A stretch of DNA of 64,000 nt, from NCBI GenBank assembly GCA_963666315.2, contig CAXXHG010000027.1, forward strand, positions 1 through 64,000, given 5' to 3'. Positions 1-64,000 of this stretch are shown one piece after another (within the stretch, counting starts at the first letter, position 1; each line of letters starts with the position of its first letter). The DNA comes from Candidatus Binatia bacterium (lineage in GTDB: Bacteria; Desulfobacterota; Binatia; Bin18). The translations under genes were made by a program, and so were the position numbers. Under the pieces are notes generated by a model that was given only the letters and a program-made list of their open reading frames with translations, was not told the DNA's origin and searched no databases.

Positions 1-806
<806 letters not shown>

Positions 807-936
807 CAGTTTGTCAATACCGATCCGATACGTGTCATTCTGAGGAGCCAGGCGACGAAGAATCTTTCCCTCTTGTACGTCTAAGAGATTCTTCACCTTC
901 GCGTTGCTTCGGTTCAGAATGACAGACCTCTACACG

Positions 937-2283
937 CTAGGATCGCAGCGCCGCGATAAGCGCGTCCTCCGCCAGTGTCTGCTGTTCCCCAGTCGCCAGG
1001 TTCTTCAAGGTATAGGTTTGGCGTTCGACCTCGTCAGGCCCAAGAATCAGGACGTAGGGAATCCGCAGACTATCAGCCGCAGAGATCTGGCGGCCGAGCT
1101 TACTCTGTTCCGGATAGACGTCAACCGTAATACCTGCCTGACGCAGGCGCGAGGCAAGTCCGACCGCCTGCGGAAGTGGCGTATGCGGCAGGATGCAGAC
1201 CATCACCTGTGCCGTCAGTTCCAACGCGGGAAACAGGTCACGCTCTTCCGTTAAGAGCAGAATACGTTCCAAACCAAGGGAAAAGCCGACGGCTGGAACC
1301 TGCTTGTTGCTAAACATACCGACCAGGTTGTCGTAGCGTCCCCCACCACCCAAGGAGCCACTAAAGTCTGTGGAGACGACTTCGAAGATTGGGCCGGTAT
1401 AATAGCTCAGACCACGGGCAAGCGCTGGAGCCAGGCGAATGTGTGAGCCAGCCGGTGCGTCGCTAGTCAATAATAGGAGGGTTTCGATGTCATTGAGCGC
1501 CTGTTGCGCCTCGGGCTGAGACAATTGACCTCGTAAAGATGCCAGTATGCTGCCATTGTCTGCTCCTGTGGTACTCGTGGTCATACCGAGCAAACGTTGG
1601 GCTGAGTCTTGAACAATCCCGTGTTGAATGAGTTCTTCCTGAACGCCGTCAACGCCGATTTTGTCCAGCTTATCAATGGCCATGAGCGCCGAGCCTTCCA
1701 GGCTGAGATCAATGGCCGCAGCTTCAATCATGCTGCGCAGGAGCACACGGTGATTGAGAGCGATCGTAAAATTCGTAAAGCCTAAATCCAGTAAGGCGTC
1801 ACTAACCGCATTCATGACCTCAGTTTCTGCGAGCAGCGAAGTCGTGCCGGTCAGATCAACGTCGCACTGATAGAACTCACGGAAGCGGCCTTTAGCCGGG
1901 CGATCCGCTCGCCAGACCGGCTGAATCTGATAACGCTTAAAAAAACGGGGTAAGCTGTTCCCATACTGGGCGACAACGCGAGCCAACGGTACCGTCAAAT
2001 CATAGCGCAGCCCAAGCTCGGCTAAGTCCCCGGCTTCAGTTGACTCTTTTTCGAGTGCGCGGCTGAGTTTATCGCCCCGGTGGAGAAGTCGAAAGAGGAG
2101 TTGGTCGCCTTCCTCCCCATACTTGCCTAACAGAGTCGTAAGATTCTCGATGGCCGGAGTTTCGAGTGGCAGAAAGCCATAGCGCTGGAAAACACTCTCG
2201 ATCTTGGCCACAACGGAGCGGCGTTTGCCCACGGTCTCAGGTAAATAATCTCGCATGCCGCTGGGCGGCTTGGTACTCGGCAT
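937..2283 (-). CDS. hisS: Histidine--tRNA ligase
   Basis: LRYDLTVP, RADRPAKGRFREFYQCDVD, RGLSYYTG, GGGRYD motifs. Confidence 0.97.
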   Translation of the reverse strand: MPSTKPPSGMRDYLPETVGKRRSVVAKIESVFQRYGFLPLETPAIENLTTLLGKYGEEGDQLLFRLLHRGDKLSRALEKESTEAGDLAELGLRYDLTVPLARVVAQYGNSLPRFFKRYQIQPVWRADRPAKGRFREFYQCDVDLTGTTSLLAETEVMNAVSDALLDLGFTNFTIALNHRVLLRSMIEAAAIDLSLEGSALMAIDKLDKIGVDGVQEELIQHGIVQDSAQRLLGMTTSTTGADNGSILASLRGQLSQPEAQQALNDIETLLLLTSDAPAGSHIRLAPALARGLSYYTGPIFEVVSTDFSGSLGGGGRYDNLVGMFSNKQVPAVGFSLGLERILLLTEERDLFPALELTAQVMVCILPHTPLPQAVGLASRLRQAGITVDVYPEQSKLGRQISAADSLRIPYVLILGPDEVERQTYTLKNLATGEQQTLAEDALIAALRS

Positions 2284-2389
2284 AAGGCGTCCTTTAGCAG
2301 TAGGTATCTATAAAGAACTGTAACTGTTTCCATAAAAACTGTCATGGCCGGGACGGCCGAGAGCCCTACCCTCCTTGCTCGACACCTCT

Positions 2390-4312
2390 TTAGATCCGGA
2401 CCGCAGCCTGGAGAGCTTCGCGGCCTTTGTCAGACAAGAAGAGCTGACGCTCCCATATGCCGGAGCTGTGCACCTGGCCAAGTCGTTCCAAGCGACTTAC
2501 GACCACTCCGAGAGTGGAGGCATGCGCATCGATTGCTACGCCCAACGTACGCAGAGTCTGGGAGCCTGTTTCGATCTGCCTGAGGACTTGAAGCCCTAGC
2601 GTGTAGACTGGGGATGGAGCAGATGCAGACTCCCTACTTCCTTTATGATCCTCCAACCGTTGCTCTCCTTGGGGAGTGAGTTTAAGCGTGAAAAAATCCG
2701 GACCAGACGTAGCCTGACGCTCGACCAAGCCGGCCCCGACAAGCTCTTCGACCAAGCGGTTGCCGTACGCGGCATCCATTTCGAGAAAATCGGTCAGCTC
2801 AACCATCTGGGTGTAACCGTGGTGGAGTAGATCCAAAACACGTTCGTAGCTCTCTGTCAGGCTGACTTCCGGCCGGCTGGTGTATTGATTCGCCTGGCGC
2901 GTGGTTACTAACGAGATCAGCACGATCAGTGGCAGGGTGACCGCCGTTCCAATAATAACCGTATGGGTTGACCAGGCAGTAATTCCAGTCAGCTGCAGAG
3001 CCTCATAGACGAGCATGACTATCATCCCCAGGAGCGCGCCCCAAAACGCTCCAGCTGCGGTCATACGCGACCAGCGGTGCCCGAGCAAGAAGATTAACGC
3101 AGCCGGGCCTAGCATGGCGCAGCTAATAGCAAGCAGCAAATAGGGCCCGCCGGGGTAAAAACTCAACAGCCAAATGCCCCCTCCGGTTACCACGGTGAGG
3201 ATCCGGCTTATGCGTAAGACCTGCTCACTCGTTGCCTCGGGGCGTAGGAAACGCTGGTAGAGGTCGCGCACCACGGTCGAGGTAATGCCCAGGTGGGCGT
3301 TACTCGTGGTTGAGATGGTGGCAGCTAAGGCGGCGATTAATCCGCACAGAGCGACTCCAGGCGGGAGGCCTCGCATCAACATACCATATGCACTCATGGG
3401 GTTGGCCCCGCCGAGAAAGGCGTCTCGATACACACTCCCCGCGTACAGTCCAAGCACTCCTAAAGCCCCGTGTACGACCAGGACGACCAAGAGCCCGCCA
3501 ATAATATACTGCCAGCGTGCGACAAACTCGGTGCGAGCGGCTGCGGCTCGCAACCAGTAGTAGTTTCCGCCCCACTGAATAAACATGCCGACGACGAGTG
3601 AGACGGTGATAATGCTCGGATAGCTCAGCCGCAGCCAGGGAAAGGTACCGGCGGTTCCCTGGGTCAACGGGGCAGAGGAAACAAACTGAGCCTGAAGCAT
3701 GTCCCAGCCCCCAAAGGTCCACACACAGTAGCCGACCAGAGCTGGCAACAGGATGAAGCCCAAAATGACCTGCACGACATCGGTGAGGGTCAACGCCCAT
3801 AATCCGCCGAGCAGCAGAAAGATCAAATGACCTGCCAGGACGAGTGTGACCATTAGCCACATCGGAGCCTCAAGAAAACCGATCATAATCAGCGCCATAG
3901 CCATGATATTCATGGCCACCAAGCCGGTCACGCCGAGCAGCGTGGCCACGCTCACCACCAAGCGGGTACGGGCATCAAAGCGCATCTCCAGCCACTCGGG
4001 CAGGGTGTACGCACCAGAGCGGCGAATGTAAGGGCAAGCCAGCAGACCGTATAGCCAATAACCAATGACCATAGGAAGACTAATCCCCCACACCCAGCCA
4101 AAAAAGCCGTACTGTATGGTCAAGCCAGGGATAATGCTGGTCACACTACCGGCGAAAGCGATGCCGCAAATCCCGGCAATGCCAGGGATAAGGCTGACCT
4201 GGCGGCCGGCAAGCAGATAATCAGCATCCGTCGAAACCCAGCGTTTTGCATACCAGCCCAGAGACCATAGAATGATGATCAAAATGAGGACGGCCAGGCT
4301 GGATATAAACAT
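2390..4312 (-). CDS. Sodium:solute symporter (SSS/SLC5) with two C-terminal winged-helix (MarR-like) segments
   Basis: DYLLAGR, YTLPEWLEMRFD, GGLWALTLTDVVQ, RDLYQRF motifs; many TM helices; soluble tail with GLVER..LKLTPQG and RLERLG..LFLSDKG. Confidence 0.85.
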   Translation of the reverse strand: MFISSLAVLILIIILWSLGWYAKRWVSTDADYLLAGRQVSLIPGIAGICGIAFAGSVTSIIPGLTIQYGFFGWVWGISLPMVIGYWLYGLLACPYIRRSGAYTLPEWLEMRFDARTRLVVSVATLLGVTGLVAMNIMAMALIMIGFLEAPMWLMVTLVLAGHLIFLLLGGLWALTLTDVVQVILGFILLPALVGYCVWTFGGWDMLQAQFVSSAPLTQGTAGTFPWLRLSYPSIITVSLVVGMFIQWGGNYYWLRAAAARTEFVARWQYIIGGLLVVLVVHGALGVLGLYAGSVYRDAFLGGANPMSAYGMLMRGLPPGVALCGLIAALAATISTTSNAHLGITSTVVRDLYQRFLRPEATSEQVLRISRILTVVTGGGIWLLSFYPGGPYLLLAISCAMLGPAALIFLLGHRWSRMTAAGAFWGALLGMIVMLVYEALQLTGITAWSTHTVIIGTAVTLPLIVLISLVTTRQANQYTSRPEVSLTESYERVLDLLHHGYTQMVELTDFLEMDAAYGNRLVEELVGAGLVERQATSGPDFFTLKLTPQGEQRLEDHKGSRESASAPSPVYTLGLQVLRQIETGSQTLRTLGVAIDAHASTLGVVVSRLERLGQVHSSGIWERQLFLSDKGREALQAAVRI

Positions 4313-4329
4313 CGAGTTTCTTGCTCCCC

Positions 4330-4938
4330 TTATGCCTCTTTTTCGTCCGGCGCCGGAACCTCGTGTAACCGGGCCGTCGTGTCATTGTCGTACTCCAGGT
4401 GCAGCGCCCGGACAATCAAACCATGCATGCGCCACAAACCGCTCACGACGAATACTTCGAGGATCTCTGGATCAGACAGCTGTTGCTGCAGTGCCGCAAA
4501 GGTTGCATCCTCAACCCGGTTGAGGGTTAAGATTTCGTCCGTTGCTGCCATGGCGGCGCGTTCAACGGGCGAAAATACCTCACTGGTTGTCCAGCCTTTA
4601 ATGGCCGAAATTTTCTCTTCAGGCACGCCGACCATACGAGCGACTTTGCAGTGCTGGGAATACTCAAACTTTGAGTCTCCGACGATAGCCGTTCGTAAGA
4701 TCACCAACTCGCGCAACTGCGGATCAAGTTTGCGCCCTGGCTGAAGCAGAGGAACCAGCGTGTTATACGCCATCTGCATCAAATCGGGCACGAGGGCAAA
4801 GGTCGTCCAATAATCTCCCGGCGTGCCGGTAGCAGTGCCTGGCTCAGCAACAGGGTCGCGGTCGCCAAAAAATTCTTTGTACAGTTTTAAGACTTCCGGC
4901 GGTGCTTCCGCCTTTGGAACCTGAGATAAGCGTGTCAT
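4330..4938 (-). CDS. Carboxymuconolactone decarboxylase/AhpD family protein
   Basis: LDPQLRELVILRTA..SKFEYSQH motif. Confidence 0.85.
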   Translation of the reverse strand: MTRLSQVPKAEAPPEVLKLYKEFFGDRDPVAEPGTATGTPGDYWTTFALVPDLMQMAYNTLVPLLQPGRKLDPQLRELVILRTAIVGDSKFEYSQHCKVARMVGVPEEKISAIKGWTTSEVFSPVERAAMAATDEILTLNRVEDATFAALQQQLSDPEILEVFVVSGLWRMHGLIVRALHLEYDNDTTARLHEVPAPDEKEA

Positions 4939-5051
4939 AGTGTCCTCCTTTTCTTGTGTGCTGATACCGCAAGGAAGCAGTAGCGCGCAAGGAGCGTTTC
5001 TTTACGCCGGATTCCTTATTATTGACAGGCTGCAACCCAGTTGGAGAGTGT

Positions 5052-5185
5052 ATGGACTTTGATGATGTTTTAGAACAAGTCCGCAAATAGTTAACCCTGT
5101 CTACAACTGGTTCACCGAGGGCTGGGCTACTAAAAACTTGCAAGAGGCAAAAGCGCTGCTGGAAGCTTTATCTGAAACGGGCTAA
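5052..5185 (+). pseudogene. Collapsed adenylate/guanylate cyclase-AAA-TPR gene (N-terminus joined to C-terminus)
   Basis: MDFDDVLEQVRK* followed in another frame by NPVYNWFTEGWATKNLQEAKALLEAL, resembling both termini of this family. Confidence 0.7.
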
Positions 5186-5212
5186 GCTAAACCCAAAGAA
5201 GAGGTCTAGCTC

Positions 5213-5527
5213 GTGCTTGCCGCAGATACCGCACATATACGCCTTGATGGAAGAGGTGTTGCCTGGCTTGATGAAACGAATGTGAAAGTCATCGAGGTCG
5301 TCTTGGACAAAATTGCCTATGGCTCGAGTGCTGAAGAAATCCATTTCCAGCATCCTCACCTTTCCCTATCCCAGATTTATGCTGCACTTTCCTACTATTA
5401 TGATCACCAGGCTGACCTCGATGCTGAGATAGAACGACGGCTTCAAGAGGTTGAGACCCTGGCTGCCCAAGCGGCACCGCGTTCACCTATACGGCCACGA
5501 CTACGAGCAGCAGGCAAGTTGGGGTGA
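5213..5527 (+). CDS. DUF433 family putative antitoxin
   Basis: SAEEIHFQHPHLSLSQIYAALSYYYDHQ. Confidence 0.9.
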   Translation: MLAADTAHIRLDGRGVAWLDETNVKVIEVVLDKIAYGSSAEEIHFQHPHLSLSQIYAALSYYYDHQADLDAEIERRLQEVETLAAQAAPRSPIRPRLRAAGKLG

Positions 5528-5876
5528 GCATCGCTTTGTATATGGATGTCCATGTGCATCGTGCATTTACAGTGGGTCTTCGATTACGCGGGGTGGATGT
5601 AGTCACCGCGCAAGAGGATGAAGCAGGTCACTCTCGGACCCAGAGCTCCTTGATCGTGCAACCGCGTTAGATCGAATTCTCTTCAGTCAGGACGACGACT
5701 TACTGAGCGAGGCAACGAAACGGCAGCACCATGGAGAGCCTTTTGTCGGAGTCATCTATACGCATCAGCTTATAGTCTCAATTGGCCGGTGTATTGGGGA
5801 TTTGGAACTCATTGCCAAAGCAAGTGAACCTGAAGACTTTATGAATTGGGTCGAATATTTGCCACTGACCAAATAA
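5524..5876 (+). pseudogene. DUF5615 PIN-like toxin, frameshifted near 5630
   Basis: VSIALYMDVHVHRA..LRLRGVDVVTAQED, then shifted frame SDPELLDRATALDRILFSQDDDLL; overlaps DUF433 stop. Confidence 0.8.
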
Positions 5877-5909
5877 CCTGGCTCACGCTCTATTTAAGGA
5901 GGGACCTGT

Positions 5910-6971
5910 ATGTCTACCCAATATGTTTACGCTGGTGCGTCGCAACTCAAATCAAAGGGAAACGCCGCACCTCGGAGTGGTTTGTGTCGCCAGGCCATTG
6001 GGGAATCTGAGTGGCACGTGCTCGGTAATGGTCTGCCTGAGCAGGCGGAGATCCGAGCTATCCTTGTCCACCCGGACAATCCGCAGACTCTGTACGTTGG
6101 TACCCAGCACGGGCCGTACCGCAGTACGGATGGAGGCGAACACTGGCAGCGACTGGATTTTCCAGATGCGGGTATGGTGGTGTGGTCGTTGCTTTTTCGC
6201 CCCAAGGATCCGCAGGTCCTGTATTGTGGAACCGCGCCGGCTGCGATCTACCGGAGCGACAACGGTGGCGACAGCTGGCAGCGGCTGACCTTTGCTGAGC
6301 CGGCAGGCATGGTCGAGATGGGCTTCCCGTGTCGTACCATTCGTCTGGCCGCTGATCCCAACAATCCGGATGCTATCTACGCTGGACTAGAGGTTGGTGG
6401 GGTCATTCGTAGCTTAGACGGGGGAGACACGTGGGACGACTGCACTACAGAACTGCTCCAATTTGCAGAAACCGATCATCTCAAGAGTCGTATTCTGAGT
6501 AAAACCGATGCCGAAGGCATGATGGACACGCATGCCTTAGCGTTGAGCGCAGCGCAGCCAGGCAGGGTCTTCCTGGCAACGCGCATGGGCCTCTTCCAAA
6601 GCACGGATCAGGGCCAAACGTGGTCCGATCTGGAAATCTGGCGTTCTTCTCCATTGGCCTATGCGCGCGATATCAAGGTGGCTCCCAGCGACCCCAACAC
6701 GCTGTATTCTGCCCTGAGTCCTGGGGCGCTTACGTTGAACGGCTCCGTGTATCGCAGCTCAGACCTGGGCAAAACCTGGCAGCGGTTTGATCATGGTATC
6801 ACTGCACACAGTACGATGATGACCGTTGCGCTGAGCCGCCACGATCCGCAGCTCGTGTACTGCGGGACACGAGAAGGGCAAGTGTTTGCCACGCAAGACG
6901 GCGGAGTGAGCTGGGGCGAATATGTGCTGCCGGAGGGGTGTCAGAACGTCTACACCTTGGTCTGCGGGTAA
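5910..6971 (+). CDS. BNR/Asp-box beta-propeller (VPS10/YCF48-like) protein
   Basis: Repeated RSxDGGxxW Asp-boxes. Confidence 0.85.
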   Translation: MSTQYVYAGASQLKSKGNAAPRSGLCRQAIGESEWHVLGNGLPEQAEIRAILVHPDNPQTLYVGTQHGPYRSTDGGEHWQRLDFPDAGMVVWSLLFRPKDPQVLYCGTAPAAIYRSDNGGDSWQRLTFAEPAGMVEMGFPCRTIRLAADPNNPDAIYAGLEVGGVIRSLDGGDTWDDCTTELLQFAETDHLKSRILSKTDAEGMMDTHALALSAAQPGRVFLATRMGLFQSTDQGQTWSDLEIWRSSPLAYARDIKVAPSDPNTLYSALSPGALTLNGSVYRSSDLGKTWQRFDHGITAHSTMMTVALSRHDPQLVYCGTREGQVFATQDGGVSWGEYVLPEGCQNVYTLVCG

Positions 6972-7156
6972 AAAAACCTGCGGCGCTTTGGGTAACGGCG
7001 TTCCTCAGCGGCTCGAAATCCTCATATACTTTTTGTACATTCCTGTCCCTCGCCGCCTCGCGCCTTATTCTCCTTGCGCTCGCGACGGTTTTTACGTGAC
7101 CTCAGTCGCTTTCCCCGGATTCCACTTCGTTCCACCCAGGCCACAAGTACTTAGAA

Positions 7157-7200
7157 ATCCCCTTTTGGGAGGGGTGCCGCGTAGCGGCGGGGCGGGTTAC
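7157..7200. repeat. REP-like palindrome (CCCCTyyyyGGAGGGG family)
   Basis: atccccttttgggaggggtgccgcgtagcggcggggcgggtt; related copies near 15474-15585 and 23949-23988. Confidence 0.6.
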
Positions 7201-7311
7201 GTGTTGATAACTAACCACTTAAAAGTCTTGTAGAGTAAAACTCTGTGCGGTAAAAATGACACGAGTACGTTTCAGATTCACAACACTGAATAAACGGAGG
7301 GAGTAAAGATA

Positions 7312-8469
7312 ATGGCCACAAACGGAAAGTTTCCCTATCCCGGCGCGGTTGATGCGGACGGCCACATCCTTGAGCCGCCTGATCTGTGGGAAAAGTATAT
7401 CGATCCAAAATATAAAGACCGGGCGATCCGCTTGCGTATAAATGAGGATGGGTTAGAAGTCCTTGAACTCAACGGACTGCCCGCCAAGTATTCACAGCCG
7501 GGGCAGTTGGCCCAGTTCGGCGCGATGGGGAAAAAATCTCAGGCAGAAACCGCCCCCCACCCGGACCGTACTTACGTTGGCGAAGCCCCGTTTGGCTCCA
7601 TGTATCCCAAAGAGCGGCTTGCACGCATGGATCAAGAGGGCTTAGACAAGGCTATTATCTACCCGAGCCTGGGATTGTTATGGGAGACAGAAGAGGTCGA
7701 GGGCCTGGATCTGCAAGCGGCGTACGCCCAGGCGTATAACCGCTGGGTGGTTGATTTTTGTTCTGATTCAAACGGACGGCTGATTCCGATTGCTCATATC
7801 TCGATGGGAGATGGGCATGTCGCGGCTCAAGAATTGGAGCGGGCAGTGACGGCTGGGGCCAAAGGTGCTTTCTTCGTACCGTTTACGCCAACCAATAAAT
7901 CCCACGCCCATCCGGACTACGATCCGTTCTGGGCCAAAGCCCAAGAGTTGGATGTGCCGGTCGGCATCCACCCCAGTGGCGAGCCACCGGCTAAGCGCGT
8001 TCACCAACGCTTCAAAGATATGCAGAAATGGGCCCTGTGGCATTTTAATGTGCATGGTGCCCAGGGGCCGTTGCAGGCATTCACGGCCATGTTCCAGTAC
8101 GGCTTGTTCGAGCGTTTTCCCAAGATAAAAGTCGTGGTGCTGGAATCCGGCGCCGGCTGGGCCGGCTATTTGCTCAACCGGATGGATGCCGTGTTTGACA
8201 GCCCGCTGGGTGACACGGTGCGACTCAAAGAAAAACCGAGCTATTACTTTCATCGCAATTGCTGGATTTCTGGCGATCCAGATGAAAAAGCCTTCGGCCA
8301 TGTCGTCGACTTCGTTGGTGCAGACAAATTCTTTTGGGCCTCAGACTTCCCGCATCCCGACCATCCGGACAATTATATGAAGGAGCTCTCAGAGTTAGTT
8401 GAGCCCATGTCAGCCTCAACACGCCAAAAGGTCATCGGCGAGAACGCGACCCAAGTGTATGGCTTGTAA
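7312..8469 (+). CDS. Amidohydrolase-2 family protein
   Basis: VDADGHILEP, LESGAGW, WASDFPHPD. Confidence 0.92.
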   Translation: MATNGKFPYPGAVDADGHILEPPDLWEKYIDPKYKDRAIRLRINEDGLEVLELNGLPAKYSQPGQLAQFGAMGKKSQAETAPHPDRTYVGEAPFGSMYPKERLARMDQEGLDKAIIYPSLGLLWETEEVEGLDLQAAYAQAYNRWVVDFCSDSNGRLIPIAHISMGDGHVAAQELERAVTAGAKGAFFVPFTPTNKSHAHPDYDPFWAKAQELDVPVGIHPSGEPPAKRVHQRFKDMQKWALWHFNVHGAQGPLQAFTAMFQYGLFERFPKIKVVVLESGAGWAGYLLNRMDAVFDSPLGDTVRLKEKPSYYFHRNCWISGDPDEKAFGHVVDFVGADKFFWASDFPHPDHPDNYMKELSELVEPMSASTRQKVIGENATQVYGL

Positions 8470-8548
8470 GTGTTAGCTCCATATTTTTTTGAACTGTGAC
8501 TGTGTAGAGGCGCTCCATTGGGGCGCTTTTGCATTTAAGGAGGACGCT

Positions 8549-9004
8549 ATGAAACTCGAATATCTGTGTGACTATACCGCCAATTTCATCACCCCGATCA
8601 GCATTGGCAAAGGGCCGCTGGGTGAGCGCATTGTTGCCGATCTCACTGGTGGTCATTTCGAAGGCCCACGTATGAAAGGCAAGGTCCGAGCCAGCGGCGC
8701 TGACTGGGCTCTTGTCGGACCCGACGGCAACCTGCGTCTTGACGTGCGCGCGGTCTTTGAGAGCGATGATGGTGCTTCAATCTATGTGACCTACCGTGCC
8801 CGCATGGAAGCAACCGAGGGCATCCGGAAAGCGCTCGAAGGCGGGGGAGAAACAAATTTCGGCGATAATTATTTTATCTCACAGATTCAGTTTGAGACCG
8901 GCGACGAGCGCTATGCCTGGCTCAATAATCTGATGGCAGTCGGTGAGGGCAAGCTCAAGCCAAACGAAGTGACGTACCGCGTGTATGCGGTTGTGCCGGA
9001 CTGA
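8549..9004 (+). CDS. DUF3237 family protein
   Basis: GGHFEGPRMKG..GADW..LDVR..FETGDERYAWLN; AGGAGG RBS. Confidence 0.9.
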   Translation: MKLEYLCDYTANFITPISIGKGPLGERIVADLTGGHFEGPRMKGKVRASGADWALVGPDGNLRLDVRAVFESDDGASIYVTYRARMEATEGIRKALEGGGETNFGDNYFISQIQFETGDERYAWLNNLMAVGEGKLKPNEVTYRVYAVVPD

Positions 9005-9187
9005 TTGGGCATCCGACGCCCTCTGTTTCCTCGCCCCTTCTGGGAGAGGAGTAAGGTGAGGGGGATCTAAATGAACTTTCTTCTGAGCGACCCTCTCCCT
9101 AGCAGGGCGAGGGAATCCGGCTGTGAATCAGAAAGGCCTTCAGATGCATGATCTTTTTCTCTGCTCGGCCCCTCCTGTGAACGCCGA

Positions 9188-10042
9188 CTACGCCAACAAC
9201 TCTTTTGCTAATCCCTCCAGCTCCGCAATCACATCCGCTTCCTGAGACTTGTTCAGCCAAACAACCGCGTGCTCGGCGCCGGCTTCTTCCAGCGCCTGGG
9301 CATGCTCACGCTTGCGCAACTGGCCTGGCTGACCAAAGGCAGTCACCGAGATCGACTTGGGATCTCGGCCGGCTTGCGTTGCCAATTCGTTCAAAGTCTC
9401 TCGTCCTTGTCGAATCTCATCCGGCGAAGTACTGACCGGCATCCAGCCATCGCCCCATTCAACCGTGCGTTTAAACACATTCTTGGCTGAGCCACCTAAA
9501 ATCACCGGTGGGTGCGGCTTTTGAGCCGGTTTGGGAAAGCACTTCACCGCGGGAAAGTCATAATACTTCCCGTGATACTCGGACTCGTCTGTCGTCCACA
9601 GCTCTTTCATGGCCAGGATCGAGTCGCGCGTTTGGGTCCAGCGGTGCGGGAAATCGCCACCCATAATTTCGCACTCTTCTTTTTGCCAACCCGCACCAAT
9701 GCCAAACAGAAAGCGTCCGCCTGAATAATGATCCAGCGTGGCAATCTCTTTGGCCAGCAACAGCGGGTTGCGTTCCGGCACCAGGCAAATGCCTGTTCCG
9801 AGCTTGATCTTCGTCGTGGTCGCCGATGCCCGAGCGAGGGCAATAAACGGATCGGAGATGATACCGACTGTGCGCGGAATGGGCTGATCCGGTGCCGCCG
9901 GATAGCCAACCGTCGTGTGGACCGGCAGAACCGGATGCTCCGGTACCCAAATAGAGGCAAAGCCCAAGTCTTCAGCCTGCTTTGCAATAATGGCCGGATC
10001 AGCCGACTCTGCGGATGTGAAAAAGAATACGCCAATGTCCAT
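9188..10042 (-). CDS. LLM-class (putatively F420-dependent) oxidoreductase
   Basis: AEDLGFASIWVPEH, LAKEIATLDHYSGGRF, PKPAQKPHPP. Confidence 0.92.
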   Translation of the reverse strand: MDIGVFFFTSAESADPAIIAKQAEDLGFASIWVPEHPVLPVHTTVGYPAAPDQPIPRTVGIISDPFIALARASATTTKIKLGTGICLVPERNPLLLAKEIATLDHYSGGRFLFGIGAGWQKEECEIMGGDFPHRWTQTRDSILAMKELWTTDESEYHGKYYDFPAVKCFPKPAQKPHPPVILGGSAKNVFKRTVEWGDGWMPVSTSPDEIRQGRETLNELATQAGRDPKSISVTAFGQPGQLRKREHAQALEEAGAEHAVVWLNKSQEADVIAELEGLAKELLA

Positions 10043-10198
10043 GTGTTCCCTCCTTACTGATGTCGTACGGTGCTTTCTTGTGTACTCCAAACTGTTGTCC
10101 AAGAAAACCCTTTAGAGGCTTGCGCATCTTCAGTTGCGTATATGCAGGCTGGCCGTTCTCGCGGAATTTTTATCGTGAATAGGAATACTGCAAGGATG

Positions 10199-10267
10199 AA
10201 TTGACATAACTGGTCTAACTATGTCAATTTGATGCGGTCAATTTGACATAACGAGTTTCTTATGTCA
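10199..10267. promoter_or_regulatory. Two tandem TGACATA..TATGTCA inverted repeats upstream of fic
   Basis: aattgacata-N11-tatgtcaatt (10199-10229) and tgacataa-N8-ttatgtca (10244-10267). Confidence 0.6.
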
Positions 10268-11456
10268 TTTCAGCTGACTAGCATAGCCCCTATGACAGAG
10301 CCCGTAGCTAAATTCATTCAGGATTTCCATTCCGGACCCCATGAAAGCCAACATCATTACAAGAGCTTTCTGCCGGAATACATCAATCTGGAATGGACTC
10401 TGTCTGACCCATCTCAACTGATCCTCCTGGATGAGGCCAACCGCTTGTTAGGCGAACTCAACGCCTTCTCCCAACTCATTCCGGATGTGGACTTCTTTAT
10501 CCGCATGCGCGTGACATAAAGAAGCCACGACTTCCAGTCGGATTGAGGGCACGCAGACGAATATGGCAGATGCCTTGGTGGACAAGCAGGATATCAGCCC
10601 GGAGAGGCGTGATGACTGGCAAGAGGTGCAAAATTACATACAGGCGATGAGCTACGCGATCGGCGCGCTGGACACCCTTCCTCTTTCGAATCGCTTGCTG
10701 AAAGAGACGCATCGCATTTTGTTACAAGGAGTGCGGGGGAGACATAAGCAACCGGGAGAATTCCGGAAAAGTCAGAACTGGATTGGTGTCAGTCTGAAAT
10801 ACGCCACTTTTGTGCCACCGTCCTGTGAGCGGATACCGGAGCTGATGGATGACTTAGAGAAGTTTGTGCACAACGACACCATCCATGTCCCGCACCTGAT
10901 TAAGATCGCCATCATCCACTACCAATTTGAGACTATCCATCCATTTTTGGACGGCAACGGACGCTTAGGCCGTCTACTGATTGTGCTGTATCTGATCAAT
11001 TTCGGCTTGCTCAACAAATCGGCGCTGTATCTCTCTGATTTTTTTGAGCGTCATAAAGGCGAGTATTACGACCATCTAACAGCCGCCCGGACGACTCATA
11101 ATCTTACGGATTGGCTGAGATTTTTCTTGCTCGGGATGCAAGAAACAGCACAACACTCAATTAACGTTTTCAAAGGCATATTGATGCTGAAAGAGGAACT
11201 CGAACGGCAAATCCTACCCCGCTTTCATACGCGCCGCCAACCCAATGCCCAAAGGCTGATGCGCTATCTCTATCAACAGCCTGTCGTCAGTATCAAACAG
11301 GTCCGAGACTTACTCGATACTCAGACAAATACAGCAGCCAAATTCATTAACGACTTCTGTGAAGCAGGGATTCTGGCCGAGCTGACCGGGCGCAAGCGTA
11401 ACCGGCTATTTGTCTTTCATCGCTATGTTGCATTGTTTGTCGGTGAAGAGGAATAA
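10262..11456 (+). pseudogene. Fic/DOC protein split by a 1-bp insertion near 10517
   Basis: HPFLDGNGRLGR motif; FIRMRVT|KEATTSSRIEGTQT continues in shifted frame. Confidence 0.85.
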
Positions 11457-11526
11457 GCCCAAGTAAAGTTTTCCAGCAGGGTAGGCTCGGCCCATAAGAC
11501 CCACCTTCTTCTTGCAGAGGAAAATG

Positions 11527-12684
11527 TTACACATTCATCCCCATCAAGTGCGCAAAGTTCTGGGTGTAAAATCGATCCAGCGTTTCCGCGTCTTGCCCCT
11601 GTAGCGATCTGCCGAATCTGCCGAGCGGGTCGCGTCCGCCCTCGGGGTGTGGGTAGTCGCTGGAGAACATATATAAGCGCGGGTCGGATGCATTGATAAT
11701 GGTGCCGACATCCTCGAACACGAACGGCGTAAACCGGATCTGATCGATAATCTGTCGGCTCGGCGTGCACTGCATGTCTTTCAACAGCGGCTCGCTCCGA
11801 CTCCAGATTCCCGCTACGAGATCGAGTCGAGCGAGCATGGACGGCACCCAACCCGCCCCCAACTCAATCACACCGCCACGAAGAGCAGGAAAGCGCTCCA
11901 CCACACCATCCAGCACCATGGTCGACAGGGACTGCTCGGGCAAATGATGCAGCCCCATCATATCTTTACTGCGGACGTTCTCGCCCCCGCCGAGCCAATC
12001 ATTAGGAATGGGACGGCCGTTTTCGAGCCAACCGGCATCGACCTTCAGCGCGGCACCACCCACGTGCAGTAGAAACGGCACATCATGTTCAACAAAACGG
12101 GCCCACAGCGGATCGAGATCGGTGTGACCCGGGGAATGACCATTAGCTAAACGATCCGGAATCCACAGGGCTTCGAGCCCCAGTTTCACCGCATAGTCGA
12201 GATCTTTGATCGACCGTTCAACATCGTCAATGGGAAGTAATCCAACGCCCACTAGGCGGTCGTCGGCACAGAATTCTGCCATTGAACGGTTACGGGCGCG
12301 GCATCCACCATAGGCGATGTCCGGGTTGACTGTGTCGCCAAATAACATGGAAGTGCTGAGTGAAGAGAAGACAAGCTGTTTGGTAAACCCTAATCGGTCG
12401 AGAGCATCCGTCCGTTCAGACGCGTCAAATGCACCGAGGGCGTCATAACCTTTGGGGCCGCTAATTAAGCTGTCGCCCAGATCGCGTAGTTGCTGCGCTT
12501 CCTGCGCAGGCCGACCAGTGCCTACATAGTTGCTCACATTCTGAGCAAGAACGCCTGCCGCTTCAAAGTTAAACGCTGGCAGTTTGTCGGCAATGTCTCG
12601 GTCAGCGTTGGCTGTCAAAAAGTCTGGCAGCTCCATAATATGGCTGTCGGCATCTAAGAACGTGCGTCCGGTTGCGTAGGGCAT
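11527..12684 (-). CDS. Amidohydrolase-2 family protein
   Basis: DADSHIME, IELGAGW, FSSDYPHPEG. Confidence 0.92.
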   Translation of the reverse strand: MPYATGRTFLDADSHIMELPDFLTANADRDIADKLPAFNFEAAGVLAQNVSNYVGTGRPAQEAQQLRDLGDSLISGPKGYDALGAFDASERTDALDRLGFTKQLVFSSLSTSMLFGDTVNPDIAYGGCRARNRSMAEFCADDRLVGVGLLPIDDVERSIKDLDYAVKLGLEALWIPDRLANGHSPGHTDLDPLWARFVEHDVPFLLHVGGAALKVDAGWLENGRPIPNDWLGGGENVRSKDMMGLHHLPEQSLSTMVLDGVVERFPALRGGVIELGAGWVPSMLARLDLVAGIWSRSEPLLKDMQCTPSRQIIDQIRFTPFVFEDVGTIINASDPRLYMFSSDYPHPEGGRDPLGRFGRSLQGQDAETLDRFYTQNFAHLMGMNV

Positions 12685-12860
12685 CAGAACTCCTTCAGCT
12701 AGATTTTGTTGGTCAGACCATTGTCAATTTTAACGAGCAGAAGCTAGCGAACTCCAGGTGGGGACACTATTCTGAGTTCCATTTTCCCGCTTGGTCAAAT
12801 AAGGTGGCCCGGCAGACTCGAACTCGGCTTTTCCTCAGGAGCAAATATGGAGCAGATTGA

Positions 12861-14081
12861 GTGATTGAAACTGCCTCCCCAGAAAGCGTTGGGCTCGGTA
12901 GCGCTCGTCTGGACCGAATTCCCGAACACCTCAACGGTTATGTCGATGACGGCAGGATTCCTGGCTATTTGGTTTTGATCGCTCGGCGTGGACAGCCTGC
13001 GTATCTCTATCGATATGGTTTGCGTGATGTCGAAGCAGGCCAGCCGCTCGAAGAAGACACCATCTTCCGCATCTATTCCATGACCAAGCCCATAACGAGT
13101 GTAGCGCTCATGACGCTGTATGAACGGGGCCTGTTCCAGCTCGATACCCCAGTGTCAGCCTTTATTCCGGACTTTAAAAATCTGGAGGTATTTGAGTCCG
13201 GAGACGCCGAGCACTATCAGACGATCTCTATGGAACGAGAAATAACGATTCGTGACTTGTTGACGCATACAGCCGGTCTGACCTACGGCTTTATGAACGT
13301 CCATCCGGTTGACGCCATGTATCGCGCCTGTGGGGTCGAAGGCTCTCGTTCTAAGGGCACCTTGCACGATATGGTGCTAAAGCTCGGCAAACTGCCGCTG
13401 TTTTTTTCTCCAGGAACGCGCTGGAGTTATAGTGTCGCCACTGACGTGCTGGGATACCTCGTTGAGTTGCTGTCTGGAAAGTCGCTCGATTCCTACTGCA
13501 GTGAGCATGTTTGGGAGCCGCTCGATATGCGGGACACGGCATTTTCTGTTGCGGATGAGAATGTCTCCCGTTTCGCCGCAAACTACGAGTATCAGAAGGG
13601 ACGCTTTCGTCTCATCGATAGTCCAACAAAGAGTGTGTATCGTGGGCAGCCAACATTTCTGTCGGGAGGCGGCGGGCTGGTCTCAACAGCCAGTGATTAT
13701 CTCAGGTTTTTACTCATGCTCGGAAACAAAGGTGTGCTCGGCGGTGAACGAATTCTTGGTCGGAAGACTGTCGAACTCATGACTATGAATCATCTGCCGG
13801 ATAACGCCGATCTCAGCCGCATGGGCCAGAAGGTGTTCAGTGAAATGCCTTTTGACGGAATTGGGTTCGGTCTGGGTTTTTCGGTCACGCTTGATCCAGC
13901 CAAGGCACAGATTCTTGGCTCACCCGGTGAGTATTCGTGGGGCGGCGCAGCCAGCACGACCTTTTGGATCGATCCGGTCGAAGATCTCATCGTCATCTTC
14001 CTCACGCAATTGATTCCGTCTTCTTCGTATCCAATCCGGCGCGAGCTGCGGGTTTTGACTTATCAATCGATTGTGGACTAG
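12861..14081 (+). CDS. Serine hydrolase, class C beta-lactamase-like
   Basis: SMTK, LLTHTAG, SGGGGL, YSWGGAAST motifs. Confidence 0.92.
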   Translation: MIETASPESVGLGSARLDRIPEHLNGYVDDGRIPGYLVLIARRGQPAYLYRYGLRDVEAGQPLEEDTIFRIYSMTKPITSVALMTLYERGLFQLDTPVSAFIPDFKNLEVFESGDAEHYQTISMEREITIRDLLTHTAGLTYGFMNVHPVDAMYRACGVEGSRSKGTLHDMVLKLGKLPLFFSPGTRWSYSVATDVLGYLVELLSGKSLDSYCSEHVWEPLDMRDTAFSVADENVSRFAANYEYQKGRFRLIDSPTKSVYRGQPTFLSGGGGLVSTASDYLRFLLMLGNKGVLGGERILGRKTVELMTMNHLPDNADLSRMGQKVFSEMPFDGIGFGLGFSVTLDPAKAQILGSPGEYSWGGAASTTFWIDPVEDLIVIFLTQLIPSSSYPIRRELRVLTYQSIVD

Positions 14082-14111
14082 ATTGGTCAACGTGAAGAAG
14101 GAGACAGCCCA

Positions 14112-14152
14112 GAGCAGTAAGCTTTGAGCAGTAAGCTTTGAGCAGTAAGCTT
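14112..14152 (+). repeat. 14-bp tandem repeat x3 (gagcagtaagcttt)
   Basis: Directly visible; third copy is 13 bp. Confidence 0.9.
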
Positions 14153-14174
14153 CACACAAACAAGGAGGGACGTT

Positions 14175-14930
14175 ATGTACCCGCAGCGGTTTATTGTAGA
14201 GCCATCAGCCGTGCCTTGGAAAACGTTAGCTCTTGACGGCGGTGGGGAGACTCAGCTCCAAATGTATCTGAAAGGCAAAGACGGTGGACCGGAAGCCGTA
14301 CGGGCACAAATCTCAGAAGGCTATACCGTGGAGCCGCATTTTCACTATGCGGCCCAGTTCCAGCTCCTCTTGGAAGGCGCGATGGAGTTCCCGCTCTTTC
14401 GGCTCGAAGCTCCTGCCGTCCACTACACGGAACACAACGTACCCTATGGCCCGTTCAGAGTGAGTGGCGGGCATGACATGCTGGTGCTGCATACCAAGCC
14501 GGGTGGTTTGGCGATGATGCGCGATAGGAAACGCCGCTGGCAGGCGAACGTACGCGGGCGCGAATTCACGCGTTGTGCGCATGAAGTAGAGTGGCAGCCT
14601 ACGCCGGACTATGCCACAGCCAGACGTAAGCTGCTGATTCCGGCCAGCTTCGGTCCTTCAGCGGAGTTGGTTGAGTTCCCGGCCGGCGTTGAGTTTATCC
14701 CTCCGGTTCCGGAGTATGGTCGGTATGAAGTAGTCTACACCGGTTCTGCTTGTATATCCGGACAGTCCTTAGGACCCGAGGGGCTACGTTTCATCGCAGC
14801 GGGGGAACAGGCTGCGCCGCTCAAGGCCGGTCCTGAAGGGGTGAGCATGATTTTTCTCACCTTTGACGAAGACTCCGTCCATAATGATCAGGGCAGTACG
14901 GAAGATGCTATTGCCCGGATGGAGCAGTGA
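14175..14930 (+). CDS. Cupin-like hypothetical protein
   Basis: PHFHYAAQFQ..VHYTEHNVPYGPF; AGGAGG RBS. Confidence 0.7.
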   Translation: MYPQRFIVEPSAVPWKTLALDGGGETQLQMYLKGKDGGPEAVRAQISEGYTVEPHFHYAAQFQLLLEGAMEFPLFRLEAPAVHYTEHNVPYGPFRVSGGHDMLVLHTKPGGLAMMRDRKRRWQANVRGREFTRCAHEVEWQPTPDYATARRKLLIPASFGPSAELVEFPAGVEFIPPVPEYGRYEVVYTGSACISGQSLGPEGLRFIAAGEQAAPLKAGPEGVSMIFLTFDEDSVHNDQGSTEDAIARMEQ

Positions 14931-14952
14931 TTGATCTCAAAGGAGAACACGA

Positions 14953-15459
14953 ATGAAGGCAGAAGAACTCCGCGCCCTGCAGGCCCCGTTAAAAGAGACC
15001 TATCAACACACCCCTGAGAAAGCTGTCGTGACGCTCAACGCCGAAGGGCGGATTGGCGAGGGCATAACCTGTCGGGTGGAAACAGGCAAAGCCGTGGTGG
15101 AAGCCGGACTGCACCCCGCTACCGGCGGAGACGGTCTGGCCGCGTGCTCCGGAGATATGCTGCTTGAGGCGCTTGTGGCGTGTGCCGGTGTAACCTTGCA
15201 AGCCGTTTCTACCGCGATTGGGGTTGAACTGCGAGATGGAAAAATAATCGCAGAAGGAGATCTTGATTTCCGGGGGACCTTGGGTGTTTCAAAAGAAGCG
15301 CCGGTTGGCTTTCGAGACATCCGCCTACGCTTTGATCTGGATACGGACGCCGATGAAGAGCAATTAGCAACGTTGATCCGTCTGACTGAGCGCTACTGTG
15401 TTGTCTTTCAGACCATCCGCAATGCACCCGAGATGAATGTTTCGTATAGTGTTGTGTAA
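14953..15459 (+). CDS. OsmC family protein
   Basis: CSGDMLLEALVACAG..TERYCVVFQT. Confidence 0.9.
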   Translation: MKAEELRALQAPLKETYQHTPEKAVVTLNAEGRIGEGITCRVETGKAVVEAGLHPATGGDGLAACSGDMLLEALVACAGVTLQAVSTAIGVELRDGKIIAEGDLDFRGTLGVSKEAPVGFRDIRLRFDLDTDADEEQLATLIRLTERYCVVFQTIRNAPEMNVSYSVV

Positions 15460-15603
15460 CTCACCTTTCTTATGTCCCCTCCTTGGAGGGGTGGCTGTCC
15501 GACCAGAGGTCGGCGGCCAGGGTGGGTACTCCGGCCTATACGAAACACACCCCGCCGCTACGCGGCACCTCTCTCAAGAGGGGAGAAGACTGCTGACTCT
15601 CCC

Positions 15604-16185
15604 ATGGACTCTGTCCGATATAGCGTCGCCCTGCTCACCCTTATTACCTTCATCCCAGGCATTCTGTTTTGGCCCTTAGCCCATGGCCTGGTCCAGCGCT
15701 GGCGTCGGCTGGGACTAGCCGTCTCATACACGCTGCTAGGCGCTTTTATGCTGGGACTGAGTGTGAGCATATTCGCGCTGCGGAAAACACTCCTGACGAT
15801 AGAGTTTGGCACCAATCTATGGCTATATCTTCCCGCAACGCTGTGCTTCGCCGCGGCAATGGTCATTGAAGTCCAGTGTCGCAAACACCTGACTCTCCGA
15901 ACCTTGGTTGGTATCCCGGAGCTGTCCCCTACCCCAACGTCTCAACAGTTGCTTGATCAGGGTGTGTATGCGCGTATGCGACATCCGCGCTATGTGGTGG
16001 TCATGCTCAGTATGCTCGCCGTTGCCATTTTTACAAACTATCTGGCCCTCTACGTGCTGTGTCCTCTCGTCATTGTCACTCTGTACGCTATCACCGTGCT
16101 GGAAGAGCAAGAACTTATCGAACGCTTCGGTCCGGCCTACGAGCAGTACCGACAACGCGTACCGCGCTTTGTTCCTAAGAAGTGA
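15604..16185 (+). CDS. Isoprenylcysteine carboxyl methyltransferase/PEMT-like membrane protein
   Basis: GVYARMRHPRY, EEQELIERFG.YEQYRQRVPRF. Confidence 0.85.
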   Translation: MDSVRYSVALLTLITFIPGILFWPLAHGLVQRWRRLGLAVSYTLLGAFMLGLSVSIFALRKTLLTIEFGTNLWLYLPATLCFAAAMVIEVQCRKHLTLRTLVGIPELSPTPTSQQLLDQGVYARMRHPRYVVVMLSMLAVAIFTNYLALYVLCPLVIVTLYAITVLEEQELIERFGPAYEQYRQRVPRFVPKK

Positions 16186-16326
16186 TAGCTCAGAAGCTGT
16201 TGAAACCTAATGCAGCCAAGAGGGCTGAGGTTGCAGTTGTGTCGCTCCCTATGGGAGCGGCGTTTGCTCAGATATAGTGATCCAGTCCGTTCTACATTCT
16301 GTTTGTTATCAATACAGGAGCGTCGT

Positions 16327-17307
16327 ATGGCTCAACAACCGACCATTGTCTTTCTCTACTCGCAGCGTTTTGTTCCAGCACAGATCATTCAAATGGCTCA
16401 GGAGCAGGTGCCGGCCGGCTTTACCTTCAAGCTTTTGGAGCAGGACTCCTCAGCCGAGACACGGTTGAAGAAGATCGCTCAGGCTGATTTTATCCTAGCC
16501 TATCCGGGTAATCCGTCAACTGAGGAATTACACGCCGCGAAACAACTCAAGCTGTTTCAGATCTTGAGTGCAGGCTATGAATGGTTGGATTTAGATCTCT
16601 TTCAGAAACTCGGGCTGCCCATCGCCAATAACGGAGGAGCCAATGCACCTACCGTAGCCGAGCATGCCATTCTGCTTATTTTAGCGGTGTTCAAGAAACT
16701 GCCCCTGCATCACAACGCTTTACATGAGGGGAAATGGCTCGGACTGCAAGAAACCCTGAACATGCGGGAGTTCCGCAGCAAGACGTTGGGACTTGTCGGC
16801 TTTGGCCGAATCGGCCAGGAGGTCGCCCGCCTGGCTAAGGGGTTTCAGGCGACCATTCGTTATTACGACACGATTCGGGCCGCGACCACTGTTGAGCAAG
16901 AGGTCGGGGCGCAGCTCCTGGCGCTTGACGCTCTGCTCGAACAATCCGACGTAGTGAGCATTCATACGCCGCTGACAGATGAGACCAAGGGGATCATCAA
17001 CGCGCGCACGCTGGGGCTGATGAAGTCCTCTGCTATTCTGATCAACACCTCTCGTGGACCAGTGATAGATGAGCCTGCTCTCATCAAAGCCCTCCAGAAT
17101 AATAAAATTGCGGGGGCTGGGCTGGACGTCTTTACCACCGAGCCGTTACAGACGGATAGCCCGCTGTTGTCTTTAGACAATGTCGTGTTGACGTCGCACA
17201 TCGCTGGGGTGACACTCGATACCTGGAGCCGTCGCATCGCGTTTGGCTTTGCCAATATTGCCAGGGTTGCCGCCGGGCAGGTTCCGGAGTCGGTGATAGC
17301 GGGATGA
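16327..17307 (+). CDS. D-2-hydroxyacid dehydrogenase
   Basis: GLVGFGRIG, INTSRG, GAGLDVF..EP, SHIAG. Confidence 0.92.
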   Translation: MAQQPTIVFLYSQRFVPAQIIQMAQEQVPAGFTFKLLEQDSSAETRLKKIAQADFILAYPGNPSTEELHAAKQLKLFQILSAGYEWLDLDLFQKLGLPIANNGGANAPTVAEHAILLILAVFKKLPLHHNALHEGKWLGLQETLNMREFRSKTLGLVGFGRIGQEVARLAKGFQATIRYYDTIRAATTVEQEVGAQLLALDALLEQSDVVSIHTPLTDETKGIINARTLGLMKSSAILINTSRGPVIDEPALIKALQNNKIAGAGLDVFTTEPLQTDSPLLSLDNVVLTSHIAGVTLDTWSRRIAFGFANIARVAAGQVPESVIAG

Positions 17308-17564
17308 GCAAAGACAGGTGTGCAGAGTAAGATTCTTAATTTATATATGGTTGAGCAAGCCGTTGCTCGTGCAGTTGTAAAGAGAAATCGTAGTGTGGAT
17401 AGAACGAAGTGAAACCCACCGAAGCCAAAGGTGGGTCGGACGACGTCAGACAACACGCCCTACAAAAATGGATAATGCGTCAGACAAAGAGCAGCTGTTC
17501 CCGACTACGGAACTTCTCTTTCAGCTGGACGTTTATATCATCCAAGAGGTTTACGGGACCGACA

Positions 17565-18248
17565 ATGCATCGTTGGAAACAGGCTCTTATCCTTCTCCTG
17601 CTGCTGACGGTTTACACCCTTGCTGAGGGAGCATCTGTTGGGACGACCGCAGCCGACCTTGAACAATACGTCCACAGGCTGGTCAATGAGCATCGGACTG
17701 CGCAAGGACTCAGGCCCTTAGCCTTCAATCCGGAAATCTCTGCTATTGCCCGACGCCACAGCCAGGACATGGCAACGGGACGGGCCACGGTTGGCCATGA
17801 TGGAGCCCCAGGCCGTCAACAAGAGATCGCTGGAATTGTCACTATGCGTGGATTTGCGGAGAACATCGCAGCAAATACTGCAGAGTCTTCACACGCAGCG
17901 GATATGGCCGTCGCCGATTGGCTGACAAGTCCCGGCCACCGGCGCAGTATGGAAGGCGCTTATGACTTCACTGGAATTGGGGTCGCTCAAGGACCGACCG
18001 GAGCGTACTTCTTCACACAACTCTTTGTGAGAACGCCGTCTTTTCGTCCAGGAACAGCTGAAAGCGATTCAACTGATAAGAGTTCTGCCCCCGCGCCACG
18101 TGCCGCGAGGATCGAACAGCAAATCGTTGAAACCCGCTCATCCCCTACCTACAAGAATCCATACAGGAAACCGCGTTACGAAAAAGATCCACGTAAACGC
18201 CCGGGACGAAAAAGAACCGCACAAGGGTGGGTCCAAGAGTTGGATTAA
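17565..18248 (+). CDS. Secreted CAP/SCP domain protein
   Basis: Signal peptide; ARRHSQDM, ENIA, WLTSPGHR, FFTQLF. Confidence 0.88.
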   Translation: MHRWKQALILLLLLTVYTLAEGASVGTTAADLEQYVHRLVNEHRTAQGLRPLAFNPEISAIARRHSQDMATGRATVGHDGAPGRQQEIAGIVTMRGFAENIAANTAESSHAADMAVADWLTSPGHRRSMEGAYDFTGIGVAQGPTGAYFFTQLFVRTPSFRPGTAESDSTDKSSAPAPRAARIEQQIVETRSSPTYKNPYRKPRYEKDPRKRPGRKRTAQGWVQELD

Positions 18249-18533
18249 ACTGACTCCGGGCAAGATGACACGCAGTCCAACCTCAGTTGAAGAAATATCT
18301 TGCTCATCGACTTCACATAAGAACTCATCAAGTCCCGCCGTATGCTTATGAAGATGCAGTATGGCAGCGCCGAGTTCACCAAAGATGTCATCCCGTTCTT
18401 TTGCCGAGCCCGGACGTATTTCTAAGCGCCGAATGAGAGCAACAACATGTTCACACTCTTCACGCAGTTCCCCAGGAAGCACCTCAGTCGTACTTGACGG
18501 CACATCGATGGTCTTCGTCTTAGCAGCTCCCAT
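18138..18533 (-). CDS. Hypothetical protein, possible antitoxin-like remnant
   Basis: GAGGAG RBS; helical ELREECEHVVALIRRLE..ELGAAILHLH; 3' end overlaps the CAP gene. Confidence 0.4.
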   Translation of the reverse strand: MGAAKTKTIDVPSSTTEVLPGELREECEHVVALIRRLEIRPGSAKERDDIFGELGAAILHLHKHTAGLDEFLCEVDEQDISSTEVGLRVILPGVSLIQLLDPPLCGSFSSRAFTWIFFVTRFPVWILVGRG

Positions 18534-18646
18534 TACTCACTCCTCAAACGTTTTCTCGCGCGGGTGATGCTGACCGCGAAGGCTTTAACCTCAGAAGGGC
18601 AGCCACACAGGGCTGCTCCTACAATCTCTCTCTCTGTTAGGAGCGA

Positions 18647-19789
18647 TCAATACCCCCGCAGCTGGGCCCAGCGATCGCGGTGCCAGGCGGCGTCCCCAAA
18701 GGTTATCTCGGCCGCTCGGGCACGTTTCAGGTAAAAGCCCGCGTCATGCTCGTCCGTCATGCCGATACCAGCGTACATTTGTACGCTTTCATTCGTCGCT
18801 AATATAAAAGCGTCAGAGCAGCGAGCCTTGGCTAAGGAGACGAGTAGGGCAAGATCTGCATCCTCGTCGTCTGCGGCATTGGCAGCCGCCATTACGGACG
18901 AACGACACAGCTCGATTTCCATAAAAACTTTGGCAGCCCGATGTTTAAGGGCTTGGAACGAACCAATCACTACGCCGAACTGTTCGCGCGTTTTCAGATA
19001 TTCAAGCGTGTCATCAAATATCTGACCCATCCCGCCCAACATTTCCGCGCACAGGCCGACGGTGGCCAGATCAACACTATGCGACAGTGTCGCTAAGCCT
19101 TGGCCTGGGGTGCCGACAATACTTGCGGCACTAACTTTGACCCCGTCGAGGTTGACCAAGGCCGCAGCTCGGCTGTCGACTCGGGTTTGTGGGGTGATGG
19201 TCAGGCCGGGGGTATCCGGTGTAATGAGAAAGAGCGTGATGCCGTCTTGCGCGCTCTGCTCTCCGGCCGTGCGGGCCGAGACGATAAGCACATCAGCATT
19301 CTGTCCGTCCAAGACCTGGATTTTTTCGCCGGACAGCCGCCAGTCGTCTCCCTCAGGGCTAGCTTGGGTTGTGACACGATGTAAGTCGTAGCGGCTGCGC
19401 GCTTCCTGATAGGCGACTGTCAGGATTTTTTTACCTGATGCTATGCCGGGCAGCCAGGTTTGTTTTTGTTCGCTACTCCCGGCTTGAGCGATCAGCTGAC
19501 CGCCTAAGAGCACTGTTGAGAGAAAGGGCTCTGGGGCAAGGTTGCGGCCGAGCGCTTCAAGGACTACAGCCAGCTCGGCTAAGCCCAGGCCGGCTCCGCC
19601 ATATTCTTCGGGAATCAGAATGCCCGTCCAGCCGAGCTTGGCCATCTCTTGCCACAGGTCGGGTGAGTAACCCACACTGTCCTGCGCATCTCGCAGAGCC
19701 CGCATACGACTGACGGGAGAATGGGCTCGCACGAAATCCAGTGCGGTTTTTGCTAAGAGTTCTTGGTCTTCAGTCAGAACAAGTGCCAC
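18647..19789 (-). CDS. Acyl-CoA dehydrogenase (paired subunit)
   Basis: REQFG..IGSFQALKH, IGMTDEHD. Confidence 0.92.
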   Translation of the reverse strand: MALVLTEDQELLAKTALDFVRAHSPVSRMRALRDAQDSVGYSPDLWQEMAKLGWTGILIPEEYGGAGLGLAELAVVLEALGRNLAPEPFLSTVLLGGQLIAQAGSSEQKQTWLPGIASGKKILTVAYQEARSRYDLHRVTTQASPEGDDWRLSGEKIQVLDGQNADVLIVSARTAGEQSAQDGITLFLITPDTPGLTITPQTRVDSRAAALVNLDGVKVSAASIVGTPGQGLATLSHSVDLATVGLCAEMLGGMGQIFDDTLEYLKTREQFGVVIGSFQALKHRAAKVFMEIELCRSSVMAAANAADDEDADLALLVSLAKARCSDAFILATNESVQMYAGIGMTDEHDAGFYLKRARAAEITFGDAAWHRDRWAQLRGY

Positions 19790-19799
19790 GATGTGTCTC

Positions 19800-20990
19800 C
19801 TAATCTGGTAAACCCAACACGCGCTTGGCAATAATATTGAGCTGAATTTCGCTTGTACCGCCTTCGATACTATTGCCGCGCGAACGCAACCAGTCGCGCG
19901 TCAGCGTGAGCTCATGCTCTTCAAACCCCGGACCTTCCCAACCTAGTGCCTGTGGACCCGCAATCGATAACAGTAGCTCAAGGCGGCGTTGATTCAATTC
20001 AGTACCATAGATTTTAAACATCGAGCTTTCCGGCCCTGGCGGACGTCCGACTTTTGCTGCATCGCGGGCGCGTTCGATTGTGAGCCGAAAAGCCCGGCCG
20101 TCCATTTCATATTGGGCCATCCGGCTTCTGATTACGCCGTCGGCAATACGGTCGCCATCAAGACCGATATGCTCTTTGGCCCAGTCGCGCATGCTACGGC
20201 CTTTACCTGCCGTCGTACCAAAGGCCGAGGCGATCATATTGCGCTCATGATTAAGCAGCACCTTTGCGACCGTCCAGCCTTTATTGACTTCAAAAATGAC
20301 GTTCTTGGCTGGCGTCTGGACATCGGTCAAAAACGTTTCACAAAAGGGCGACGCACCGCTGATGAGTTTAATCGGTCGGGTTTCAACTCCGGGCGATTCC
20401 ATATTCATCAAGATAAAAGTGATGCCCGCTTGCTTTTTGGCATCCGGATCCGTGCGAACCAGCATAAACATCCAGTCGGCCAGGTTGGCAAATGAAGTCC
20501 AGACTTTCTGGCCGTTGATGACGTAATGATCGCCATCAAGGATGGCGCGCGTTTTCAGCGAAGCCAGGTCGCTACCCGAACCCGGCTCGGAATAGCCCTG
20601 GCACCAGCGAATTTCACCGCGAATAATGCCCGGTAAATGCTCGTGCTTTTGCTCTTCTGTGCCGTATTCCAAGAGAGTCGGACCGATCATGGTCAAGCCA
20701 AAACCGATCAACGGAGCAGGCAGTCGGAGGGCGTTCATTTCCTGCTGAAGAACCTTGGCCTCCTCATTGGACAAACCACCCCCGCCGTACTGCGTCGGCC
20801 ACTCAGGTGCAGTCCAGCCACGCTCGGCCATCATATCCATCCAAACTTTCATATCCGGATTCGCATAGGTCGCTTTACGTCCGCCCCAATTCCCGTCAAG
20901 TAGCGTATTGCCCACACCCCGGAGAGAGGCCGGGGCGTTGTTGTCGAGCCACTTATGAGTTTCAGCACGAAAGGTCACGAGGTCTGCCAT
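19800..20990 (-). CDS. Acyl-CoA dehydrogenase
   Basis: CQGYSEPGSGSDLASL, NGQKVWTS, IEGGTSEIQ. Confidence 0.93.
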   Translation of the reverse strand: MADLVTFRAETHKWLDNNAPASLRGVGNTLLDGNWGGRKATYANPDMKVWMDMMAERGWTAPEWPTQYGGGGLSNEEAKVLQQEMNALRLPAPLIGFGLTMIGPTLLEYGTEEQKHEHLPGIIRGEIRWCQGYSEPGSGSDLASLKTRAILDGDHYVINGQKVWTSFANLADWMFMLVRTDPDAKKQAGITFILMNMESPGVETRPIKLISGASPFCETFLTDVQTPAKNVIFEVNKGWTVAKVLLNHERNMIASAFGTTAGKGRSMRDWAKEHIGLDGDRIADGVIRSRMAQYEMDGRAFRLTIERARDAAKVGRPPGPESSMFKIYGTELNQRRLELLLSIAGPQALGWEGPGFEEHELTLTRDWLRSRGNSIEGGTSEIQLNIIAKRVLGLPD

Positions 20991-21079
20991 AAACAATTCC
21001 TCCTCAATAGATAAGGGCGACCAAATGGTCGCCCTTATTCGAGCAAGATCGTGCGCTCTCGACAAGCGCTATGGGAATC

Positions 21080-22204
21080 TTACGCAGCCGCAGCGGCCGG
21101 CGCTGGCATACTGAGCGGTTCGGGTTCCGCCAATGGAGTAGTGTCCCACTTTTTGAGTTCCGGCAGGACGTGTTTGGCAAAGCACTTCAGGCTGCCCTCG
21201 GCCTCGTCATACGGCATACCCGCGTAGCTGAAGTTGCCCATGATAGCTTTCATATCGATCGTATCGCGCATGAATTCGATCTTCCTCAGCACCTGGTCGG
21301 GAGTACCCCACGGCATGAGTTTGACGAAGTCTTTGGCTGCGCCATCCATGCCGTGTTTTTCAATATATTTCCCTACATTGCTGTAGAATTCATAGCCCTT
21401 ATGCGAGCCAAAATTCTTGCCTGTCATCTCATAGTGCTTCATGGCGGTATGATAGTAGGCGCCGATCCATTTATAGGCGTTCTCTTCGGCCCGCTTGGCA
21501 TTTTCACCCACATAGAAGAAACCACCACAGAACGGCTGGGGAGGTTTTGTACCCGGCCGCTCCTCTTCCCAGACCTTGTGGTAGATCTCGAAGTCGCCTT
21601 TGACGACATCCCAAGGTTTCTGCGGGATGACCAGTAGGCCGATGCCGAGCTTAGCCATGATCGGCATGGACTCCGGAGAGACGGCGGCGGCATAGGTGCG
21701 ACCCTTAAAAGAGTAGGCAGGATAGGGGCGAATATCGCGGCGGGGCTGCTGAGTCGTCAGGCCGCCCTCGATATAGCCTTTCTCCAGGCCGTTAATAAGG
21801 AGTTCGGCGTATTCAACAAAGCGTTCGCGACCTTCGTTCTGATCGATCCGGAACCCGTCATACTCAACCCGCGCCAGACCACGACCGAAACCCAGAATCA
21901 TACGACCACCCGACACATGGTCGAGCAGCGAAATCTGTTCGGCTACCCGAATAGGATCATGCCAGGGGAGAACGATGACCATGGTTCCCAGCTTGGCCGT
22001 CTTGGTTCTGCCGGCCATATAGGACAGAAACTGCACAGCGTCGGGGCACATGGTGTAATCGGTGAAGTGATGTTCAATAGACCAAATCGAGTCGAAACCC
22101 AGGGGCTCGGCCATCTCGGCCATCCGAAGTTCCTCACGATAGACTTCGGCATCAGAGCGTACATTGCCTGGATTTTGAAACACTGGAGCATAACCAACGT
22201 GCAT
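21080..22204 (-). CDS. LLM-class flavin-dependent oxidoreductase
   Basis: GFDSIWSIEHHF, LPWHDPIRVAEQ. Confidence 0.92.
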   Translation of the reverse strand: MHVGYAPVFQNPGNVRSDAEVYREELRMAEMAEPLGFDSIWSIEHHFTDYTMCPDAVQFLSYMAGRTKTAKLGTMVIVLPWHDPIRVAEQISLLDHVSGGRMILGFGRGLARVEYDGFRIDQNEGRERFVEYAELLINGLEKGYIEGGLTTQQPRRDIRPYPAYSFKGRTYAAAVSPESMPIMAKLGIGLLVIPQKPWDVVKGDFEIYHKVWEEERPGTKPPQPFCGGFFYVGENAKRAEENAYKWIGAYYHTAMKHYEMTGKNFGSHKGYEFYSNVGKYIEKHGMDGAAKDFVKLMPWGTPDQVLRKIEFMRDTIDMKAIMGNFSYAGMPYDEAEGSLKCFAKHVLPELKKWDTTPLAEPEPLSMPAPAAAAA

Positions 22205-22314
22205 ATTACCCTCCTTGCACAAGGCTTAATGATGAATTGTCAGGCTCATAGTATAGGCGAGCCTGTTCCGTTCGCCTAGTCCCATGTCGGGCCATGTCGG
22301 GCTGGAAAGCAGGC

Positions 22315-23076
22315 TTACGCTGCAACAATGCCGCCATCTACGGACATCGGATGGCCGGTCACAAATGACGCCGCGTCCGAACACAACCACACCACGGCTG
22401 CGGCAATCTCCTCGGGTTTGCCCAACCGGCCGGTTGGCGACACAGCGGATAATGGATCAACCAGCTGGGGTTTGCCCTCAACGCCGCGCTCAAACATGGG
22501 CGTGTTGATAATGCCGGGACACACTGCGTTTACCCGAATATTGGCTTTGGCGTATTCCAGGGCTGCCGTCTTCGTAAGTCCGACCACGCCATGTTTGGCG
22601 GCAACATAAGCTGGACCACCGCGCATACCGACTAAGCCTGCGGCTGAGGCGGTGTTCACAATGGCACCGCCGCCCTGCTGGAGCATGTGATCAATTTCGT
22701 ATTTGAGGCACAGCCAGACGCCAGTCAGATTAATCGCGATCACCCGGTCCCACTCTTCTTTGGTGTATTTTTCGGTTTTGGCAAAAGCGCCTTCGATGCC
22801 CGCATTATTAAACGCACAGTCCAACCGGCCGTAGGTCCTAACTGTGTGTTTGACCATGGCTTGCACGTCGGCTTCTTGGGCAATATCCGTTTTGACAAAA
22901 CTCGCCTCACCGCCAGCGTCTTTAATGAACTGAACCGTCTCGACACCACCTTGTTCAACAATGTCAGACACCATGACCTTCGCGCCCTCTCGCGCCAGTG
23001 CGAGCGAGGTGGCGCGTCCGATGCCTGATCCACCACCTGTGACTAAAGCGATCTTTCCGTCTACTTGTCCTGCCAT
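22315..23076 (-). CDS. SDR family oxidoreductase
   Basis: TGGGSGIG, NNAG, YVAAK. Confidence 0.95.
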   Translation of the reverse strand: MAGQVDGKIALVTGGGSGIGRATSLALAREGAKVMVSDIVEQGGVETVQFIKDAGGEASFVKTDIAQEADVQAMVKHTVRTYGRLDCAFNNAGIEGAFAKTEKYTKEEWDRVIAINLTGVWLCLKYEIDHMLQQGGGAIVNTASAAGLVGMRGGPAYVAAKHGVVGLTKTAALEYAKANIRVNAVCPGIINTPMFERGVEGKPQLVDPLSAVSPTGRLGKPEEIAAAVVWLCSDAASFVTGHPMSVDGGIVAA

Positions 23077-23125
23077 GCGGCTGCTCCTTTTTTATGTTGT
23101 CTCCTGCTATGTGCGCGACTCGTCT

Positions 23126-23554
23126 TCATGTGACTACCGTCAGCCCGAGTCTTTTAAAATCCCGATCAAAACTCAAGCACGGAATATTCTCCAGCAAAAC
23201 TGTGACAACGACAAACGACAGTGCGTCGCAAAACGATGATTTTTTATCTGTGCCCAATTGTCTGAAAACCTCCTCTGCCTGGCTCTGAATGGAACCGTCA
23301 TAAAGGACGAGACGCAGGGTGGGCTTGACGTGGTCGAGAAACTGTATGGCTCGTTCGTAGCTGCTGCGGTAACGCAGCAGCGTTGCTGTTTCGCTAACAA
23401 TATCCCAAGTACTGTAGAAAACGATATTCTCGGCAACGGATTCTTCTACGAGGCTGCACGCACGTCCATGGTGCGCATCGTTTGAGTCTAAACAAGCATA
23501 GAAGAAAGAGGTGTCACAGAAGACGTACGGTATCCCACCTCCTCGAAGAGTCAT
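23126..23554 (-). CDS. VapC/PIN toxin
   Basis: FCDTSFF..SFCDALSF..SFDRDF. Confidence 0.88.
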   Translation of the reverse strand: MTLRGGGIPYVFCDTSFFYACLDSNDAHHGRACSLVEESVAENIVFYSTWDIVSETATLLRYRSSYERAIQFLDHVKPTLRLVLYDGSIQSQAEEVFRQLGTDKKSSFCDALSFVVVTVLLENIPCLSFDRDFKRLGLTVVT

Positions 23555-23823
23555 CTTTTGGACTCATGCGGATTCGGATAGCGGTGCGCCTTGACGTCCG
23601 CTGAAATCTTTCTCTTTTGACGAGATTTGGACTTCGGCAATTGAGCGGTAATTGCGAGGAGGCTGCTTGCTGCCTCCCCACCCTGGGGAAGCTGGGCTGG
23701 GGCCTTGAGTTCCGCGACGACTTCTTGGCGGACGGTAATTTCGTATGTCAAGCTCGGATTGTGTTTCAATTGCTTCACCAACTGGGAAAGCTTAGCCCGA
23801 ACCTGACTAATTGGAATTTGCAT
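23551..23823 (-). CDS. Phd/YefM-like antitoxin
   Basis: ISQVRAKLSQLV..EIT..VVAEL; 4-bp overlap with toxin. Confidence 0.8.
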   Translation of the reverse strand: MQIPISQVRAKLSQLVKQLKHNPSLTYEITVRQEVVAELKAPAQLPQGGEAASSLLAITAQLPKSKSRQKRKISADVKAHRYPNPHESKR

Positions 23824-24219
23824 GGTGCAGTCCTCAGTGAAAAGTACATTTAGTACAAAATATACTTTTCAGAGCAATCTGTTGCAAGCGTGCGGAGATT
23901 CTGATCCGGCCCGTTTGAAACATTTGAAAAGTAGATTAGGGCTAATCCTACCCCGGCGCTACGCGCCACCCCTCCAAGGAGGGGAGATTAGAAGTATTCG
24001 CACCCCCCATAGTAGATCGGGTTAGCGGAGCCTAACCCGATCCCGGCGTCTCATCAGCCTTTGGCAACCTCTCTCATCCACTTTGCATCATGGGTTTATC
24101 CTGTCGCGGAGAAAATGCTTGTCTGGAAACTTTTGCCCTGCTGGTATTGTTTGATTGGGTAAGCGTTCTTGATAGTGATCTGGGACACGATTACGCCAGC
24201 AGGAGAGAGAGGAAGAGTC

Positions 24220-24470
24220 ATGAAAACGTCAGTGTAGATGATAACCCTTGCAACGCTGGTGTTCGTGCAGCCGGGTCATGCCGCAGACCTGACAACGTTC
24301 ATTGTCAAACCCGGCGTCGGCAATAATACCTTTACCGCTGTGTTTGATGCCGTCATTGGTGAACGGATCACGGCGATCAGTTCGGCCGTCGGCTGTACCT
24401 TCGCTGTGGATGAGGAAAAGCTGGAGGGAAAAGGCAGCTGTTCAGTCGCTCTGACTTCGATTCTGGTTGA
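24220..24470 (+). pseudogene. 5' stub of a secreted YceI-like protein (TAG within signal peptide)
   Basis: MKTSV*MITLATLVFVQPGHAA..FTAVFDA..GERI..CSVALTSILVD, then junction into antisense P450 DNA. Confidence 0.5.
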
Positions 24471-24845
24471 CGGTGATCTCGTTGCCGGCGACCAAGAGCA
24501 AGACGGCCATGGCCAGGATCTCGTCTGCCGATAACACCTGGTCCTCGTCCTCAGCCTGGACAATATGCGTAAGCAGGTCATCTTTGGGGTCCTTGTATCG
24601 CTGGGCGATGGCTTCTTGCAGGCAGGCTCGCATCTCGGCGTTGCTGCGCTGAATCTGCATCCGGACTGCTTCGTCCGTGGGGCGCGAGGATGTAAGGACC
24701 ATATCTTTTGACCAGCGATTGAAGTCCTCTAGGTATTCCGACTCGACTCCCAACAGCTCAGCAATCACGGTCATGGGCAGTGGGGTTGAGAAATCCCGAA
24801 CAAGGTCAAAGGTGTCCCGCGTACGAAGAGCAGCCAGCAGCTGCG
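24470..24845 (-). pseudogene. Internal cytochrome P450 fragment
   Basis: [35 protein letters not shown]; lacks N-terminus and heme Cys. Confidence 0.85.
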
Positions 24846-24999
24846 GCAATGGTCTCATGCGCAGACTAGCGGGTGGCTCTGCCGAGGACTCTGCCCTGCG
24901 CACTGCCGAGGGCACGATTTGACTCACTCGGTGGTATTTCTTAAGCTACCCTGGCTATTACTGAAGAAAATTACGTCTGACGAAGGAGGGAGCAGCAGC

Positions 25000-26211
25000 A
25001 TGGATTTTGATTTTTCTCCAAAAGTGAAAGACCTGCAGAAAAAGGTCTCCCAATTCATGGACGAGCATGTCTATCCCAACGAGGTCACCTTTGAAGAGCA
25101 ACTCAACGCTGGGTCTGATCGCTGGCAGATCCCACCGATTCTCGAAGAATTAAAAGACAAGGCCAAGAGTGCCAGCTTGTGGAATCTATTCCTGCCCGAG
25201 AGTGATTATGGCTACGGGTTGACCAACCTCGAATATGCGCCGCTGTCTGAAATCATGGGGCATGTGCACTGGGGCTCAGAGGTCTTTAACTGCTCTGCCC
25301 CGGATACGGGCAATATGGAAGTGCTCTCCCGCTACGGCACGCCGGAGCAGCAAAAGGAATGGCTCGAACCCCTGCTCGCAGGCAAAATCCGCTCCTGTTT
25401 CGCCATGACCGAGCCGGCTGTGGCTTCTTCTGATGCGACCAATATTGAATCCAGCATCGTGCGTGACGGTGACGAGTACGTGATTAACGGTCGCAAATGG
25501 TGGTCGTCGGGCATGGGCGATCCGCGCTGCAAAATCCTCATCTTCATGGGCAAGACCGATCCCGATAACCCGAATCGGCATCTACAGCAGTCTCAAATCT
25601 TAATCCCTCGGGATACCCCGGGGGTCAAGGTGCTGCGCATGTTGTCGGTGTTTGGCTACGACGACGCGCCGCACGGTCATGCCGATGTGGAGTTTAAAGA
25701 GGTTCGCGTGCCTGCCTCGAATATCATTCTGGGAGAAGGCCGGGGATTTGAGATTGCACAAGGCCGGCTTGGCCCCGGACGTATTCATCACTGCATGCGG
25801 CTTGTTGGCCAGGCCGAACGCGCGCTGGAAAAAATGTGTAGGCGGGCCAAATCTCGCACCGCGTTTGGAAAACTCTTATCGGAGAGAACCGTAACGCTGG
25901 AGCGTATTGCCGAAGCGCGGATTATGATTGAGCAAGCGCGCCTCCTCACGCTTAAGGCCGCCTATTTGATGGATACGGTTGGCAATAAGGCTGCCCGCAC
26001 GGAGATTGCCATGATTAAAGTCGCAGCGCCGAATATGGCCCTTCAGGTCATAGACTGGGCCATGCAGGTGCACGGCGGCGGTGCGGTAGCCGAAGAGTTT
26101 GGTCTTGCTCGGGCGTATGCTTCCGCCCGCACGCTACGTTTTGCCGACGGACCGGACGAAGTCCATCGCAACCAGATTGGCCGGTTGGAGCTGCGCAAAT
26201 ACGACGATTAA
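25000..26211 (+). CDS. Acyl-CoA dehydrogenase (ACAD10/11-like)
   Basis: [35 protein letters not shown]. Confidence 0.95.
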
Positions 26212-26220
26212 GACGACTAA

Positions 26221-26285
26221 GTAGGGGCGCACCCATGTGTACGCCCTTTTCTTGATTAGGGCAGACACATAGATCTGCCTCTACA
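26221..26285. repeat. Pair of GTAG-type REP palindromes
   Basis: gtaggggcgcacccatgtgtacgccct ... agggcagacacatagatctgcctctac; relatives near 18594, 21013, 38295, 45016. Confidence 0.65.
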
Positions 26286-26324
26286 AGTATTCCCATCCTG
26301 ATTCACGGCAGACAGGAGACGCCT

Positions 26325-27377
26325 ATGGAATTTGGTTTACATTACCAGTTGCCTTGTCGGGATACCCAATCGCCGGTTCAGCGCTATCGGGACACGCTCG
26401 ATCAGGCGATTCACGCTGAAACGCTGGGGTTTGAGTCTGTGTGGCCGGTAGAGCAGCACTTTAACCCTGAGCTTTCCATCCTGCCTTCCCCTTTACTGCT
26501 GCTAGCGGCTCTCGCCGAGCGGACCCGGACGCTCCGGCTTGGCATTGCCATTGTCCTGCTGCCTCTCTCCCATCCCATCCGCATCGCAGAAGAGATTGCG
26601 ACCTTGGACGTACTCAGTAACGGCCGAGTGGAGTTCGGTATTGGGCGCGGGTCTATCCCGACCCACTTCAGTGGTTTTGGCGTGGACCAGTCCGAAAGCC
26701 GGGAGCGGATGCTCGAAGCTGTGGAGATAATTCGCCAGGCGTGGACCACTGAGCGGTTTTCATTCCAGGGACAGTTTTTTAGTGTTGAGAACATCTCCGT
26801 CGTACCCAAACCGGTCCAACAGCCCCATCCCCCTATCCGGGCTGCAGCCAATAGCCCCGAGACCTTTAAGCTGATGGGGCGTCTGGGCTATCCCATTTTT
26901 GTGGCCTCACAGGTGAATCCGTTTACCAAAATGAAAGAGTATATCCCGCTCTACCGCGAGGCCCGAACTGCGGCCGGACATCCGGACCGTGGGAGTGAGG
27001 ATGTGACCCTGCTCGGCCCGTTGTATGTGGGTGCGAGCCAGGCCCAAATCCGGCAGGAATTAGAGCCCAGTATGCGCCGTTTTCTGGAGTCTGTTGCCGC
27101 TCTTGCCGCGCTCCATGGGCCGGCGTTGGGCGCCCAGTCCAGCCGTATCAAAGAAGTCTTCGAACGGGTGCGACGCCTGAACTACGAGAAGGTCAGCGAG
27201 GTCATGGCTATCTTTGATACGCCAGACGCCTGTGTGGAGCGACTCAAACGCCTGGAAGAGGAATTCCGCATGGGACGCTTTGTGTGTTGGTTTAACCCTG
27301 GTGGCATGGTGCCGCACTCACAGGTCATGCGCAGCATGGAGTTGTTTGCAGCGAAAGTGATGCCGTACTTCCGGTAA
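26325..27377 (+). CDS. LLM-class flavin-dependent oxidoreductase
   Basis: GFESVWPVEQHF, IAEEIATLDVLSNGR. Confidence 0.92.
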   Translation: MEFGLHYQLPCRDTQSPVQRYRDTLDQAIHAETLGFESVWPVEQHFNPELSILPSPLLLLAALAERTRTLRLGIAIVLLPLSHPIRIAEEIATLDVLSNGRVEFGIGRGSIPTHFSGFGVDQSESRERMLEAVEIIRQAWTTERFSFQGQFFSVENISVVPKPVQQPHPPIRAAANSPETFKLMGRLGYPIFVASQVNPFTKMKEYIPLYREARTAAGHPDRGSEDVTLLGPLYVGASQAQIRQELEPSMRRFLESVAALAALHGPALGAQSSRIKEVFERVRRLNYEKVSEVMAIFDTPDACVERLKRLEEEFRMGRFVCWFNPGGMVPHSQVMRSMELFAAKVMPYFR

Positions 27378-27433
27378 CGATTCAGCGCTGGCTGAAGAGA
27401 CACAAAAGACGATTAACGACGAAGCAAAACGCT

Positions 27434-28159
27434 GTGGATTATAAACAAGAATTTCTCGATTTGTTGCTGAAGAAGAACGGGTTGAAAATTGCCGCCGACG
27501 CCGACTCCTTCTTCCAATTAAAAAGCGGTCGCGCTAGTCCGAGTTTTGTGTCGCTGGGTTCCCTGACCGACGGGGACAGTCTGCTGACCTTAAAGAAATG
27601 TTATAGCCAGGCAGCCATGGAAGGCGTCCAGCAGGGCATCCTCAAGGACTTTCAGTACGTTTTTGGTCCGGCCTATAAAGGCATTATTCTCGGAGCGCTA
27701 ACGTGTGAAGGACTCCAGGAGTATAGCAATAAATCTACTTTTTTCCTGTACGATCGGAAAGAAGAGAAGACCCACGGAGAGGTGACGCAGGGCGACGCCG
27801 CCGGGAAAGTCATTGTCGGCACGGAGAGTTTCGTGCAGTCGAGTGCCATCCTGCTTGTCGACGATGTGGTCACAACAGGCAAAGCCAAGTATGAGGCCCT
27901 GGAAAAAATCCGGCTGCTCGGAAAACACGACATCGCCGGCATGGTTGTGGCCGTGGATCGACAAGAATTAATGGGTGATGCACACGATGTGAGTAAGCTG
28001 AGTGCCATCCAAGCACTCGAACAAGAGCTGGGAATCAAAACGTTTGCCATTCTGACTATGCAAGAGATATTCAGCCGGGTGAAAGACACACTCTCTCAGG
28101 ACGTCCGGCGGGCCTGGGTCGCCTACTATGAGCGTTACGGTGCCGTCCGGATAGAGTGA
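27434..28159 (+). CDS. pyrE: Orotate phosphoribosyltransferase
   Basis: LKSGRASP, FGPAYKGI, DRKEEKTHGE, LVDDVVTTG. Confidence 0.88.
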   Translation: MDYKQEFLDLLLKKNGLKIAADADSFFQLKSGRASPSFVSLGSLTDGDSLLTLKKCYSQAAMEGVQQGILKDFQYVFGPAYKGIILGALTCEGLQEYSNKSTFFLYDRKEEKTHGEVTQGDAAGKVIVGTESFVQSSAILLVDDVVTTGKAKYEALEKIRLLGKHDIAGMVVAVDRQELMGDAHDVSKLSAIQALEQELGIKTFAILTMQEIFSRVKDTLSQDVRRAWVAYYERYGAVRIE

Positions 28160-28192
28160 GAGCATCCTGCACCCTAAGACAGTCTCATGTAG

Positions 28193-28690
28193 TTGAGCGG
28201 ACACGACAATTCAAAGCGGTCTAGGGTTCTTGCGGTGCTGATACTCTATTTTCCATTTCTGCTACTAGTACTAGTGTTTTTGCTCACTATCGCCCTCAGA
28301 TATCGACGGCCTGCTTGGTCACGTTCTCTCTACCGCGGGTTACTCGTTCTGTCGATACTGCCGTATGGTCTCCACGTGACGAACAACGTTATGTACACCA
28401 CTAGGTCGCTGAGCATGTCACCCGGAACATACCAAGGCATGTTTGCGTACGTGGTGGCGAGTTGTCTCACTATACTGTCGCTGCTTGTCGTAACGATGGT
28501 CCTTGTCCGACGAGTGCCACTTGCTACGTCGTTGCTACCGGCCTGTACTTGGCTCTTATACTGGTATGGCTGTCTGCCTATCATTTATCGAGAGCTCGAA
28601 GGGATATGACATTTGGACAATGTTCCGAACGTCTGGCTCTTTGTATCGAGCGCCTTCTCCGTTGTCCTCTTGGCCGGTACGGCCCCCTTG
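28193..28690 (+). pseudogene. Membrane protein, interrupted near 28607 and truncated
   Basis: Four hydrophobic segments; reading continues HLDNVPNVWLFVSS after the stop, then junction. Confidence 0.4.
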
Positions 28691-28963
28691 GGTGCCGGCT
28701 TGTGTCTGGACCTGATACCAGCTGTTGCCTTTTCCTAAGACGTGGACAACGTGGCCCTCTTTAACGACAGCCAGGATGGTGCCTTGCAGAGAAGGGGAGG
28801 CGCGCAAGTTCGCATTCTTCGCTATAACAGCCGAAGAGGGGAATTCCTCTGACTGGGCAAAGCTCGCCGCCAAGCTAACCGCAAAACTTACAGATGGATG
28901 AACAAGGCCGTCCATCCCCCACATCAACACTGGAAATATAAAAAACCCCGCGCGTAGGGTCAT
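28690..28963 (-). pseudogene. Truncated secreted SH3b-domain protein
   Basis: NANLRASPS..ILAVVKEG..VLGKGNSWYQVQTQAGTQG, cut before the final strand. Confidence 0.7.
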
Positions 28964-29159
28964 TATTCCTGTACGGATCTCATTAAGTTAATCGAACCAC
29001 GACTTCATATGTAGACTTTTATGACAGCACAAGGGCGGCGCTGCATGATTGGTTGCACGGCGTGTAAGGCGGGTTCTTGTTGGGGTGGGGGGACGAGGCA
29101 ACCTCGTCCCGACAGTTGTTGTGACTCGGGCCTATAAATCACTGCGCGAACGCGGCGCT

Positions 29160-30947
29160 TCACTGCGCGATTACACGGCGCTGCTGGGTTGCGTCTTCAT
29201 CAACCGTCATTGTCTGAGGGTTGATAACCACGCCGTAGTCTTTTTCCGCCATCTTTACCGTAATGAAGTCGTCGAGCACATCGTCTAAAACGAGCTGGGG
29301 ATCGCGCTCAAACGGATTGCCGTAGGCTCCACTGTTTGCGGTCTTAATCTGGATCAGCTCGTTTGCCTGCATGGGATAGCCGGTGACTTTACTATACAAC
29401 GACTCTTCACCCTCAACACCTGGATTCTTAATCATCGATGCCCGGCAGCCATCCCCACCGTTGAAGATTCCCTTCGGTGGATCAAAATGTCGCTCTGCCT
29501 CCGATGACAAATAGCCTGGCACGAGAAAACGATTCTCACGTACAATGCCTATCCCGCCGCGCCATTTCCCCGGCGCAATCGGCTCATCACGCAGCTCGTA
29601 GCGCTCGTTGCGCAGAGGAAAACGCATATCCAGCTCTTCGACCGGATTATTTCGCGTATTCTCAATCAAGCAAGCTATGGAGTCGAGGCCGTCTTTGCCC
29701 AAACGGCCGCCCCAATTGCCTTCGTTGACTTCCAGATACACCCAGTACTGTCCTTTCTCTTCAAGAAAGCCGCTATAGCTCAGGAAATGAACATGCGCGG
29801 CATTGCCGGCACACACCTTGTCCGGAACCGCCTGGGCAAGGGCAAGGTTCACCCCATCAGCTAGATACTGGACCTGATTAAAACGACTAAAACAGGCGCG
29901 CGGAAAACGCGGATTAAAAATGCTGCCCTCCGGCGCAATGACGGTAATGGGCCGAAAGATGCCTTCGTTTTGCGGCACTGCATCGGGATAGGTGGCTTCA
30001 TCAAGCAGTATACTGCGCACAATGACGTAGGACGCGACCAGCGTGCTGCCCTCAAACGGCACGTTATAGCCCGTTGGGACCTCGGGACTTGAGCCGGTGA
30101 GATCGATGGTCAACTCGCTGCCGTCGACTTTGACCTTGACGCACACGGCAAGCGGCTGATCGCGATTGCGCCCATCGTCGTCGAGATATTGAGTTGGCGC
30201 GACATACTCACCGTCCGGAATTCTCTCGATCTCTTTGCGTAGCATGCGCTCTGAGTAATCCATCAGCTCGTGAGCGGTATCCAGCACAGTGGTCGCACCA
30301 TATTTTTCAATCAGACGCAGAAAGCGTTCTCGTCCGAGCTGACAGGCGGCGATCATGGATTCAATATCGCCCGCATTCATCTCCGGAGTGCGAACATTAT
30401 CGAGAAAGAAATTCCACAGCTCATCATTGCGCACGCCCTTGTTGTACAGCTTAATGCCATTGAACAGTCGGGACTCCGCCCATACATCGACCACATCAAC
30501 ATTGATTCCGGGCGCGGCTCCCCCCATATCGAGCAGATGGGCGGTGACTGCGGCAAAGCCAATGAGTTCGCCTTGCCAGAACACCGGCACAGCGATGCCT
30601 AAATCGGGTGTATGGGATGCGCCCAAATAGGGATGGTTATGAAGAATGACGTCGCCGTCGTTGATCTTGCCTTTGAGCCGTTTCAAGAAGCCGCGAATAT
30701 AGGCGGGCAGCGACCCCACGTGCATGGGCGAGGTATCGCTCTCACAGATTTCGTTGCCCTCAGCGTCATACAGACCCGCCCCAAGGTCTTCAGACTCGCG
30801 GATAATGCTGGAGTAGGACATACGGTAGAGGACGTGCGCCATCTCTTTGGCCGCGGCAGTGAAAGCGCCGCTCAAGACGCGCAGGGTGATCGGGTCCTTT
30901 GAACGGGAGGCGCCGTTGGGTGCTGGGTGTCCGTTTGTTGAGGCCAT
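29160..30947 (-). CDS. Hydantoinase B/oxoprolinase family subunit
   Basis: SSIIRESED, NHPYLGASHTPD, NVRTP. Confidence 0.93.
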   Translation of the reverse strand: MASTNGHPAPNGASRSKDPITLRVLSGAFTAAAKEMAHVLYRMSYSSIIRESEDLGAGLYDAEGNEICESDTSPMHVGSLPAYIRGFLKRLKGKINDGDVILHNHPYLGASHTPDLGIAVPVFWQGELIGFAAVTAHLLDMGGAAPGINVDVVDVWAESRLFNGIKLYNKGVRNDELWNFFLDNVRTPEMNAGDIESMIAACQLGRERFLRLIEKYGATTVLDTAHELMDYSERMLRKEIERIPDGEYVAPTQYLDDDGRNRDQPLAVCVKVKVDGSELTIDLTGSSPEVPTGYNVPFEGSTLVASYVIVRSILLDEATYPDAVPQNEGIFRPITVIAPEGSIFNPRFPRACFSRFNQVQYLADGVNLALAQAVPDKVCAGNAAHVHFLSYSGFLEEKGQYWVYLEVNEGNWGGRLGKDGLDSIACLIENTRNNPVEELDMRFPLRNERYELRDEPIAPGKWRGGIGIVRENRFLVPGYLSSEAERHFDPPKGIFNGGDGCRASMIKNPGVEGEESLYSKVTGYPMQANELIQIKTANSGAYGNPFERDPQLVLDDVLDDFITVKMAEKDYGVVINPQTMTVDEDATQQRRVIAQ

Positions 30948-30970
30948 CCCGTTATCTCCTGTGTCTCACT

Positions 30971-33058
30971 TTACTCACACGCAATAATCAGCGTGCCATA
31001 CTGATCGACTTCTGCGGACAAACCGGGATTGACTACGACCGTGCTGTCAAGCTGCTCAATAATGGCTGGTCCAGTGATGATATTCCCTGCTTTCAACCGC
31101 GTGCGGTCATAGAATGCGGTTGAGAGTTTCTCTGGTTTGCCATCCGCATCGAATGTGACGTCCAACGTTGAAGTCAGGGCCTCTTGCGCATTGGCATTGC
31201 CGACTGGAATATCTTTCAAACGCAGCTCGGGAATGAGGCCGACTCCCTGTACCCGAATATTAACGATCTGGATGTCGCTGTCTGGAAAGCGCCGCGCGTA
31301 TTCGCGTTCATGGGCGGTATGGAACGCTTCAGCAGCCTGCTCTTGCCAGGCCGGAGTAATATCGCCGAGCGGCAGTGCGACTCGCAACTCGTAACCCTGA
31401 CCGGTATAGCGGCAGTCGGCAATACGTCGGATCAAAGACTGCTGCGCGGACTGGTCCGCGTCCATGCCGTCTACTTGGAGCCGCTCGATGGCCTGTTTTT
31501 CAAGTACAGCAAAGTCTGTTGCAAGTTTGTCACGATCCAGCGTCGAGAAGAGCTGCATCTCAGTGGCGACAAACTCATACACAATGTCTGTTGCCAGGAG
31601 TCCTAGCGCCGAAGTAATGCCAGGGTAACGCGGCACCAGGATCTTAGGAATATGAAGTTCTTGCGCAATATCACACGCAAACAACGGTCCGGCTCCGCCT
31701 GCGGCAACAAGCGCAAAGTCGCGCGGGTCATAGCCCTTTTGGACACTGCTGATTTCAATGCCCTCGATCATACTGTGGGTCAGAATCCGCACAGCGCCGA
31801 GGGCTGCTTGGTCAAGGTCCACGCCTAACGGCTGACACAGCTCTCGGTGCACAGCCTCCTCGGCCAAACGTGGTTGGACTTGAACCTGACCGCCCAGAAA
31901 GTTCTCCGCTCGGATTTTGCCCAGGACAACCAGGGCGTCGGTTGCCGTTGGTTGTCTGCCGCCTTTGCCATAACACGCCGGGCCGGGATCGGCGCCCGCG
32001 CTCTTCGGGCCCACCCGAAACATGCCGCCTGCGTCAATATAGGCCAGGCTGCCTCCGCCCGCCCCAATGGTATCAATCTCGACCATCGGGATCATGGCGT
32101 GATAGCCTGCAACCCTGGTATCGAGCAAATGCTTCATCCGTATCTGGCCGTCGGGCGCAACGCCGATGTCCGCAGACGTCCCGCCCACGTCGAGGGTGAT
32201 GACGCTGGGAGAGCTCGTACTCTTGCCGGTCCAAATCCCACCGATGAGACCGGCAACCGGCCCAGACATCAGCAGATTGACCGGACGATAGGCTGCGCCT
32301 TCGGTGGTGGCCATGCCGCCGACCGACGTCATCAGATGTAGTCCGCCATGAATACCCTTGTCGGTGATGGTCTGATCCAGGCGCCTGACATACCGACTGA
32401 TCTGTGGGCCGACATAGGCGTTGAGACAGACCGTACTAAAACCCTCGTACTCTCGGTACTGCGGCAATACTTCATGCCGGACGGACAGATAGCAGTCAGG
32501 GTATTCCTCCAGAATGATTTCTTTGGTTCGTTTCTCGTGGGCCGGGTTGAGAAACGAGAAGAGATAGCACACGGCAATAGATTCAACGCCTTCGTCTTTG
32601 AGCAAGCGTACGGCCTGGCGGACTTCGTCTTCGTCAAGTGGGGTGAGCACTTCACCCTGAGGCGCAATGATGCGTTCCGTTATAGGCCGCCGGTAGCGAC
32701 GCCGCACAAGCGGATGCTTCTGCCACGGTACGTCTTGATACAGACTAAACGACAACGGACGCTTGTGGCGCGCGATGTGGAGAATATCGCGGTAGCCCTT
32801 GGTGGTGAGCATGCCGACTTTAGCCCCAGTATGTTCCAGCACGATGTTCGTGGCCACCGTCGTACCGTGAAAAAAATGATCAATCTGCGCCGGTGTGATA
32901 CCTGCGCGCTCACACAGTTCATCCACACCTTGGAGAGCAGCCTGGGAGGGATCTACCGGCGTACTGGGCAGCTTACGAACGACGACTTCGCCGTTTTCCT
33001 CATCAATATAAATCAAATCGGTGAACGTCCCACCGACATCGACCCCAACACGTTTCAT
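30971..33058 (-). CDS. Hydantoinase A/oxoprolinase family subunit
   Basis: VDVGGTFTD, HGTTVATN, DVGGTSAD, SAGADPGPACY. Confidence 0.95.
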   Translation of the reverse strand: MKRVGVDVGGTFTDLIYIDEENGEVVVRKLPSTPVDPSQAALQGVDELCERAGITPAQIDHFFHGTTVATNIVLEHTGAKVGMLTTKGYRDILHIARHKRPLSFSLYQDVPWQKHPLVRRRYRRPITERIIAPQGEVLTPLDEDEVRQAVRLLKDEGVESIAVCYLFSFLNPAHEKRTKEIILEEYPDCYLSVRHEVLPQYREYEGFSTVCLNAYVGPQISRYVRRLDQTITDKGIHGGLHLMTSVGGMATTEGAAYRPVNLLMSGPVAGLIGGIWTGKSTSSPSVITLDVGGTSADIGVAPDGQIRMKHLLDTRVAGYHAMIPMVEIDTIGAGGGSLAYIDAGGMFRVGPKSAGADPGPACYGKGGRQPTATDALVVLGKIRAENFLGGQVQVQPRLAEEAVHRELCQPLGVDLDQAALGAVRILTHSMIEGIEISSVQKGYDPRDFALVAAGGAGPLFACDIAQELHIPKILVPRYPGITSALGLLATDIVYEFVATEMQLFSTLDRDKLATDFAVLEKQAIERLQVDGMDADQSAQQSLIRRIADCRYTGQGYELRVALPLGDITPAWQEQAAEAFHTAHEREYARRFPDSDIQIVNIRVQGVGLIPELRLKDIPVGNANAQEALTSTLDVTFDADGKPEKLSTAFYDRTRLKAGNIITGPAIIEQLDSTVVVNPGLSAEVDQYGTLIIACE

Positions 33059-33161
33059 CGCTATCCTTCCTCAAAACAATAATTCATACTCTCGCCCTTG
33101 TATGTCATTCCGGCCTGGATGGTCAAATGTCTTGCGCCACAGCGAAACGAACTGAGGAACA

Positions 33162-34514
33162 ATGCTAACAACAATCGAACAAATAAACACTGCTATCCAT
33201 TCCATAGTGTGGGGACCGCCGCTCATGGTCCTCTTAATCGGCACGGGGGTGTATCTCAGTTTTCGCCTGGGCTTTCTACAATTTACCAAACTGGGATTGA
33301 TCTGGCGCTCAACGCTGGGTCAATTGTTTACGCGTAAGGACGATGAGGGGGCAGGCGAACTCAGCGCGTTTCAGGCCGTGAGTTCTGCGATGGCTGCGAC
33401 GGTCGGGGTAGGCAATATCGTGGGCGTGAGTACCGCCATGTATTGGGGCGGGCCGGGGGCGCTGTTTTGGATGTGGGTGACTGCTGGGGTGGGCATGGCA
33501 ACCAAGTTTAGCGAGGTCGTGCTTGGTATGAAGTACCGCCAGGTCAATGCCCACAATGGTGCGATCGCTGGTGGTCCGATGTATTACATTGCCGACGGGC
33601 TGGGGAAGAAATGGCTGGCCGGCGTGTATGCTTTCCTCACCGGCATAGCCGCGCTCGGCATCGGTAATATGGTCCAAGCCAATACGGTCGCCACGAGCTT
33701 GCATGAGACGGCTGCGTTCTCTCGACCTCTCGCCGGAGGACTGATCGTCGCTTCGGTAGCTGTCGTCATTCTCGGTGGGGTCAAACGTATTGGACGCACG
33801 ACAGAATATTTGGTGCCGTTTATGGCCGTGCTGTATTTAGCTAGCGGGATATTTATCCTGTTGCGCTATATCTCAGTTTTGCCTGACGCACTGGCGACTA
33901 TTGTGGGCTCCGCGTTTACCCCTGCGGCGCCGGTTGGTGCCTGGGGTGGAGCGACGGTGATGATGGCTATGCGCTACGGCATTGCGCGCGGCATATTTTC
34001 CAATGAGGCGGGATTAGGCTCAGCGTCTATCATACACTCCCAAGCCAAGAACACGCCGGTTAGTCAAGGCTTTTGGGGTATATGGGAGGTATGCGTTGAC
34101 ACTTTGATTGTCGCCAGCATCACCGGGCTGGTCATCATGGTCACCGGCGTTCTGGGTGAGCCTGACTTGTCTCCTGGTGTTCTTGCCGCCACAGCATTTG
34201 CGCGCGGTCTGCCCGGCCTGGGTGAGCATATCGTCTTTGTGTGCCTTATTCTTTTTGCTTATAGCACCATGCTGACATGGAGTTTTTATGGCGAGCAAGC
34301 CTGGGAGTATTTGTTTGGGAAGGTCGCTGTCATTCCGTACCGTATTCTGTTTCTCGTGTTTCTCTATATTGGTGCGATTGGTGCCCTACGGTTAGTCTGG
34401 GGTGTATCCGATACGCTGAACGGCCTGATGGCCGTGCCGAATCTGGTTGCCCTGCTCGTGCTGGCGCGGGTGGTTGTTGGAGAGAAGAAAGCCGTATTAG
34501 ATTCAGCGAAGTAG
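33162..34514 (+). CDS. Sodium:alanine/glycine symporter (AGCS)
   Basis: ATVGVGNI, GGPGALFWMW, GGPMYY, RGIFSNEAGLGS. Confidence 0.95.
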   Translation: MLTTIEQINTAIHSIVWGPPLMVLLIGTGVYLSFRLGFLQFTKLGLIWRSTLGQLFTRKDDEGAGELSAFQAVSSAMAATVGVGNIVGVSTAMYWGGPGALFWMWVTAGVGMATKFSEVVLGMKYRQVNAHNGAIAGGPMYYIADGLGKKWLAGVYAFLTGIAALGIGNMVQANTVATSLHETAAFSRPLAGGLIVASVAVVILGGVKRIGRTTEYLVPFMAVLYLASGIFILLRYISVLPDALATIVGSAFTPAAPVGAWGGATVMMAMRYGIARGIFSNEAGLGSASIIHSQAKNTPVSQGFWGIWEVCVDTLIVASITGLVIMVTGVLGEPDLSPGVLAATAFARGLPGLGEHIVFVCLILFAYSTMLTWSFYGEQAWEYLFGKVAVIPYRILFLVFLYIGAIGALRLVWGVSDTLNGLMAVPNLVALLVLARVVVGEKKAVLDSAK

Positions 34515-34538
34515 GGATGCAGCGTGTGGCGCTCTTTT

Positions 34539-35192
34539 CTAGATCGGAAATCTTTCCCGCATCCGCTCCCACCATTTCCCGAGGGCTGGTGCGGAGTCAA
34601 AGAGTGGTTCGTCACTCACTCGGGTGGCAAAGGTAAAGGTGCCGAACAGACTGAAGTCGGCATAGGTTAAAATCTCAAAGAGGTATTCATGCCCCAAGGC
34701 GACAGCCTCAAGGTCAGCCAAAACGGCTTTGAGGCGTGGGCGGGATTCGTCGCGTTTGGCCGCAATGTCTTCAAGCGTCGCACCGAACCGAGCCTCGCGG
34801 TTTTCACGGAAATAGTCTCGATCTACCGGCTCGATCTTTTCAAAGATGTCATACAGCATGACGGGAACGAGCGCTGGGTGCAGCGTGTTGTCAATATACA
34901 TATTAAAAAACCGGCAGGCTTCTTTCATGCCCAAGCCAGGAAAGAGCTTGGCTTCCGGGTACTGCTCTTCCAAATACTGTGCGATTTTCCATGAATCGGA
35001 CACAACGGTGTCGTTGTCCTTGATGACCGGCACGCGATCCTGGTTCGAGAAAGCCAGTTTGTCCTTGTCGCAAAATCGAATTGGTATAGTCGTGTAGTCC
35101 AGGTTCTTATAACGGAGAGCTGCTTTGGTGCGTGCGCAGAACGGACTAAAGCGTAAGTCGTGGGCGCCGGTCAGGTCGCAGACTTCGATCAT
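34539..35192 (-). CDS. Glutathione S-transferase family (LigE-like N-terminus)
   Basis: RFSPFC..VPVI.D..VSDSWKIAQYLE. Confidence 0.85.
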   Translation of the reverse strand: MIEVCDLTGAHDLRFSPFCARTKAALRYKNLDYTTIPIRFCDKDKLAFSNQDRVPVIKDNDTVVSDSWKIAQYLEEQYPEAKLFPGLGMKEACRFFNMYIDNTLHPALVPVMLYDIFEKIEPVDRDYFRENREARFGATLEDIAAKRDESRPRLKAVLADLEAVALGHEYLFEILTYADFSLFGTFTFATRVSDEPLFDSAPALGKWWERMRERFPI

Positions 35193-35320
35193 TGGCTTTC
35201 CCCTCTCTTCGTATATGAAACGCTTCTCGTCATTGCCAAAAATGAAGAAGAAGTCAAGGAGAATCGGAGGTCAAGCCTGACAGAGAAAACACAACAGTAC
35301 TCCTCATACGGCCGCGCTCG

Positions 35321-35767
35321 TTACTGCGTATCCATGCGTTCGGGATTGGCAATCTCGATCCCCTCGTTCTCAGCTGCTCGCAGTAATTGGTGGTCAGCAC
35401 AGACAAATGTCAGATCTGCCTTGGTGCGTTGGCGAAACCACAATGCCGAGCAGAGGTGGATCGCATCAAATCCTCTTAACGCATGGCGTTGGACAAGCGC
35501 GAGCAGATCAGCAAAAACGGCATCGGAGACCTCGACAACGACACATTCCTGCCATTCGTGCTGAAAGCTGTCTACGGCAGATGTAAAACCACGCTCCGTT
35601 ACTTCACGAACTCTACGTTTACGCGCCAAGGCAGCGAGCAGCTCAGCGTAGGCAACCCGCGAAGCAACGAGGATATTATCCGGGACAAAGAGGCTATGCA
35701 CCCACGAAGAGCCCGCCTCGGAGTAGTAACGTTTTACAAGGGCGCTGGTGTCGAGATAATAGATCAC
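35321..35767 (-). CDS. VapC/PIN toxin
   Basis: YLDTSALVKRY, LRGFDAIHL. Confidence 0.92.
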   Translation of the reverse strand: MIYYLDTSALVKRYYSEAGSSWVHSLFVPDNILVASRVAYAELLAALARKRRVREVTERGFTSAVDSFQHEWQECVVVEVSDAVFADLLALVQRHALRGFDAIHLCSALWFRQRTKADLTFVCADHQLLRAAENEGIEIANPERMDTQ

Positions 35768-36045
35768 CGCCTTCCCTCTTGTATGAGCCGGGAAGCGGGT
35801 TTGCCCTTACCCTTCACTGCCGGTGCTTTGGAAAGAAACCCGTGCCCATGAGGGAGTGATACTGACCCCTCAGCGGCGAGACCGGCCAATTGGCCGGTCA
35901 GGTCGCTGACTTCATCCCCAGTGGCTGGTTTGACAACTGCGATCGGTTTGCCCCGGTCTGTAACTATAAGTGTCGTGCCTTGGCGAACGAGCCGAAGATA
36001 ATGGGTCAGCCGATCTTTTAACTCGCGTGTTCCAACGGTGAACAT
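35764..36045 (-). CDS. Phd/YefM antitoxin
   Basis: VGTRELKDRL..VTDRGKPIA. Confidence 0.92.
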   Translation of the reverse strand: MFTVGTRELKDRLTHYLRLVRQGTTLIVTDRGKPIAVVKPATGDEVSDLTGQLAGLAAEGSVSLPHGHGFLSKAPAVKGKGKPASRLIQEGRR

Positions 36046-36068
36046 GTTTGTCCCTCGATAGTCTTTTG

Positions 36069-36085
36069 GTAGCTATAATAGCCAC
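36069..36085. promoter_or_regulatory. Probable TA operator
   Basis: Imperfect palindrome gtagctat-a-atagccac upstream of the antitoxin. Confidence 0.5.
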
Positions 36086-36224
36086 AAGGTGAGGCAGGAG
36101 CAAATCCTTTGCTGAAATTATTGAAAGAATACCCCCTTAGATACTGCCCTGTTGGCGGAGCTGTTTGGGTAGGATAGGCTGACCAAAACATATAATAAGA
36201 TCAGTAACGAAGGAGGCTAGATTC

Positions 36225-37400
36225 ATGAGAGAAGCCGTTATTGTGTCGTCTGCTCGGACCGGAATTGGCAAAGCCTTTCGAGGAAGTTTGAACAAGACGA
36301 GTGGCGCAACTCTGGGTGCACATGTCATTAAGCACGCGGTTGAGCGCGCGGGCGTTGCGCCCGAAGAAATTGAAGATGTGGTCTTTGGCTGTGGACTGCC
36401 GGAAGGCTCAACTGGACATAATATTGCTCGGACATCAGCAGTGAAGGCCGGGCTTCCGGTGACCACCGCAGGCATGACTATCAATCGGTATTGTTCCTCC
36501 GGCTTGCAGGCTATTAGTACGGCAGCCCACCGGATTATTGTGGACGGTGCCGATGTCATGCTGGCCGGCGGGCTCGAGTCGATCAGCATGGTGCAAAATC
36601 ACCTCAACACCAAGAATTTTGTTGATAGCTGGCTCATGGAGAACGCGCCGGGGATCTATTTCCCTATGCTCAAAACCGCCGAGATCGTGGCCCAACGCTA
36701 TAATGTCTCGCGGGAGTCGCAAGACGAATATGCACTGTCTAGCCAGCAGCGGACTGCAGCCGGCCAAGTGGCCGGCAAGTTCGACGATGAGATCGTGCCC
36801 CTTACGACCATAATGGACGTGAAGAACAAGGAAACCGGCGAGGTGACGGAGAAAGAGGTGACCCTCTCTCGGGATGAGGGCAATCGGCCCGGCACCAACC
36901 TCGAAGGACTCGCCGCCCTGCCTTCAGTGACGGAGGGCTCAATCTCTGCGGGTAATGCGAGTCAGCTCTCGGATGGGGCGGCCGCCGTTGTCTTAATGGA
37001 AGCCAAAGAAGCGGAGAAGCGTGGTCTGGAACCGATGGGGTTATACAAAGGTTTGATTGCGGCAGGCTGCGAGCCGGATGAGATGGGCATCGGCCCGGTG
37101 TTTGCGATTCCCAAGCTGCTCGATCGCCACGGCGTAAAAATGGATGACATCGACTTGTGGGAGCTCAACGAAGCCTTTGCCGTGCAGGCAGTCTATTGCC
37201 GGGATCGGCTGGGCATTCCGATGGAGAACTACAATGTGAATGGTGGGGCCATCTCGATCGGCCATCCATACGGCATGACTGGCGCCCGCCAGGTCGGCCA
37301 TATCCTGCGTGAGGGAAAACGGCGCGGGGCCAAGAATGTAGTCGTGACTATGTGTGTTGGTGGCGGTATGGGTGTAGCCGGGTTATTTGAGGTACTGTAA
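36225..37400 (+). CDS. Acetyl-CoA C-acyltransferase (thiolase)
   Basis: NRYCSSG, NEAF, GHPYG, CVGGG. Confidence 0.95.
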
Positions 37401-37430
37401 GCGCCGCGATGTGAGAAAACAGACAAAAAG

Positions 37431-37457
37431 AGAGGGGCGGATTTTCCGCCCCTTTTT
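37431..37457 (+). terminator. Intrinsic terminator
   Basis: aggggcgg-atttt-ccgcccct-tttt. Confidence 0.75.
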
Positions 37458-37608
37458 CGTTGTGCGGTAGGGACAGTAGGGACGCTAAGGAATGGATGGG
37501 CGATTTTGCGCAATTGCAAACTGCCTGATGATAGCGCATGATCGAGACAAGTAGGGCTGTTGGCCCGAGCGCAATGCAAGCGCAAGAAAAAGTCAGGAGG
37601 AGGGTCTT

Positions 37609-38271
37609 ATGTGTGGCCGATATAGCCTGACGTCGGATGCGGAACGGATCAATGCGCATTTTATCGCTCGATCTACGCCCTCTCCTCAGGCGGCCCGCTA
37701 CAATATTGCCCCAACCCAGCCGGTCTGGGCTCTGGTCCATACGGATGAGCCCAAGATCGTCGCGCTGCGCTGGGGGCTTATCCCCTCGTGGGCCAAGGAC
37801 AAAGCCATCGGCAATCGAATGATCAATGCCCGCTCCGAAGGGATTGCGGAAAAGTCGAGTTTTCGTCGAGCGCTACGCAAACGGCGCTGTCTGGTGCTCG
37901 CGGACGGATTTTACGAATGGAAAAAAGAGGGCAAGTCCAAGGTGCCGCATTATATTAGACTCAAGTCGGGCGAACCATTTGGCTTTGCCGGCTTATGGGA
38001 AACGTGGTCCGCGCCGTCCGGAGAAACGATACAGTCGTGTACCATTATTACGACAACACCAAACGCCTTACTAGCAGAAATGCACAACCGTATGCCGGTA
38101 ATCTTGCCGCGCAACGTAGAAGCCCAGTGGCTTGATCCGCATGTCGAAAACCCACAAAAAATCCTGCCGTTGCTCGGCCCGTATCCCGAAGACGAGATGG
38201 AAACCCATGCGGTTTCAACCGTGGTCAATTCTCCGCGTAATGACGTAGCTGCTTGTATTGAGCCGGCTTAA
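37609..38271 (+). CDS. SRAP (YedK/HMCES) abasic-site protein
   Basis: MCGRY, RYNIAPTQ, INARSE, GFYEW, HNRMP. Confidence 0.95.
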   Translation: MCGRYSLTSDAERINAHFIARSTPSPQAARYNIAPTQPVWALVHTDEPKIVALRWGLIPSWAKDKAIGNRMINARSEGIAEKSSFRRALRKRRCLVLADGFYEWKKEGKSKVPHYIRLKSGEPFGFAGLWETWSAPSGETIQSCTIITTTPNALLAEMHNRMPVILPRNVEAQWLDPHVENPQKILPLLGPYPEDEMETHAVSTVVNSPRNDVAACIEPA

Positions 38272-38334
38272 TAGACATTCCGAAAAGGTCGTCCAGACGA
38301 GGTAATCTCGCCCCTACGATCATTTGTTAATGGA

Positions 38335-38372
38335 AGAAAAGATTCGGAGCCGGGTGCAGGGGCCCGGCTCCG
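38335..38372 (-). terminator. Intrinsic terminator
   Basis: Minus strand cggagccggg-cccctgca-cccggctccg-aatcttttc. Confidence 0.75.
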
Positions 38373-38548
38373 CTGGGATAGAGGAGGGATGGGGAGAGTG
38401 TGTTAGTAGGCTCTGAAGTGGAGAGAACAAGTGAGTTGGCATGGGGCCATATGCCCCGGCTTACCAGTTCCCCAAGCGGGTCCACCTTTGAACAGCTGCT
38501 TGGTCCACCAATTGGAGCAGTGGCCTCTCCCGATAAGCCATCACTCTG
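38335..38548 (-). ncRNA. Candidate sigma54-dependent structured sRNA
   Basis: Consensus -24/-12 promoter upstream, 10-bp closing helix, internal hairpins, CU-rich tract, strong terminator hairpin. Confidence 0.6.
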
Positions 38549-38557
38549 ATTGTCTGC

Positions 38558-38573
38558 AGCAATGGACGTGCCA
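38558..38573 (-). promoter_or_regulatory. Sigma54 (RpoN) promoter
   Basis: TGGCACGTCCATTGCT matches TGGCACG-N4-TTGCW exactly; AT-rich tract near 38690-38720 upstream. Confidence 0.75.
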
Positions 38574-38910
38574 GAAAAGAATAGGCCGAACGGGCTAGAC
38601 GCAGTTGAGTGCTGTCAGCCTGCAGCCGCGAGATGAACAGGTTGAGGCCGCCCTTGAAGCCGTCATCCTTGTAGACCCGAAGTGCTATGTTTTTCTTGGA
38701 AAAATAAAATAAAGCAACTTTGGTCCAACTCTGATTCAACTCTGATATTGGAGAAGCGATGGGCCCGAGCCCGGTCCCGGCCTGTACTGTTCTGACGTTT
38801 CTTAGCGAAAAAACCGAACGAGACCGTCCGCTTTCTGTTTGCAGAAACCTACAATCATGTAGGGAAATACCCACACTTTGAAAAGGCGGGAAGCAAACGT
38901 AGAGTGCCGT

Positions 38911-39444
38911 CTATTCTGACTCCGGCTCAAGATCAACTTGGGTTGCATGCAGAAAGCGGACAACCATATTGTAAAAGGCAGTGTTAAGACTCAGCTCGAC
39001 AATCTGCTCTTCATCGAAAAAATCACGCAGTGCGTCAAAGGTCGCATCCGTGACACGCACCTGCTGGGTCATCCCGGTTGCATACCGAATCACGGCCCGT
39101 TCCTGTGCATTAAAAGCTGGGTCGGTCTCCCAGTCGGCCAGTCGTTCGACTTGTTCGAGACGGACGCCGACCCGTTTGGCGAAGGCCTGGTGGTGGGTGT
39201 ATTCGTACTCGCAATCAGTCAACCTGCCGACTGTCATGATGGCCAGTTCGCGCAGCCGTGGATCAAGTTTCGTGCGGTTGCGTAGCCCATCGCTGAAATA
39301 CAGCATGCGCCGTAGCAGTAGGGGACTGTGGGCCACAATCCGAAAAATATTGCCAATTGAGCCGCGCTGTTGCAGCAGATCATCAAAAATATCGCGTTCG
39401 AGTTCAGGCAAGTCTTCTCGGTCCAGATAAGGCAGACGGGCCAT
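38911..39444 (-). CDS. Carboxymuconolactone decarboxylase/AhpD family protein
   Basis: LDPRLRELAI..CEYEYTHH..YNMVVRF. Confidence 0.88.
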   Translation of the reverse strand: MARLPYLDREDLPELERDIFDDLLQQRGSIGNIFRIVAHSPLLLRRMLYFSDGLRNRTKLDPRLRELAIMTVGRLTDCEYEYTHHQAFAKRVGVRLEQVERLADWETDPAFNAQERAVIRYATGMTQQVRVTDATFDALRDFFDEEQIVELSLNTAFYNMVVRFLHATQVDLEPESE

Positions 39445-39478
39445 GGTATATTCCTTTTCTTCGTTATTGATCCGGCCC

Positions 39479-40264
39479 CTACCCAAATTCGGGTGGGCGC
39501 TTGGCTAAGAATGCACGCATGCCCTCACGCGCGTCGTTGGATAGGAATATTGATTTTTGGGTGCGGTACTCATAAGCGAGGGCTTGTTCGAGAGACGCTG
39601 TCGCGCCAAGATAGACGCCTTCTTTGATTCGAGCCAGAGTTTCGGCTGGGCCGGCGGCTAACTTGCGAGCAAAATTGAGGGTCTCTTCACGAAAACTATC
39701 CGCCGGATAGACGTGGTTGAGCAGCCCTAGCCGGAGCGCTTCCTCGGCTTTGATGCGATCGCCGGTCATCATGAGTTCCATGGCTTTGGCTGTGCCAACC
39801 AGGCGAGGCAGAAAGAAGAATCCGCCCCAGTCCGGGACAAGACCGATGCGGACAAAGCTTTCGGCAAAAAACGCTCGGTCCGAACCGAGTCGAAAATCGC
39901 AGCTCAAGGCGAGATTCGCACCCGCACCGGCCGCCGCTCCGTTGACTGCAGCGATGACCGGCTGCGGCATACGCCGCAGCAGTTGAACAACCTGGCTGCC
40001 CAGCGTCATCCGTTGTTCAACCACCTCCGTCGCGTTGTCGTCCTGGAGCTGAGCCATACTGGCGATATCACCACCAGCGCAAAAGGCTTTGCCTGCACCC
40101 GTAATGACTACGCACCGAACATCAGGATTTGTCAAGAACTGTTCGAGCTGACTCCGCAGCCGCTCGCGCATTCTATCAGTAAACGCGTTCATCACCTCGG
40201 GCCGGTTCAGCGTCAGTAGTCCGATATGGTCAACGACTTCAGATAAGAGTTGCGTTTCGCTCAT
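39479..40264 (-). CDS. Enoyl-CoA hydratase/isomerase
   Basis: LNRPEVMNA, FCAGGD, GLVPDWG. Confidence 0.93.
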   Translation of the reverse strand: MSETQLLSEVVDHIGLLTLNRPEVMNAFTDRMRERLRSQLEQFLTNPDVRCVVITGAGKAFCAGGDIASMAQLQDDNATEVVEQRMTLGSQVVQLLRRMPQPVIAAVNGAAAGAGANLALSCDFRLGSDRAFFAESFVRIGLVPDWGGFFFLPRLVGTAKAMELMMTGDRIKAEEALRLGLLNHVYPADSFREETLNFARKLAAGPAETLARIKEGVYLGATASLEQALAYEYRTQKSIFLSNDAREGMRAFLAKRPPEFG

Positions 40265-40334
40265 ATCCTTCTCCGCAGGAATTTGTCCATGCTCTGTCAT
40301 TAGCACTCTTTGTAATAGGGGAGACGGAAGACTG

Positions 40335-41699
40335 TCACCCAATCAAAGCAATAAGTTGTGCGATTTCGTCTGACTGCAGGGTCTCCAGCATCTCAATAAG
40401 CTGAATGCACTGTTCAGTTTGTTTTGCATCAAGACGGACTCTCAAGCAATCCCGAATCTTGACCAAATGTTCCTCGTGTTGGAGTGGCGGAAGGCCCCAA
40501 AAGCCTTGTGGCCCGTCGCACCGAGCGGTGAGGCGTTGTCCATCTTGCAGTTTTACGGCGACCGTCACCCACATTTTCTCTAACACACCGGGAATGGTCT
40601 CATCTTGGGTGAGAGTCGTGCGGGACAGGAGCGCCACGATATCTGACTGCGTACAGCGGTCATCAGAAAAGGTACGAATTGTCACTGAGCCGTCCAGGAG
40701 GGCTGCGGCGACCGTGTATTGAAAACTGAACTTGCCGTCCAGACCGTTCTTGGGTGCAGGTCGGTCTACATATGGCATAACCGGTGAAGTGATGTGGACG
40801 GACGCAATTCGGTCTGGATTTGAAATCTGTTTGTGGAGATCCAGCCCGGCCAAGATGCCAAAATGGGTGCCATACTGACATGGAAACATCTTGATGACAA
40901 AGCCTGGATCGACCATGCGATACGAGTGGCCCACACTCAGCAATTCGTCATAATTAAACCGCTCGCCAAAAAAATGCTCCACATAGCCATTGGGTGCTTC
41001 AAAAATCGTTGCGTTGCTGGTAAATCCACGCGCCGCCAACAAGGCGGCGTCCAAACCAGACATTGCGGCCCAGCCACAGTGGGTTGCCTTGGCCATGGTC
41101 CCGACATTCGCCATGAGCCCACCAGCTCGTGAAGCGGTAATGCCGAGCGCATGCTGAAGCTGTTCTTGGCTGAGGCCAAGAATATGGGCTGAAGCTACGA
41201 CTGCGCCCATGAGGCCTACGCTGCTTGGCGGATGAACGGTGAATTCGCCAGGCACGTATTGGTGTGAGGCGAGCCGAATATGGCCTTGGAGTTCGCAGCC
41301 TTTGACAAAGGCGGAGATAATCTCTTGTCCAGAGACCTGTCTTTCCTGGGCTAAAGCGAGAATGGCTGGAAGAGTCGGCGACGTGGCATGCGTCGGCGGA
41401 CTCCACATGGGTTCATAGTCCAAGACGTGCATGGAGATGCCGTTGGCATACGCAGCCAAAACCGGCGAGGTCCGAAATCCGTGGCCGATGACGGTCGCGA
41501 TCTCCTTTCCGCTTTGGCTCTTCACATGCTCAGCGGCAATAGTCGGACCCTGTTCTCTCGCCCCGGCAACCGCAACGGCAATGCCGTCGAGGATGATACG
41601 TTTGGCGACCTCGATAACCTCAGTCGGCAGTGTATCAAAGGCCATCCGGGTAAGGGTATCGCACAGCGCTGCTGTTACTTGAGGACTCTTCCTATCCAT
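40335..41699 (-). CDS. MmgE/PrpD family protein
   Basis: ANGISMHVLDYE..H, KMFPC, GKFSFQY. Confidence 0.9.
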   Translation of the reverse strand: MDRKSPQVTAALCDTLTRMAFDTLPTEVIEVAKRIILDGIAVAVAGAREQGPTIAAEHVKSQSGKEIATVIGHGFRTSPVLAAYANGISMHVLDYEPMWSPPTHATSPTLPAILALAQERQVSGQEIISAFVKGCELQGHIRLASHQYVPGEFTVHPPSSVGLMGAVVASAHILGLSQEQLQHALGITASRAGGLMANVGTMAKATHCGWAAMSGLDAALLAARGFTSNATIFEAPNGYVEHFFGERFNYDELLSVGHSYRMVDPGFVIKMFPCQYGTHFGILAGLDLHKQISNPDRIASVHITSPVMPYVDRPAPKNGLDGKFSFQYTVAAALLDGSVTIRTFSDDRCTQSDIVALLSRTTLTQDETIPGVLEKMWVTVAVKLQDGQRLTARCDGPQGFWGLPPLQHEEHLVKIRDCLRVRLDAKQTEQCIQLIEMLETLQSDEIAQLIALIG

Positions 41700-41736
41700 G
41701 TTTTTGCTATTCAGATGGAAACTCTTTGATCTCTGA

Positions 41737-41913
41737 TTAGAGAATTGTCCCGGCGGTCTCTTTCAGAGTCTTATGCAAATGTACTCTCTCTTCTTCTTCG
41801 GCTGATAATATATTGATCGGCTCAGATTGTGTCTTCGCTTTACGGGCTTTCATCAGTTTGCGTAAACGAGTCTCAGGGACCCGGACTGTAAAGGCTTTTC
41901 GAGTTGTAGCCAT
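41737..41913 (-). CDS. Small RHH-like protein, probable orphan antitoxin (58 aa)
   Basis: MATTRKAFTVRVPETRLRKLMKARKAKTQSE..; below the ORF-track length cutoff. Confidence 0.4.
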   Translation of the reverse strand: MATTRKAFTVRVPETRLRKLMKARKAKTQSEPINILSAEEEERVHLHKTLKETAGTIL

Positions 41914-41945
41914 GGTGTTTCTTCTTTACTCCTTGATAGGCAAGG

Positions 41946-42857
41946 CTAAGATTCTTTAAGAAATCTTTGCTGCAATTCTTGAATTTCAGGCAGCCCAATA
42001 ATCTCTTCTCTCTCACGAAAAGACACCATGTCTTCAGCAATGGCTTCCGTATGGCCGTGCATACGGATTTCTGTTGCTGCTCGTTGCATAGCCCGAATAG
42101 CCGCACGCTGCAGATCAGACGGGACAATCATGATCCGGTAGCCGAGTGCGGCCAGCTGCTCGGCTGGCACAAGCGGGGTTTTACCGCCCCAGAACATATT
42201 AATCAAAAGTGGCGCTGTGACTGCGCAGGCAATGCGCTCGATTTCCTCAATCGACTGCGGGGCTTCGACAAAAATCACATCCGCACCCGCTTCGGCGTAA
42301 ACAGTCCCGCGCTCAACAGCCGCGTCTACGCCCAGTACAGCGCGTGCATCCGTCCGAGCGATCAGCACCAATTCGCTTGCGCCACGTGCCTCAACAGCGG
42401 CTTGAATCTTCTGGACCATCTCTGCAAGGCCGACGACCTGTTTGCCTTCGTAGTGGCCGCAACGTTTGGGCTCTACTTGATCTTCGATATGTAAGGCTGC
42501 TGCGCCAGCGCGTTCGTAGGCACGAATGGTCCGAATCACGTTAATGGCGTTTCCATAACCAGTATCGGCATCGACAATAAGCGGCAACGTCGTGACGGCC
42601 CGAATCTCTTCCAACCGTTTGTGCATTTCCGTCAGCGTGACTAGACCAACATCGGGATAACCCATGCTGCGGGCGATAGCTCCGCCACTGATATACAGCG
42701 CAGCAAAGCCTGCCGCCTCAGCAATCCGAGCGGACAAGCCGTCGTACACACCGGGCGCAATGAGGAGTTCCTCTTTCGAGAGTAGGGCTCGAAGTTCAGC
42801 CGGGCCTTGCGTCGATTGCAGCACGGCTCTACTCCCCCCGTGCAAACCGCGCAGCAT
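41946..42857 (-). CDS. Isocitrate lyase/PEP mutase family lyase (PrpB-like)
   Basis: VDADTGYG, IEDQVEPKRCGH, ARTDA. Confidence 0.92.
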   Translation of the reverse strand: MLRGLHGGSRAVLQSTQGPAELRALLSKEELLIAPGVYDGLSARIAEAAGFAALYISGGAIARSMGYPDVGLVTLTEMHKRLEEIRAVTTLPLIVDADTGYGNAINVIRTIRAYERAGAAALHIEDQVEPKRCGHYEGKQVVGLAEMVQKIQAAVEARGASELVLIARTDARAVLGVDAAVERGTVYAEAGADVIFVEAPQSIEEIERIACAVTAPLLINMFWGGKTPLVPAEQLAALGYRIMIVPSDLQRAAIRAMQRAATEIRMHGHTEAIAEDMVSFREREEIIGLPEIQELQQRFLKES

Positions 42858-44382
42858 GACTGCCTGCCAGCCGGCCGAATACGGCGCCGCGCATCAGGCC
42901 TGCGCCGCCGGGATAATTCAAATAGAAAAACCCACCGGTCATTTCACCGGTTGCAAACAGGCCGGGAATGGGCCGATCCAAGTAATCTACGACCGCTGCA
43001 TCAGTATTGATCCGAATCCCACCAAACGTGAAAGTAATACCCAACGAAACGGCATAGGCATGAAACGGTGGGGTATCGAGTCGGGTGGCCCAATTGGTTT
43101 TCTCGGGTCGTAAGCTGGTTGTATGTTTACAGTCCTTTATATCCGGATCGAATTCGCCCTTTTGGACGGCTGCGTTATACGTTTCGAGCGTAGCCAGGAA
43201 AGCGTCTCTCCGAAAATCTAAGGCTGCGTAACGCTCTTCAATCCGGTCCGCCAGATCAGCCAGGGTGGCTGCGATAATGGGCGTGCCCGTATTATAGCGG
43301 GTTTCTAAGAGGGACACGGTCTGCTGGTCAAAGACCTGAAAGATGGTGGCGCTGCGTTGCTGCAAAATTTCGCGGCCCATCTTGGCGTAGGTGTATAGAT
43401 TGGAATCTTCGCCTTCGTCGACAAACCGTTCGCCGTCCAGATTGACCATGACCGAGAATGGGTAGGACAACCGGTTTGTTTTGTCTGTTAGGCGTAGGTC
43501 GCCGTAGATTGGTGCATCCGCGTCAATCGGCGTAGCATGACAGCCCGCCCATTCGCCATAACTTTGGGCTCCGATGCTTAATGCCGCCCGCGTCATCTCC
43601 CCGGTATTGAAACGCGTCCCACGGACTTTGACTAAACTCCAGCTAGGACCCAGATAGGCAGTGCGCATCTCCGGATTGGCCTGGAATCCGCCGCTTGCCA
43701 GAATGAGGGCTTGGCAATCTAGACTACGGGTACCGCTTGGATCGCGGACCTCAAGGCCGGTCACCCGACCGCCGGGGCCGGTCACAATACGCTGGGCTTG
43801 GGTTTCATACCAGACCGGAATGTCGGCTTCACTAGCCAACCGAAACAAAGTGCTGGAGAGAAGAACGCCTTCCCCTTTGGCTCGGAGCGCGCCACCTCGG
43901 GCTAATTTTGTTTTTTGTTTGCCTGCAATAGTCACCGCGCCGACAGCGCGACTAAACTCCCATGCCACACCAAGATCGGCCATCCAGCGTACCGTGTCAT
44001 ACGAACGCGTAATCAAAGTGTGAATCAAGTCGGGATCGGCCCGTCCAGCGGTCACACGTTCAATATCCTGGAGGTAGGCCTCTTTCGTATATGAATCGAC
44101 CACCACATCGCCGGGATCGTCATTGTCCCGGACCAGGGCAACCAGATCGTCAAGCCCATTATACGTGCAGCGGAACACGCCGCCGGTAAACCGGGTATTC
44201 CCACCGCGAAGTTTTTGAGTGGCTTTTTCGAGGACCAGAACCTGGGCGCCCTCGACCTTGGCTGCGAGGGCGGCCGTAAATGCGGCGTTCCCTGCGCCGA
44301 CGACGATTACATCAAAGGAATCTTGGGAATCTAGTGTATCCTGAGACGAGTCAGACAATTCTGCATCCTCCTTCTTGGGCAA
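42829..44382 (-). CDS. TcuA-like FAD-dependent tricarballylate dehydrogenase family
   Basis: GAGNAA, RGGNTRFT, GGFQANPEMR, GITFTFGG, NYPGGAGL. Confidence 0.85.
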   Translation of the reverse strand: MPKKEDAELSDSSQDTLDSQDSFDVIVVGAGNAAFTAALAAKVEGAQVLVLEKATQKLRGGNTRFTGGVFRCTYNGLDDLVALVRDNDDPGDVVVDSYTKEAYLQDIERVTAGRADPDLIHTLITRSYDTVRWMADLGVAWEFSRAVGAVTIAGKQKTKLARGGALRAKGEGVLLSSTLFRLASEADIPVWYETQAQRIVTGPGGRVTGLEVRDPSGTRSLDCQALILASGGFQANPEMRTAYLGPSWSLVKVRGTRFNTGEMTRAALSIGAQSYGEWAGCHATPIDADAPIYGDLRLTDKTNRLSYPFSVMVNLDGERFVDEGEDSNLYTYAKMGREILQQRSATIFQVFDQQTVSLLETRYNTGTPIIAATLADLADRIEERYAALDFRRDAFLATLETYNAAVQKGEFDPDIKDCKHTTSLRPEKTNWATRLDTPPFHAYAVSLGITFTFGGIRINTDAAVVDYLDRPIPGLFATGEMTGGFFYLNYPGGAGLMRGAVFGRLAGSHAARFARGE

Positions 44383-44507
44383 CTATAGCGTGTCTCCCCT
44401 CGCCGTGTATCCCCGTGCGGTCTCTTGACCTGAGGATTCTACTTAGCGTAGACAGAAGAGAAAACCGTGCTGAACCAATCAGAGGCGCGGCAAAAAGGAG
44501 GGACGGT

Positions 44508-44999
44508 ATGAATCCACGTGGAATGTCGCACATTGCCCTGTGTACGAAAGATTTTGATCGATCCATGCATTTCTATTGCGATCTGCTGGGCTTTCAGGTC
44601 GCTCAGAAAGGGACGACGGTAGAGCAGGGCGAATATCAGCGGGGGATCTATAAGAAGAAAGACCGAGAGGTGAAGTTTGCCATTCTGCGCCACGGTGAGA
44701 AGAAAAACACGCCGTATGGGATGAACGAAGATGCTCCGGTCATTGCTCTTATTGCCCCCATTGGCGACCCGCCGACCGGCAAGAGCATTCTCGTTGACCA
44801 GATCGGCATTTCCCACTTTGGGGTGTGGGTGAAAGGCCTTAACAAGGTCCATAAAGATCTTGTCAGTAAAGGCGTAGAATTTGTCGCCCCGCCTCACGTC
44901 CTAGCCAAGACCAAAGACGGTACGATCCGGAGCGCGTTTCTGAAAGATCCGGACGGAATTATTATCCAGCTGGACGAAATGGTTCCGGCTCGGAAGTAG
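44508..44999 (+). CDS. VOC/glyoxalase family protein
   Basis: SHIALC..FYCDLLGF..FLKDPDG. Confidence 0.88.
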   Translation: MNPRGMSHIALCTKDFDRSMHFYCDLLGFQVAQKGTTVEQGEYQRGIYKKKDREVKFAILRHGEKKNTPYGMNEDAPVIALIAPIGDPPTGKSILVDQIGISHFGVWVKGLNKVHKDLVSKGVEFVAPPHVLAKTKDGTIRSAFLKDPDGIIIQLDEMVPARK

Positions 45000-45047
45000 G
45001 GATAGAAATTGTTTGTAGGGGCGATCCTATGTGGTCGCCCTGTTCGC

Positions 45048-45824
45048 TTAGTGTTCCGTTTGTTCCGGCTGCGGCTGGGCCTGTTTGCTTCGGATGTCCT
45101 TGGCCCTGGCTGCCATCTCGCCGGCCTCAGCCCCGCGGTTGAGCTTCTGCAGCAGCGCAGCATACTTTTCAAGTAGGATGGCAACGGCAGGGTGATCAGC
45201 TCCCAACTTCTCTTCCCGGATTTGTAAGGCGCGCTGGAAAAGGGGATCCGCGTCTGTATTCTTACCTTGGGCAACCGCAAGCTCAGCCAGTCCACTCAGG
45301 CTGGTTGCGACCGCCGGGTGCGTCGACCCCAGCGCCCGCTGTCGGATGTCGAGAGAACGTTGGAAGAGAGATTCTGCTTCCTCATAACGTTCCTGGCCCA
45401 TATAGACGGCGGCTAAGTTATTCAGACAATTTGTGATTCGGTAATGATGGGGGCCGACCAGGGCTTCCGCAATTTTCAGCGCGCGTTGCAGAAAGGTTTC
45501 GGCCTCATCGTATTTCCCCAATTCCCGATACAGCGAGGCGAGATTATTGAGACTCTGCGCGACCCAGGGGTGGTGAGGACCATAGTGTTCCTCTCGGATA
45601 GACAGCGCACGCTGGTAGCACGCTGCCGCCTCATCTCGCTTGCCCTGATTGTGAGACAGGCTGCCTAAGTTGTTCAAGACAACGGCGACCCGAGAGTCTT
45701 TTGGGCCATATTTTTCCACCTCGAGGAGGGCAGCCCGGAGCCGTTGCTCGGCTTCGATATAGTGGCCGCTTTGGTACAGCCGTGCGCCTTCTGCGTTTGC
45801 CGCTGCCCACTGATTGTCACTCAT
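45048..45824 (-). CDS. Tetratricopeptide repeat protein (kinesin-light-chain type)
   Basis: Repeats GxxHPxVAxSLNNLAxLY. Confidence 0.92.
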   Translation of the reverse strand: MSDNQWAAANAEGARLYQSGHYIEAEQRLRAALLEVEKYGPKDSRVAVVLNNLGSLSHNQGKRDEAAACYQRALSIREEHYGPHHPWVAQSLNNLASLYRELGKYDEAETFLQRALKIAEALVGPHHYRITNCLNNLAAVYMGQERYEEAESLFQRSLDIRQRALGSTHPAVATSLSGLAELAVAQGKNTDADPLFQRALQIREEKLGADHPAVAILLEKYAALLQKLNRGAEAGEMAARAKDIRSKQAQPQPEQTEH

Positions 45825-45961
45825 AGCGCTCCCCTTTTTTCTCACCCAGGATGCTGCGAATGCCGCTCCTGTCGGTCACTCTATACAGACTGCGACGTTT
45901 GCGCATGTCGCTGGGCGCTTGCGACTATGGCCTGAGAAAGGAGAAGGCATGGAAGGGGAGA

Positions 45962-46084
45962 CTACGCTGTTAAAAGCATCTTCACGACGGGTAAGAGTCC
46001 AGCCCGCGGGTTGTAGTGCTCCCAGCGCGTACTGTCGCTGAGCCAGGTCTTGTACATCTTCTGCGGTGTGTTTGCTGCTCCCAT
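45962..46084 (-). pseudogene. 5' stub of a sulfotransferase-like gene
   Basis: GAGGAG RBS; MGAANTPQKMYKTWLSDSTRWEHYNPRAG, cut just before the expected PAPS-binding motif. Confidence 0.55.
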
Positions 46085-46379
46085 TCTGGCTCCTCTCCAG
46101 CTCAGTAGTGTTCGCTATAGCTATTCTCGGCACGTTCTACAAAGGAACGTAAACGGTTGCAATACGGCATACCTTGCGCTACCCCCAGAGCGATTCCACG
46201 TCCGTCCCTTGTCTTGTACAATGAGTGCCGCGATGCTACTTCGGGGACCGTGGTCCGCCCCGCGCACCGTTGGATGGCTACTGACTAACCGCCACTTCAA
46301 ATCTCAAACCAGAACAGGAGGAAGAAGCTTATGAGACCCATCACCTGTACTCTGATCGTCGGCATGGCCTGTGCCAGTA

Positions 46380-46566
46380 TTCCCAGCTCCATAATGACCG
46401 GACGTAAGCGCGCTTTCGTTTCGGTTTCCAATTGCAACACGACGGCCATCCTGCAGCGCTGCCCCGGATCGGCATAGAAGGCCAGCATACGATTGGCCAA
46501 GACTTCGCCACTGATCTCGCCCTGATACCATTCCATGACCCCTTGTTTGAATTCGTCCAGCGACAT
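46380..46566 (-). pseudogene. 5' stub of a ferritin-like hypothetical gene, joined to a convergent signal-peptide stub (46331-46380 +)
   Basis: YQGEISGE..LQLETETKARLRP; both stubs have AGGAGG RBS. Confidence 0.5.
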
Positions 46567-47000
46567 CGCGAGTCCCTCCTTATGGGATAAGAGCGTTCTC
46601 CGGCCCCGTACGTTTCGTTCCCCTTCTATCCGATGGTCTCAACAGGCGCTGTGATGGTCGAGCGTCTGCGGGCTCGGTCCGACTAGGTTGGGGTTGTTCT
46701 CGACCATCCACTCAAGAATCCCTTCCAGGATGCCAATCCGAAACTCATTCTCAATAATCTGTGTGGGGTCGATTGCACCGAATGTCTGATTCACAGTAGT
46801 GCTCCGCCGCTCGGGGTGATTTCAATGCTTGGCCGGGGGCGGCGAAGACGGCCCTTGCTTGACCGGCTGGTTACTTTTCCGCAAGCCGTAAGCGATCCTC
46901 AGGAAGTCGGCGATTTCCTGTGTCGCTCTGCTATCGTCCTGGCCTCCCTCCAGTTCCCGCCATTGGCGCGCTAAATCTTGGCGGATCTCTTCATCGCGTG

Positions 47001-47336
47001 TCAGGGTCTCGGCCCTCCCCACGCACGCCCATTGTCGGCCCCGTACTCGTACGGGCTACTTTTATCTACCGAGGTAATCAGCGGGTGGCGGAGGAGCCAG
47101 ACTAAGATGCGTTCTTGATTGGCCTCGTAGTCGTCCCGCCGTCCCAGTTCGACAACCCCGGACAAGGCGTGGTTCACAATGTGCCCTCGAAACATCAGTC
47201 CGTGGGGCTCCAGTACCTGTGCCCGAAACGCCGCCAGCAGTGTCGTTGTAGCGCGGTCCGTCAACGAGACCTCGAGGTACATGCCGAATGTCCGAAATTC
47301 TCTACAGCGTGTCTTCTTGCGGAGGCGGCGGCGCAT
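47001..47336 (-). CDS. YggL/DUF469-like protein
   Basis: MRRRLRKKTRCREFRTFG..FRAQVLEPHGLMFRG..WLLRHP. Confidence 0.65.
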   Translation of the reverse strand: MRRRLRKKTRCREFRTFGMYLEVSLTDRATTTLLAAFRAQVLEPHGLMFRGHIVNHALSGVVELGRRDDYEANQERILVWLLRHPLITSVDKSSPYEYGADNGRAWGGPRP

Positions 47337-47586
47337 CCGGGCAATGATAGGGGGGGGGTTTGTCGAGATTTCAACGCTTAGGCCGCGCCGTACTGGTGCA
47401 GGGCGAGCGACAACCCTACGGCCTCTTGAAGAGCAGTGGATCATGACAAACACCACTACGAAGAGGTATCGGCGTATCGGCAACGCGCTTAACCATGATC
47501 AGCTATAACATAGCGTGAAGCTAGCTACGAGCCCGTAGCATTGCAGGGGAATCGCCCATCGAGGAAGGGGAGATGGAGGAGAGAGC

Positions 47587-47829
47587 ATGGCGGCAAAACA
47601 CAGCTATGAGGCGCAGGTGTGGAAATATCTCAATACGGAGTTGTACTGGGTTGTGGTTGTCCAGGATGGAACGCGCCCGATTAAGCATTATCCTGGCTTG
47701 CACCCGAAGCCAAAGCAGCAGGAAGTGCAGCGTCTTTCGTATATACCCGGTGCTCCCACCTGGTGGGTCGATCGGGTCGGGGGCTCTCAGAAATATCAAT
47801 TGGATGCTGCGCACAAGTGGAGTGTATAG
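47587..47829 (+). CDS. Hypothetical protein
   Basis: GGAGGAG RBS, 80-aa ORF. Confidence 0.5.
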   Translation: MAAKHSYEAQVWKYLNTELYWVVVVQDGTRPIKHYPGLHPKPKQQEVQRLSYIPGAPTWWVDRVGGSQKYQLDAAHKWSV

Positions 47830-48132
47830 CGAGACCTGCACCACGTGGCTCACGGGCAAAGATCACACCTCTCCTGACCGCAAATGCGCGTCTATCGCGT
47901 ACTGGGAGCATCGCAATTCAGCGCCAGCAGGCCGCAATCTGGCCCACGAATTCCGTCAGATCCTGCAAACGCCGCACGTACTCACTCACTGGCCCGCGTT
48001 GCCGTTGACTGAGACGCAGGTCAAGCGCGTCCGGTGGTACTTGGTGGCGTACGCCGTCCGACATGCCCATGATCCCAAGGAGGCTTTTGAGTTTGCCGGC
48101 TGAACGCCGTATCGACGATGGCTGAGTTTTCA

Positions 48133-48748
48133 ATGACAGCAAAACGACAGCACTATAACCCACAATTCTACCTCCGCTATTTTCTACCTGCAGGCGAAAA
48201 GACGTTCTGGGTTTACGATAAAGAGGGCGGTGAACCTAGACGGCAAGCACCGCTCAATACTGGCATCATCGGGAATTTCTATACCGCCGAAACGCCTACG
48301 GGTGAACGAGTAGACCTGGAGAACGAGTCGCCAAGTCAATCTTGGACCGCTGGCAGGAACCCAGAGCTATTCCCGAGCCACATGAGACAGCGGAAGTTGC
48401 CTATTTTCTTGCACTTCTCCATACACGTGTCCCCAGAGCGCTTAGTACGGTGCAAGAACACGGCGTAGCATTGACACTGGCAAAGCTAGACCAGCTGAGG
48501 AGTGACCCTGAGCAAGTGAAGCGGGAGTTACAAAAGTTTGAGGATGAGACAGGGAAGGCACTAACAGAAGAAGAGTACCTTGAAGCGCTAGCGAATCCCT
48601 TTGAACATATTCAGATGCAATTCAACGAGAAAGTTGCTCTTGGTATTTCGTTGGGAACTACCGACGGACTTGCTGCTGAGCTGCTGAGCTTGAACTGGTG
48701 TTTATGTACGGCACCACATGACACCGTTTTTACCACCTGTGATGCGCG
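48133..48748 (+). pseudogene. DUF4238 family, frameshifted and 3'-truncated
   Basis: KRQHYNPQFYLRYF..FYT; second frame FLALLHTRVP..FTTCD, then junction. Confidence 0.75.
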
Positions 48749-48951
48749 GTTCGACCTCGGCCAGAGAAGGGGAAGCTTGGGCGAGGCAAGCGACCAAGGA
48801 GACAATACCCCAAACAGTCCCTAATCGGCGTTGCCACATAATTGGTCCTTTACCCATACGCGTCAGTCCCAGCGGCTTTCCTTTTACTTGTCACCAAGGG
48901 ATCGGTTTGTCCCCGCAATGTCTAGCCGTCATAACCAGAGGACTGCCGAGC

Positions 48952-49022
48952 TGTGTCTATTCACTAGGTTAAGAGCTCTCTGTGTGTCCTTAACAGTGTC
49001 CCGTCACTGTTCTACTTCAACA
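48952..49022 (+). repeat. Left att repeat (66/71 identical to 62284-62354), core TGTT-CTACTTC-AACA at 49008-49022
   Basis: Manual alignment. Confidence 0.9.
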
Positions 49023-49136
49023 CAAACCGTGAGTTTCGTAACCCCCCGAAAAGAGGCAACAAGCCTTGATTCCATAGGGGTTACGGGACATCGAGTTGTC
49101 CTCCCCATTCCTCTCCATTCCCCCCGAATCCCCGTG

Positions 49137-49160
49137 AAAGTCCCGCGAATTTTCACAACA
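49137..49160 (+). repeat. Arm-type repeat aaagtcccgcgaattttcacaaca
   Basis: Exact 24-bp copy at 62223-62246. Confidence 0.88.
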
Positions 49161-49331
49161 GGCAGGGGGCGGAAAATCGTGTGAGCCTGCCGCAACTACT
49201 CCCGCCGACCAACCACGAGGGTTGTAGCAAGGGGAAGGGTGTGAGAACCTGGCCCCAGCCTGCTCCACGACCGTCAGCGGAGCCTCATGCTCATCCGAAT
49301 ACCGACCCGGAGCGAACCCTAGCCTCGTTGC

Positions 49332-51260
49332 TTATAAACACGGAAGATTTGACGTTTCCATTCTCAGTGTTGCCCCAAGTTGCGCGGAAAACCCTGCCGC
49401 TAGCCGAGAGGTGTTGGATCGGAACGTAATTGCAGCCCCATTCGGAATCGTGGTGTTTGTCCCCGCCGTAATCGTGTGTTGCGCCTTGAGTATCTGAGTG
49501 CCGGTCAAGGATTGGTTAGAGAAGGAGAGATCGGCACGCGCGTTTATCTCTTCGAGCGTGGGCGCGGCAACGCCTGAACAATCGGTCGTTGCGTTCAGGG
49601 CGGCCAAGGCGTCCACCCTGCCGAATCCCGAAAGTGAATCGAACCCGCCTCCTTCAATATCTACTGCAGTCTTGGTTAGAACTTCGTACACTTGCGCCGG
49701 CGTGAAATGAGGATGAGCTTCAAGGAGCATGGCGGCTATAGCCGCAACATGCGGCGCTGCTGCTGATGTGCCACAGAATTTAGTAGGGAATGTACCGGGG
49801 CCAGTGTTCGTGACACAGTCAACTGCCGTCAGATCCGGCTTGGCGCGAGACACGAAAGAGGGATGGTGAATGTCGGAAGGGCCTCTGTTGCTAGAAGACT
49901 GGATAGTACCTGGCGTGGCTTGGTGTGCCGCTGCAACAGCGAAAACACCAGGGACTGCCGGGTGACCGAAGACGCTGCCTGCTGTTATGGTGTCCGCATT
50001 GTCCAACGCAGCGTTGGTGCCAAGAACAAATAGCTCGATAGTCTGATTGGTGAGTCCCGAAACCTTGCGGACTTGTAGAGAGCAGCCAGCAGAGCAGTTC
50101 TCCGAAAAACTCTCAATTAGATCGTCATTCCCATCTTGCCGCGTATTGAAACCTGCACAGGTTGCAGGGGATTCTTCAAATAAGCACAAGTCATAGTCGT
50201 CCGCTGACCCGCCGAACATATTGCTCCACTGTAAAACAACAGTGGCTGGGTTACCGGTAACGTTGAACATCGTATTGCCGACTCCAATCTGATGACTATG
50301 GACGCCGTCGAAACTGTCTAGGAACGTGGCTTCGTAATGCACCGAAGCCTGGTTGCCAGCGGATGATACGTAACTCGCGTCTCCGGCAATGGCAGCAGCA
50401 GCAGCTTGGGCAATCATCCCATCTTGGAAAAATGGTTCTCCAAAACATCCCAAGTCATCAACTATGATATCGGCTAGAAAGCCAGGGGAAGGCGCGGCTA
50501 GGACCTGTATGCAGTCGTCCATTGCTAGGCAAGTCGCAGGCCCGCAGAATGCCAGTTGTGCCCCGGGCGCGAGATCGTGGATGATTTCCAGCATCGCGGT
50601 CCCTTCATCACCGGATCCTGGATGAGCGTTAGCAATTGCGAATACCGGAAGGTCTCCCGTGGCCTGAGAGGCGGCTCGGGAATCCACACCATCTGATATG
50701 ACACCGACGCGAATACCGGAGCCATCTACTCCAAATTTATTGAACGCGGCGACCGCATTTAGAAGGATATCGCCTTCAGTCCTAACGCTACCTGTCATTG
50801 GTATTGGGTAATCGGGAGGCTGGACCTTGAGGATAAACTCAAAGTCCGCAATGATCTCGATGTAGTCGTATGGCACCCAGGCTTGAATGAGATTCCACTC
50901 CTCATTCACAATCTCAATCTCGACACCAACGGATTTAAGGATTTCCTGGATATCATCGTCAACGAAGTCAACTTTGAGATACACCTGCACCCGCGCTGCG
51001 TCGTCGACTTTCACCAATGAAGATGAGAAGCGCTCGGCTATACGCAACGTCGCTGCATTGGTAGACGTAGCGTTGGCCTCCTCCAGCGCCGAGCAGGTGC
51101 GGCGGAGAAGTGGACTAATTTTATGCTGGGCAGGCGTCAAATGTGCTTGTGATTTGTTGGGAATCCGCAGGACCGGCGAACTGGAATTCGGGTCTGACCT
51201 GACGGAGACTGAGGATACCGCTAACAGTATCAGGCCAAGGATGAGTGTGCGGCTACGCAT
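49332..51260 (-). CDS. Secreted S8 subtilisin-like peptidase (ED-S type) with C-terminal beta domain
   Basis: Signal peptide; VGVISDG, DEGTAMLEIIHDLAPGA, SSAGN, GTSAAAPHVA. Confidence 0.92.
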   Translation of the reverse strand: MRSRTLILGLILLAVSSVSVRSDPNSSSPVLRIPNKSQAHLTPAQHKISPLLRRTCSALEEANATSTNAATLRIAERFSSSLVKVDDAARVQVYLKVDFVDDDIQEILKSVGVEIEIVNEEWNLIQAWVPYDYIEIIADFEFILKVQPPDYPIPMTGSVRTEGDILLNAVAAFNKFGVDGSGIRVGVISDGVDSRAASQATGDLPVFAIANAHPGSGDEGTAMLEIIHDLAPGAQLAFCGPATCLAMDDCIQVLAAPSPGFLADIIVDDLGCFGEPFFQDGMIAQAAAAAIAGDASYVSSAGNQASVHYEATFLDSFDGVHSHQIGVGNTMFNVTGNPATVVLQWSNMFGGSADDYDLCLFEESPATCAGFNTRQDGNDDLIESFSENCSAGCSLQVRKVSGLTNQTIELFVLGTNAALDNADTITAGSVFGHPAVPGVFAVAAAHQATPGTIQSSSNRGPSDIHHPSFVSRAKPDLTAVDCVTNTGPGTFPTKFCGTSAAAPHVAAIAAMLLEAHPHFTPAQVYEVLTKTAVDIEGGGFDSLSGFGRVDALAALNATTDCSGVAAPTLEEINARADLSFSNQSLTGTQILKAQHTITAGTNTTIPNGAAITFRSNTSRLAAGFSAQLGATLRMETSNLPCL

Positions 51261-51272
51261 ACGTGTAGCGCC

Positions 51273-51683
51273 TTATTTTTCCTCACTCTTGTTGGTCGAA
51301 CATTCTTCTAAAGAATTTCCATTGTCCGCCAGGTTGTTCAGGCTCGTCGCCACAGCGGGATGGTCCGGCCCCAGCGCCTGCTCGTCTATTGCCAGCGCCC
51401 GCTTATAGAGCGGCTCGGCCAGCGCGTAGCGGCCTTGGTCAATGTAGAGCGAGGCTAGATTACTCAGGCTCACTTCCACATCGGCATGGTCTGGCCCGAC
51501 GTTTTTCTCGGCTATTTCAAGGGCTTTTTTGTCAACCGTGACGGCACGGCCATATTGGCCTGCACGATGCAGCTCCTGACCCTCCTGAATCAGGATGTCC
51601 CATTCAATGCCCGCCTCACCGGGCGAAACCGGCAGCGGCCACAACAGCAACAACACCGTGATGATAGTCGGGATATATTTCAT
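51273..51683 (-). pseudogene. Secreted TPR protein, 3'-truncated
   Basis: Signal peptide; two TPRs; breaks after GPDHPAVATSLNNLA. Confidence 0.75.
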
Positions 51684-52189
51684 TAATCCTTGAGCCTTCT
51701 GTGACGGCGCACACGAAGGATTATACCACCTGTGTGAACTGCACAAAACGCTAGAAAACCAACCCCACCGTAGACTATGCACCACCCTACGCCAATTGCT
51801 CAGAACAGCCGTGAGTGAGCAAATCACACGAGAGGAAGGTTTTGCTTCAAGTAAACTACATTGATATAAAGCGGTTGAGCATCCACATGCACGAGCAAGT
51901 TGTGTCAGGACGGAAAACTGACGGGTTTCAATCGTCTAACATTCTGTATGCTGATTAGGCATCTTGGGGATCATGTATGGCATCGAGAGGGGTATTGCAG
52001 CTTGTGAAGGTTGGCGCGAGACGTCTCATCACTTCCTTGGTAACCCGTTCCGGCCTGTCCCCGAGAAGACGTCGCAATCTGTACGACGCAAATTTCACCA
52101 GTGGAACAGCGGACTGAGCAATGCTTGGAAATTTTTCTACCTAAGCTCTTCAGCTTGCGGATGCAACAACAGTTGCGCTAGAAATCACT

Positions 52190-52627
52190 ATGCGCTGGTT
52201 TTTGATTGGACTGATCGCACTCCTACTCTCCGCCGGGGTACCAGCACTAGCAGACGATATTGCTGACCTGCGGGCCAGGGCCAACCAAGGCGATGCCACT
52301 GCCCAGTTCAATCTCGGTCTCATGTACGAGAGCGGCGAAGGCGTGGCGCAGGATTACACACAAGCATTCTTCTGGTACCGCAAGGCTGCCGACCAAGGCG
52401 ATGCCTCTGCCCAGTTGAATCTCGGTGTCATGTACGGCAGGGGCGCAGGCGTGGCGCAAAACTTCGTACAAGCGCATAAGTGGTGCAATATAGCCGCTGC
52501 TCATTTGACTGGAGCGAATCGCGGATTAGCGGTCAAAAGTAGAGATATTCTGGAAAGAAAGATGACGCAGGCTCAGGTCGCGGAGGCGCAAAAAATCGCG
52601 CAGGAATGGAAGCCCAAAACCGATTAA
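52190..52627 (+). CDS. Secreted Sel1-repeat protein
   Basis: AQFNLGLMY..GEGVAQDY..WYRKAADQG. Confidence 0.93.
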   Translation: MRWFLIGLIALLLSAGVPALADDIADLRARANQGDATAQFNLGLMYESGEGVAQDYTQAFFWYRKAADQGDASAQLNLGVMYGRGAGVAQNFVQAHKWCNIAAAHLTGANRGLAVKSRDILERKMTQAQVAEAQKIAQEWKPKTD

Positions 52628-52644
52628 TGACGAAGCATACAGGG

Positions 52645-53052
52645 TTAAGTTTTTCCTGCTATTAATTCGGTATCTGATGTCATATTGCCGCCGAAATATG
52701 GGCGATTGTCAAAGTTAACAAGGGTGTCCATGGAATCTGATGCGCCGTTGGTTAGAAGCGTTACAAGCCGATCAAAATCCACACCGGTACTTACGTCCAC
52801 GCTGCCGAGCTGGCCCAACGGTAGCGAGCGCTGAACCCAGAAGAAGTCTCCGGGGTGGAAAGAGGGGCCGCTAACTAGTGTGTCGATGACATTATGCCCC
52901 AAGTAATACGTAATTTCGGAGGGCACTGGGAAATCGTAATTGAAACAGCCGTCCCCTACAACATCGATGGGTATCGTCACTAGTAACTCCTGCCCCCAAA
53001 CCGGGGAAGACAGGGCGAAATTAAAAGCTAGTCCTATGAATAATGCACGCAT
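52645..53052 (-). CDS. Secreted hypothetical protein (probably truncated)
   Basis: MRALFIGLAFNFALSSPVWG signal peptide. Confidence 0.5.
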   Translation of the reverse strand: MRALFIGLAFNFALSSPVWGQELLVTIPIDVVGDGCFNYDFPVPSEITYYLGHNVIDTLVSGPSFHPGDFFWVQRSLPLGQLGSVDVSTGVDFDRLVTLLTNGASDSMDTLVNFDNRPYFGGNMTSDTELIAGKT

Positions 53053-53394
53053 GTTTTCCCTATACAGAAGGCGTTCTCTTGTTGTCAACGCTGTGCCTTT
53101 GTTGCATTATTTATTCTCCGCGGCGCGTTCATTCGCAACCCGTGCGCGGCGTGCTTGCGGTCGAATTACCAGGGGCCACATGGGAGTTCCTCCTCATCAT
53201 CTGTTTTCCCTTGCAGACGGCGAAAACGTTGCTATGACTAAAGTACCGGGAGAGTAAGGCTGTGTTATCCCTTGGCCTTCACCTCGCCCTATTCATTTGA
53301 ACCTTCCGGCATTTTCGGTCAACAAGCATGGACCAACAAGGACGTAGCATTCCGCCTTCCTTTTGCACTCTTTTTATTCTGTTCAACCAGTCGT

Positions 53395-54012
53395 TCACGT
53401 AAAGGAAATAGGTTTTTCTTGCGCTCTGCGTTTCTGCATATAATCCCGCATATATTTGCGGCGACTGTCCTTCCTGCCTATTTCGTTGGCAGCGACCGTG
53501 CAATCATGCGAACAATACTTCTGCCTGCGGATGGGGTGGAAGATCGTTCCACATCCCATCCGCGGGCACTCCTTGAAAGGGAACGGCTCGTCGTGTCGCT
53601 CCAGTAGATCGAGCAGGTCATGCACTAGATCGTGATTCACAAAGGTCCCTCCAGCACCGCGCTGAAGTACGCCGTTCTTCAACCTCATGACCCGGTCATC
53701 ATGTCGTCTCAGTTTTTTCATCGATAAAGCTTTTCCCGCCATGAGGTCTCTTACGATGCCTCGGATCCGCGCCTGACTAGCGTCAATCAGCTTCCATTGT
53801 ACGGGAAGCGGTTCCGACCCCCACGAGGGGATAACCCATTCGCGGCTGTCCCACATGACAGCGATCCCGACACCAAAGGTATCGTTATAATCCTCCACGA
53901 GAGCGTGTTTCTCGGAGCGCTTCAAGCGGGCAAGTGACGAGATGTTGACGAGACGCGCATAGAAGCGCAGCCGCTGTGTAGGGTCCTTATCCACCGGGAA
54001 TGGCATATGCAC
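53395..54012 (-). CDS. Putative regulator with C-terminal CGNR-like zinc finger
   Basis: CPRMGC..F..QKYCSHDC plus basic helix; divergent from xis. Confidence 0.65.
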   Translation of the reverse strand: MHMPFPVDKDPTQRLRFYARLVNISSLARLKRSEKHALVEDYNDTFGVGIAVMWDSREWVIPSWGSEPLPVQWKLIDASQARIRGIVRDLMAGKALSMKKLRRHDDRVMRLKNGVLQRGAGGTFVNHDLVHDLLDLLERHDEPFPFKECPRMGCGTIFHPIRRQKYCSHDCTVAANEIGRKDSRRKYMRDYMQKRRAQEKPISFT

Positions 54013-54043
54013 ACGTTAAACAAACTATCTGGCAGAAGCAAGC

Positions 54044-54069
54044 GTTATTATTTGTTAACAATTATTAAC
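54044..54069. promoter_or_regulatory. Imperfect 26-bp palindrome in the divergent promoter region
   Basis: gttattatTTGTTAACAAttattaac. Confidence 0.5.
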
Positions 54070-54132
54070 TTGATTTAGTTTATCCCACCATGTACTCAAT
54101 GACGCAAGGGACACAGAGAGTGAGGACTACCC

Positions 54133-54351
54133 ATGAAGAGCACCCCCGAGCGATTGGCCTACAGCGTTGACGAAGCAGCGATTGTAACCGGCAAAACCTC
54201 GAAAGCCATCCGCGTACTCATCTCGCGCAACCAATTTCCCCACCGGCGTCGCGGACGGTCCATCGTCATTTTGAGGTCAGATCTAGAAGAATTCCTGGCG
54301 GGATTGCCTGGCATTTCCGTTGCGGAAGCGCTCGACAGGATTGCGACGTGA
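54133..54351 (+). CDS. Excisionase-like HTH protein
   Basis: LAYSVDEAA..G..AIR..FPHRRRGRSIVILRSDL. Confidence 0.85.
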   Translation: MKSTPERLAYSVDEAAIVTGKTSKAIRVLISRNQFPHRRRGRSIVILRSDLEEFLAGLPGISVAEALDRIAT

Positions 54352-56729
54352 GCGTAACGATGCAAGACGTGGCCCTGGCTTATGCCGCGCGGGGCTTCCC
54401 GGTATTCCCACTTCTGCCTGGGGAGAAAAAGCCCCATGGCAACCTCGCTCCCCACGGCTTCAGAAATGCAACGACGGACCCTGCCGTTATTGAAGGTTGG
54501 TGGGCCAAAGAACCAAAAGCCAACATTGGCATCCCCACGGGGAATGTCAGCGGTTGGGTTGTGATCGATACCGACAAGGACGACTTGAAAAGTCTTGACG
54601 GTGAGGAGGCCCTGCGCGCTCTTGAAAAGGAGCACGGCGCCTTGCCTAAAACGGTCATGCAACTTACGCCACGCGGTGGGAATCACCGCGTATACCGGGA
54701 TCCTGGGGGCATTCGGTGCAGCGCGGGTAAACTCGGCCCCGGCGTCGACGTCCGGGGCACGGCTGGCTATGTCGCTGTCGATCCGAGCACTAGGCCTGAT
54801 GGTTCTTATGAATGGGAACTGGATCATCATCCCGATGAACTCGAGCCTGCTGAACTACCCGATAAATGGATTGAGCTCCTGCGTGATCAGGATTCAAGCA
54901 AGGCGAAGAGCGGGGATAAATCCAAGCCGGAATCCGCCGCCGGCGGGCCGATCCCAGAAGGAAGGCGCAATGACACTCTCGCCAGCATTGGCGGTTCCCT
55001 GCGACGTATGGGGCACGATGAGGAGGAAATTCTTACCACCCTCCAAGAAGTAAATAGCAGCCGCTGCGAACCTCTCTTGCCTGATCCCGAAGTAGCAAAA
55101 ATAGCGCATAGTATGGCGCAATACGAACCCGGAGCGGGCGCGATTACCGAAGCCACCGCTTCGGACCTACGCGAGAACATCGACGTATTTCTGGCTCAGG
55201 CAAAGGAAACGCAGGACCCAGGTCACGCCTTTCAGGCGATAGAACATCTAGTGCAATTATCTGCTGCGGACTATGCCAGCTACACGGCCAAATTCAAAGA
55301 GATTTTAGGCAGTAAGTTGAATCTCAACGATTTTGCCCGCGCATTCAAGGATGCCAAGAAAGAGGCCGCGCCTGACCGGAAGAATCTCGTTATCCGTCTC
55401 GCTGAGCACATTCTCGAAAAGCAGCATTTCGCCAAGAACGAAGGCCAACAGCTGTATCATTTTGAGGCCGGGCATTATGTTCGGGATGGCGATATTGCCA
55501 TCCAGCGCTTGGTAAAAGAAAGCCTCACTGACTGGGGGGAAATCGATAGTTGGTCGTCATTTCGTGGCCGGGAAGTATTCAACTATATCCTCACTGGAGC
55601 GCAGCAGTTATGGACGCACCGCCCGCCTGACGAAATCCCCGTGTTGGACGGGATCCTGAACCTGCGTACCATAACGCTCCGTCCCCATGACCCGGCCTTT
55701 CTGTCCCCCATTCAATTTCCAGTGATATTTGATCCTGATGCAAGGTGTGAAAAGATCGATAAATTCTTTGAAGAAGTATTTCCAAAGGGCGCAGCAGATC
55801 TCGGCTACGAGATGATTACGGCCATCATTGACCCAGCGTTCGATGACCAGAAGGCTGACCTATTGAGCGGTCCAGGCGGGAGCGGTAAATCCACCTTTTT
55901 GACTCTTGTCATAAATTTCATCGGCATAGAAAACGTGTCCACCTTGTCACTCCATACACTCGAAAACAACCGTTTTGCGATATCCGAGCTGTATGGAAAG
56001 GTCGCCAATATCTGCGCAGATCTACCCGGCACACGGTTGTCCCATACCTCAAACGTCAAAAGCATAACCGGCGGCGACACTGTCCAAGCCGAGATAAAAA
56101 ATGGACGGTTCTTTTCCTTTCGCCCGTATGCACGACTTTTGTTCGCAACGAATCATTTACCCCGAGCAGATGACGCGGACGAGGCGTTCTACCAGTGACT
56201 GCACGTTATTCCTTTTGATAATGTTTTTCGCGGTGTGAAGGGTAAGGAAATCAAGCGAAATAAGCTGGACGCCATGCTTTCAGACCCTACACAATTATCC
56301 GGGCTACTAAACAGAGTCTTGGAAGTTCTGCCAGGATTACGTTCGGACGGATTCGTGGCGTGTCAATTGACGAAAGACGCCTCAGCGGATTTCCGGGTTG
56401 AGACCGACCCGATTAGCATCTGGATGGACAAAAAAACCGTTCAAACGCCGAACGGCTGGGTTCCGAAAGAGGTTCTTCTGCAAGCTTACAACCGGGATGC
56501 CGTAGCCGCTCATCGCCCGCGGGAGACCGCGAATAACTTTGGTCGAGCTGTCACGAGATTTCGGCCTGCTGTCACGGGAAAGCAACGCCGCGTGAATGAA
56601 CAACGAGTGTGGGTGTGGCAGGGAATTGGTCTCGGTACGCCGGAATCTGACCAATCGGCCCCTCATAAGGAGGAGTGTCACGGGAATCTGGATCACTGTC
56701 ACGAGAAAGCTTCTAGCAAAGCAACGTAA
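54348..56729 (+). pseudogene. Bifunctional primase-polymerase/PriCT-1/D5-P4 SF3 helicase, in-frame TGA at 56196-56198
   Basis: NIGIPTG..IDTD, TPRGGNH, EGRRN, GPGGSGKST, KSITGGD, FATNHLP; frame continues AFYQ*LHVIPF. Confidence 0.9.
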
Positions 56730-56892
56730 ATAGATCTGACTTTGTAGGTACTTAGAGCGGGTGTCACGGGAATCACTAAAAAAATCGTATACCCGCGAAT
56801 AAAAAAGGGACCTTAGGTTGGGAAAAACGAGAGGTAGGGGGGGGGTGTTAGTTTGAGAGTGACTGAAAATAATCCAGTGATTCCCGTGACAC
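56549..56892. other. Putative replication origin with TGTCACG(G/A)GA iterons
   Basis: Direct copies at 56549, 56570, 56676, 56697, 56762; 17-bp inverted pair 56761-56777 / 56876-56892. Confidence 0.75.
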
Positions 56893-56935
56893 CGCTTACT
56901 ATTTCGGCCTGCCTCAAGAAAAAACCGAGGTTGGT

Positions 56936-57337
56936 ATGGACGCAGATGCGTTGATTGCCCGCTGTGATGACCTTGGCGTAACGCTGAGCCCGTTGCCTTC
57001 TGGCATGCTCAGGGTTCGATGCAACGGTGAAATCTCAGAATCTCTTCGCTCAGCGCTGAGAGACAACAAAGCTGAAGTGCTGGCCATCCTTGCAGCTATG
57101 GAATGGTTGAAGCCTCGACTCGCAGAGCCTCAACGGATTGCTGACTTAATTTCCGAATGGTGCGGCGGCACGTGTGTCCTTGGCCGCGACGGCGTCGAAC
57201 GCTGGGAGGGGGGAAGAGACGGGACAAATAGCCACGATATTGACGCGTTGTTGGCCGCTCGTTGGCAGCTTAATGTCTACGCGTACTGGGCGGATGACTG
57301 CTCCTGGTGGGCGATGCCCGAAGAATGGGAACAGTAA
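56936..57337 (+). CDS. TubC N-terminal docking-domain-related small protein
   Basis: LIARCDDLGVTL..LRVR..LRSALRDNKAEVLAIL. Confidence 0.7.
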   Translation: MDADALIARCDDLGVTLSPLPSGMLRVRCNGEISESLRSALRDNKAEVLAILAAMEWLKPRLAEPQRIADLISEWCGGTCVLGRDGVERWEGGRDGTNSHDIDALLAARWQLNVYAYWADDCSWWAMPEEWEQ

Positions 57338-57348
57338 GGAGGTAACCA

Positions 57349-57837
57349 ATGGATCGCACATTGAAAAAGATCACACTGAAAGCTCGCACGCCAAAGGAGA
57401 GAAAGAACGTCTATCGGTATCCCTTTGGCGTCAGGAAGAGACGTCTGCGGATACCCACAGACGAGGAATATCGGGCCTATGATGGCGCGCACTGCCATCG
57501 TTTATGGGAATCCCTTTCGGAGAGCTGGCGTTGTCCTGGCTGCCTCAGATCAAAGCGTGAAATCATGCGCTGGACCAAGAGAAAGGCGCGCCCTGACCTG
57601 GGCATTACTGAGGATTACTTTGGCTGGATGGCCGGATTACACCGATATCAGTTTACCGGACCTGTGCTCTGCGATCACTGCAATATCGCCGGCGGATCGG
57701 CAAAGCGAAAACTTGATCTGCCGGAAAACTTTTTCTTTTCACCCGCCGACATCAGACGTTTTGTGAAACCAAAACCGCACCGAGGTCATACAATCGAAAT
57801 AGAACTAGCACTCCATATATATCAGTCTTCGCGGTAA
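57349..57837 (+). CDS. Cys-rich protein, possible degenerate HNH-like nuclease
   Basis: WRCPGC..LCDHCN; AGGAGG RBS; lies just before cos-like motif and terS. Confidence 0.55.
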   Translation: MDRTLKKITLKARTPKERKNVYRYPFGVRKRRLRIPTDEEYRAYDGAHCHRLWESLSESWRCPGCLRSKREIMRWTKRKARPDLGITEDYFGWMAGLHRYQFTGPVLCDHCNIAGGSAKRKLDLPENFFFSPADIRRFVKPKPHRGHTIEIELALHIYQSSR

Positions 57838-57974
57838 ACGATTCTCATGGCTTCGCGGGGCCAAAGGGGACCGGGCGATCCGCCTTCTGTTGTACACCTC
57901 CACCAGCGCCGAGGATGCAACGCTGTGAAGCGGAATAGGAGATTACGATGCGATTGTGAGCCGGACAGCCACCA

Positions 57975-58050
57975 AGCGGGGGAGGGGTCAATCTCTACCG
58001 CCTCATGACTGTGTACCGCGCCCCTTAGGTCAACGTTTGTGCAGGCTTCC
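57975..58050 (+). other. cos-like packaging motif
   Basis: gggggaggggtcaatctcta..gtaccgcgcccc, resembling motifs upstream of P27/HK97-type terS. Confidence 0.55.
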
Positions 58051-58079
58051 CCCGATCAAATGGAAAAAGAGGACGAACA

Positions 58080-58330
58080 ATGAGTGAGAAACCACGACTA
58101 CCACCGGCGCACCTCAGAGCGGACACCCGCGAATGGTGGACTTCTGTTCTTGACGAATTCGAACTCGAAGAACATCACATCAAACTCCTCACCTTGGCCT
58201 GTGAGGCCTGGGACCGCTGCCAACAGGCGCGGCAAGTCCTGCGAGAGCACGGTCTGACTTACGATGATCGATTCTCGCAACCCAGAAATAGGCCAGAAGT
58301 AACGGTCGAACGGGATTCACGACTGGCTTC
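58080..58330 (+). pseudogene. P27-family terminase small subunit, 3'-truncated
   Basis: PPAHL..WW..V..FEL..LLTLACEAWDRCQQAR..G..DRF.QP..RPEV..ERDSR. Confidence 0.8.
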
Positions 58331-58642
58331 GGCCCAGAGACTGATGAGGAGCTTCAGGCAGGCTGGTTTTTGGTGCGGGATACACTCCTCCCGGCCTACA
58401 TCGCAAGCCGGCCTGGTGAACGGCCCTGGGCGTGGTGGGAATTCCAAGCTCCTGAGCCGCGCCGCAGCGTGCCGCCTCCGCCTGAACAGCCGGGTCGGAA
58501 GCCCATGCCTTTGATGCTGGCCAGCTACCGTGAATCTTCCCTGGAGTATTTGACCCGGCTCGACCTGCTGTCTGCCGCAGAAAAACGCGCCCTTGCGGAA
58601 AGGGAATGCGCGTCATACGGCTCAAACGAGTTGCGGGCTTGA
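58325..58642 (+). pseudogene. 5'-truncated satellite hypothetical gene (RPWAWW motif)
   Basis: GFGPETDEELQAGW..RPGERPWAWWEFQAPEPRR..ESSLEYLTRLDLLS. Confidence 0.55.
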
Positions 58643-59045
58643 TCTTCCATGGGGCACCGTCCTTTCACGGAGTACGCACCCACCATGATTGCACACTTTT
58701 TGTGTGTAGGGGGGAGAAGACGCACAACCGACCGGTGCTGGCTCTCACTGACTGTTTTCTCTTGTGTATGGATCCAGGACCCTGGTAAGGAGAGCGTATG
58801 CCTCCCGTCATAGCGGCCCGTGCGATCGCCGTGGCACTGGCGGTTGGCCCTCGAAGAGGAGTGGCAGAAGGTCGATCATTGCCGGATCTTAATGGGCGAC
58901 GAGGTTTCACTATGTACGAAGAAGGCTTTTCAGCGCGGGTTGTCGAAAGTGGAGGACGTTGGGACGATCCCTTCGCGTCAGACACGGCGGCTGCCTGTCA
59001 GGGAAAGAAGCGCCCACCCGACCGCAAGAGAATGGTATCCCCCAC

Positions 59046-60897
59046 GTGACCCTACTCCCGAAGAACATTCTTATCCTCGCCGCCGCCCTGTTGCTCGGCG
59101 CGCGTCCCGCAAGCGCGCAACAGGTCCAGGTGCTGGAGCACGACACGGCCGAAGGGGAATACAACTCGTTGGTGCAGGTCGATGCCGACACCTACGCCCT
59201 TGCCTACTCTGGCGCCGACAGCGACGGGTTCCTCAAGACCTTCACCATCAGCGCGGACGGCATGACCATCACCCAGGTCCAGGTGCTGGAGCACGACACG
59301 GCCGAAGGGAAACACAACTCGTTGGTGCAGGTCGATGCCGACACCTACGCCCTTGCCTACTCCGGCGCCGACAACAACGGGTTCCTCAAGACCTTCACTA
59401 TCAGTGCGGACGGCATGACCATCACCCAGGTCCAGGTGCTCGAGCACGACACGGCCATCGGGAAACGCAACTCGTTGGTGCGGGTCGATGCCGACACCTA
59501 CGCCCTTGCCTACTCCGGCGCCGACAACAACGGGTTCCTCAAGACCTTCACTATCAGTGCGGACGGGATGACCATCACCCAGGTCCAGGTGCTCGAGCAC
59601 GACACGAGCCTTGGGCAGGCCAACTCGCTGGTGCAGGTCGATGCCGACACCTACGCCCTCGCCTACAGGGGCGCCAACGACGCCGGGTTCCTCAAGACCT
59701 TCACCATCAGCGCGGACGGCATGACCATCACCCAGGTCCAGGTGCTCGAGCACGACGCGGCCCTAGGGGCCGACAACTCGCTGGTGCAGGTCGATGCCGA
59801 CACCTACGCCCTCGCCTACTCTGGCGCCGGCTCCGACGGGTTCCTCAAGACCTTCACCATCACCGCTGACTGTCCGCCCGATCTCGTGCTCTCCAACCAA
59901 ACGATGAGCGGGACGCAGGTCTTTAGATCCGCGAGCACGATGACGTTCGGGCCGAATATGACCGTCCCGAGCGGGACCGCGCTCACACTGCGATCGAGGA
60001 CAATTCGTTTGGAGGCGGGGGTTTCCATACAGTTGGGGGCAACGTTCACGGCTAACACGGACCCGGACCCCTGTGGGACTGAAGTGGACGAAGTGCTCGC
60101 GAAGGACCGGGTGCGTGTCTTTGCGGCAGGCGCCGCGGGGGAGGACGAGGGCGAAGGAGGATCGAATCTGAGGATGGGAGCGGGTGTCTATGCTACCGCT
60201 GCGACGGGGGGCAGAAGCCGGCAGCGCAACAAAGGCGGCGACGAGCAGCTGCTCGTCGCCGCCCACACCTTCTTACTCATCGACGAGGACTCCATCGACC
60301 ACGCCACGCCGCCAAACTTCTTCTCGGAGTTGGACGTGAATGCGGACATGGCCGAGATCGGGTTACGCGAACGGCTCCTGTTCTTCGCCGACCACCCGGG
60401 GGCAGTCCTCACCCTCCCTACGGGCGAAGTGGGGGATGAAGGCTGGTTCGCGCTGAAGACGGTCCCCGCCTCGTGGGCCGCCGTGGGGCGGACGGGCGAG
60501 GGGCTGCGCAATTACCTCAACGCCGATCCCGGCCTCGGCACCCCCGACCGCCACGGGAACCCGGAGGCGCTGCTGGCGCAGATCCCCGATGTCACGCCGC
60601 TGCGCGCGTCCGGCCTGCGGCTATTGACGGGGAAACAGGTCTGCGCCGTGGTCTATGACCAGGATGTCCAGGTGACCTATGCGCCCTTAACGGGCAGCCT
60701 CCAGGGCGCGACGCTCGGGATTGTGGCCTTTGAGATCCTGGCCGTGACCGAATCGACAGCCTCTGCCCCAGCCGCCCTCCCGCAGGTCGAAATCCAACTG
60801 TTGGATGCCGATCGATTGTGCGCCGAAGGAGCTGGCGCTGTTCCTCGATGCCCCGGAACCGTTCTCGTCCTCCGCACCCTTCGATGTCGTGCCATAA
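59046..60897 (+). CDS. Secreted 5-repeat (beta-propeller-like) protein plus shared beta domain plus unknown domain; frameshift near 60830
   Basis: Signal peptide ..RPASA; 51-aa repeats; likely true end LALFLDAPEPFSSSAPFDVVP* in shifted frame. Confidence 0.7.
59121..59870 (+). repeat. 153-bp coding tandem repeat x5
   Basis: Units start 59121, 59274, 59427, 59580, 59733. Confidence 0.95.
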
Positions 60898-60899
60898 CG

Positions 60900-60958
60900 G
60901 CGGTCGCGCCTATGTGGCAAATTTGGCTGCCGACACAGTGTCGGTGATCGACACGGCC
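60900..60958 (+). pseudogene. Single YVTN beta-propeller repeat stub
   Basis: GRAYVANLAADTVSVIDTA. Confidence 0.6.
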
Positions 60959-61204
60959 ATGGTGTCAGGTGGATCCTGACCGTAATTATTGAGGGGTATC
61001 GCCGGGCCCACTGAGACAGCCTCTAAAAGACGACGCCCGAAAATCAAAGCGAAAACATGTCCTGGACTCACTGTAGTCACGACAGAGCACGATGCGGCAC
61101 AATCAGGGATAACAAACAGATCATCCCCGCCCAAATGATTTCTGCCAGGAAAATCTCTTAAGGCCAAACAGCGGGGCTACGGACAGGTGGGGGGGATAAC
61201 TCTT

Positions 61205-62299
61205 ATGTCGATCTATAAACGCAAGGATTCTTGGTATTACGATTTTCAGCATCAAGGCGAACGGTACACCGGCTCCATCGGGCATGTTTCAAAGACTGTG
61301 GCGAAGGAGGAATTTGCCCGTAAGAAGGCCGAAGTGATCGAAGGCCGGCTGAACCCCAACCGTGCAAGAAAGAGTCCCACCTTCCGCCAATTTGCGGCGG
61401 ACTACTTAGACTGGGCACGGACGAACAAGAAGCCGACGACGGTGCTGAGGAACCAGATGGCTATTAACGCCTTGCTGCCAGTACTGGGGGCAAAGAAGCT
61501 CAACGCGATAACCGCCTGGGCTATTGAACAGTTCAAAAAGGCACGGCGGGAAGCAGGAACGCAGCCGGGAACTATCAACACAGACCTGGCAACTTTGAAA
61601 GCCATGTTCCGCAAAGCTCGCGAATGGGGCAAGATGACCGCCACGCCTGAGGCCGGAGTCAAGAAACTACCAAGCCCGGAACCTCGGACCCGCTTTCTGT
61701 CTGAGGAAGAAGAAGCGCTGCTGTTGCCTGCATGTACGCCTGCGCTACGGCGCATCGTCAAGGCAGGCATCTTGTCCGGGTTGCGCAGGATCGAGTTGGT
61801 GAGCTTGCGGCCAGAGGACGTTGATCTAGAACGCAAGACTTTGCGCGTAGATTCCGCATTCAGTAAGAGTGGCAAAGGCCGGACACTCCCTCTCGGCCCA
61901 CGATTGCAAGCGGTACTTGAAGAAGCGTTATCCGTCCGTGGAGAAGCCCTCGTGGTCTTTGTGACTCAGATGGGAGTGGCGTGGACCGCAAGTGGCTTCA
62001 CGGCCTGGTTGCAGCGCGCCGGTAAGGGTGTGGTTAAGAATGTAGGCCCGCATGTCCTTCGACATACTTTCGCCAGCCGCCTGGTTATGAGCGGCGTTGA
62101 TATCCGCACCGTGCAGGAACTACTGGGACATGCTGATATAAACATGACCATGAGGTATGCTCACCTGTCCCCAGACCACAAAAGAGGGGCAATGGAAGCA
62201 ATGGAACGCCAGTTTTCAGGAAAAAGTCCCGCGAATTTTCACAACACCCCTTCTGAGAGCAGTTCGGGTAAGATCGAGAAAGTTGTGTCTATTCACTAG
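61205..62299 (+). CDS. int: Tyrosine recombinase/integrase
   Basis: N-terminal arm-binding-like WYYDF; GLRRIEL, SKSG, HVLRHTFA, LGH, RYAH catalytic residues intact. Confidence 0.95.
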   Translation: MSIYKRKDSWYYDFQHQGERYTGSIGHVSKTVAKEEFARKKAEVIEGRLNPNRARKSPTFRQFAADYLDWARTNKKPTTVLRNQMAINALLPVLGAKKLNAITAWAIEQFKKARREAGTQPGTINTDLATLKAMFRKAREWGKMTATPEAGVKKLPSPEPRTRFLSEEEEALLLPACTPALRRIVKAGILSGLRRIELVSLRPEDVDLERKTLRVDSAFSKSGKGRTLPLGPRLQAVLEEALSVRGEALVVFVTQMGVAWTASGFTAWLQRAGKGVVKNVGPHVLRHTFASRLVMSGVDIRTVQELLGHADINMTMRYAHLSPDHKRGAMEAMERQFSGKSPANFHNTPSESSSGKIEKVVSIH

Positions 62300-62354
62300 G
62301 TTAAGAGCTTTCTATGCGTCCTTAACAGTGTCCCGTCATTGTTCAACTTCAACA
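62284..62354 (+). repeat. Right att repeat, core TGTT-CAACTTC-AACA at 62340-62354
   Basis: Matches 48952-49022; arm repeat at 62223-62246 lies inside the int 3' end. Confidence 0.9.
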
Positions 62355-62755
62355 AACCCTGCCTTTTTATAAAAGTCCTGGGCGTTGAGGGTCGCATCCA
62401 GACAAACATCTCGATGTGAGCCTACTCGGGCTTTCTTGATTCCGTATGCGAGCAACCGGGAACCGACTCCTTGCTGAGCGTTTTCAGGAGCGACAAATAC
62501 GGCACGGATTTCTCCAGGTACAGCATGTCCAAAGCCGACGATTTGCGGGCCGGCCTCAGCGACAAATATTTCGCCTCGATCAATACCTTCAATACCTGGG
62601 AGATGGCCTTGAGGACAGCGGTTCTTGAGCCAGCCGGAAATTTGTTCGGGCGAGTAGTGGTCTTTGCACAGCGCTCTGACCGATTGCGTGTGGAGCGCAT
62701 GTATCCGACTGGCATCGCCGGTCGTTGCCGGCCGGATTGTGCATGGTTTTGTCAT
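62336..62755 (-). CDS. GNAT acetyltransferase (YafP-like), C-terminus coincides with att core
   Basis: IRPAT..VFVAP..QGVGSRLL..ATLNAQDFYKKAGF. Confidence 0.85.
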   Translation of the reverse strand: MTKPCTIRPATTGDASRIHALHTQSVRALCKDHYSPEQISGWLKNRCPQGHLPGIEGIDRGEIFVAEAGPQIVGFGHAVPGEIRAVFVAPENAQQGVGSRLLAYGIKKARVGSHRDVCLDATLNAQDFYKKAGFVEVEQ

Positions 62756-62803
62756 AGTCCTTTTCTCGCAGTGTTACCGAGAGGGACCAGAATGTTTGGA
62801 TGT

Positions 62804-64000
62804 TTATGCTGCCTCTCGAATCACCGGCATCCCGCCAGACGGAGCAAAGGTAATGCTGCGCCGAACGACGCGGACGGTATGACCTGGAGCTGAGCGTAAC
62901 GACACCCGAGACAACGCCTGAGCCAGCACAATTTTCATTTCATACATGGCAAAGGCGGCACCCAGGCAGTGGCGTACCCCGCCACCAAACGGGAAGAACT
63001 CGTTGGGACCGGGCCGCTTGGCAAGAAACCGGTCCGGGTCGAACCGTTCGGGGTCGGGCCACACATCCGGGCGACGGTGGGCCAGATAGATGCAGGGGGA
63101 AACAGCAACGCCCGCGGGCAGATCACATTTTCCGATACGCGTCGGTTCTTCGAGCCGCCGTGCTACGAGTGGCAAGATCGGGTTGAGCCGCATGGTCTCC
63201 TTAATGGTTGCGTCGAGGTATTCAAGTTCAATGAGATGCTGAGGCATAACCGGGCCAGAGCCAATAATCCGTTTCAGCTCAGCAGTCAGCTTCTCCTTGA
63301 CTTCGGGATGCTGCAAAATCCGATGGAAGGTCCAGGCCAGAGAGGTTGCCGTTGTTTCGTGACCGGCCAGCAACATGGTCATCATCTCGTCCCGCAGCTC
63401 GACATCACTCATGGGCTGACCATCCTCATGGCGTGCCTCGATCAGCATGGCGAGGATATCGTCACGCCCATTCCGTTCGGCTGCGCGGCGGCGCGCAATC
63501 TGAGCGTATAACAACTCGTCTACTTTCTGAGACAGCTGCTTTAGCCGCCGCCACGGGGTGAGGGGTCCGAGATCGATCTGTAGCAAAGGGATCATCAGGT
63601 AAGGGTTTGCAGTAGTGAGTGTCACGAAATCGATGAGACATTGACGCAGCTCACCCAAGTGGGGGCCCTCCTCCATACCAAAGACCGTACGCAGAATGAC
63701 ATCCAGCGTAATGCTTTGCATTTGCTCATGGATCGGGAAGGAACGGCCGGTCGGCCAGGTGTCAATCGCTCGGTCAGCGATCTCGCGCATGACCTCGCCG
63801 TACACCCGCATGCGGTCACCCTGGAAGGAAGGCATGAGGAGTTTACGCTCGCGCTTGTGGCGTGCTCCGTCGAGCAGGAGCACTGAGTTCTCTCCGAGGG
63901 TGGGTTTCAAAATAAAGTTGGCCTTGCCCGCCTGGAGGCTGCTCAGGGTTACTGGCAAAGATTTGCTTGATGGCTTCGGGATCGCTGAAGAAGACAATGG
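62804..64000 (-). CDS. Cytochrome P450 (5' end outside window; apparent 1-bp frameshift near 63938)
   Basis: AGHETT, ETMR, PERF, FGGGVRHCLG; upstream frame IVFFSDPEAIKQIF. Confidence 0.9.
   Translation of the reverse strand, partial: PLSSSAIPKPSSKSLPVTLSSLQAGKANFILKPTLGENSVLLLDGARHKRERKLLMPSFQGDRMRVYGEVMREIADRAIDTWPTGRSFPIHEQMQSITLDVILRTVFGMEEGPHLGELRQCLIDFVTLTTANPYLMIPLLQIDLGPLTPWRRLKQLSQKVDELLYAQIARRRAAERNGRDDILAMLIEARHEDGQPMSDVELRDEMMTMLLAGHETTATSLAWTFHRILQHPEVKEKLTAELKRIIGSGPVMPQHLIELEYLDATIKETMRLNPILPLVARRLEEPTRIGKCDLPAGVAVSPCIYLAHRRPDVWPDPERFDPDRFLAKRPGPNEFFPFGGGVRHCLGAAFAMYEMKIVLAQALSRVSLRSAPGHTVRVVRRSITFAPSGGMPVIREAA

Follow-up and report, generated by a model that had tools for sequence, protein, structure and literature searches.

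A candidate sigma-54 promoter-terminator unit that may give a small non-coding RNA in a Candidatus Binatia genome

In this work, we asked whether an intergenic spacer in the genome of a Candidatus Binatia bacterium contains a gene for a sigma-54-dependent small RNA, as an original prediction had proposed. The window, i.e., the whole 64,000-nt stretch of DNA that was analysed, holds this spacer of 639 nt between the stop codons of two convergent genes. The SRAP gene (SOS-response-associated peptidase; 37609-38271, plus strand; Pfam E 1e-78) lies on one side, and the CMD gene (carboxymuconolactone-decarboxylase family; 38911-39486, minus strand), the last gene in a run with enoyl-CoA hydratase (ECH) and PrpD-like genes, lies on the other. 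Alignment with relatives delimits within the spacer a non-coding block of 628 nt found in this genome only (38272-38899; GC 52.4%). It is bounded by the SRAP stop codon (38271, plus strand) and by the probably ancestral short spacer beside the CMD stop codon (38911, minus strand), and it contains a first hairpin, an AT tract, a sigma-54 promoter, the predicted RNA and a terminator. With a probability of about 0.4, we read the block as a lineage-specific, self-contained sigma-54 promoter-terminator unit that would give a non-coding transcript of ~210 nt, and a regulatory function of this RNA is much less probable still. The unit may be transcribed, this may depend on sigma-54, and the ends of the RNA, like any target or function, are proposed from the DNA sequence.

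The promoter reported earlier is present as an exact match to the RpoN consensus, TGGCACG-TCCA-TTGCT (TGGCACGTCCATTGCT), at 38573-38558 on the minus strand. It agrees with the pattern TGGCACG-N4-TTGCW, with GG at -24, GC at -12 and the fixed spacing between them. This is the sole exact match in the window, and it stays the sole match even when one mismatch is permitted. An exact match appeared in one of 100 dinucleotide shuffles of the window (mean 0.01 per window), and the chance expectation for the 639-nt spacer alone is ~1.5e-4 by arithmetic. Among the 80 loci fetched for comparison there was a single exact match, and a relaxed promoter pattern applied to the window and to the four related genomes described below matched nothing except 38573-38558. 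A sigma-54 start at this promoter would lie near 38547.

The promoter points at a terminator on the same strand. The 10-bp GC terminator of the original prediction is real; its stem (38372-38345) has nine G-C pairs and an 8-nt loop and is followed by AATCTTTTCT, and the whole element with its tail AAUCUUUUCU spans 38372-38335 on the minus strand. Among the 27 terminator-like sites that a scan of 28-48 kb listed, it takes the top rank. A U tract is formed on the minus strand only; read on the plus strand, the stem is followed by no run of T. The ~175 nt between promoter and terminator carry no coding signal. From the positions of the two elements, a non-coding transcript of ~205-213 nt is predicted at 38547-38335 on the minus strand, and a promoter and a strong terminator with few ORFs between them would indeed, as had been suggested, naturally yield a discrete small transcript. 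The neighbour downstream of the unit is a convergent gene, so the predicted transcript cannot be a 5' leader.

It was also proposed that the candidate falls outside the known RNA families, and the search of the whole window against Rfam 15 agrees with this, with no matches at gathering score. In the region 38100-39000, with E values up to 10 allowed, five noise matches were obtained (12.7-19.5 bits, E of at least 1.5). All five are far below gathering, and the best of them pairs the terminator hairpin with terC.

These observations bear on the reading that competes most closely with a transcribed unit, namely that the block is silent: functionless DNA that was acquired or has decayed, in which the motif is never activated and the hairpin merely stops convergent transcription. 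By arithmetic, a 4.5-Mb genome should contain about one exact 12-position motif, so that anyone reading many windows is bound to come across one. Moreover, inactive sigma-54 binding, with bound sites exceeding the known promoters, is described for E. coli (PMC4591121). On the other hand, the chance expectation is low for the spacer and for the window alike, the motif is oriented toward the top-ranked terminator of the 20 kb scanned, which no ORF needs, and the operon upstream already has a terminator-like hairpin of its own. Given its quality and its placement, the promoter motif cannot be dismissed; it is intergenic, aims at a strong terminator on the same strand, follows another terminator and serves no ORF. 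Nevertheless, we consider a silent block nearly as likely as a transcribed unit.

The hairpin upstream lies at 38830-38805 on the minus strand and consists of six pairs, one of them G-U (38830-38815), followed by a T6 run. It probably ends the ECH-CMD operon, and with this terminator-like hairpin of the upstream operon in place, the downstream unit looks independent. Alternatively, the strong terminator at 38372-38345 could end the ECH-CMD operon itself. The preceding 540 nt would then be a long 3' UTR, and a small RNA could be processed from it or made from an internal promoter. The operon is on the same strand with no gene between, the first hairpin is weak with its six pairs and one G-U and could leak, and small RNAs derived from 3' UTRs exist under sigma-54 regulons, e.g., GlnZ (PMC13501541). 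Against this, the T6 run of the first hairpin is typical of a working terminator, and the 17-32 nt found between the two stop codons in the three closest related genomes leave no room for an ancestral long UTR. We therefore hold a long 3' UTR to be unlikely.

Activator sites of sigma-54 promoters are usually inverted repeats located ~80-200 nt upstream. The AT tract and the palindrome TTCTGCAAACAGAA that had been described are both visible in the sequence. Counted from the predicted start, the AT-rich tract (~38713-38688, minus strand) lies ~140-165 nt upstream, and we only infer a possible DNA-bending role for it. The palindrome (38846-38833, minus strand; 5-bp arms, 4-nt spacer) lies still farther upstream, at ~290 nt from that start and on the other side of the hairpin at 38830-38815, a position that speaks against a role as an activator site. 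No local inverted repeat with a seed of at least six is listed between the promoter and 38830. A tandem ATCAGAGTTG(A/G) repeat occupies 38747-38725 on the minus strand, and a third copy of AATCAGAGT lies across the predicted start at 38551-38543. This ATCAGAGTTG(A/G) or AATCAGAGT repeat may be a protein-binding motif or chance; ~0.7 exact 9-mer pairs are expected in 620 nt by arithmetic, which puts the repeated AATCAGAGT near chance. None of the upstream elements, i.e., the 9-bp palindrome TTGGACCAA, the tandem ATCAGAGTTG and the AT tract, was matched to a known activator. Of the 66 chosen ORFs in the 64-kb window with a length of 90 aa or more, 64 were scanned with Pfam, all but 35764-36045 and 44280-44999, and neither an rpoN gene nor a gene for an enhancer-binding protein was found among them. 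In a literature search that combined Binatota or Binatia with RpoN, sigma-54 or enhancer-binding protein, the taxon names were absent from the best-ranked matches, beyond which further matches exist. The lack of an activator gene or of a clear activator site nearby again favours a silent block.

Relatives were found by a scan of genome contigs with the SRAP protein, from which 80 loci were fetched; the source genome is absent from that collection. By comparing the SRAP-CMD spacer in four related genomes that share the SRAP-CMD arrangement, the whole unit is found to be missing from all four (4/4), so the conservation of promoter and helices on which the original prediction had staked itself fails in these relatives. 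The four, which are the closest loci of the scan, are L001, a Candidatus Binatia MAG (SRAP 84% amino-acid identity, 32 nt from stop to stop); L002, also a Candidatus Binatia MAG (79%, 17 nt); L003, a Thermodesulfobacteriota MAG (77%, 17 nt); and L004, a delta proteobacterium MAG (65%, ~120 nt). Gene order is kept over ~19 kb in L001-L003 at 71-81% DNA identity, and L004 aligned in shorter pieces only, at 69-73%. Positions 38921-38900 of the window are homologous to the short spacer of L001, and the 628 nt at 38272-38899 are extra in the window. The CMD protein ends in a common EPGA tail in the window, L002 and L004, and in EPDA in L003. From the shared EPGA tail, the state with a short spacer is probably ancestral. 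The absence of the block in 4/4 relatives is a point against the transcribed unit and for the silent reading, for which its GC of 52.4%, which is unremarkable, is another. If transcribed, the locus would be, with the closest available genomes lacking it, a clean example of a very young small RNA gene.

The origin of the block was approached through its ends and through possible copies. Its terminal repeats are not significant (direct repeats, 36 of 500 shuffles as good; inverted repeats, 217 of 500), and the 4-nt TCTA present at both junctions is too short to count. No second copy was found in the window by blastn-short or by nhmmer on the rest of the window. With lengths of 16-21 nt and E values of 0.057-0.69, the only three hits of the spacer in the 80 loci (blastn, word size 7) are at chance level and fall outside L001-L004, and nhmmer of the block against the same loci gave nothing. 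A MITE or IS remnant was thus rejected, as the block has neither significant terminal repeats nor further copies in the window or the 80 loci. Furthermore, no match among plasmids and phages was obtained when the 639-nt spacer was searched by distant blastn. At the protein level, the word-indexed search of 5.8 billion proteins with a 137-aa ORF of the block returned 82 candidates, none with E of 0.01 or less. A 95-aa stop-to-stop frame that covers promoter, RNA and terminator had no hits among 1.84 billion representatives, and a 49-aa plus-strand ORF had no candidate in the word-indexed protein search. Since copies without a called ORF escape such proxy-ORF searches, these argue only weakly for absence.

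On the far side of the SRAP gene, the gap to the thiolase gene measures 208 nt in the window vs ~730-840 nt in the related genomes. The extra DNA of the relatives is a 199-aa ORF that looks thiol-peroxidase-like by sequence motif. This DNA has no similarity to the block, and a relocation of the block from the thiolase-SRAP gap was rejected.

A small-protein mRNA was considered in which a peptide of 26, 40 or 52 aa is encoded or in which a 137-aa ORF is a true orphan gene. The statement that a 26-codon frame is the only ORF inside the unit was wrong. Same-strand ORFs of 52 aa (GTG start; 38485-38327, minus strand) and 40 aa (ATG start; 38442-38320, minus strand) are also present, and the plus strand of the block holds ORFs of 49 aa, with a good ribosome-binding site, and 55 aa. 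The 26 codons themselves are the tail of the 137-aa ORF (38874-38461, minus strand), which starts upstream of the promoter. Codon log-odds were trained on the window's 34 genes with Pfam support, which themselves score 0.273 in the mean and 0.004 at the minimum. The block ORFs, at -0.05 to -0.29, fall below each member of this reference set: -0.052 for the 137-aa ORF, -0.097 for its 26-codon tail, -0.126 for the 52-aa ORF and -0.236 for the 40-aa ORF. The GC1 of the 137-aa ORF is 0.536, below the gene range of 0.569-0.684. What speaks for a coding role is an open stretch of 149 codons in the frame of the CMD gene past its TAG stop. Its length is mildly unusual, as long a stretch occurring in 57 of 2000 spacer shuffles. 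An AUG also lies 6 nt past the predicted start. TAG is an ordinary stop here, ending 10 of the 34 genes. Both the promoter and the terminator-like hairpin would have to lie within the 137-aa ORF, which has no Pfam family and no relatives in the protein searches. The ORFs of 40 and 52 aa traverse the terminator stem, and none of these same-strand ORFs is preceded by a visible Shine-Dalgarno sequence. A small-protein mRNA is accordingly very improbable. The idea of a dual-function RNA is likewise unsupported, its 26-codon ORF scoring -0.097 behind a 6-nt leader with no Shine-Dalgarno sequence.

If the unit gives a non-coding RNA, one may ask whether its fold carries a signal. The original prediction placed two hairpins inside an enclosing helix with arms at 38539-38530 and 38467-38458 on the minus strand and with two copies of GGUGGACC inside. 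Its arms GGCUUAUCGG and CUGGUAAGCC are complementary as stated (10 pairs, two of them G-U), but the predicted pair probabilities are 0.0, and forcing the helix gives -72.1 vs -78.6 kcal/mol for the MFE structure, a cost of 6.5 kcal/mol. Both copies of the repeated GGTGGACC are present (38509-38502 and 38486-38479). By arithmetic, an 8-mer that recurs at a distance of 23 nt is near the chance expectation, and in the MFE structure the UGGAC of the second GGUGGACC copy lies within a stem. The GGGGC/GCCCC hairpin (GGGGC-AUAUG-GCCCC; 38457-38443, minus strand) was confirmed as the sole robust internal stem, with an unpaired probability of at most 0.01 in the stem, so that this hairpin and the terminator are the only robust stems of the predicted RNA. 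Without the terminator, the RNA body has no excess stability (z = -0.53, 54 of 200 shuffles as stable). The terminator accounts for the z = -1.81 that the whole RNA reaches on folding (10 of 200 shuffles equally stable). By helix energy and body z, thermodynamic support for the proposed architecture is absent, and there is no sign of selected structure in the modelled fold of the RNA body. This absence of a structure signal also fits a silent block.

A possible binding of a protein through GGA loops had also been proposed. RNAs of the CsrB/RsmZ type, which sequester their protein, carry many GGA motifs, mostly in hairpin loops. Five GGA are present in the predicted RNA; shuffles have 2.4 +/- 1.4, and as many as five were seen in 142 of 2000. 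With GGA not enriched in the 213 nt, the reading as a CsrA sponge of the CsrB/RsmZ type was rejected, and the GGA-loop proposal is not supported.

A CU-rich stretch with an anti-Shine-Dalgarno character had been proposed as the seed of a trans-acting RNA. The stretch, CUCUCCCCAUCCCUCCUCUAUCCC, lies at 38398-38375 on the minus strand and is complementary to GGAGG-type ribosome-binding sites. Its composition holds up, with 22 of 24 positions being pyrimidines, but the seed is predicted to be mostly paired: in the MFE structure its CUCUCCC pairs with the 5' GGGAGAG of the RNA, and the unpaired probability is <0.1 at most of the RNA positions 150-168. Nine such CU-rich stretches occur in the window on both strands, i.e., eight besides this one. 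GGAG, GAGG or AGGA is found at -22 to -3 in 25 of the 46 start regions of the window, and the ribosome-binding region of the SRAP gene reads AGGAGGAGGG, so an anti-Shine-Dalgarno seed would have pairing sites. In the 64 kb covered, the seed did not pair significantly better with start regions than shuffled seeds did, its mean energy against the 46 window start regions being -11.7 vs -11.0 +/- 0.7 kcal/mol for the shuffled seeds.

The second-best seed partner, and the best among the neighbours, is the SRAP start (AGGAGGAGGG) at -24.1 kcal/mol. As many as 95 of 2000 shuffled seeds pair equally well, and the SRAP ribosome-binding site was rejected as a neighbour target for lack of significance. 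This pairing bears on a further reading, in which read-through of the terminator gives an RNA antisense to SRAP, perhaps ending at 37453-37433. The convergent arrangement of the genes, a strong hairpin competent on the minus strand just beyond the SRAP start, and the pairing of the CU-rich stretch with the SRAP ribosome-binding site would all suit such a control. However, most transcripts should end at a 10-bp stem that has nine G-C pairs and a U tract, the pairing itself is not significant, and the hairpin at 37453-37433, a bidirectional terminator, is accounted for as that of the thiolase gene. An antisense control of SRAP is as improbable as a small-protein mRNA.

Returning to the preferred reading, i.e., a self-contained sigma-54 promoter-terminator unit, we propose the following course. 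If the host has RpoN and a matching, unlinked enhancer-binding activator, the unit would be transcribed under some signal by the sigma-54 holoenzyme, and the product would be a discrete non-coding RNA of ~210 nt. If this RNA acts, it would most likely do so by pairing with ribosome-binding sites of the GGAGG type through CCCUCCUCU, its CU-rich 3' part, and CCCUCCUCU may first need to be released from pairing with the 5' GGGAGAG of the RNA. A stronger version of this proposal is a newborn, species-restricted RNA gene, the 0.63-kb block having arisen or been inserted whole between two convergent genes of housekeeping type, whose RNA represses the translation of GGAGG-led mRNAs once an unlinked enhancer-binding protein is activated. 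We find this version doubtful. If true, it would mean that the birth of a small RNA gene was caught early, and it would be the first regulatory RNA proposed for Binatia. Even the plain unit, if transcribed, would add a small RNA driven by sigma-54 from a lineage of phylum rank that is known through metagenomes only. At present, the case consists of one promoter motif and one terminator, with neither evolutionary nor structural backing.

The candidate is thus a possible orphan addition to the known sigma-54-dependent small RNAs, which are conserved, and it can be set beside several described systems. Small RNAs of the RsaE/RoxS type in Firmicutes carry C-rich motifs in exposed loops or linkers. 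The candidate resembles them in having a C/U-rich stretch directed against G-rich ribosome-binding sites just before the terminator, but it has one stretch and not repeated motifs, the stretch is predicted to be mostly paired, and it shows no preference for start regions. Qrr and GlmY/GlmZ are conserved families with curated Rfam models, and the activator or its operon usually lies next to their genes. The Qrr RNAs are described as sigma-54-driven and LuxO-dependent (PMC13501541), GlmY and GlmZ as sigma-54-driven (PMC3045617), and glmY and qseEGF are named together (PMC8745638). With these RNAs, which combine sigma-54 with LuxO or with GlrR/QseF, the candidate shares the promoter type only; unlike them, it reaches no Rfam threshold in the window and has no activator gene nearby. 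Pxr of Myxococcus and Cystobacter, a 108-nt RNA with a stable triple stem-loop whose gene adjoins that of its regulator, nla19, appears to owe its transcription to a sigma-54 promoter lying upstream (PMC5568312). Like Pxr, the unit is stand-alone and intergenic, with a predicted sigma-54 promoter some way past the preceding gene. In contrast to Pxr, its RNA of ~210 nt has no excess stability, there is no regulator gene among the scanned ORFs of the window, and the unit is not conserved in place, being missing in 4/4 relatives. Finally, in E. coli, where sites were mapped by ChIP-seq, the sigma-54 holoenzyme is described as being inactive in transcription when it binds promoter DNA, and the bound sites, most of which lie inside genes, far outnumber the promoters known at that time (PMC4591121). 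Like those inactive sites, the site studied here has a good -24/-12 motif, and neither a target gene nor an activator can be recognised for it. Unlike most of them, it is intergenic and is followed by a terminator.

Directly after the TAG stop of the carboxymuconolactone-decarboxylase-family gene (CMD), and in the same frame, a 149-codon open stretch was observed (window 38910-38461, minus strand). TAG is a normal stop in the genes of the window, and the codon statistics of the open stretch are those of non-coding DNA. Because an open stretch of at least 149 codons was also obtained in 57 of 2000 shuffles, we take this arrangement as a coincidence. In L004, one of the closest related loci, the spacer between CMD and the SOS-response-associated peptidase gene (SRAP) is about 120 nt long and contains the direct repeat GACTATAGGCT twice (at about 10700-10790), as well as an inverted copy of it followed by a T run. 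The repeat and its inverted copy appear to form a terminator hairpin. By alignment, the L004 spacer is unrelated in sequence to the 628-nt block which the window carries between the same two genes.

On the other side of SRAP, the interval from the thiolase gene to SRAP in the related loci L001 and L002 (about 9170-9990) holds an oppositely oriented ORF of 199 aa, which is absent from the corresponding window interval 37401-37608. The product of this ORF was read as putatively thiol-peroxidase-like from the motif ...SVPSVDTPVCDTE... in its sequence. A bidirectional terminator is retained in the window at 37433-37453.

Furthermore, the segment 35260-36145, which holds a PIN-domain gene (35321-35767) and a small ORF upstream of it (35764-36045), is absent from L002 and L003, where the alignment skips from window position 35259 to 36146 within 6 nt. 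This gene and its small ORF look like a lineage-specific toxin-antitoxin insertion. Another PIN pair is located in the window at 23126-23823. When window 28149-33148 was compared with the related loci, L003 was found to have the two hydantoinase A/B (oxoprolinase-like) genes that form a pair at window 29160-33058, which the aligning parts of L001 and L002 lack. This difference is a further indel, and the gene order is otherwise conserved.

The part of the window from about 54000 to 62300 is integrative-element-like or prophage-like. It includes a Prim-Pol/D5_N/DUF5906 gene (54348-56198, Pfam) and a tyrosine integrase (61187-62299). A small terminase is weakly matched at 58080-58514, several ORFs of this part have no family, and the GC content rises to 0.60-0.61 at 58-62 kb. 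No tRNA genes were found in the window. A second sigma-54-like motif, TGGCATTTCCGTTGC, lies at 54309-54323 on the plus strand, about 24 nt upstream of the start of the primase-polymerase/D5-like gene, with correct GG-N10-GC spacing. It could be a chance occurrence or a sigma-54 promoter within a mobile element.

Follow-up and report, generated by a model that had tools for sequence, protein, structure and literature searches.

A probable PICI-like relic from a cross-phylum lineage of small tRNA-integrating elements

Introduction

Known packaging-hijack principles include those of SaPI Ppi, PICI Rpp, and P4 Sid. The mycobacterial elements phiRv1 and phiRv2 are integrative, ∼10 kb in size, and combine integrase and primase genes with a few genes for heads or packaging of the HK97 type, but not with a full virion set. 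Elements of the phiRv1/phiRv2 type are classed as PICI by SatelliteFinder, whose description gives PICI a median size of 9.5 kb and defines Type B by the lack of a capsid-morphogenesis gene (PMC10085698). In the same description, terL and the genes for head-tail adaptors and connectors set cf-PICI apart, with portal as a cf-PICI marker; the words Planctomycetes and Acidobacteria do not occur in the text of that paper (PMC10085698). The EPIPs of Mycolicibacterium are ∼11-kb satellites reported to have terS, a major capsid protein, a tape-measure protein, a serine integrase, and head-tail adaptor and stopper genes, in whose description a replication module is not mentioned (preprint PMC12822802).

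The window considered here is a stretch of 64,000 nucleotides from a Candidatus Binatia bacterium, in which a sequence-only reading had proposed an intact cos-type satellite of an undescribed family. The region is probably an integrated, phage-satellite-type, PICI-like element of a cross-phylum lineage that integrates at tRNA genes, with the window copy being a decayed relic. The word satellite is used on the grounds of gene content and comparison. Gene content was assigned by profile searches against Pfam, PHROGs, and NCBIfam.

Boundaries and gene content of the element

The boundaries of the element are genuine. Two copies of a 74-nt direct repeat, which share 92% identity and lie 13332 nt apart, enclose 13.4 kb at 48949-62354 (Table 1). 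The integrase points into attR, which contains the 3' end of int. The right end of attL encodes VEVEQ and a stop codon, as does the GNAT 3' end in attR, with two synonymous differences; the overlap of attR with the GNAT gene bears out the earlier proposal of a protein-gene target. A 24-nt exact repeat is present in two copies in the window against 0.00 expected. The second copy (62223-62246) is located inside the int 3' end, so that both would flank the att core in the circularised element.

Table 1. Coordinates of the features of the element and its target gene, counted from the first letter of the window
Feature	Position	Strand	Evidence or remark
attL, left copy of 74-nt repeat	48949..49022	.	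92% identical to 62281-62354
24-nt exact repeat, candidate integrase arm-type site	49137..49160	+	putative function
S8-family peptidase, hydrophobic N-terminus	49332..51260	-	Peptidase_S8 E=2.1e-15, residues 414-547 only
TPR_12/TPR_10 protein	51273..51827	-	Pfam
Sel1-repeat protein, hydrophobic N-terminus	52190..52627	+	Sel1 E=5.6e-22 (Pfam)
147-aa protein	52645..53088	-	no family match
Cys-rich 205-aa CGNR/ABATE-like protein, regulator slot	53395..54012	-	divergent from xis
Palindrome between regulator and xis, candidate operator	54044..54069	.	putative function
Excisionase/AlpA-type HTH_17 protein (xis)	54133..54351	+	HTH_17 E=5.6e-9 (Pfam); phrog_66 'excisionase and transcriptional regulator'; TIGR01764 (NCBIfam)
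PrimPol-PriCT-D5_N-DUF5906 primase-helicase	54348..56729	+	Prim-Pol, PriCT_1, D5_N, DUF5906, TIGR01613; ORF 54348-56198, then same frame to 56729
Iteron cluster, candidate replication origin	56570..56891	.	TGTCACGRGAA x5
133-aa ORF	56936..57337	+	sole match TubC_N, below cut-off
HNH/His-Me-finger-like 162-aa ORF	57349..57837	+	catalytic HHDH segment absent; alignment with homologues
P27-family terS (Terminase_4)	58080..58514	+	homology up to ∼codon 81 only (nt ∼58320), out of frame beyond
RPWAWW gene, 5'-truncated	58322..58642	+	homologue of TerL N-terminal domain; first common in-frame start TTG at 58370
662-aa repeat protein, hydrophobic N-terminal segment	58959..60947	+	5 x 153-nt tandem units (5 x 51 aa)
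Tyrosine integrase, intact 370-aa ORF	61187..62299	+	Phage_integrase E=1.8e-30 (Pfam); phrog_1 E=7e-74 (PHROGs)
attR, right copy of 74-nt repeat	62281..62354	.	covers int stop codon, 36-nt spacer, last 19 nt of GNAT gene
GNAT acetyltransferase, chromosomal target gene (3' end)	62336..62755	-	Acetyltransf_7 + Acetyltransf_10 (Pfam)

The order of the element is attL, cargo, a CGNR-like regulator divergent from xis, a PrimPol/D5 primase-helicase, iterons, an HNH-like gene, P27 terS, the RPWAWW gene, cargo, int, and attR. The satellite-type architecture recognized in the sequence-only reading, in which int, xis/AlpA, a primase-helicase with iterons, an HNH-like gene, and terS are present without head, tail, or TerL genes, is upheld. 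The 205-aa Cys-rich protein has no match in a Pfam search, and only three close homologues were found. For the 87%-identical homologue P0154, the structural look-alikes in the Atlas are zf-CGNR/ABATE clusters (TM 0.57), and a CGNR/ABATE likeness of the window protein by way of this homologue is a possible lead. The label 'ori' is supported by five occurrences of TGTCACGRGAA (four direct, one inverted) within 56570-56891, where the entire window would be expected to contain 0.07; the cluster is accompanied by a perfect inverted pair of 18 nt. The 133-aa ORF matches TubC_N weakly (E=0.0017, 18.8 bits against a Pfam cut-off of 26) and shows no conservation in the relatives compared.

The cargo consists of five genes and occupies nearly half of the element. 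Its signal peptides are putative, as read by eye from the translations. Over its C-terminal 65 aa, the S8 peptidase shares 51% identity with residues 308-372 of the 662-aa repeat protein, and the TPR protein has a paralogue outside the element at 45048-45845. The 147-aa protein has no match in Pfam, PHROGs, NCBIfam, or PADLOC. The GC content at the 662-aa repeat protein is 0.64-0.65 against 0.50-0.59 in the remaining element, and no convincing family was found for this protein in Pfam, PHROGs, or NCBIfam. The labels 'YVTN stub' and 'propeller' found no family match. A search of the cargo for defence families gave no match, in agreement with the claim that defence genes are absent from it.

No virion genes were found, in line with the claim made for terL, portal, capsid, and tail. 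Neither Pfam nor PHROGs matched anything in the window to a family of TerL, portal, capsid, protease, or tail, and Pfam, PHROGs, and NCBIfam together yielded no gene for a tail, holin, portal, or head-tail connector in the element. For a tblastn search of the window, 22 ORFs translated from the loci of relatives were used, of which 8 encode capsid, 2 bear a prohead protease, 1 encodes portal, and 11 belong to no known family; nothing better than E=0.048 resulted, and two TerL queries had no match at E≤1e-3. No prophage was found in the remainder of the window.

Decay of the window copy

At 56196-56198, the primase-helicase ORF is cut by a TGA in frame, which aligns with an Arg of the helicase part that is conserved in the primases of four relatives. 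TGA terminates 9 of the 26 genes called in the window and is therefore an ordinary stop in this genome. Low-level readthrough of the primase TGA is possible.

The motif HHDH...CDQCN is present in 12 of 14 homologues of the HNH-like protein; the HHDH segment is deleted in the window protein and in P0158, and degenerate in P0157. In terS, residues 29-80 correspond to positions 18-70 of the 98 in Pfam Terminase_4 (26.6 bits, cut-off 24.7), and residues 8-81 to positions 2-79 of the 116 in TIGR01558 (35 bits, cut-off 45.6). These matches end at residues 80-81, exactly where homology to RPWAWW begins in another frame. The window terS has neither its last third nor the conserved C-terminus of the relatives; a forced alignment gives the tail a faint similarity to that C-terminus, so the extent of the truncation is not exact. 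A deletion joins terS at ∼codon 81 out of frame to an RPWAWW gene that lacks the N-terminal MPRxxRR..LLxG part of its family.

With three core genes broken or degenerate (the primase, the HNH-like gene, and the terS/RPWAWW junction), the window copy has probably lost its mobility. An immobilised relic laden with cargo, still capable of excision at best, is the most likely description of it. The sequence-only reading overlooked these lesions. Its 'cos' label was not confirmed by inspection of 57838-58079, which revealed no distinctive feature.

The RPWAWW gene and the lineage

Homology links the RPWAWW protein to the first ∼125 aa of a TerL subfamily. Fusion to TerL is seen in four cases: in P0028 and P0128 the domain precedes TerL_ATPase and TerL_nuclease, and in L001 (ORF 883-3237) and L037 (ORF 9688-11871) it shares one ORF with TerL. 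An exhaustive phmmer search returned 586 representative proteins at E≤1e-3; the best 150 comprise two TerL fusions and 148 free-standing proteins (78-274 aa), in which the domain is complete and its N-terminal MPR motif retained. P0002, 78% identical to the window copy, keeps the N-terminal third that the latter has lost, and P0001, 88% identical, begins at the same point as the window copy. Among 46 loci in GTDB genomes, terS lies directly upstream of RPWAWW in 32 (31 by tblastn and L038 by Pfam). The dN/dS of ORF pairs is 0.16-0.25 in the four pairs of free-standing genes and 0.36 in a fifth pair, one member of which is the TerL-fused L037; these values are only rough because dS is saturated. 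On this rough evidence, RPWAWW appears to be under purifying selection. With RPWAWW being a piece of TerL, an origin of the lineage by repeated TerL truncation is conceivable in principle. GenBank phages gave no match to RPWAWW, and the alignments of the best 25 of 2516 GenBank phage TerL matches start at residues 113-147 of P0028; hence no cultured helper type is known. A full-text literature search for the term 'RPWAWW' found no paper.

The lineage is defined here as small, repeat-bounded elements that encode an integrase and a replicase, have RPWAWW immediately after a P27 terS, and lack TerL and portal. The window element conforms to this definition, with its terS and RPWAWW joined by a deletion. 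Flanking repeats lie 8.6-10.3 kb apart in eight of nine relative loci examined and overlap a tRNA gene in seven of the eight bounded relatives; in three relatives the repeats are short (18-23 nt) and possibly due to chance, although each is located at a tRNA gene or an int end. The integrase is distal and points into att in six of the eight, which makes the distal int, described from the sequence alone as unusual, the usual layout. The hosts are Planctomycetota, Acidobacteriota, Desulfobacterota, Binatia, and others. The window element belongs to a widespread, cross-phylum, and apparently unnamed lineage of small repeat-bounded elements.

The constant packaging module of the lineage is terS with a free-standing TerL N-terminal domain, to which some members add an HK97 capsid, protease, or tape-measure-like gene. 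An HK97 capsid gene is present in five of the eight bounded relatives (L006, L013, L024, L026, and L038); L013 has terS, RPWAWW, capsid, a tape-measure-like gene, and int. Relatives with terL, portal, or capsid genes in the position after RPWAWW, which had been named as evidence against a satellite, were found in part: an HK97 capsid gene lies downstream in 8 of 34 scanned relatives and TerL occurs in L001 and L037, whereas Pfam and PHROGs detect no TerL or portal in the eight bounded relatives. In L001 and L037, terS and RPWAWW-TerL are followed by protease and capsid or portal, and in L017 a tape-measure gene immediately follows RPWAWW, so some relatives are phages or phage remnants. The range of members from no structural gene, to capsid alone, to capsid with tape-measure gene could mean that HK97-type helpers were reduced step by step, or that genes were acquired from them.

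For intact members, we infer helper dependence, binding of TerS to the free domain, and a decoy or adaptor role. The integrase and xis would excise the element, the primase-helicase would replicate it from the iterons, and its own TerS would mark its DNA. The free TerL N-terminal domain may act on the helper terminase, either as a decoy for the helper TerS or as an adaptor to the helper TerL, whereby a helper of the HK97/P27/HNH type would package the element. It is conceivable, if somewhat doubtful, that these elements form an unnamed cross-phylum satellite family marked by a free TerL N-terminal (TerS-docking) domain beside its own TerS, the domain diverting the helper terminase from helper DNA as decoy or adaptor. 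Such a packaging-hijack principle would be unlike those of SaPI Ppi, PICI Rpp, and P4 Sid.

Alternative explanations

An intact, mobile cos-type satellite, in which the TGA is read through or tolerated, the odd-tailed terS works, and RPWAWW is translated from TTG 58370, would account for the full-length int, xis, and regulator ORFs and for the long att repeats. The start shared with P0001 also favours it, as does the degenerate HNH site common to P0157 and P0158, which implies that the lineage persisted after the HNH change. It is nevertheless unlikely, given a primase cut at a conserved Arg by a stop that is ordinary here, a terS that is below the NCBIfam cut-off and devoid of its conserved C-terminal segment, an RPWAWW without the N-terminal third kept in P0002, and no identifiable cos site in 57838-58079. 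Improbable, too, is descent from an HK97-type prophage by deletion, in which TerL was cut to an N-terminal stub, the head and tail genes were lost, and unrelated cargo was inserted. The homology of RPWAWW to the TerL N-terminus, the gene orders of L001, L037, and L017, and the evident deletions in the window copy would fit this history. Against it stand the eight discrete relatives from several phyla with the same order and neither TerL nor portal, the complete domain in the 148 free-standing proteins among the best 150 matches, and an RPWAWW dN/dS of roughly 0.2. The P4-type primase, xis, and divergent regulator moreover form a replication and control module of satellite style, and the tblastn searches of the window found no virion structural or lysis remnant; RPWAWW, however, is itself TerL-derived.

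A non-viral integrative island, conjugative or immobile, with incidental phage-like genes could explain the share of cargo and the resemblance of the secreted TPR, Sel1, and S8 proteins to genes of the host lineage, including the TPR paralogue outside the element. This is very improbable, as Pfam, PHROGs, and NCBIfam detect no relaxase, oriT-type, or conjugation family, and the order HNH-terS-RPWAWW is conserved with packaging modules in 32 of 46 loci. The preferred reading remains a decayed member of a satellite-type, PICI-like lineage.

Comparison with known systems

The sole item shared with P4-like satellites is the P4-family primase C-terminal domain (TIGR01613); for the P4 psu-delta-sid operon and epsilon, scans of the core and unassigned ORFs of the element with the general profiles of Pfam, PHROGs, and NCBIfam gave only generic matches. 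L013 and L017 show an odd combination of genes similar to that of EPIPs, a likeness by description only, while the window has none of the EPIP structural genes. Like cf-PICI, the lineage has an HK97-type HNH and terS beside PICI-like int, alpA, and primase, and some relatives encode their own capsid. In contrast to cf-PICI, terL, adaptor/connector, and portal genes are absent from the window and the eight bounded relatives, and no gene of the full cf-PICI set (terL, portal, capsid, protease, and head-tail adaptor/connector) was detected in the window. The phiRv1/phiRv2 elements resemble the five capsid-bearing bounded relatives in gene content; the window copy differs in having no capsid or protease gene.

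With PICI Type B, as described in the SatelliteFinder text, the element shares its size class, an integrase, an AlpA/xis-type regulator, and, in damaged form, a primase-replicase and terS, besides accessory genes at the ends and the lack of tail, holin, and portal (PMC10085698). By function, its gene set amounts to four of the five PICI core components, corresponding to Type B in that description (PMC10085698): an intact integrase, AlpA/excisionase (HTH_17, phrog_66), the domains of a primase-replicase in a TGA-cut ORF, and a terS above the Terminase_4 but below the TIGR01558 cut-off with its C-terminal third missing. No family of the fifth component, the capsid-morphogenesis gene of Type A only, is found in Pfam or PHROGs, which sets the window element apart from PICI that have it. 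The claim of an undescribed satellite family is consequently valid at the level of the lineage only. Unlike PICI, the window element has an extra free TerL-N-terminal-domain gene and a CGNR-like regulator, its relatives occupy the hosts named above, from Planctomycetota and Acidobacteriota to Desulfobacterota and Binatia, and its induction by a helper is putative. In function, the nearest counterparts of the lineage are PICI Type B and phiRv-like elements.

Overview

The 13.4-kb integrated island belongs to a widespread lineage of satellite-type integrative elements. What makes it interesting is chiefly the lineage, with its TerL-domain gene, and less the decayed copy found in the window. The sequence-only reading had described a cos-type satellite with secreted cargo, likely of an undescribed family. 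Its observation is confirmed overall in the repeats, the gene content and the absence of TerL, portal, capsid and tail genes. Its interpretation is partly supported, as the element is of satellite type but the window copy is decayed.

Ends and integration site

The element is bounded by a direct repeat with 92% identical copies (see table), which lie where the sequence-only reading had placed the ends. Within attR lie the stop codon of int, 36 nt of spacer, and the final 19 nt of a GNAT gene in convergent orientation. The five C-terminal residues of GNAT and its stop codon are also encoded in attL, with two synonymous differences from the GNAT end, and the arrangement fits a putative insertion at the 3' end of the GNAT gene with the end restored. 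An RNA gene as the attachment site is ruled out because tRNA and Rfam scans of the window return no match. A 24-nt exact repeat is present in two copies in the window (0.00 expected), one within the 3' end of int and its partner 115 nt inward of attL. These copies would lie around the core in the circular form, as candidate arm-type sites.

Features of the element and its flank in the window, with element genes assigned by Pfam, PHROGs, and NCBIfam
Feature	Coordinates	Description
TPR_12/TPR_10 protein	45048-45845	outside the element
Short overlapping ORFs	45900-48100	from the TPR gene to DUF4238
DUF4238 gene	48118-48824	split over two overlapping frames
attL	48949-49022	74-nt direct repeat
S8 peptidase; TPR protein; Sel1 protein; 147-aa protein of unknown family		cargo, between the repeats
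Shared 65-aa domain of unknown family	49335-49532 and 59880-60074	present in both cargo blocks, left and right
205-aa Cys-rich protein		regulator, divergent from HTH_17 excisionase (xis)
Primase-helicase		Prim-Pol/PriCT_1/D5_N/DUF5906 domains
TGA codon	56196-56198	ends the primase-helicase ORF
TGTCACGRGAA cluster	56570-56891	five copies (0.07 expected)
133-aa ORF		TubC_N match only, sub-threshold
162-aa Cys-rich ORF		HNH-like
P27-family terS		followed by the RPWAWW ORF
RPWAWW ORF	58322-58642 (+)	small gene after terS
662-aa repeat protein		five 51-aa repeats; GC 0.64-0.65
Tyrosine integrase (int)		3' end inside attR
attR	62281-62354	74-nt direct repeat

The DUF4238 gene lies 125 nt outside attL. 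In the related locus L009, two adjacent DUF4238 ORFs (4011-4929, local coordinates) are present beside a replicase-terS-RPWAWW module, and DUF4238 may represent accessory content linked to such elements or the trace of an older neighbouring element. The sole family in the adjoining stretch of short ORFs is a weak YggL_50S_bp match, and this stretch may be degraded sequence. No prophage is found elsewhere in the window, the remainder of which consists of ordinary metabolic genes.

Gene content and control regions

The origin proposed in the sequence-only reading is supported by the TGTCACGRGAA cluster, and the region separating the regulator from xis contains a palindrome. The cos label fared less well, as no distinguishing repeat or palindrome is present in 57800-58100. 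Promoter- and terminator-like sites show no excess over shuffled sequence. The look-alikes in the Atlas of P0154, a homologue 87% identical to the regulator, are zf-CGNR/ABATE clusters (TM up to 0.57), and the description of the regulator as CGNR-like is therefore kept as a lead. A profile of the HNH-like protein gives only chance-level rubredoxin matches among PDB sequences (E≥0.11), and its single weak match in GenBank phages is to an unannotated Klebsiella phage.

Pfam, PHROGs, and NCBIfam detect neither TerL nor any portal, capsid, protease, or tail family in the element. Twenty-two ORFs translated from the loci of relatives (8 capsid, 2 prohead-protease-bearing, 1 portal, and 11 of unknown family) were compared with the window by tblastn, with a best match of only E=0.048; two TerL queries gave no match at E≤1e-3.

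The RPWAWW gene

An exhaustive phmmer search at E≤1e-3 identifies 586 representative proteins related to RPWAWW. Among the best 150 of these 586, 148 are 78-274 aa in length; the exceptions are P0028 and P0128, in which the domain precedes TerL_ATPase and TerL_nuclease. The domain and TerL also form one ORF in loci L001 and L037. As the fused forms contain the full family signature, in which an N-terminal MPRxxRR is followed by PGxRPWAWW and YLxRLxLL, the RPWAWW gene is homologous to the first ∼125 residues of a TerL subfamily but stands free of the rest of TerL. The family is absent from Pfam, PHROG, and NCBIfam, its profile has no match among PDB sequences, and no paper containing the motif was found in the full-text literature. 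Neither terS nor RPWAWW matches GenBank phages by tblastn. The TerL part of P0028 matches 2516 GenBank phage records, the best 25 of which have alignments starting at residues 113-147 of P0028. Based on the fusion to TerL and the adjacency to terS, the domain may dock to TerS or redirect the terminase of a helper. If the domain is a route of terminase hijacking, it would represent a new interference mechanism that is directly testable.

Relatives of the element

A pattern scan of GTDB genomes reveals at least 46 RPWAWW loci. A terS gene lies directly upstream in 31 of these 46 by tblastn and in one more (L038) by Pfam, and TerL is found in two. The upstream replicases are varied (D5_N/DUF5906, DnaB_C, AAA_25, Prim-Pol, and DUF3987), and L006 has a true HNH gene upstream. 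The downstream scan covered 207 ORFs of 34 loci, with 17 ORFs of L030, L031, and L033 left out. Eight of the 34 loci have an HK97 capsid gene downstream of RPWAWW, and in one of the eight TerL is present as well; prohead protease occurs in two loci, portal in one, and eight have an integrase no more than 6 kb away. Rough dN/dS values, for which dS is saturated, are 0.16-0.25 in four pairs of free-standing RPWAWW ORFs; a fifth pair, of which the TerL-fused L037 is one member, gives 0.36.

Flanking direct repeats of 18-69 nt, 8.6-10.3 kb apart, are present in eight of nine loci examined, and the repeat overlaps a tRNA gene in seven of these eight bounded elements. In L026, two complete tRNA-His genes (3132-3205 and 12769-12844) flank the element within a 52-nt exact repeat. 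The distal position of int, pointing into att, had been noted as unusual; the position is confirmed, but the same layout occurs in six of the eight. Pfam and PHROGs detect no TerL or portal within the eight, five of which carry a capsid gene, fused to a protease in L024.

L013 encodes an additional tape-measure-like protein (12041-14353), and a tape-measure gene lies downstream of RPWAWW in L017 (8224-11037), in each case in or next to a small terS-RPWAWW element without other tail genes. Both recall the tape-measure gene reported for EPIP satellites (PMC12822802). In L018, about 300 nt separate a Cas3 gene (1092-3794) from a PrimPol-terS-RPWAWW element, on the side of the integrase.

Five loci of Terriglobia and Bryobacteraceae, L019, L021, L030, L031, and L033, have no upstream terS detectable by tblastn. 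RPWAWW adjoins FGE-sulfatase, sigma-54 activator, and histidine-kinase genes in L019 and L021, and the other three have ORFs of the same sizes. Pairwise dN/dS among L019, L021, and L031 is roughly 0.16-0.25, and hence such orphan copies may be retained by the host.

Decay of the window copy

The primase-helicase ORF stops at a TGA, after which the same frame continues. The codon aligns with an arginine conserved in the primases of four relatives. Recoding of TGA is rejected because TGA terminates 9 of 26 genes in the window and is an ordinary stop here. Of the 14 proteins homologous to the 162-aa ORF, 12 contain the His-Me finger motif HHDH...CDQCN; the segment is deleted in the window ORF and in the homologue P0158, and degenerate in P0157. 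Profile matches to terS (Pfam and NCBIfam) end at residues 80-81, without the conserved C-terminus found in relatives, and homology to RPWAWW begins in another frame at nt ∼58322, where the terS match ends. A programmed frameshift between the two is rejected, as relatives encode terS and RPWAWW in two neighbouring genes and both are incomplete in the window, which lacks the N-terminal third of RPWAWW that is present in the 78% identical P0002. The simplest reading is a deletion of ∼150 nt that would have fused terS and RPWAWW out of frame. The int, xis, and regulator genes are still full-length. The window copy is most likely immobilised.

Cargo

The cargo comprises two blocks of putatively secreted proteins. 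The S8 peptidase ends in 65 aa that are 51% identical to residues 308-372 of the repeat protein (E about 2e-14). Single repeats of the TPR cargo are 42-51% identical to those of the TPR protein outside the element, and this type of cargo gene is also present in the host chromosome. In agreement with the earlier statement that the cargo lacks defence genes, PADLOC matched no defence system, returning only a generic subtilase match and a sub-threshold PtuA. The S8 peptidase, TPR, Sel1, and repeat-protein ORFs are full-length, such that the window copy represents an end state in which mobility genes decay and the ORFs of secreted-protein cargo persist. In this way, genes for surface or host-interaction proteins could be brought into host genomes by satellites.

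Comparison with known satellites

Satellites have so far been characterised mainly in Proteobacteria, Firmicutes, and Actinobacteria. The window comes from an uncultured organism, and its element has dozens of small counterparts in Planctomycetota, Acidobacteriota, Desulfobacterota, Binatia, and other groups. A simple sequence marker for them is a P27 terS with a free PGxRPWAWW domain, of the TerL N-terminal type, after it. Functionally, the closest known systems are PICI Type B, as described in the SatelliteFinder paper (PMC10085698), and phiRv-like elements; the element has the free TerL-N-terminal-domain gene as an extra hallmark.
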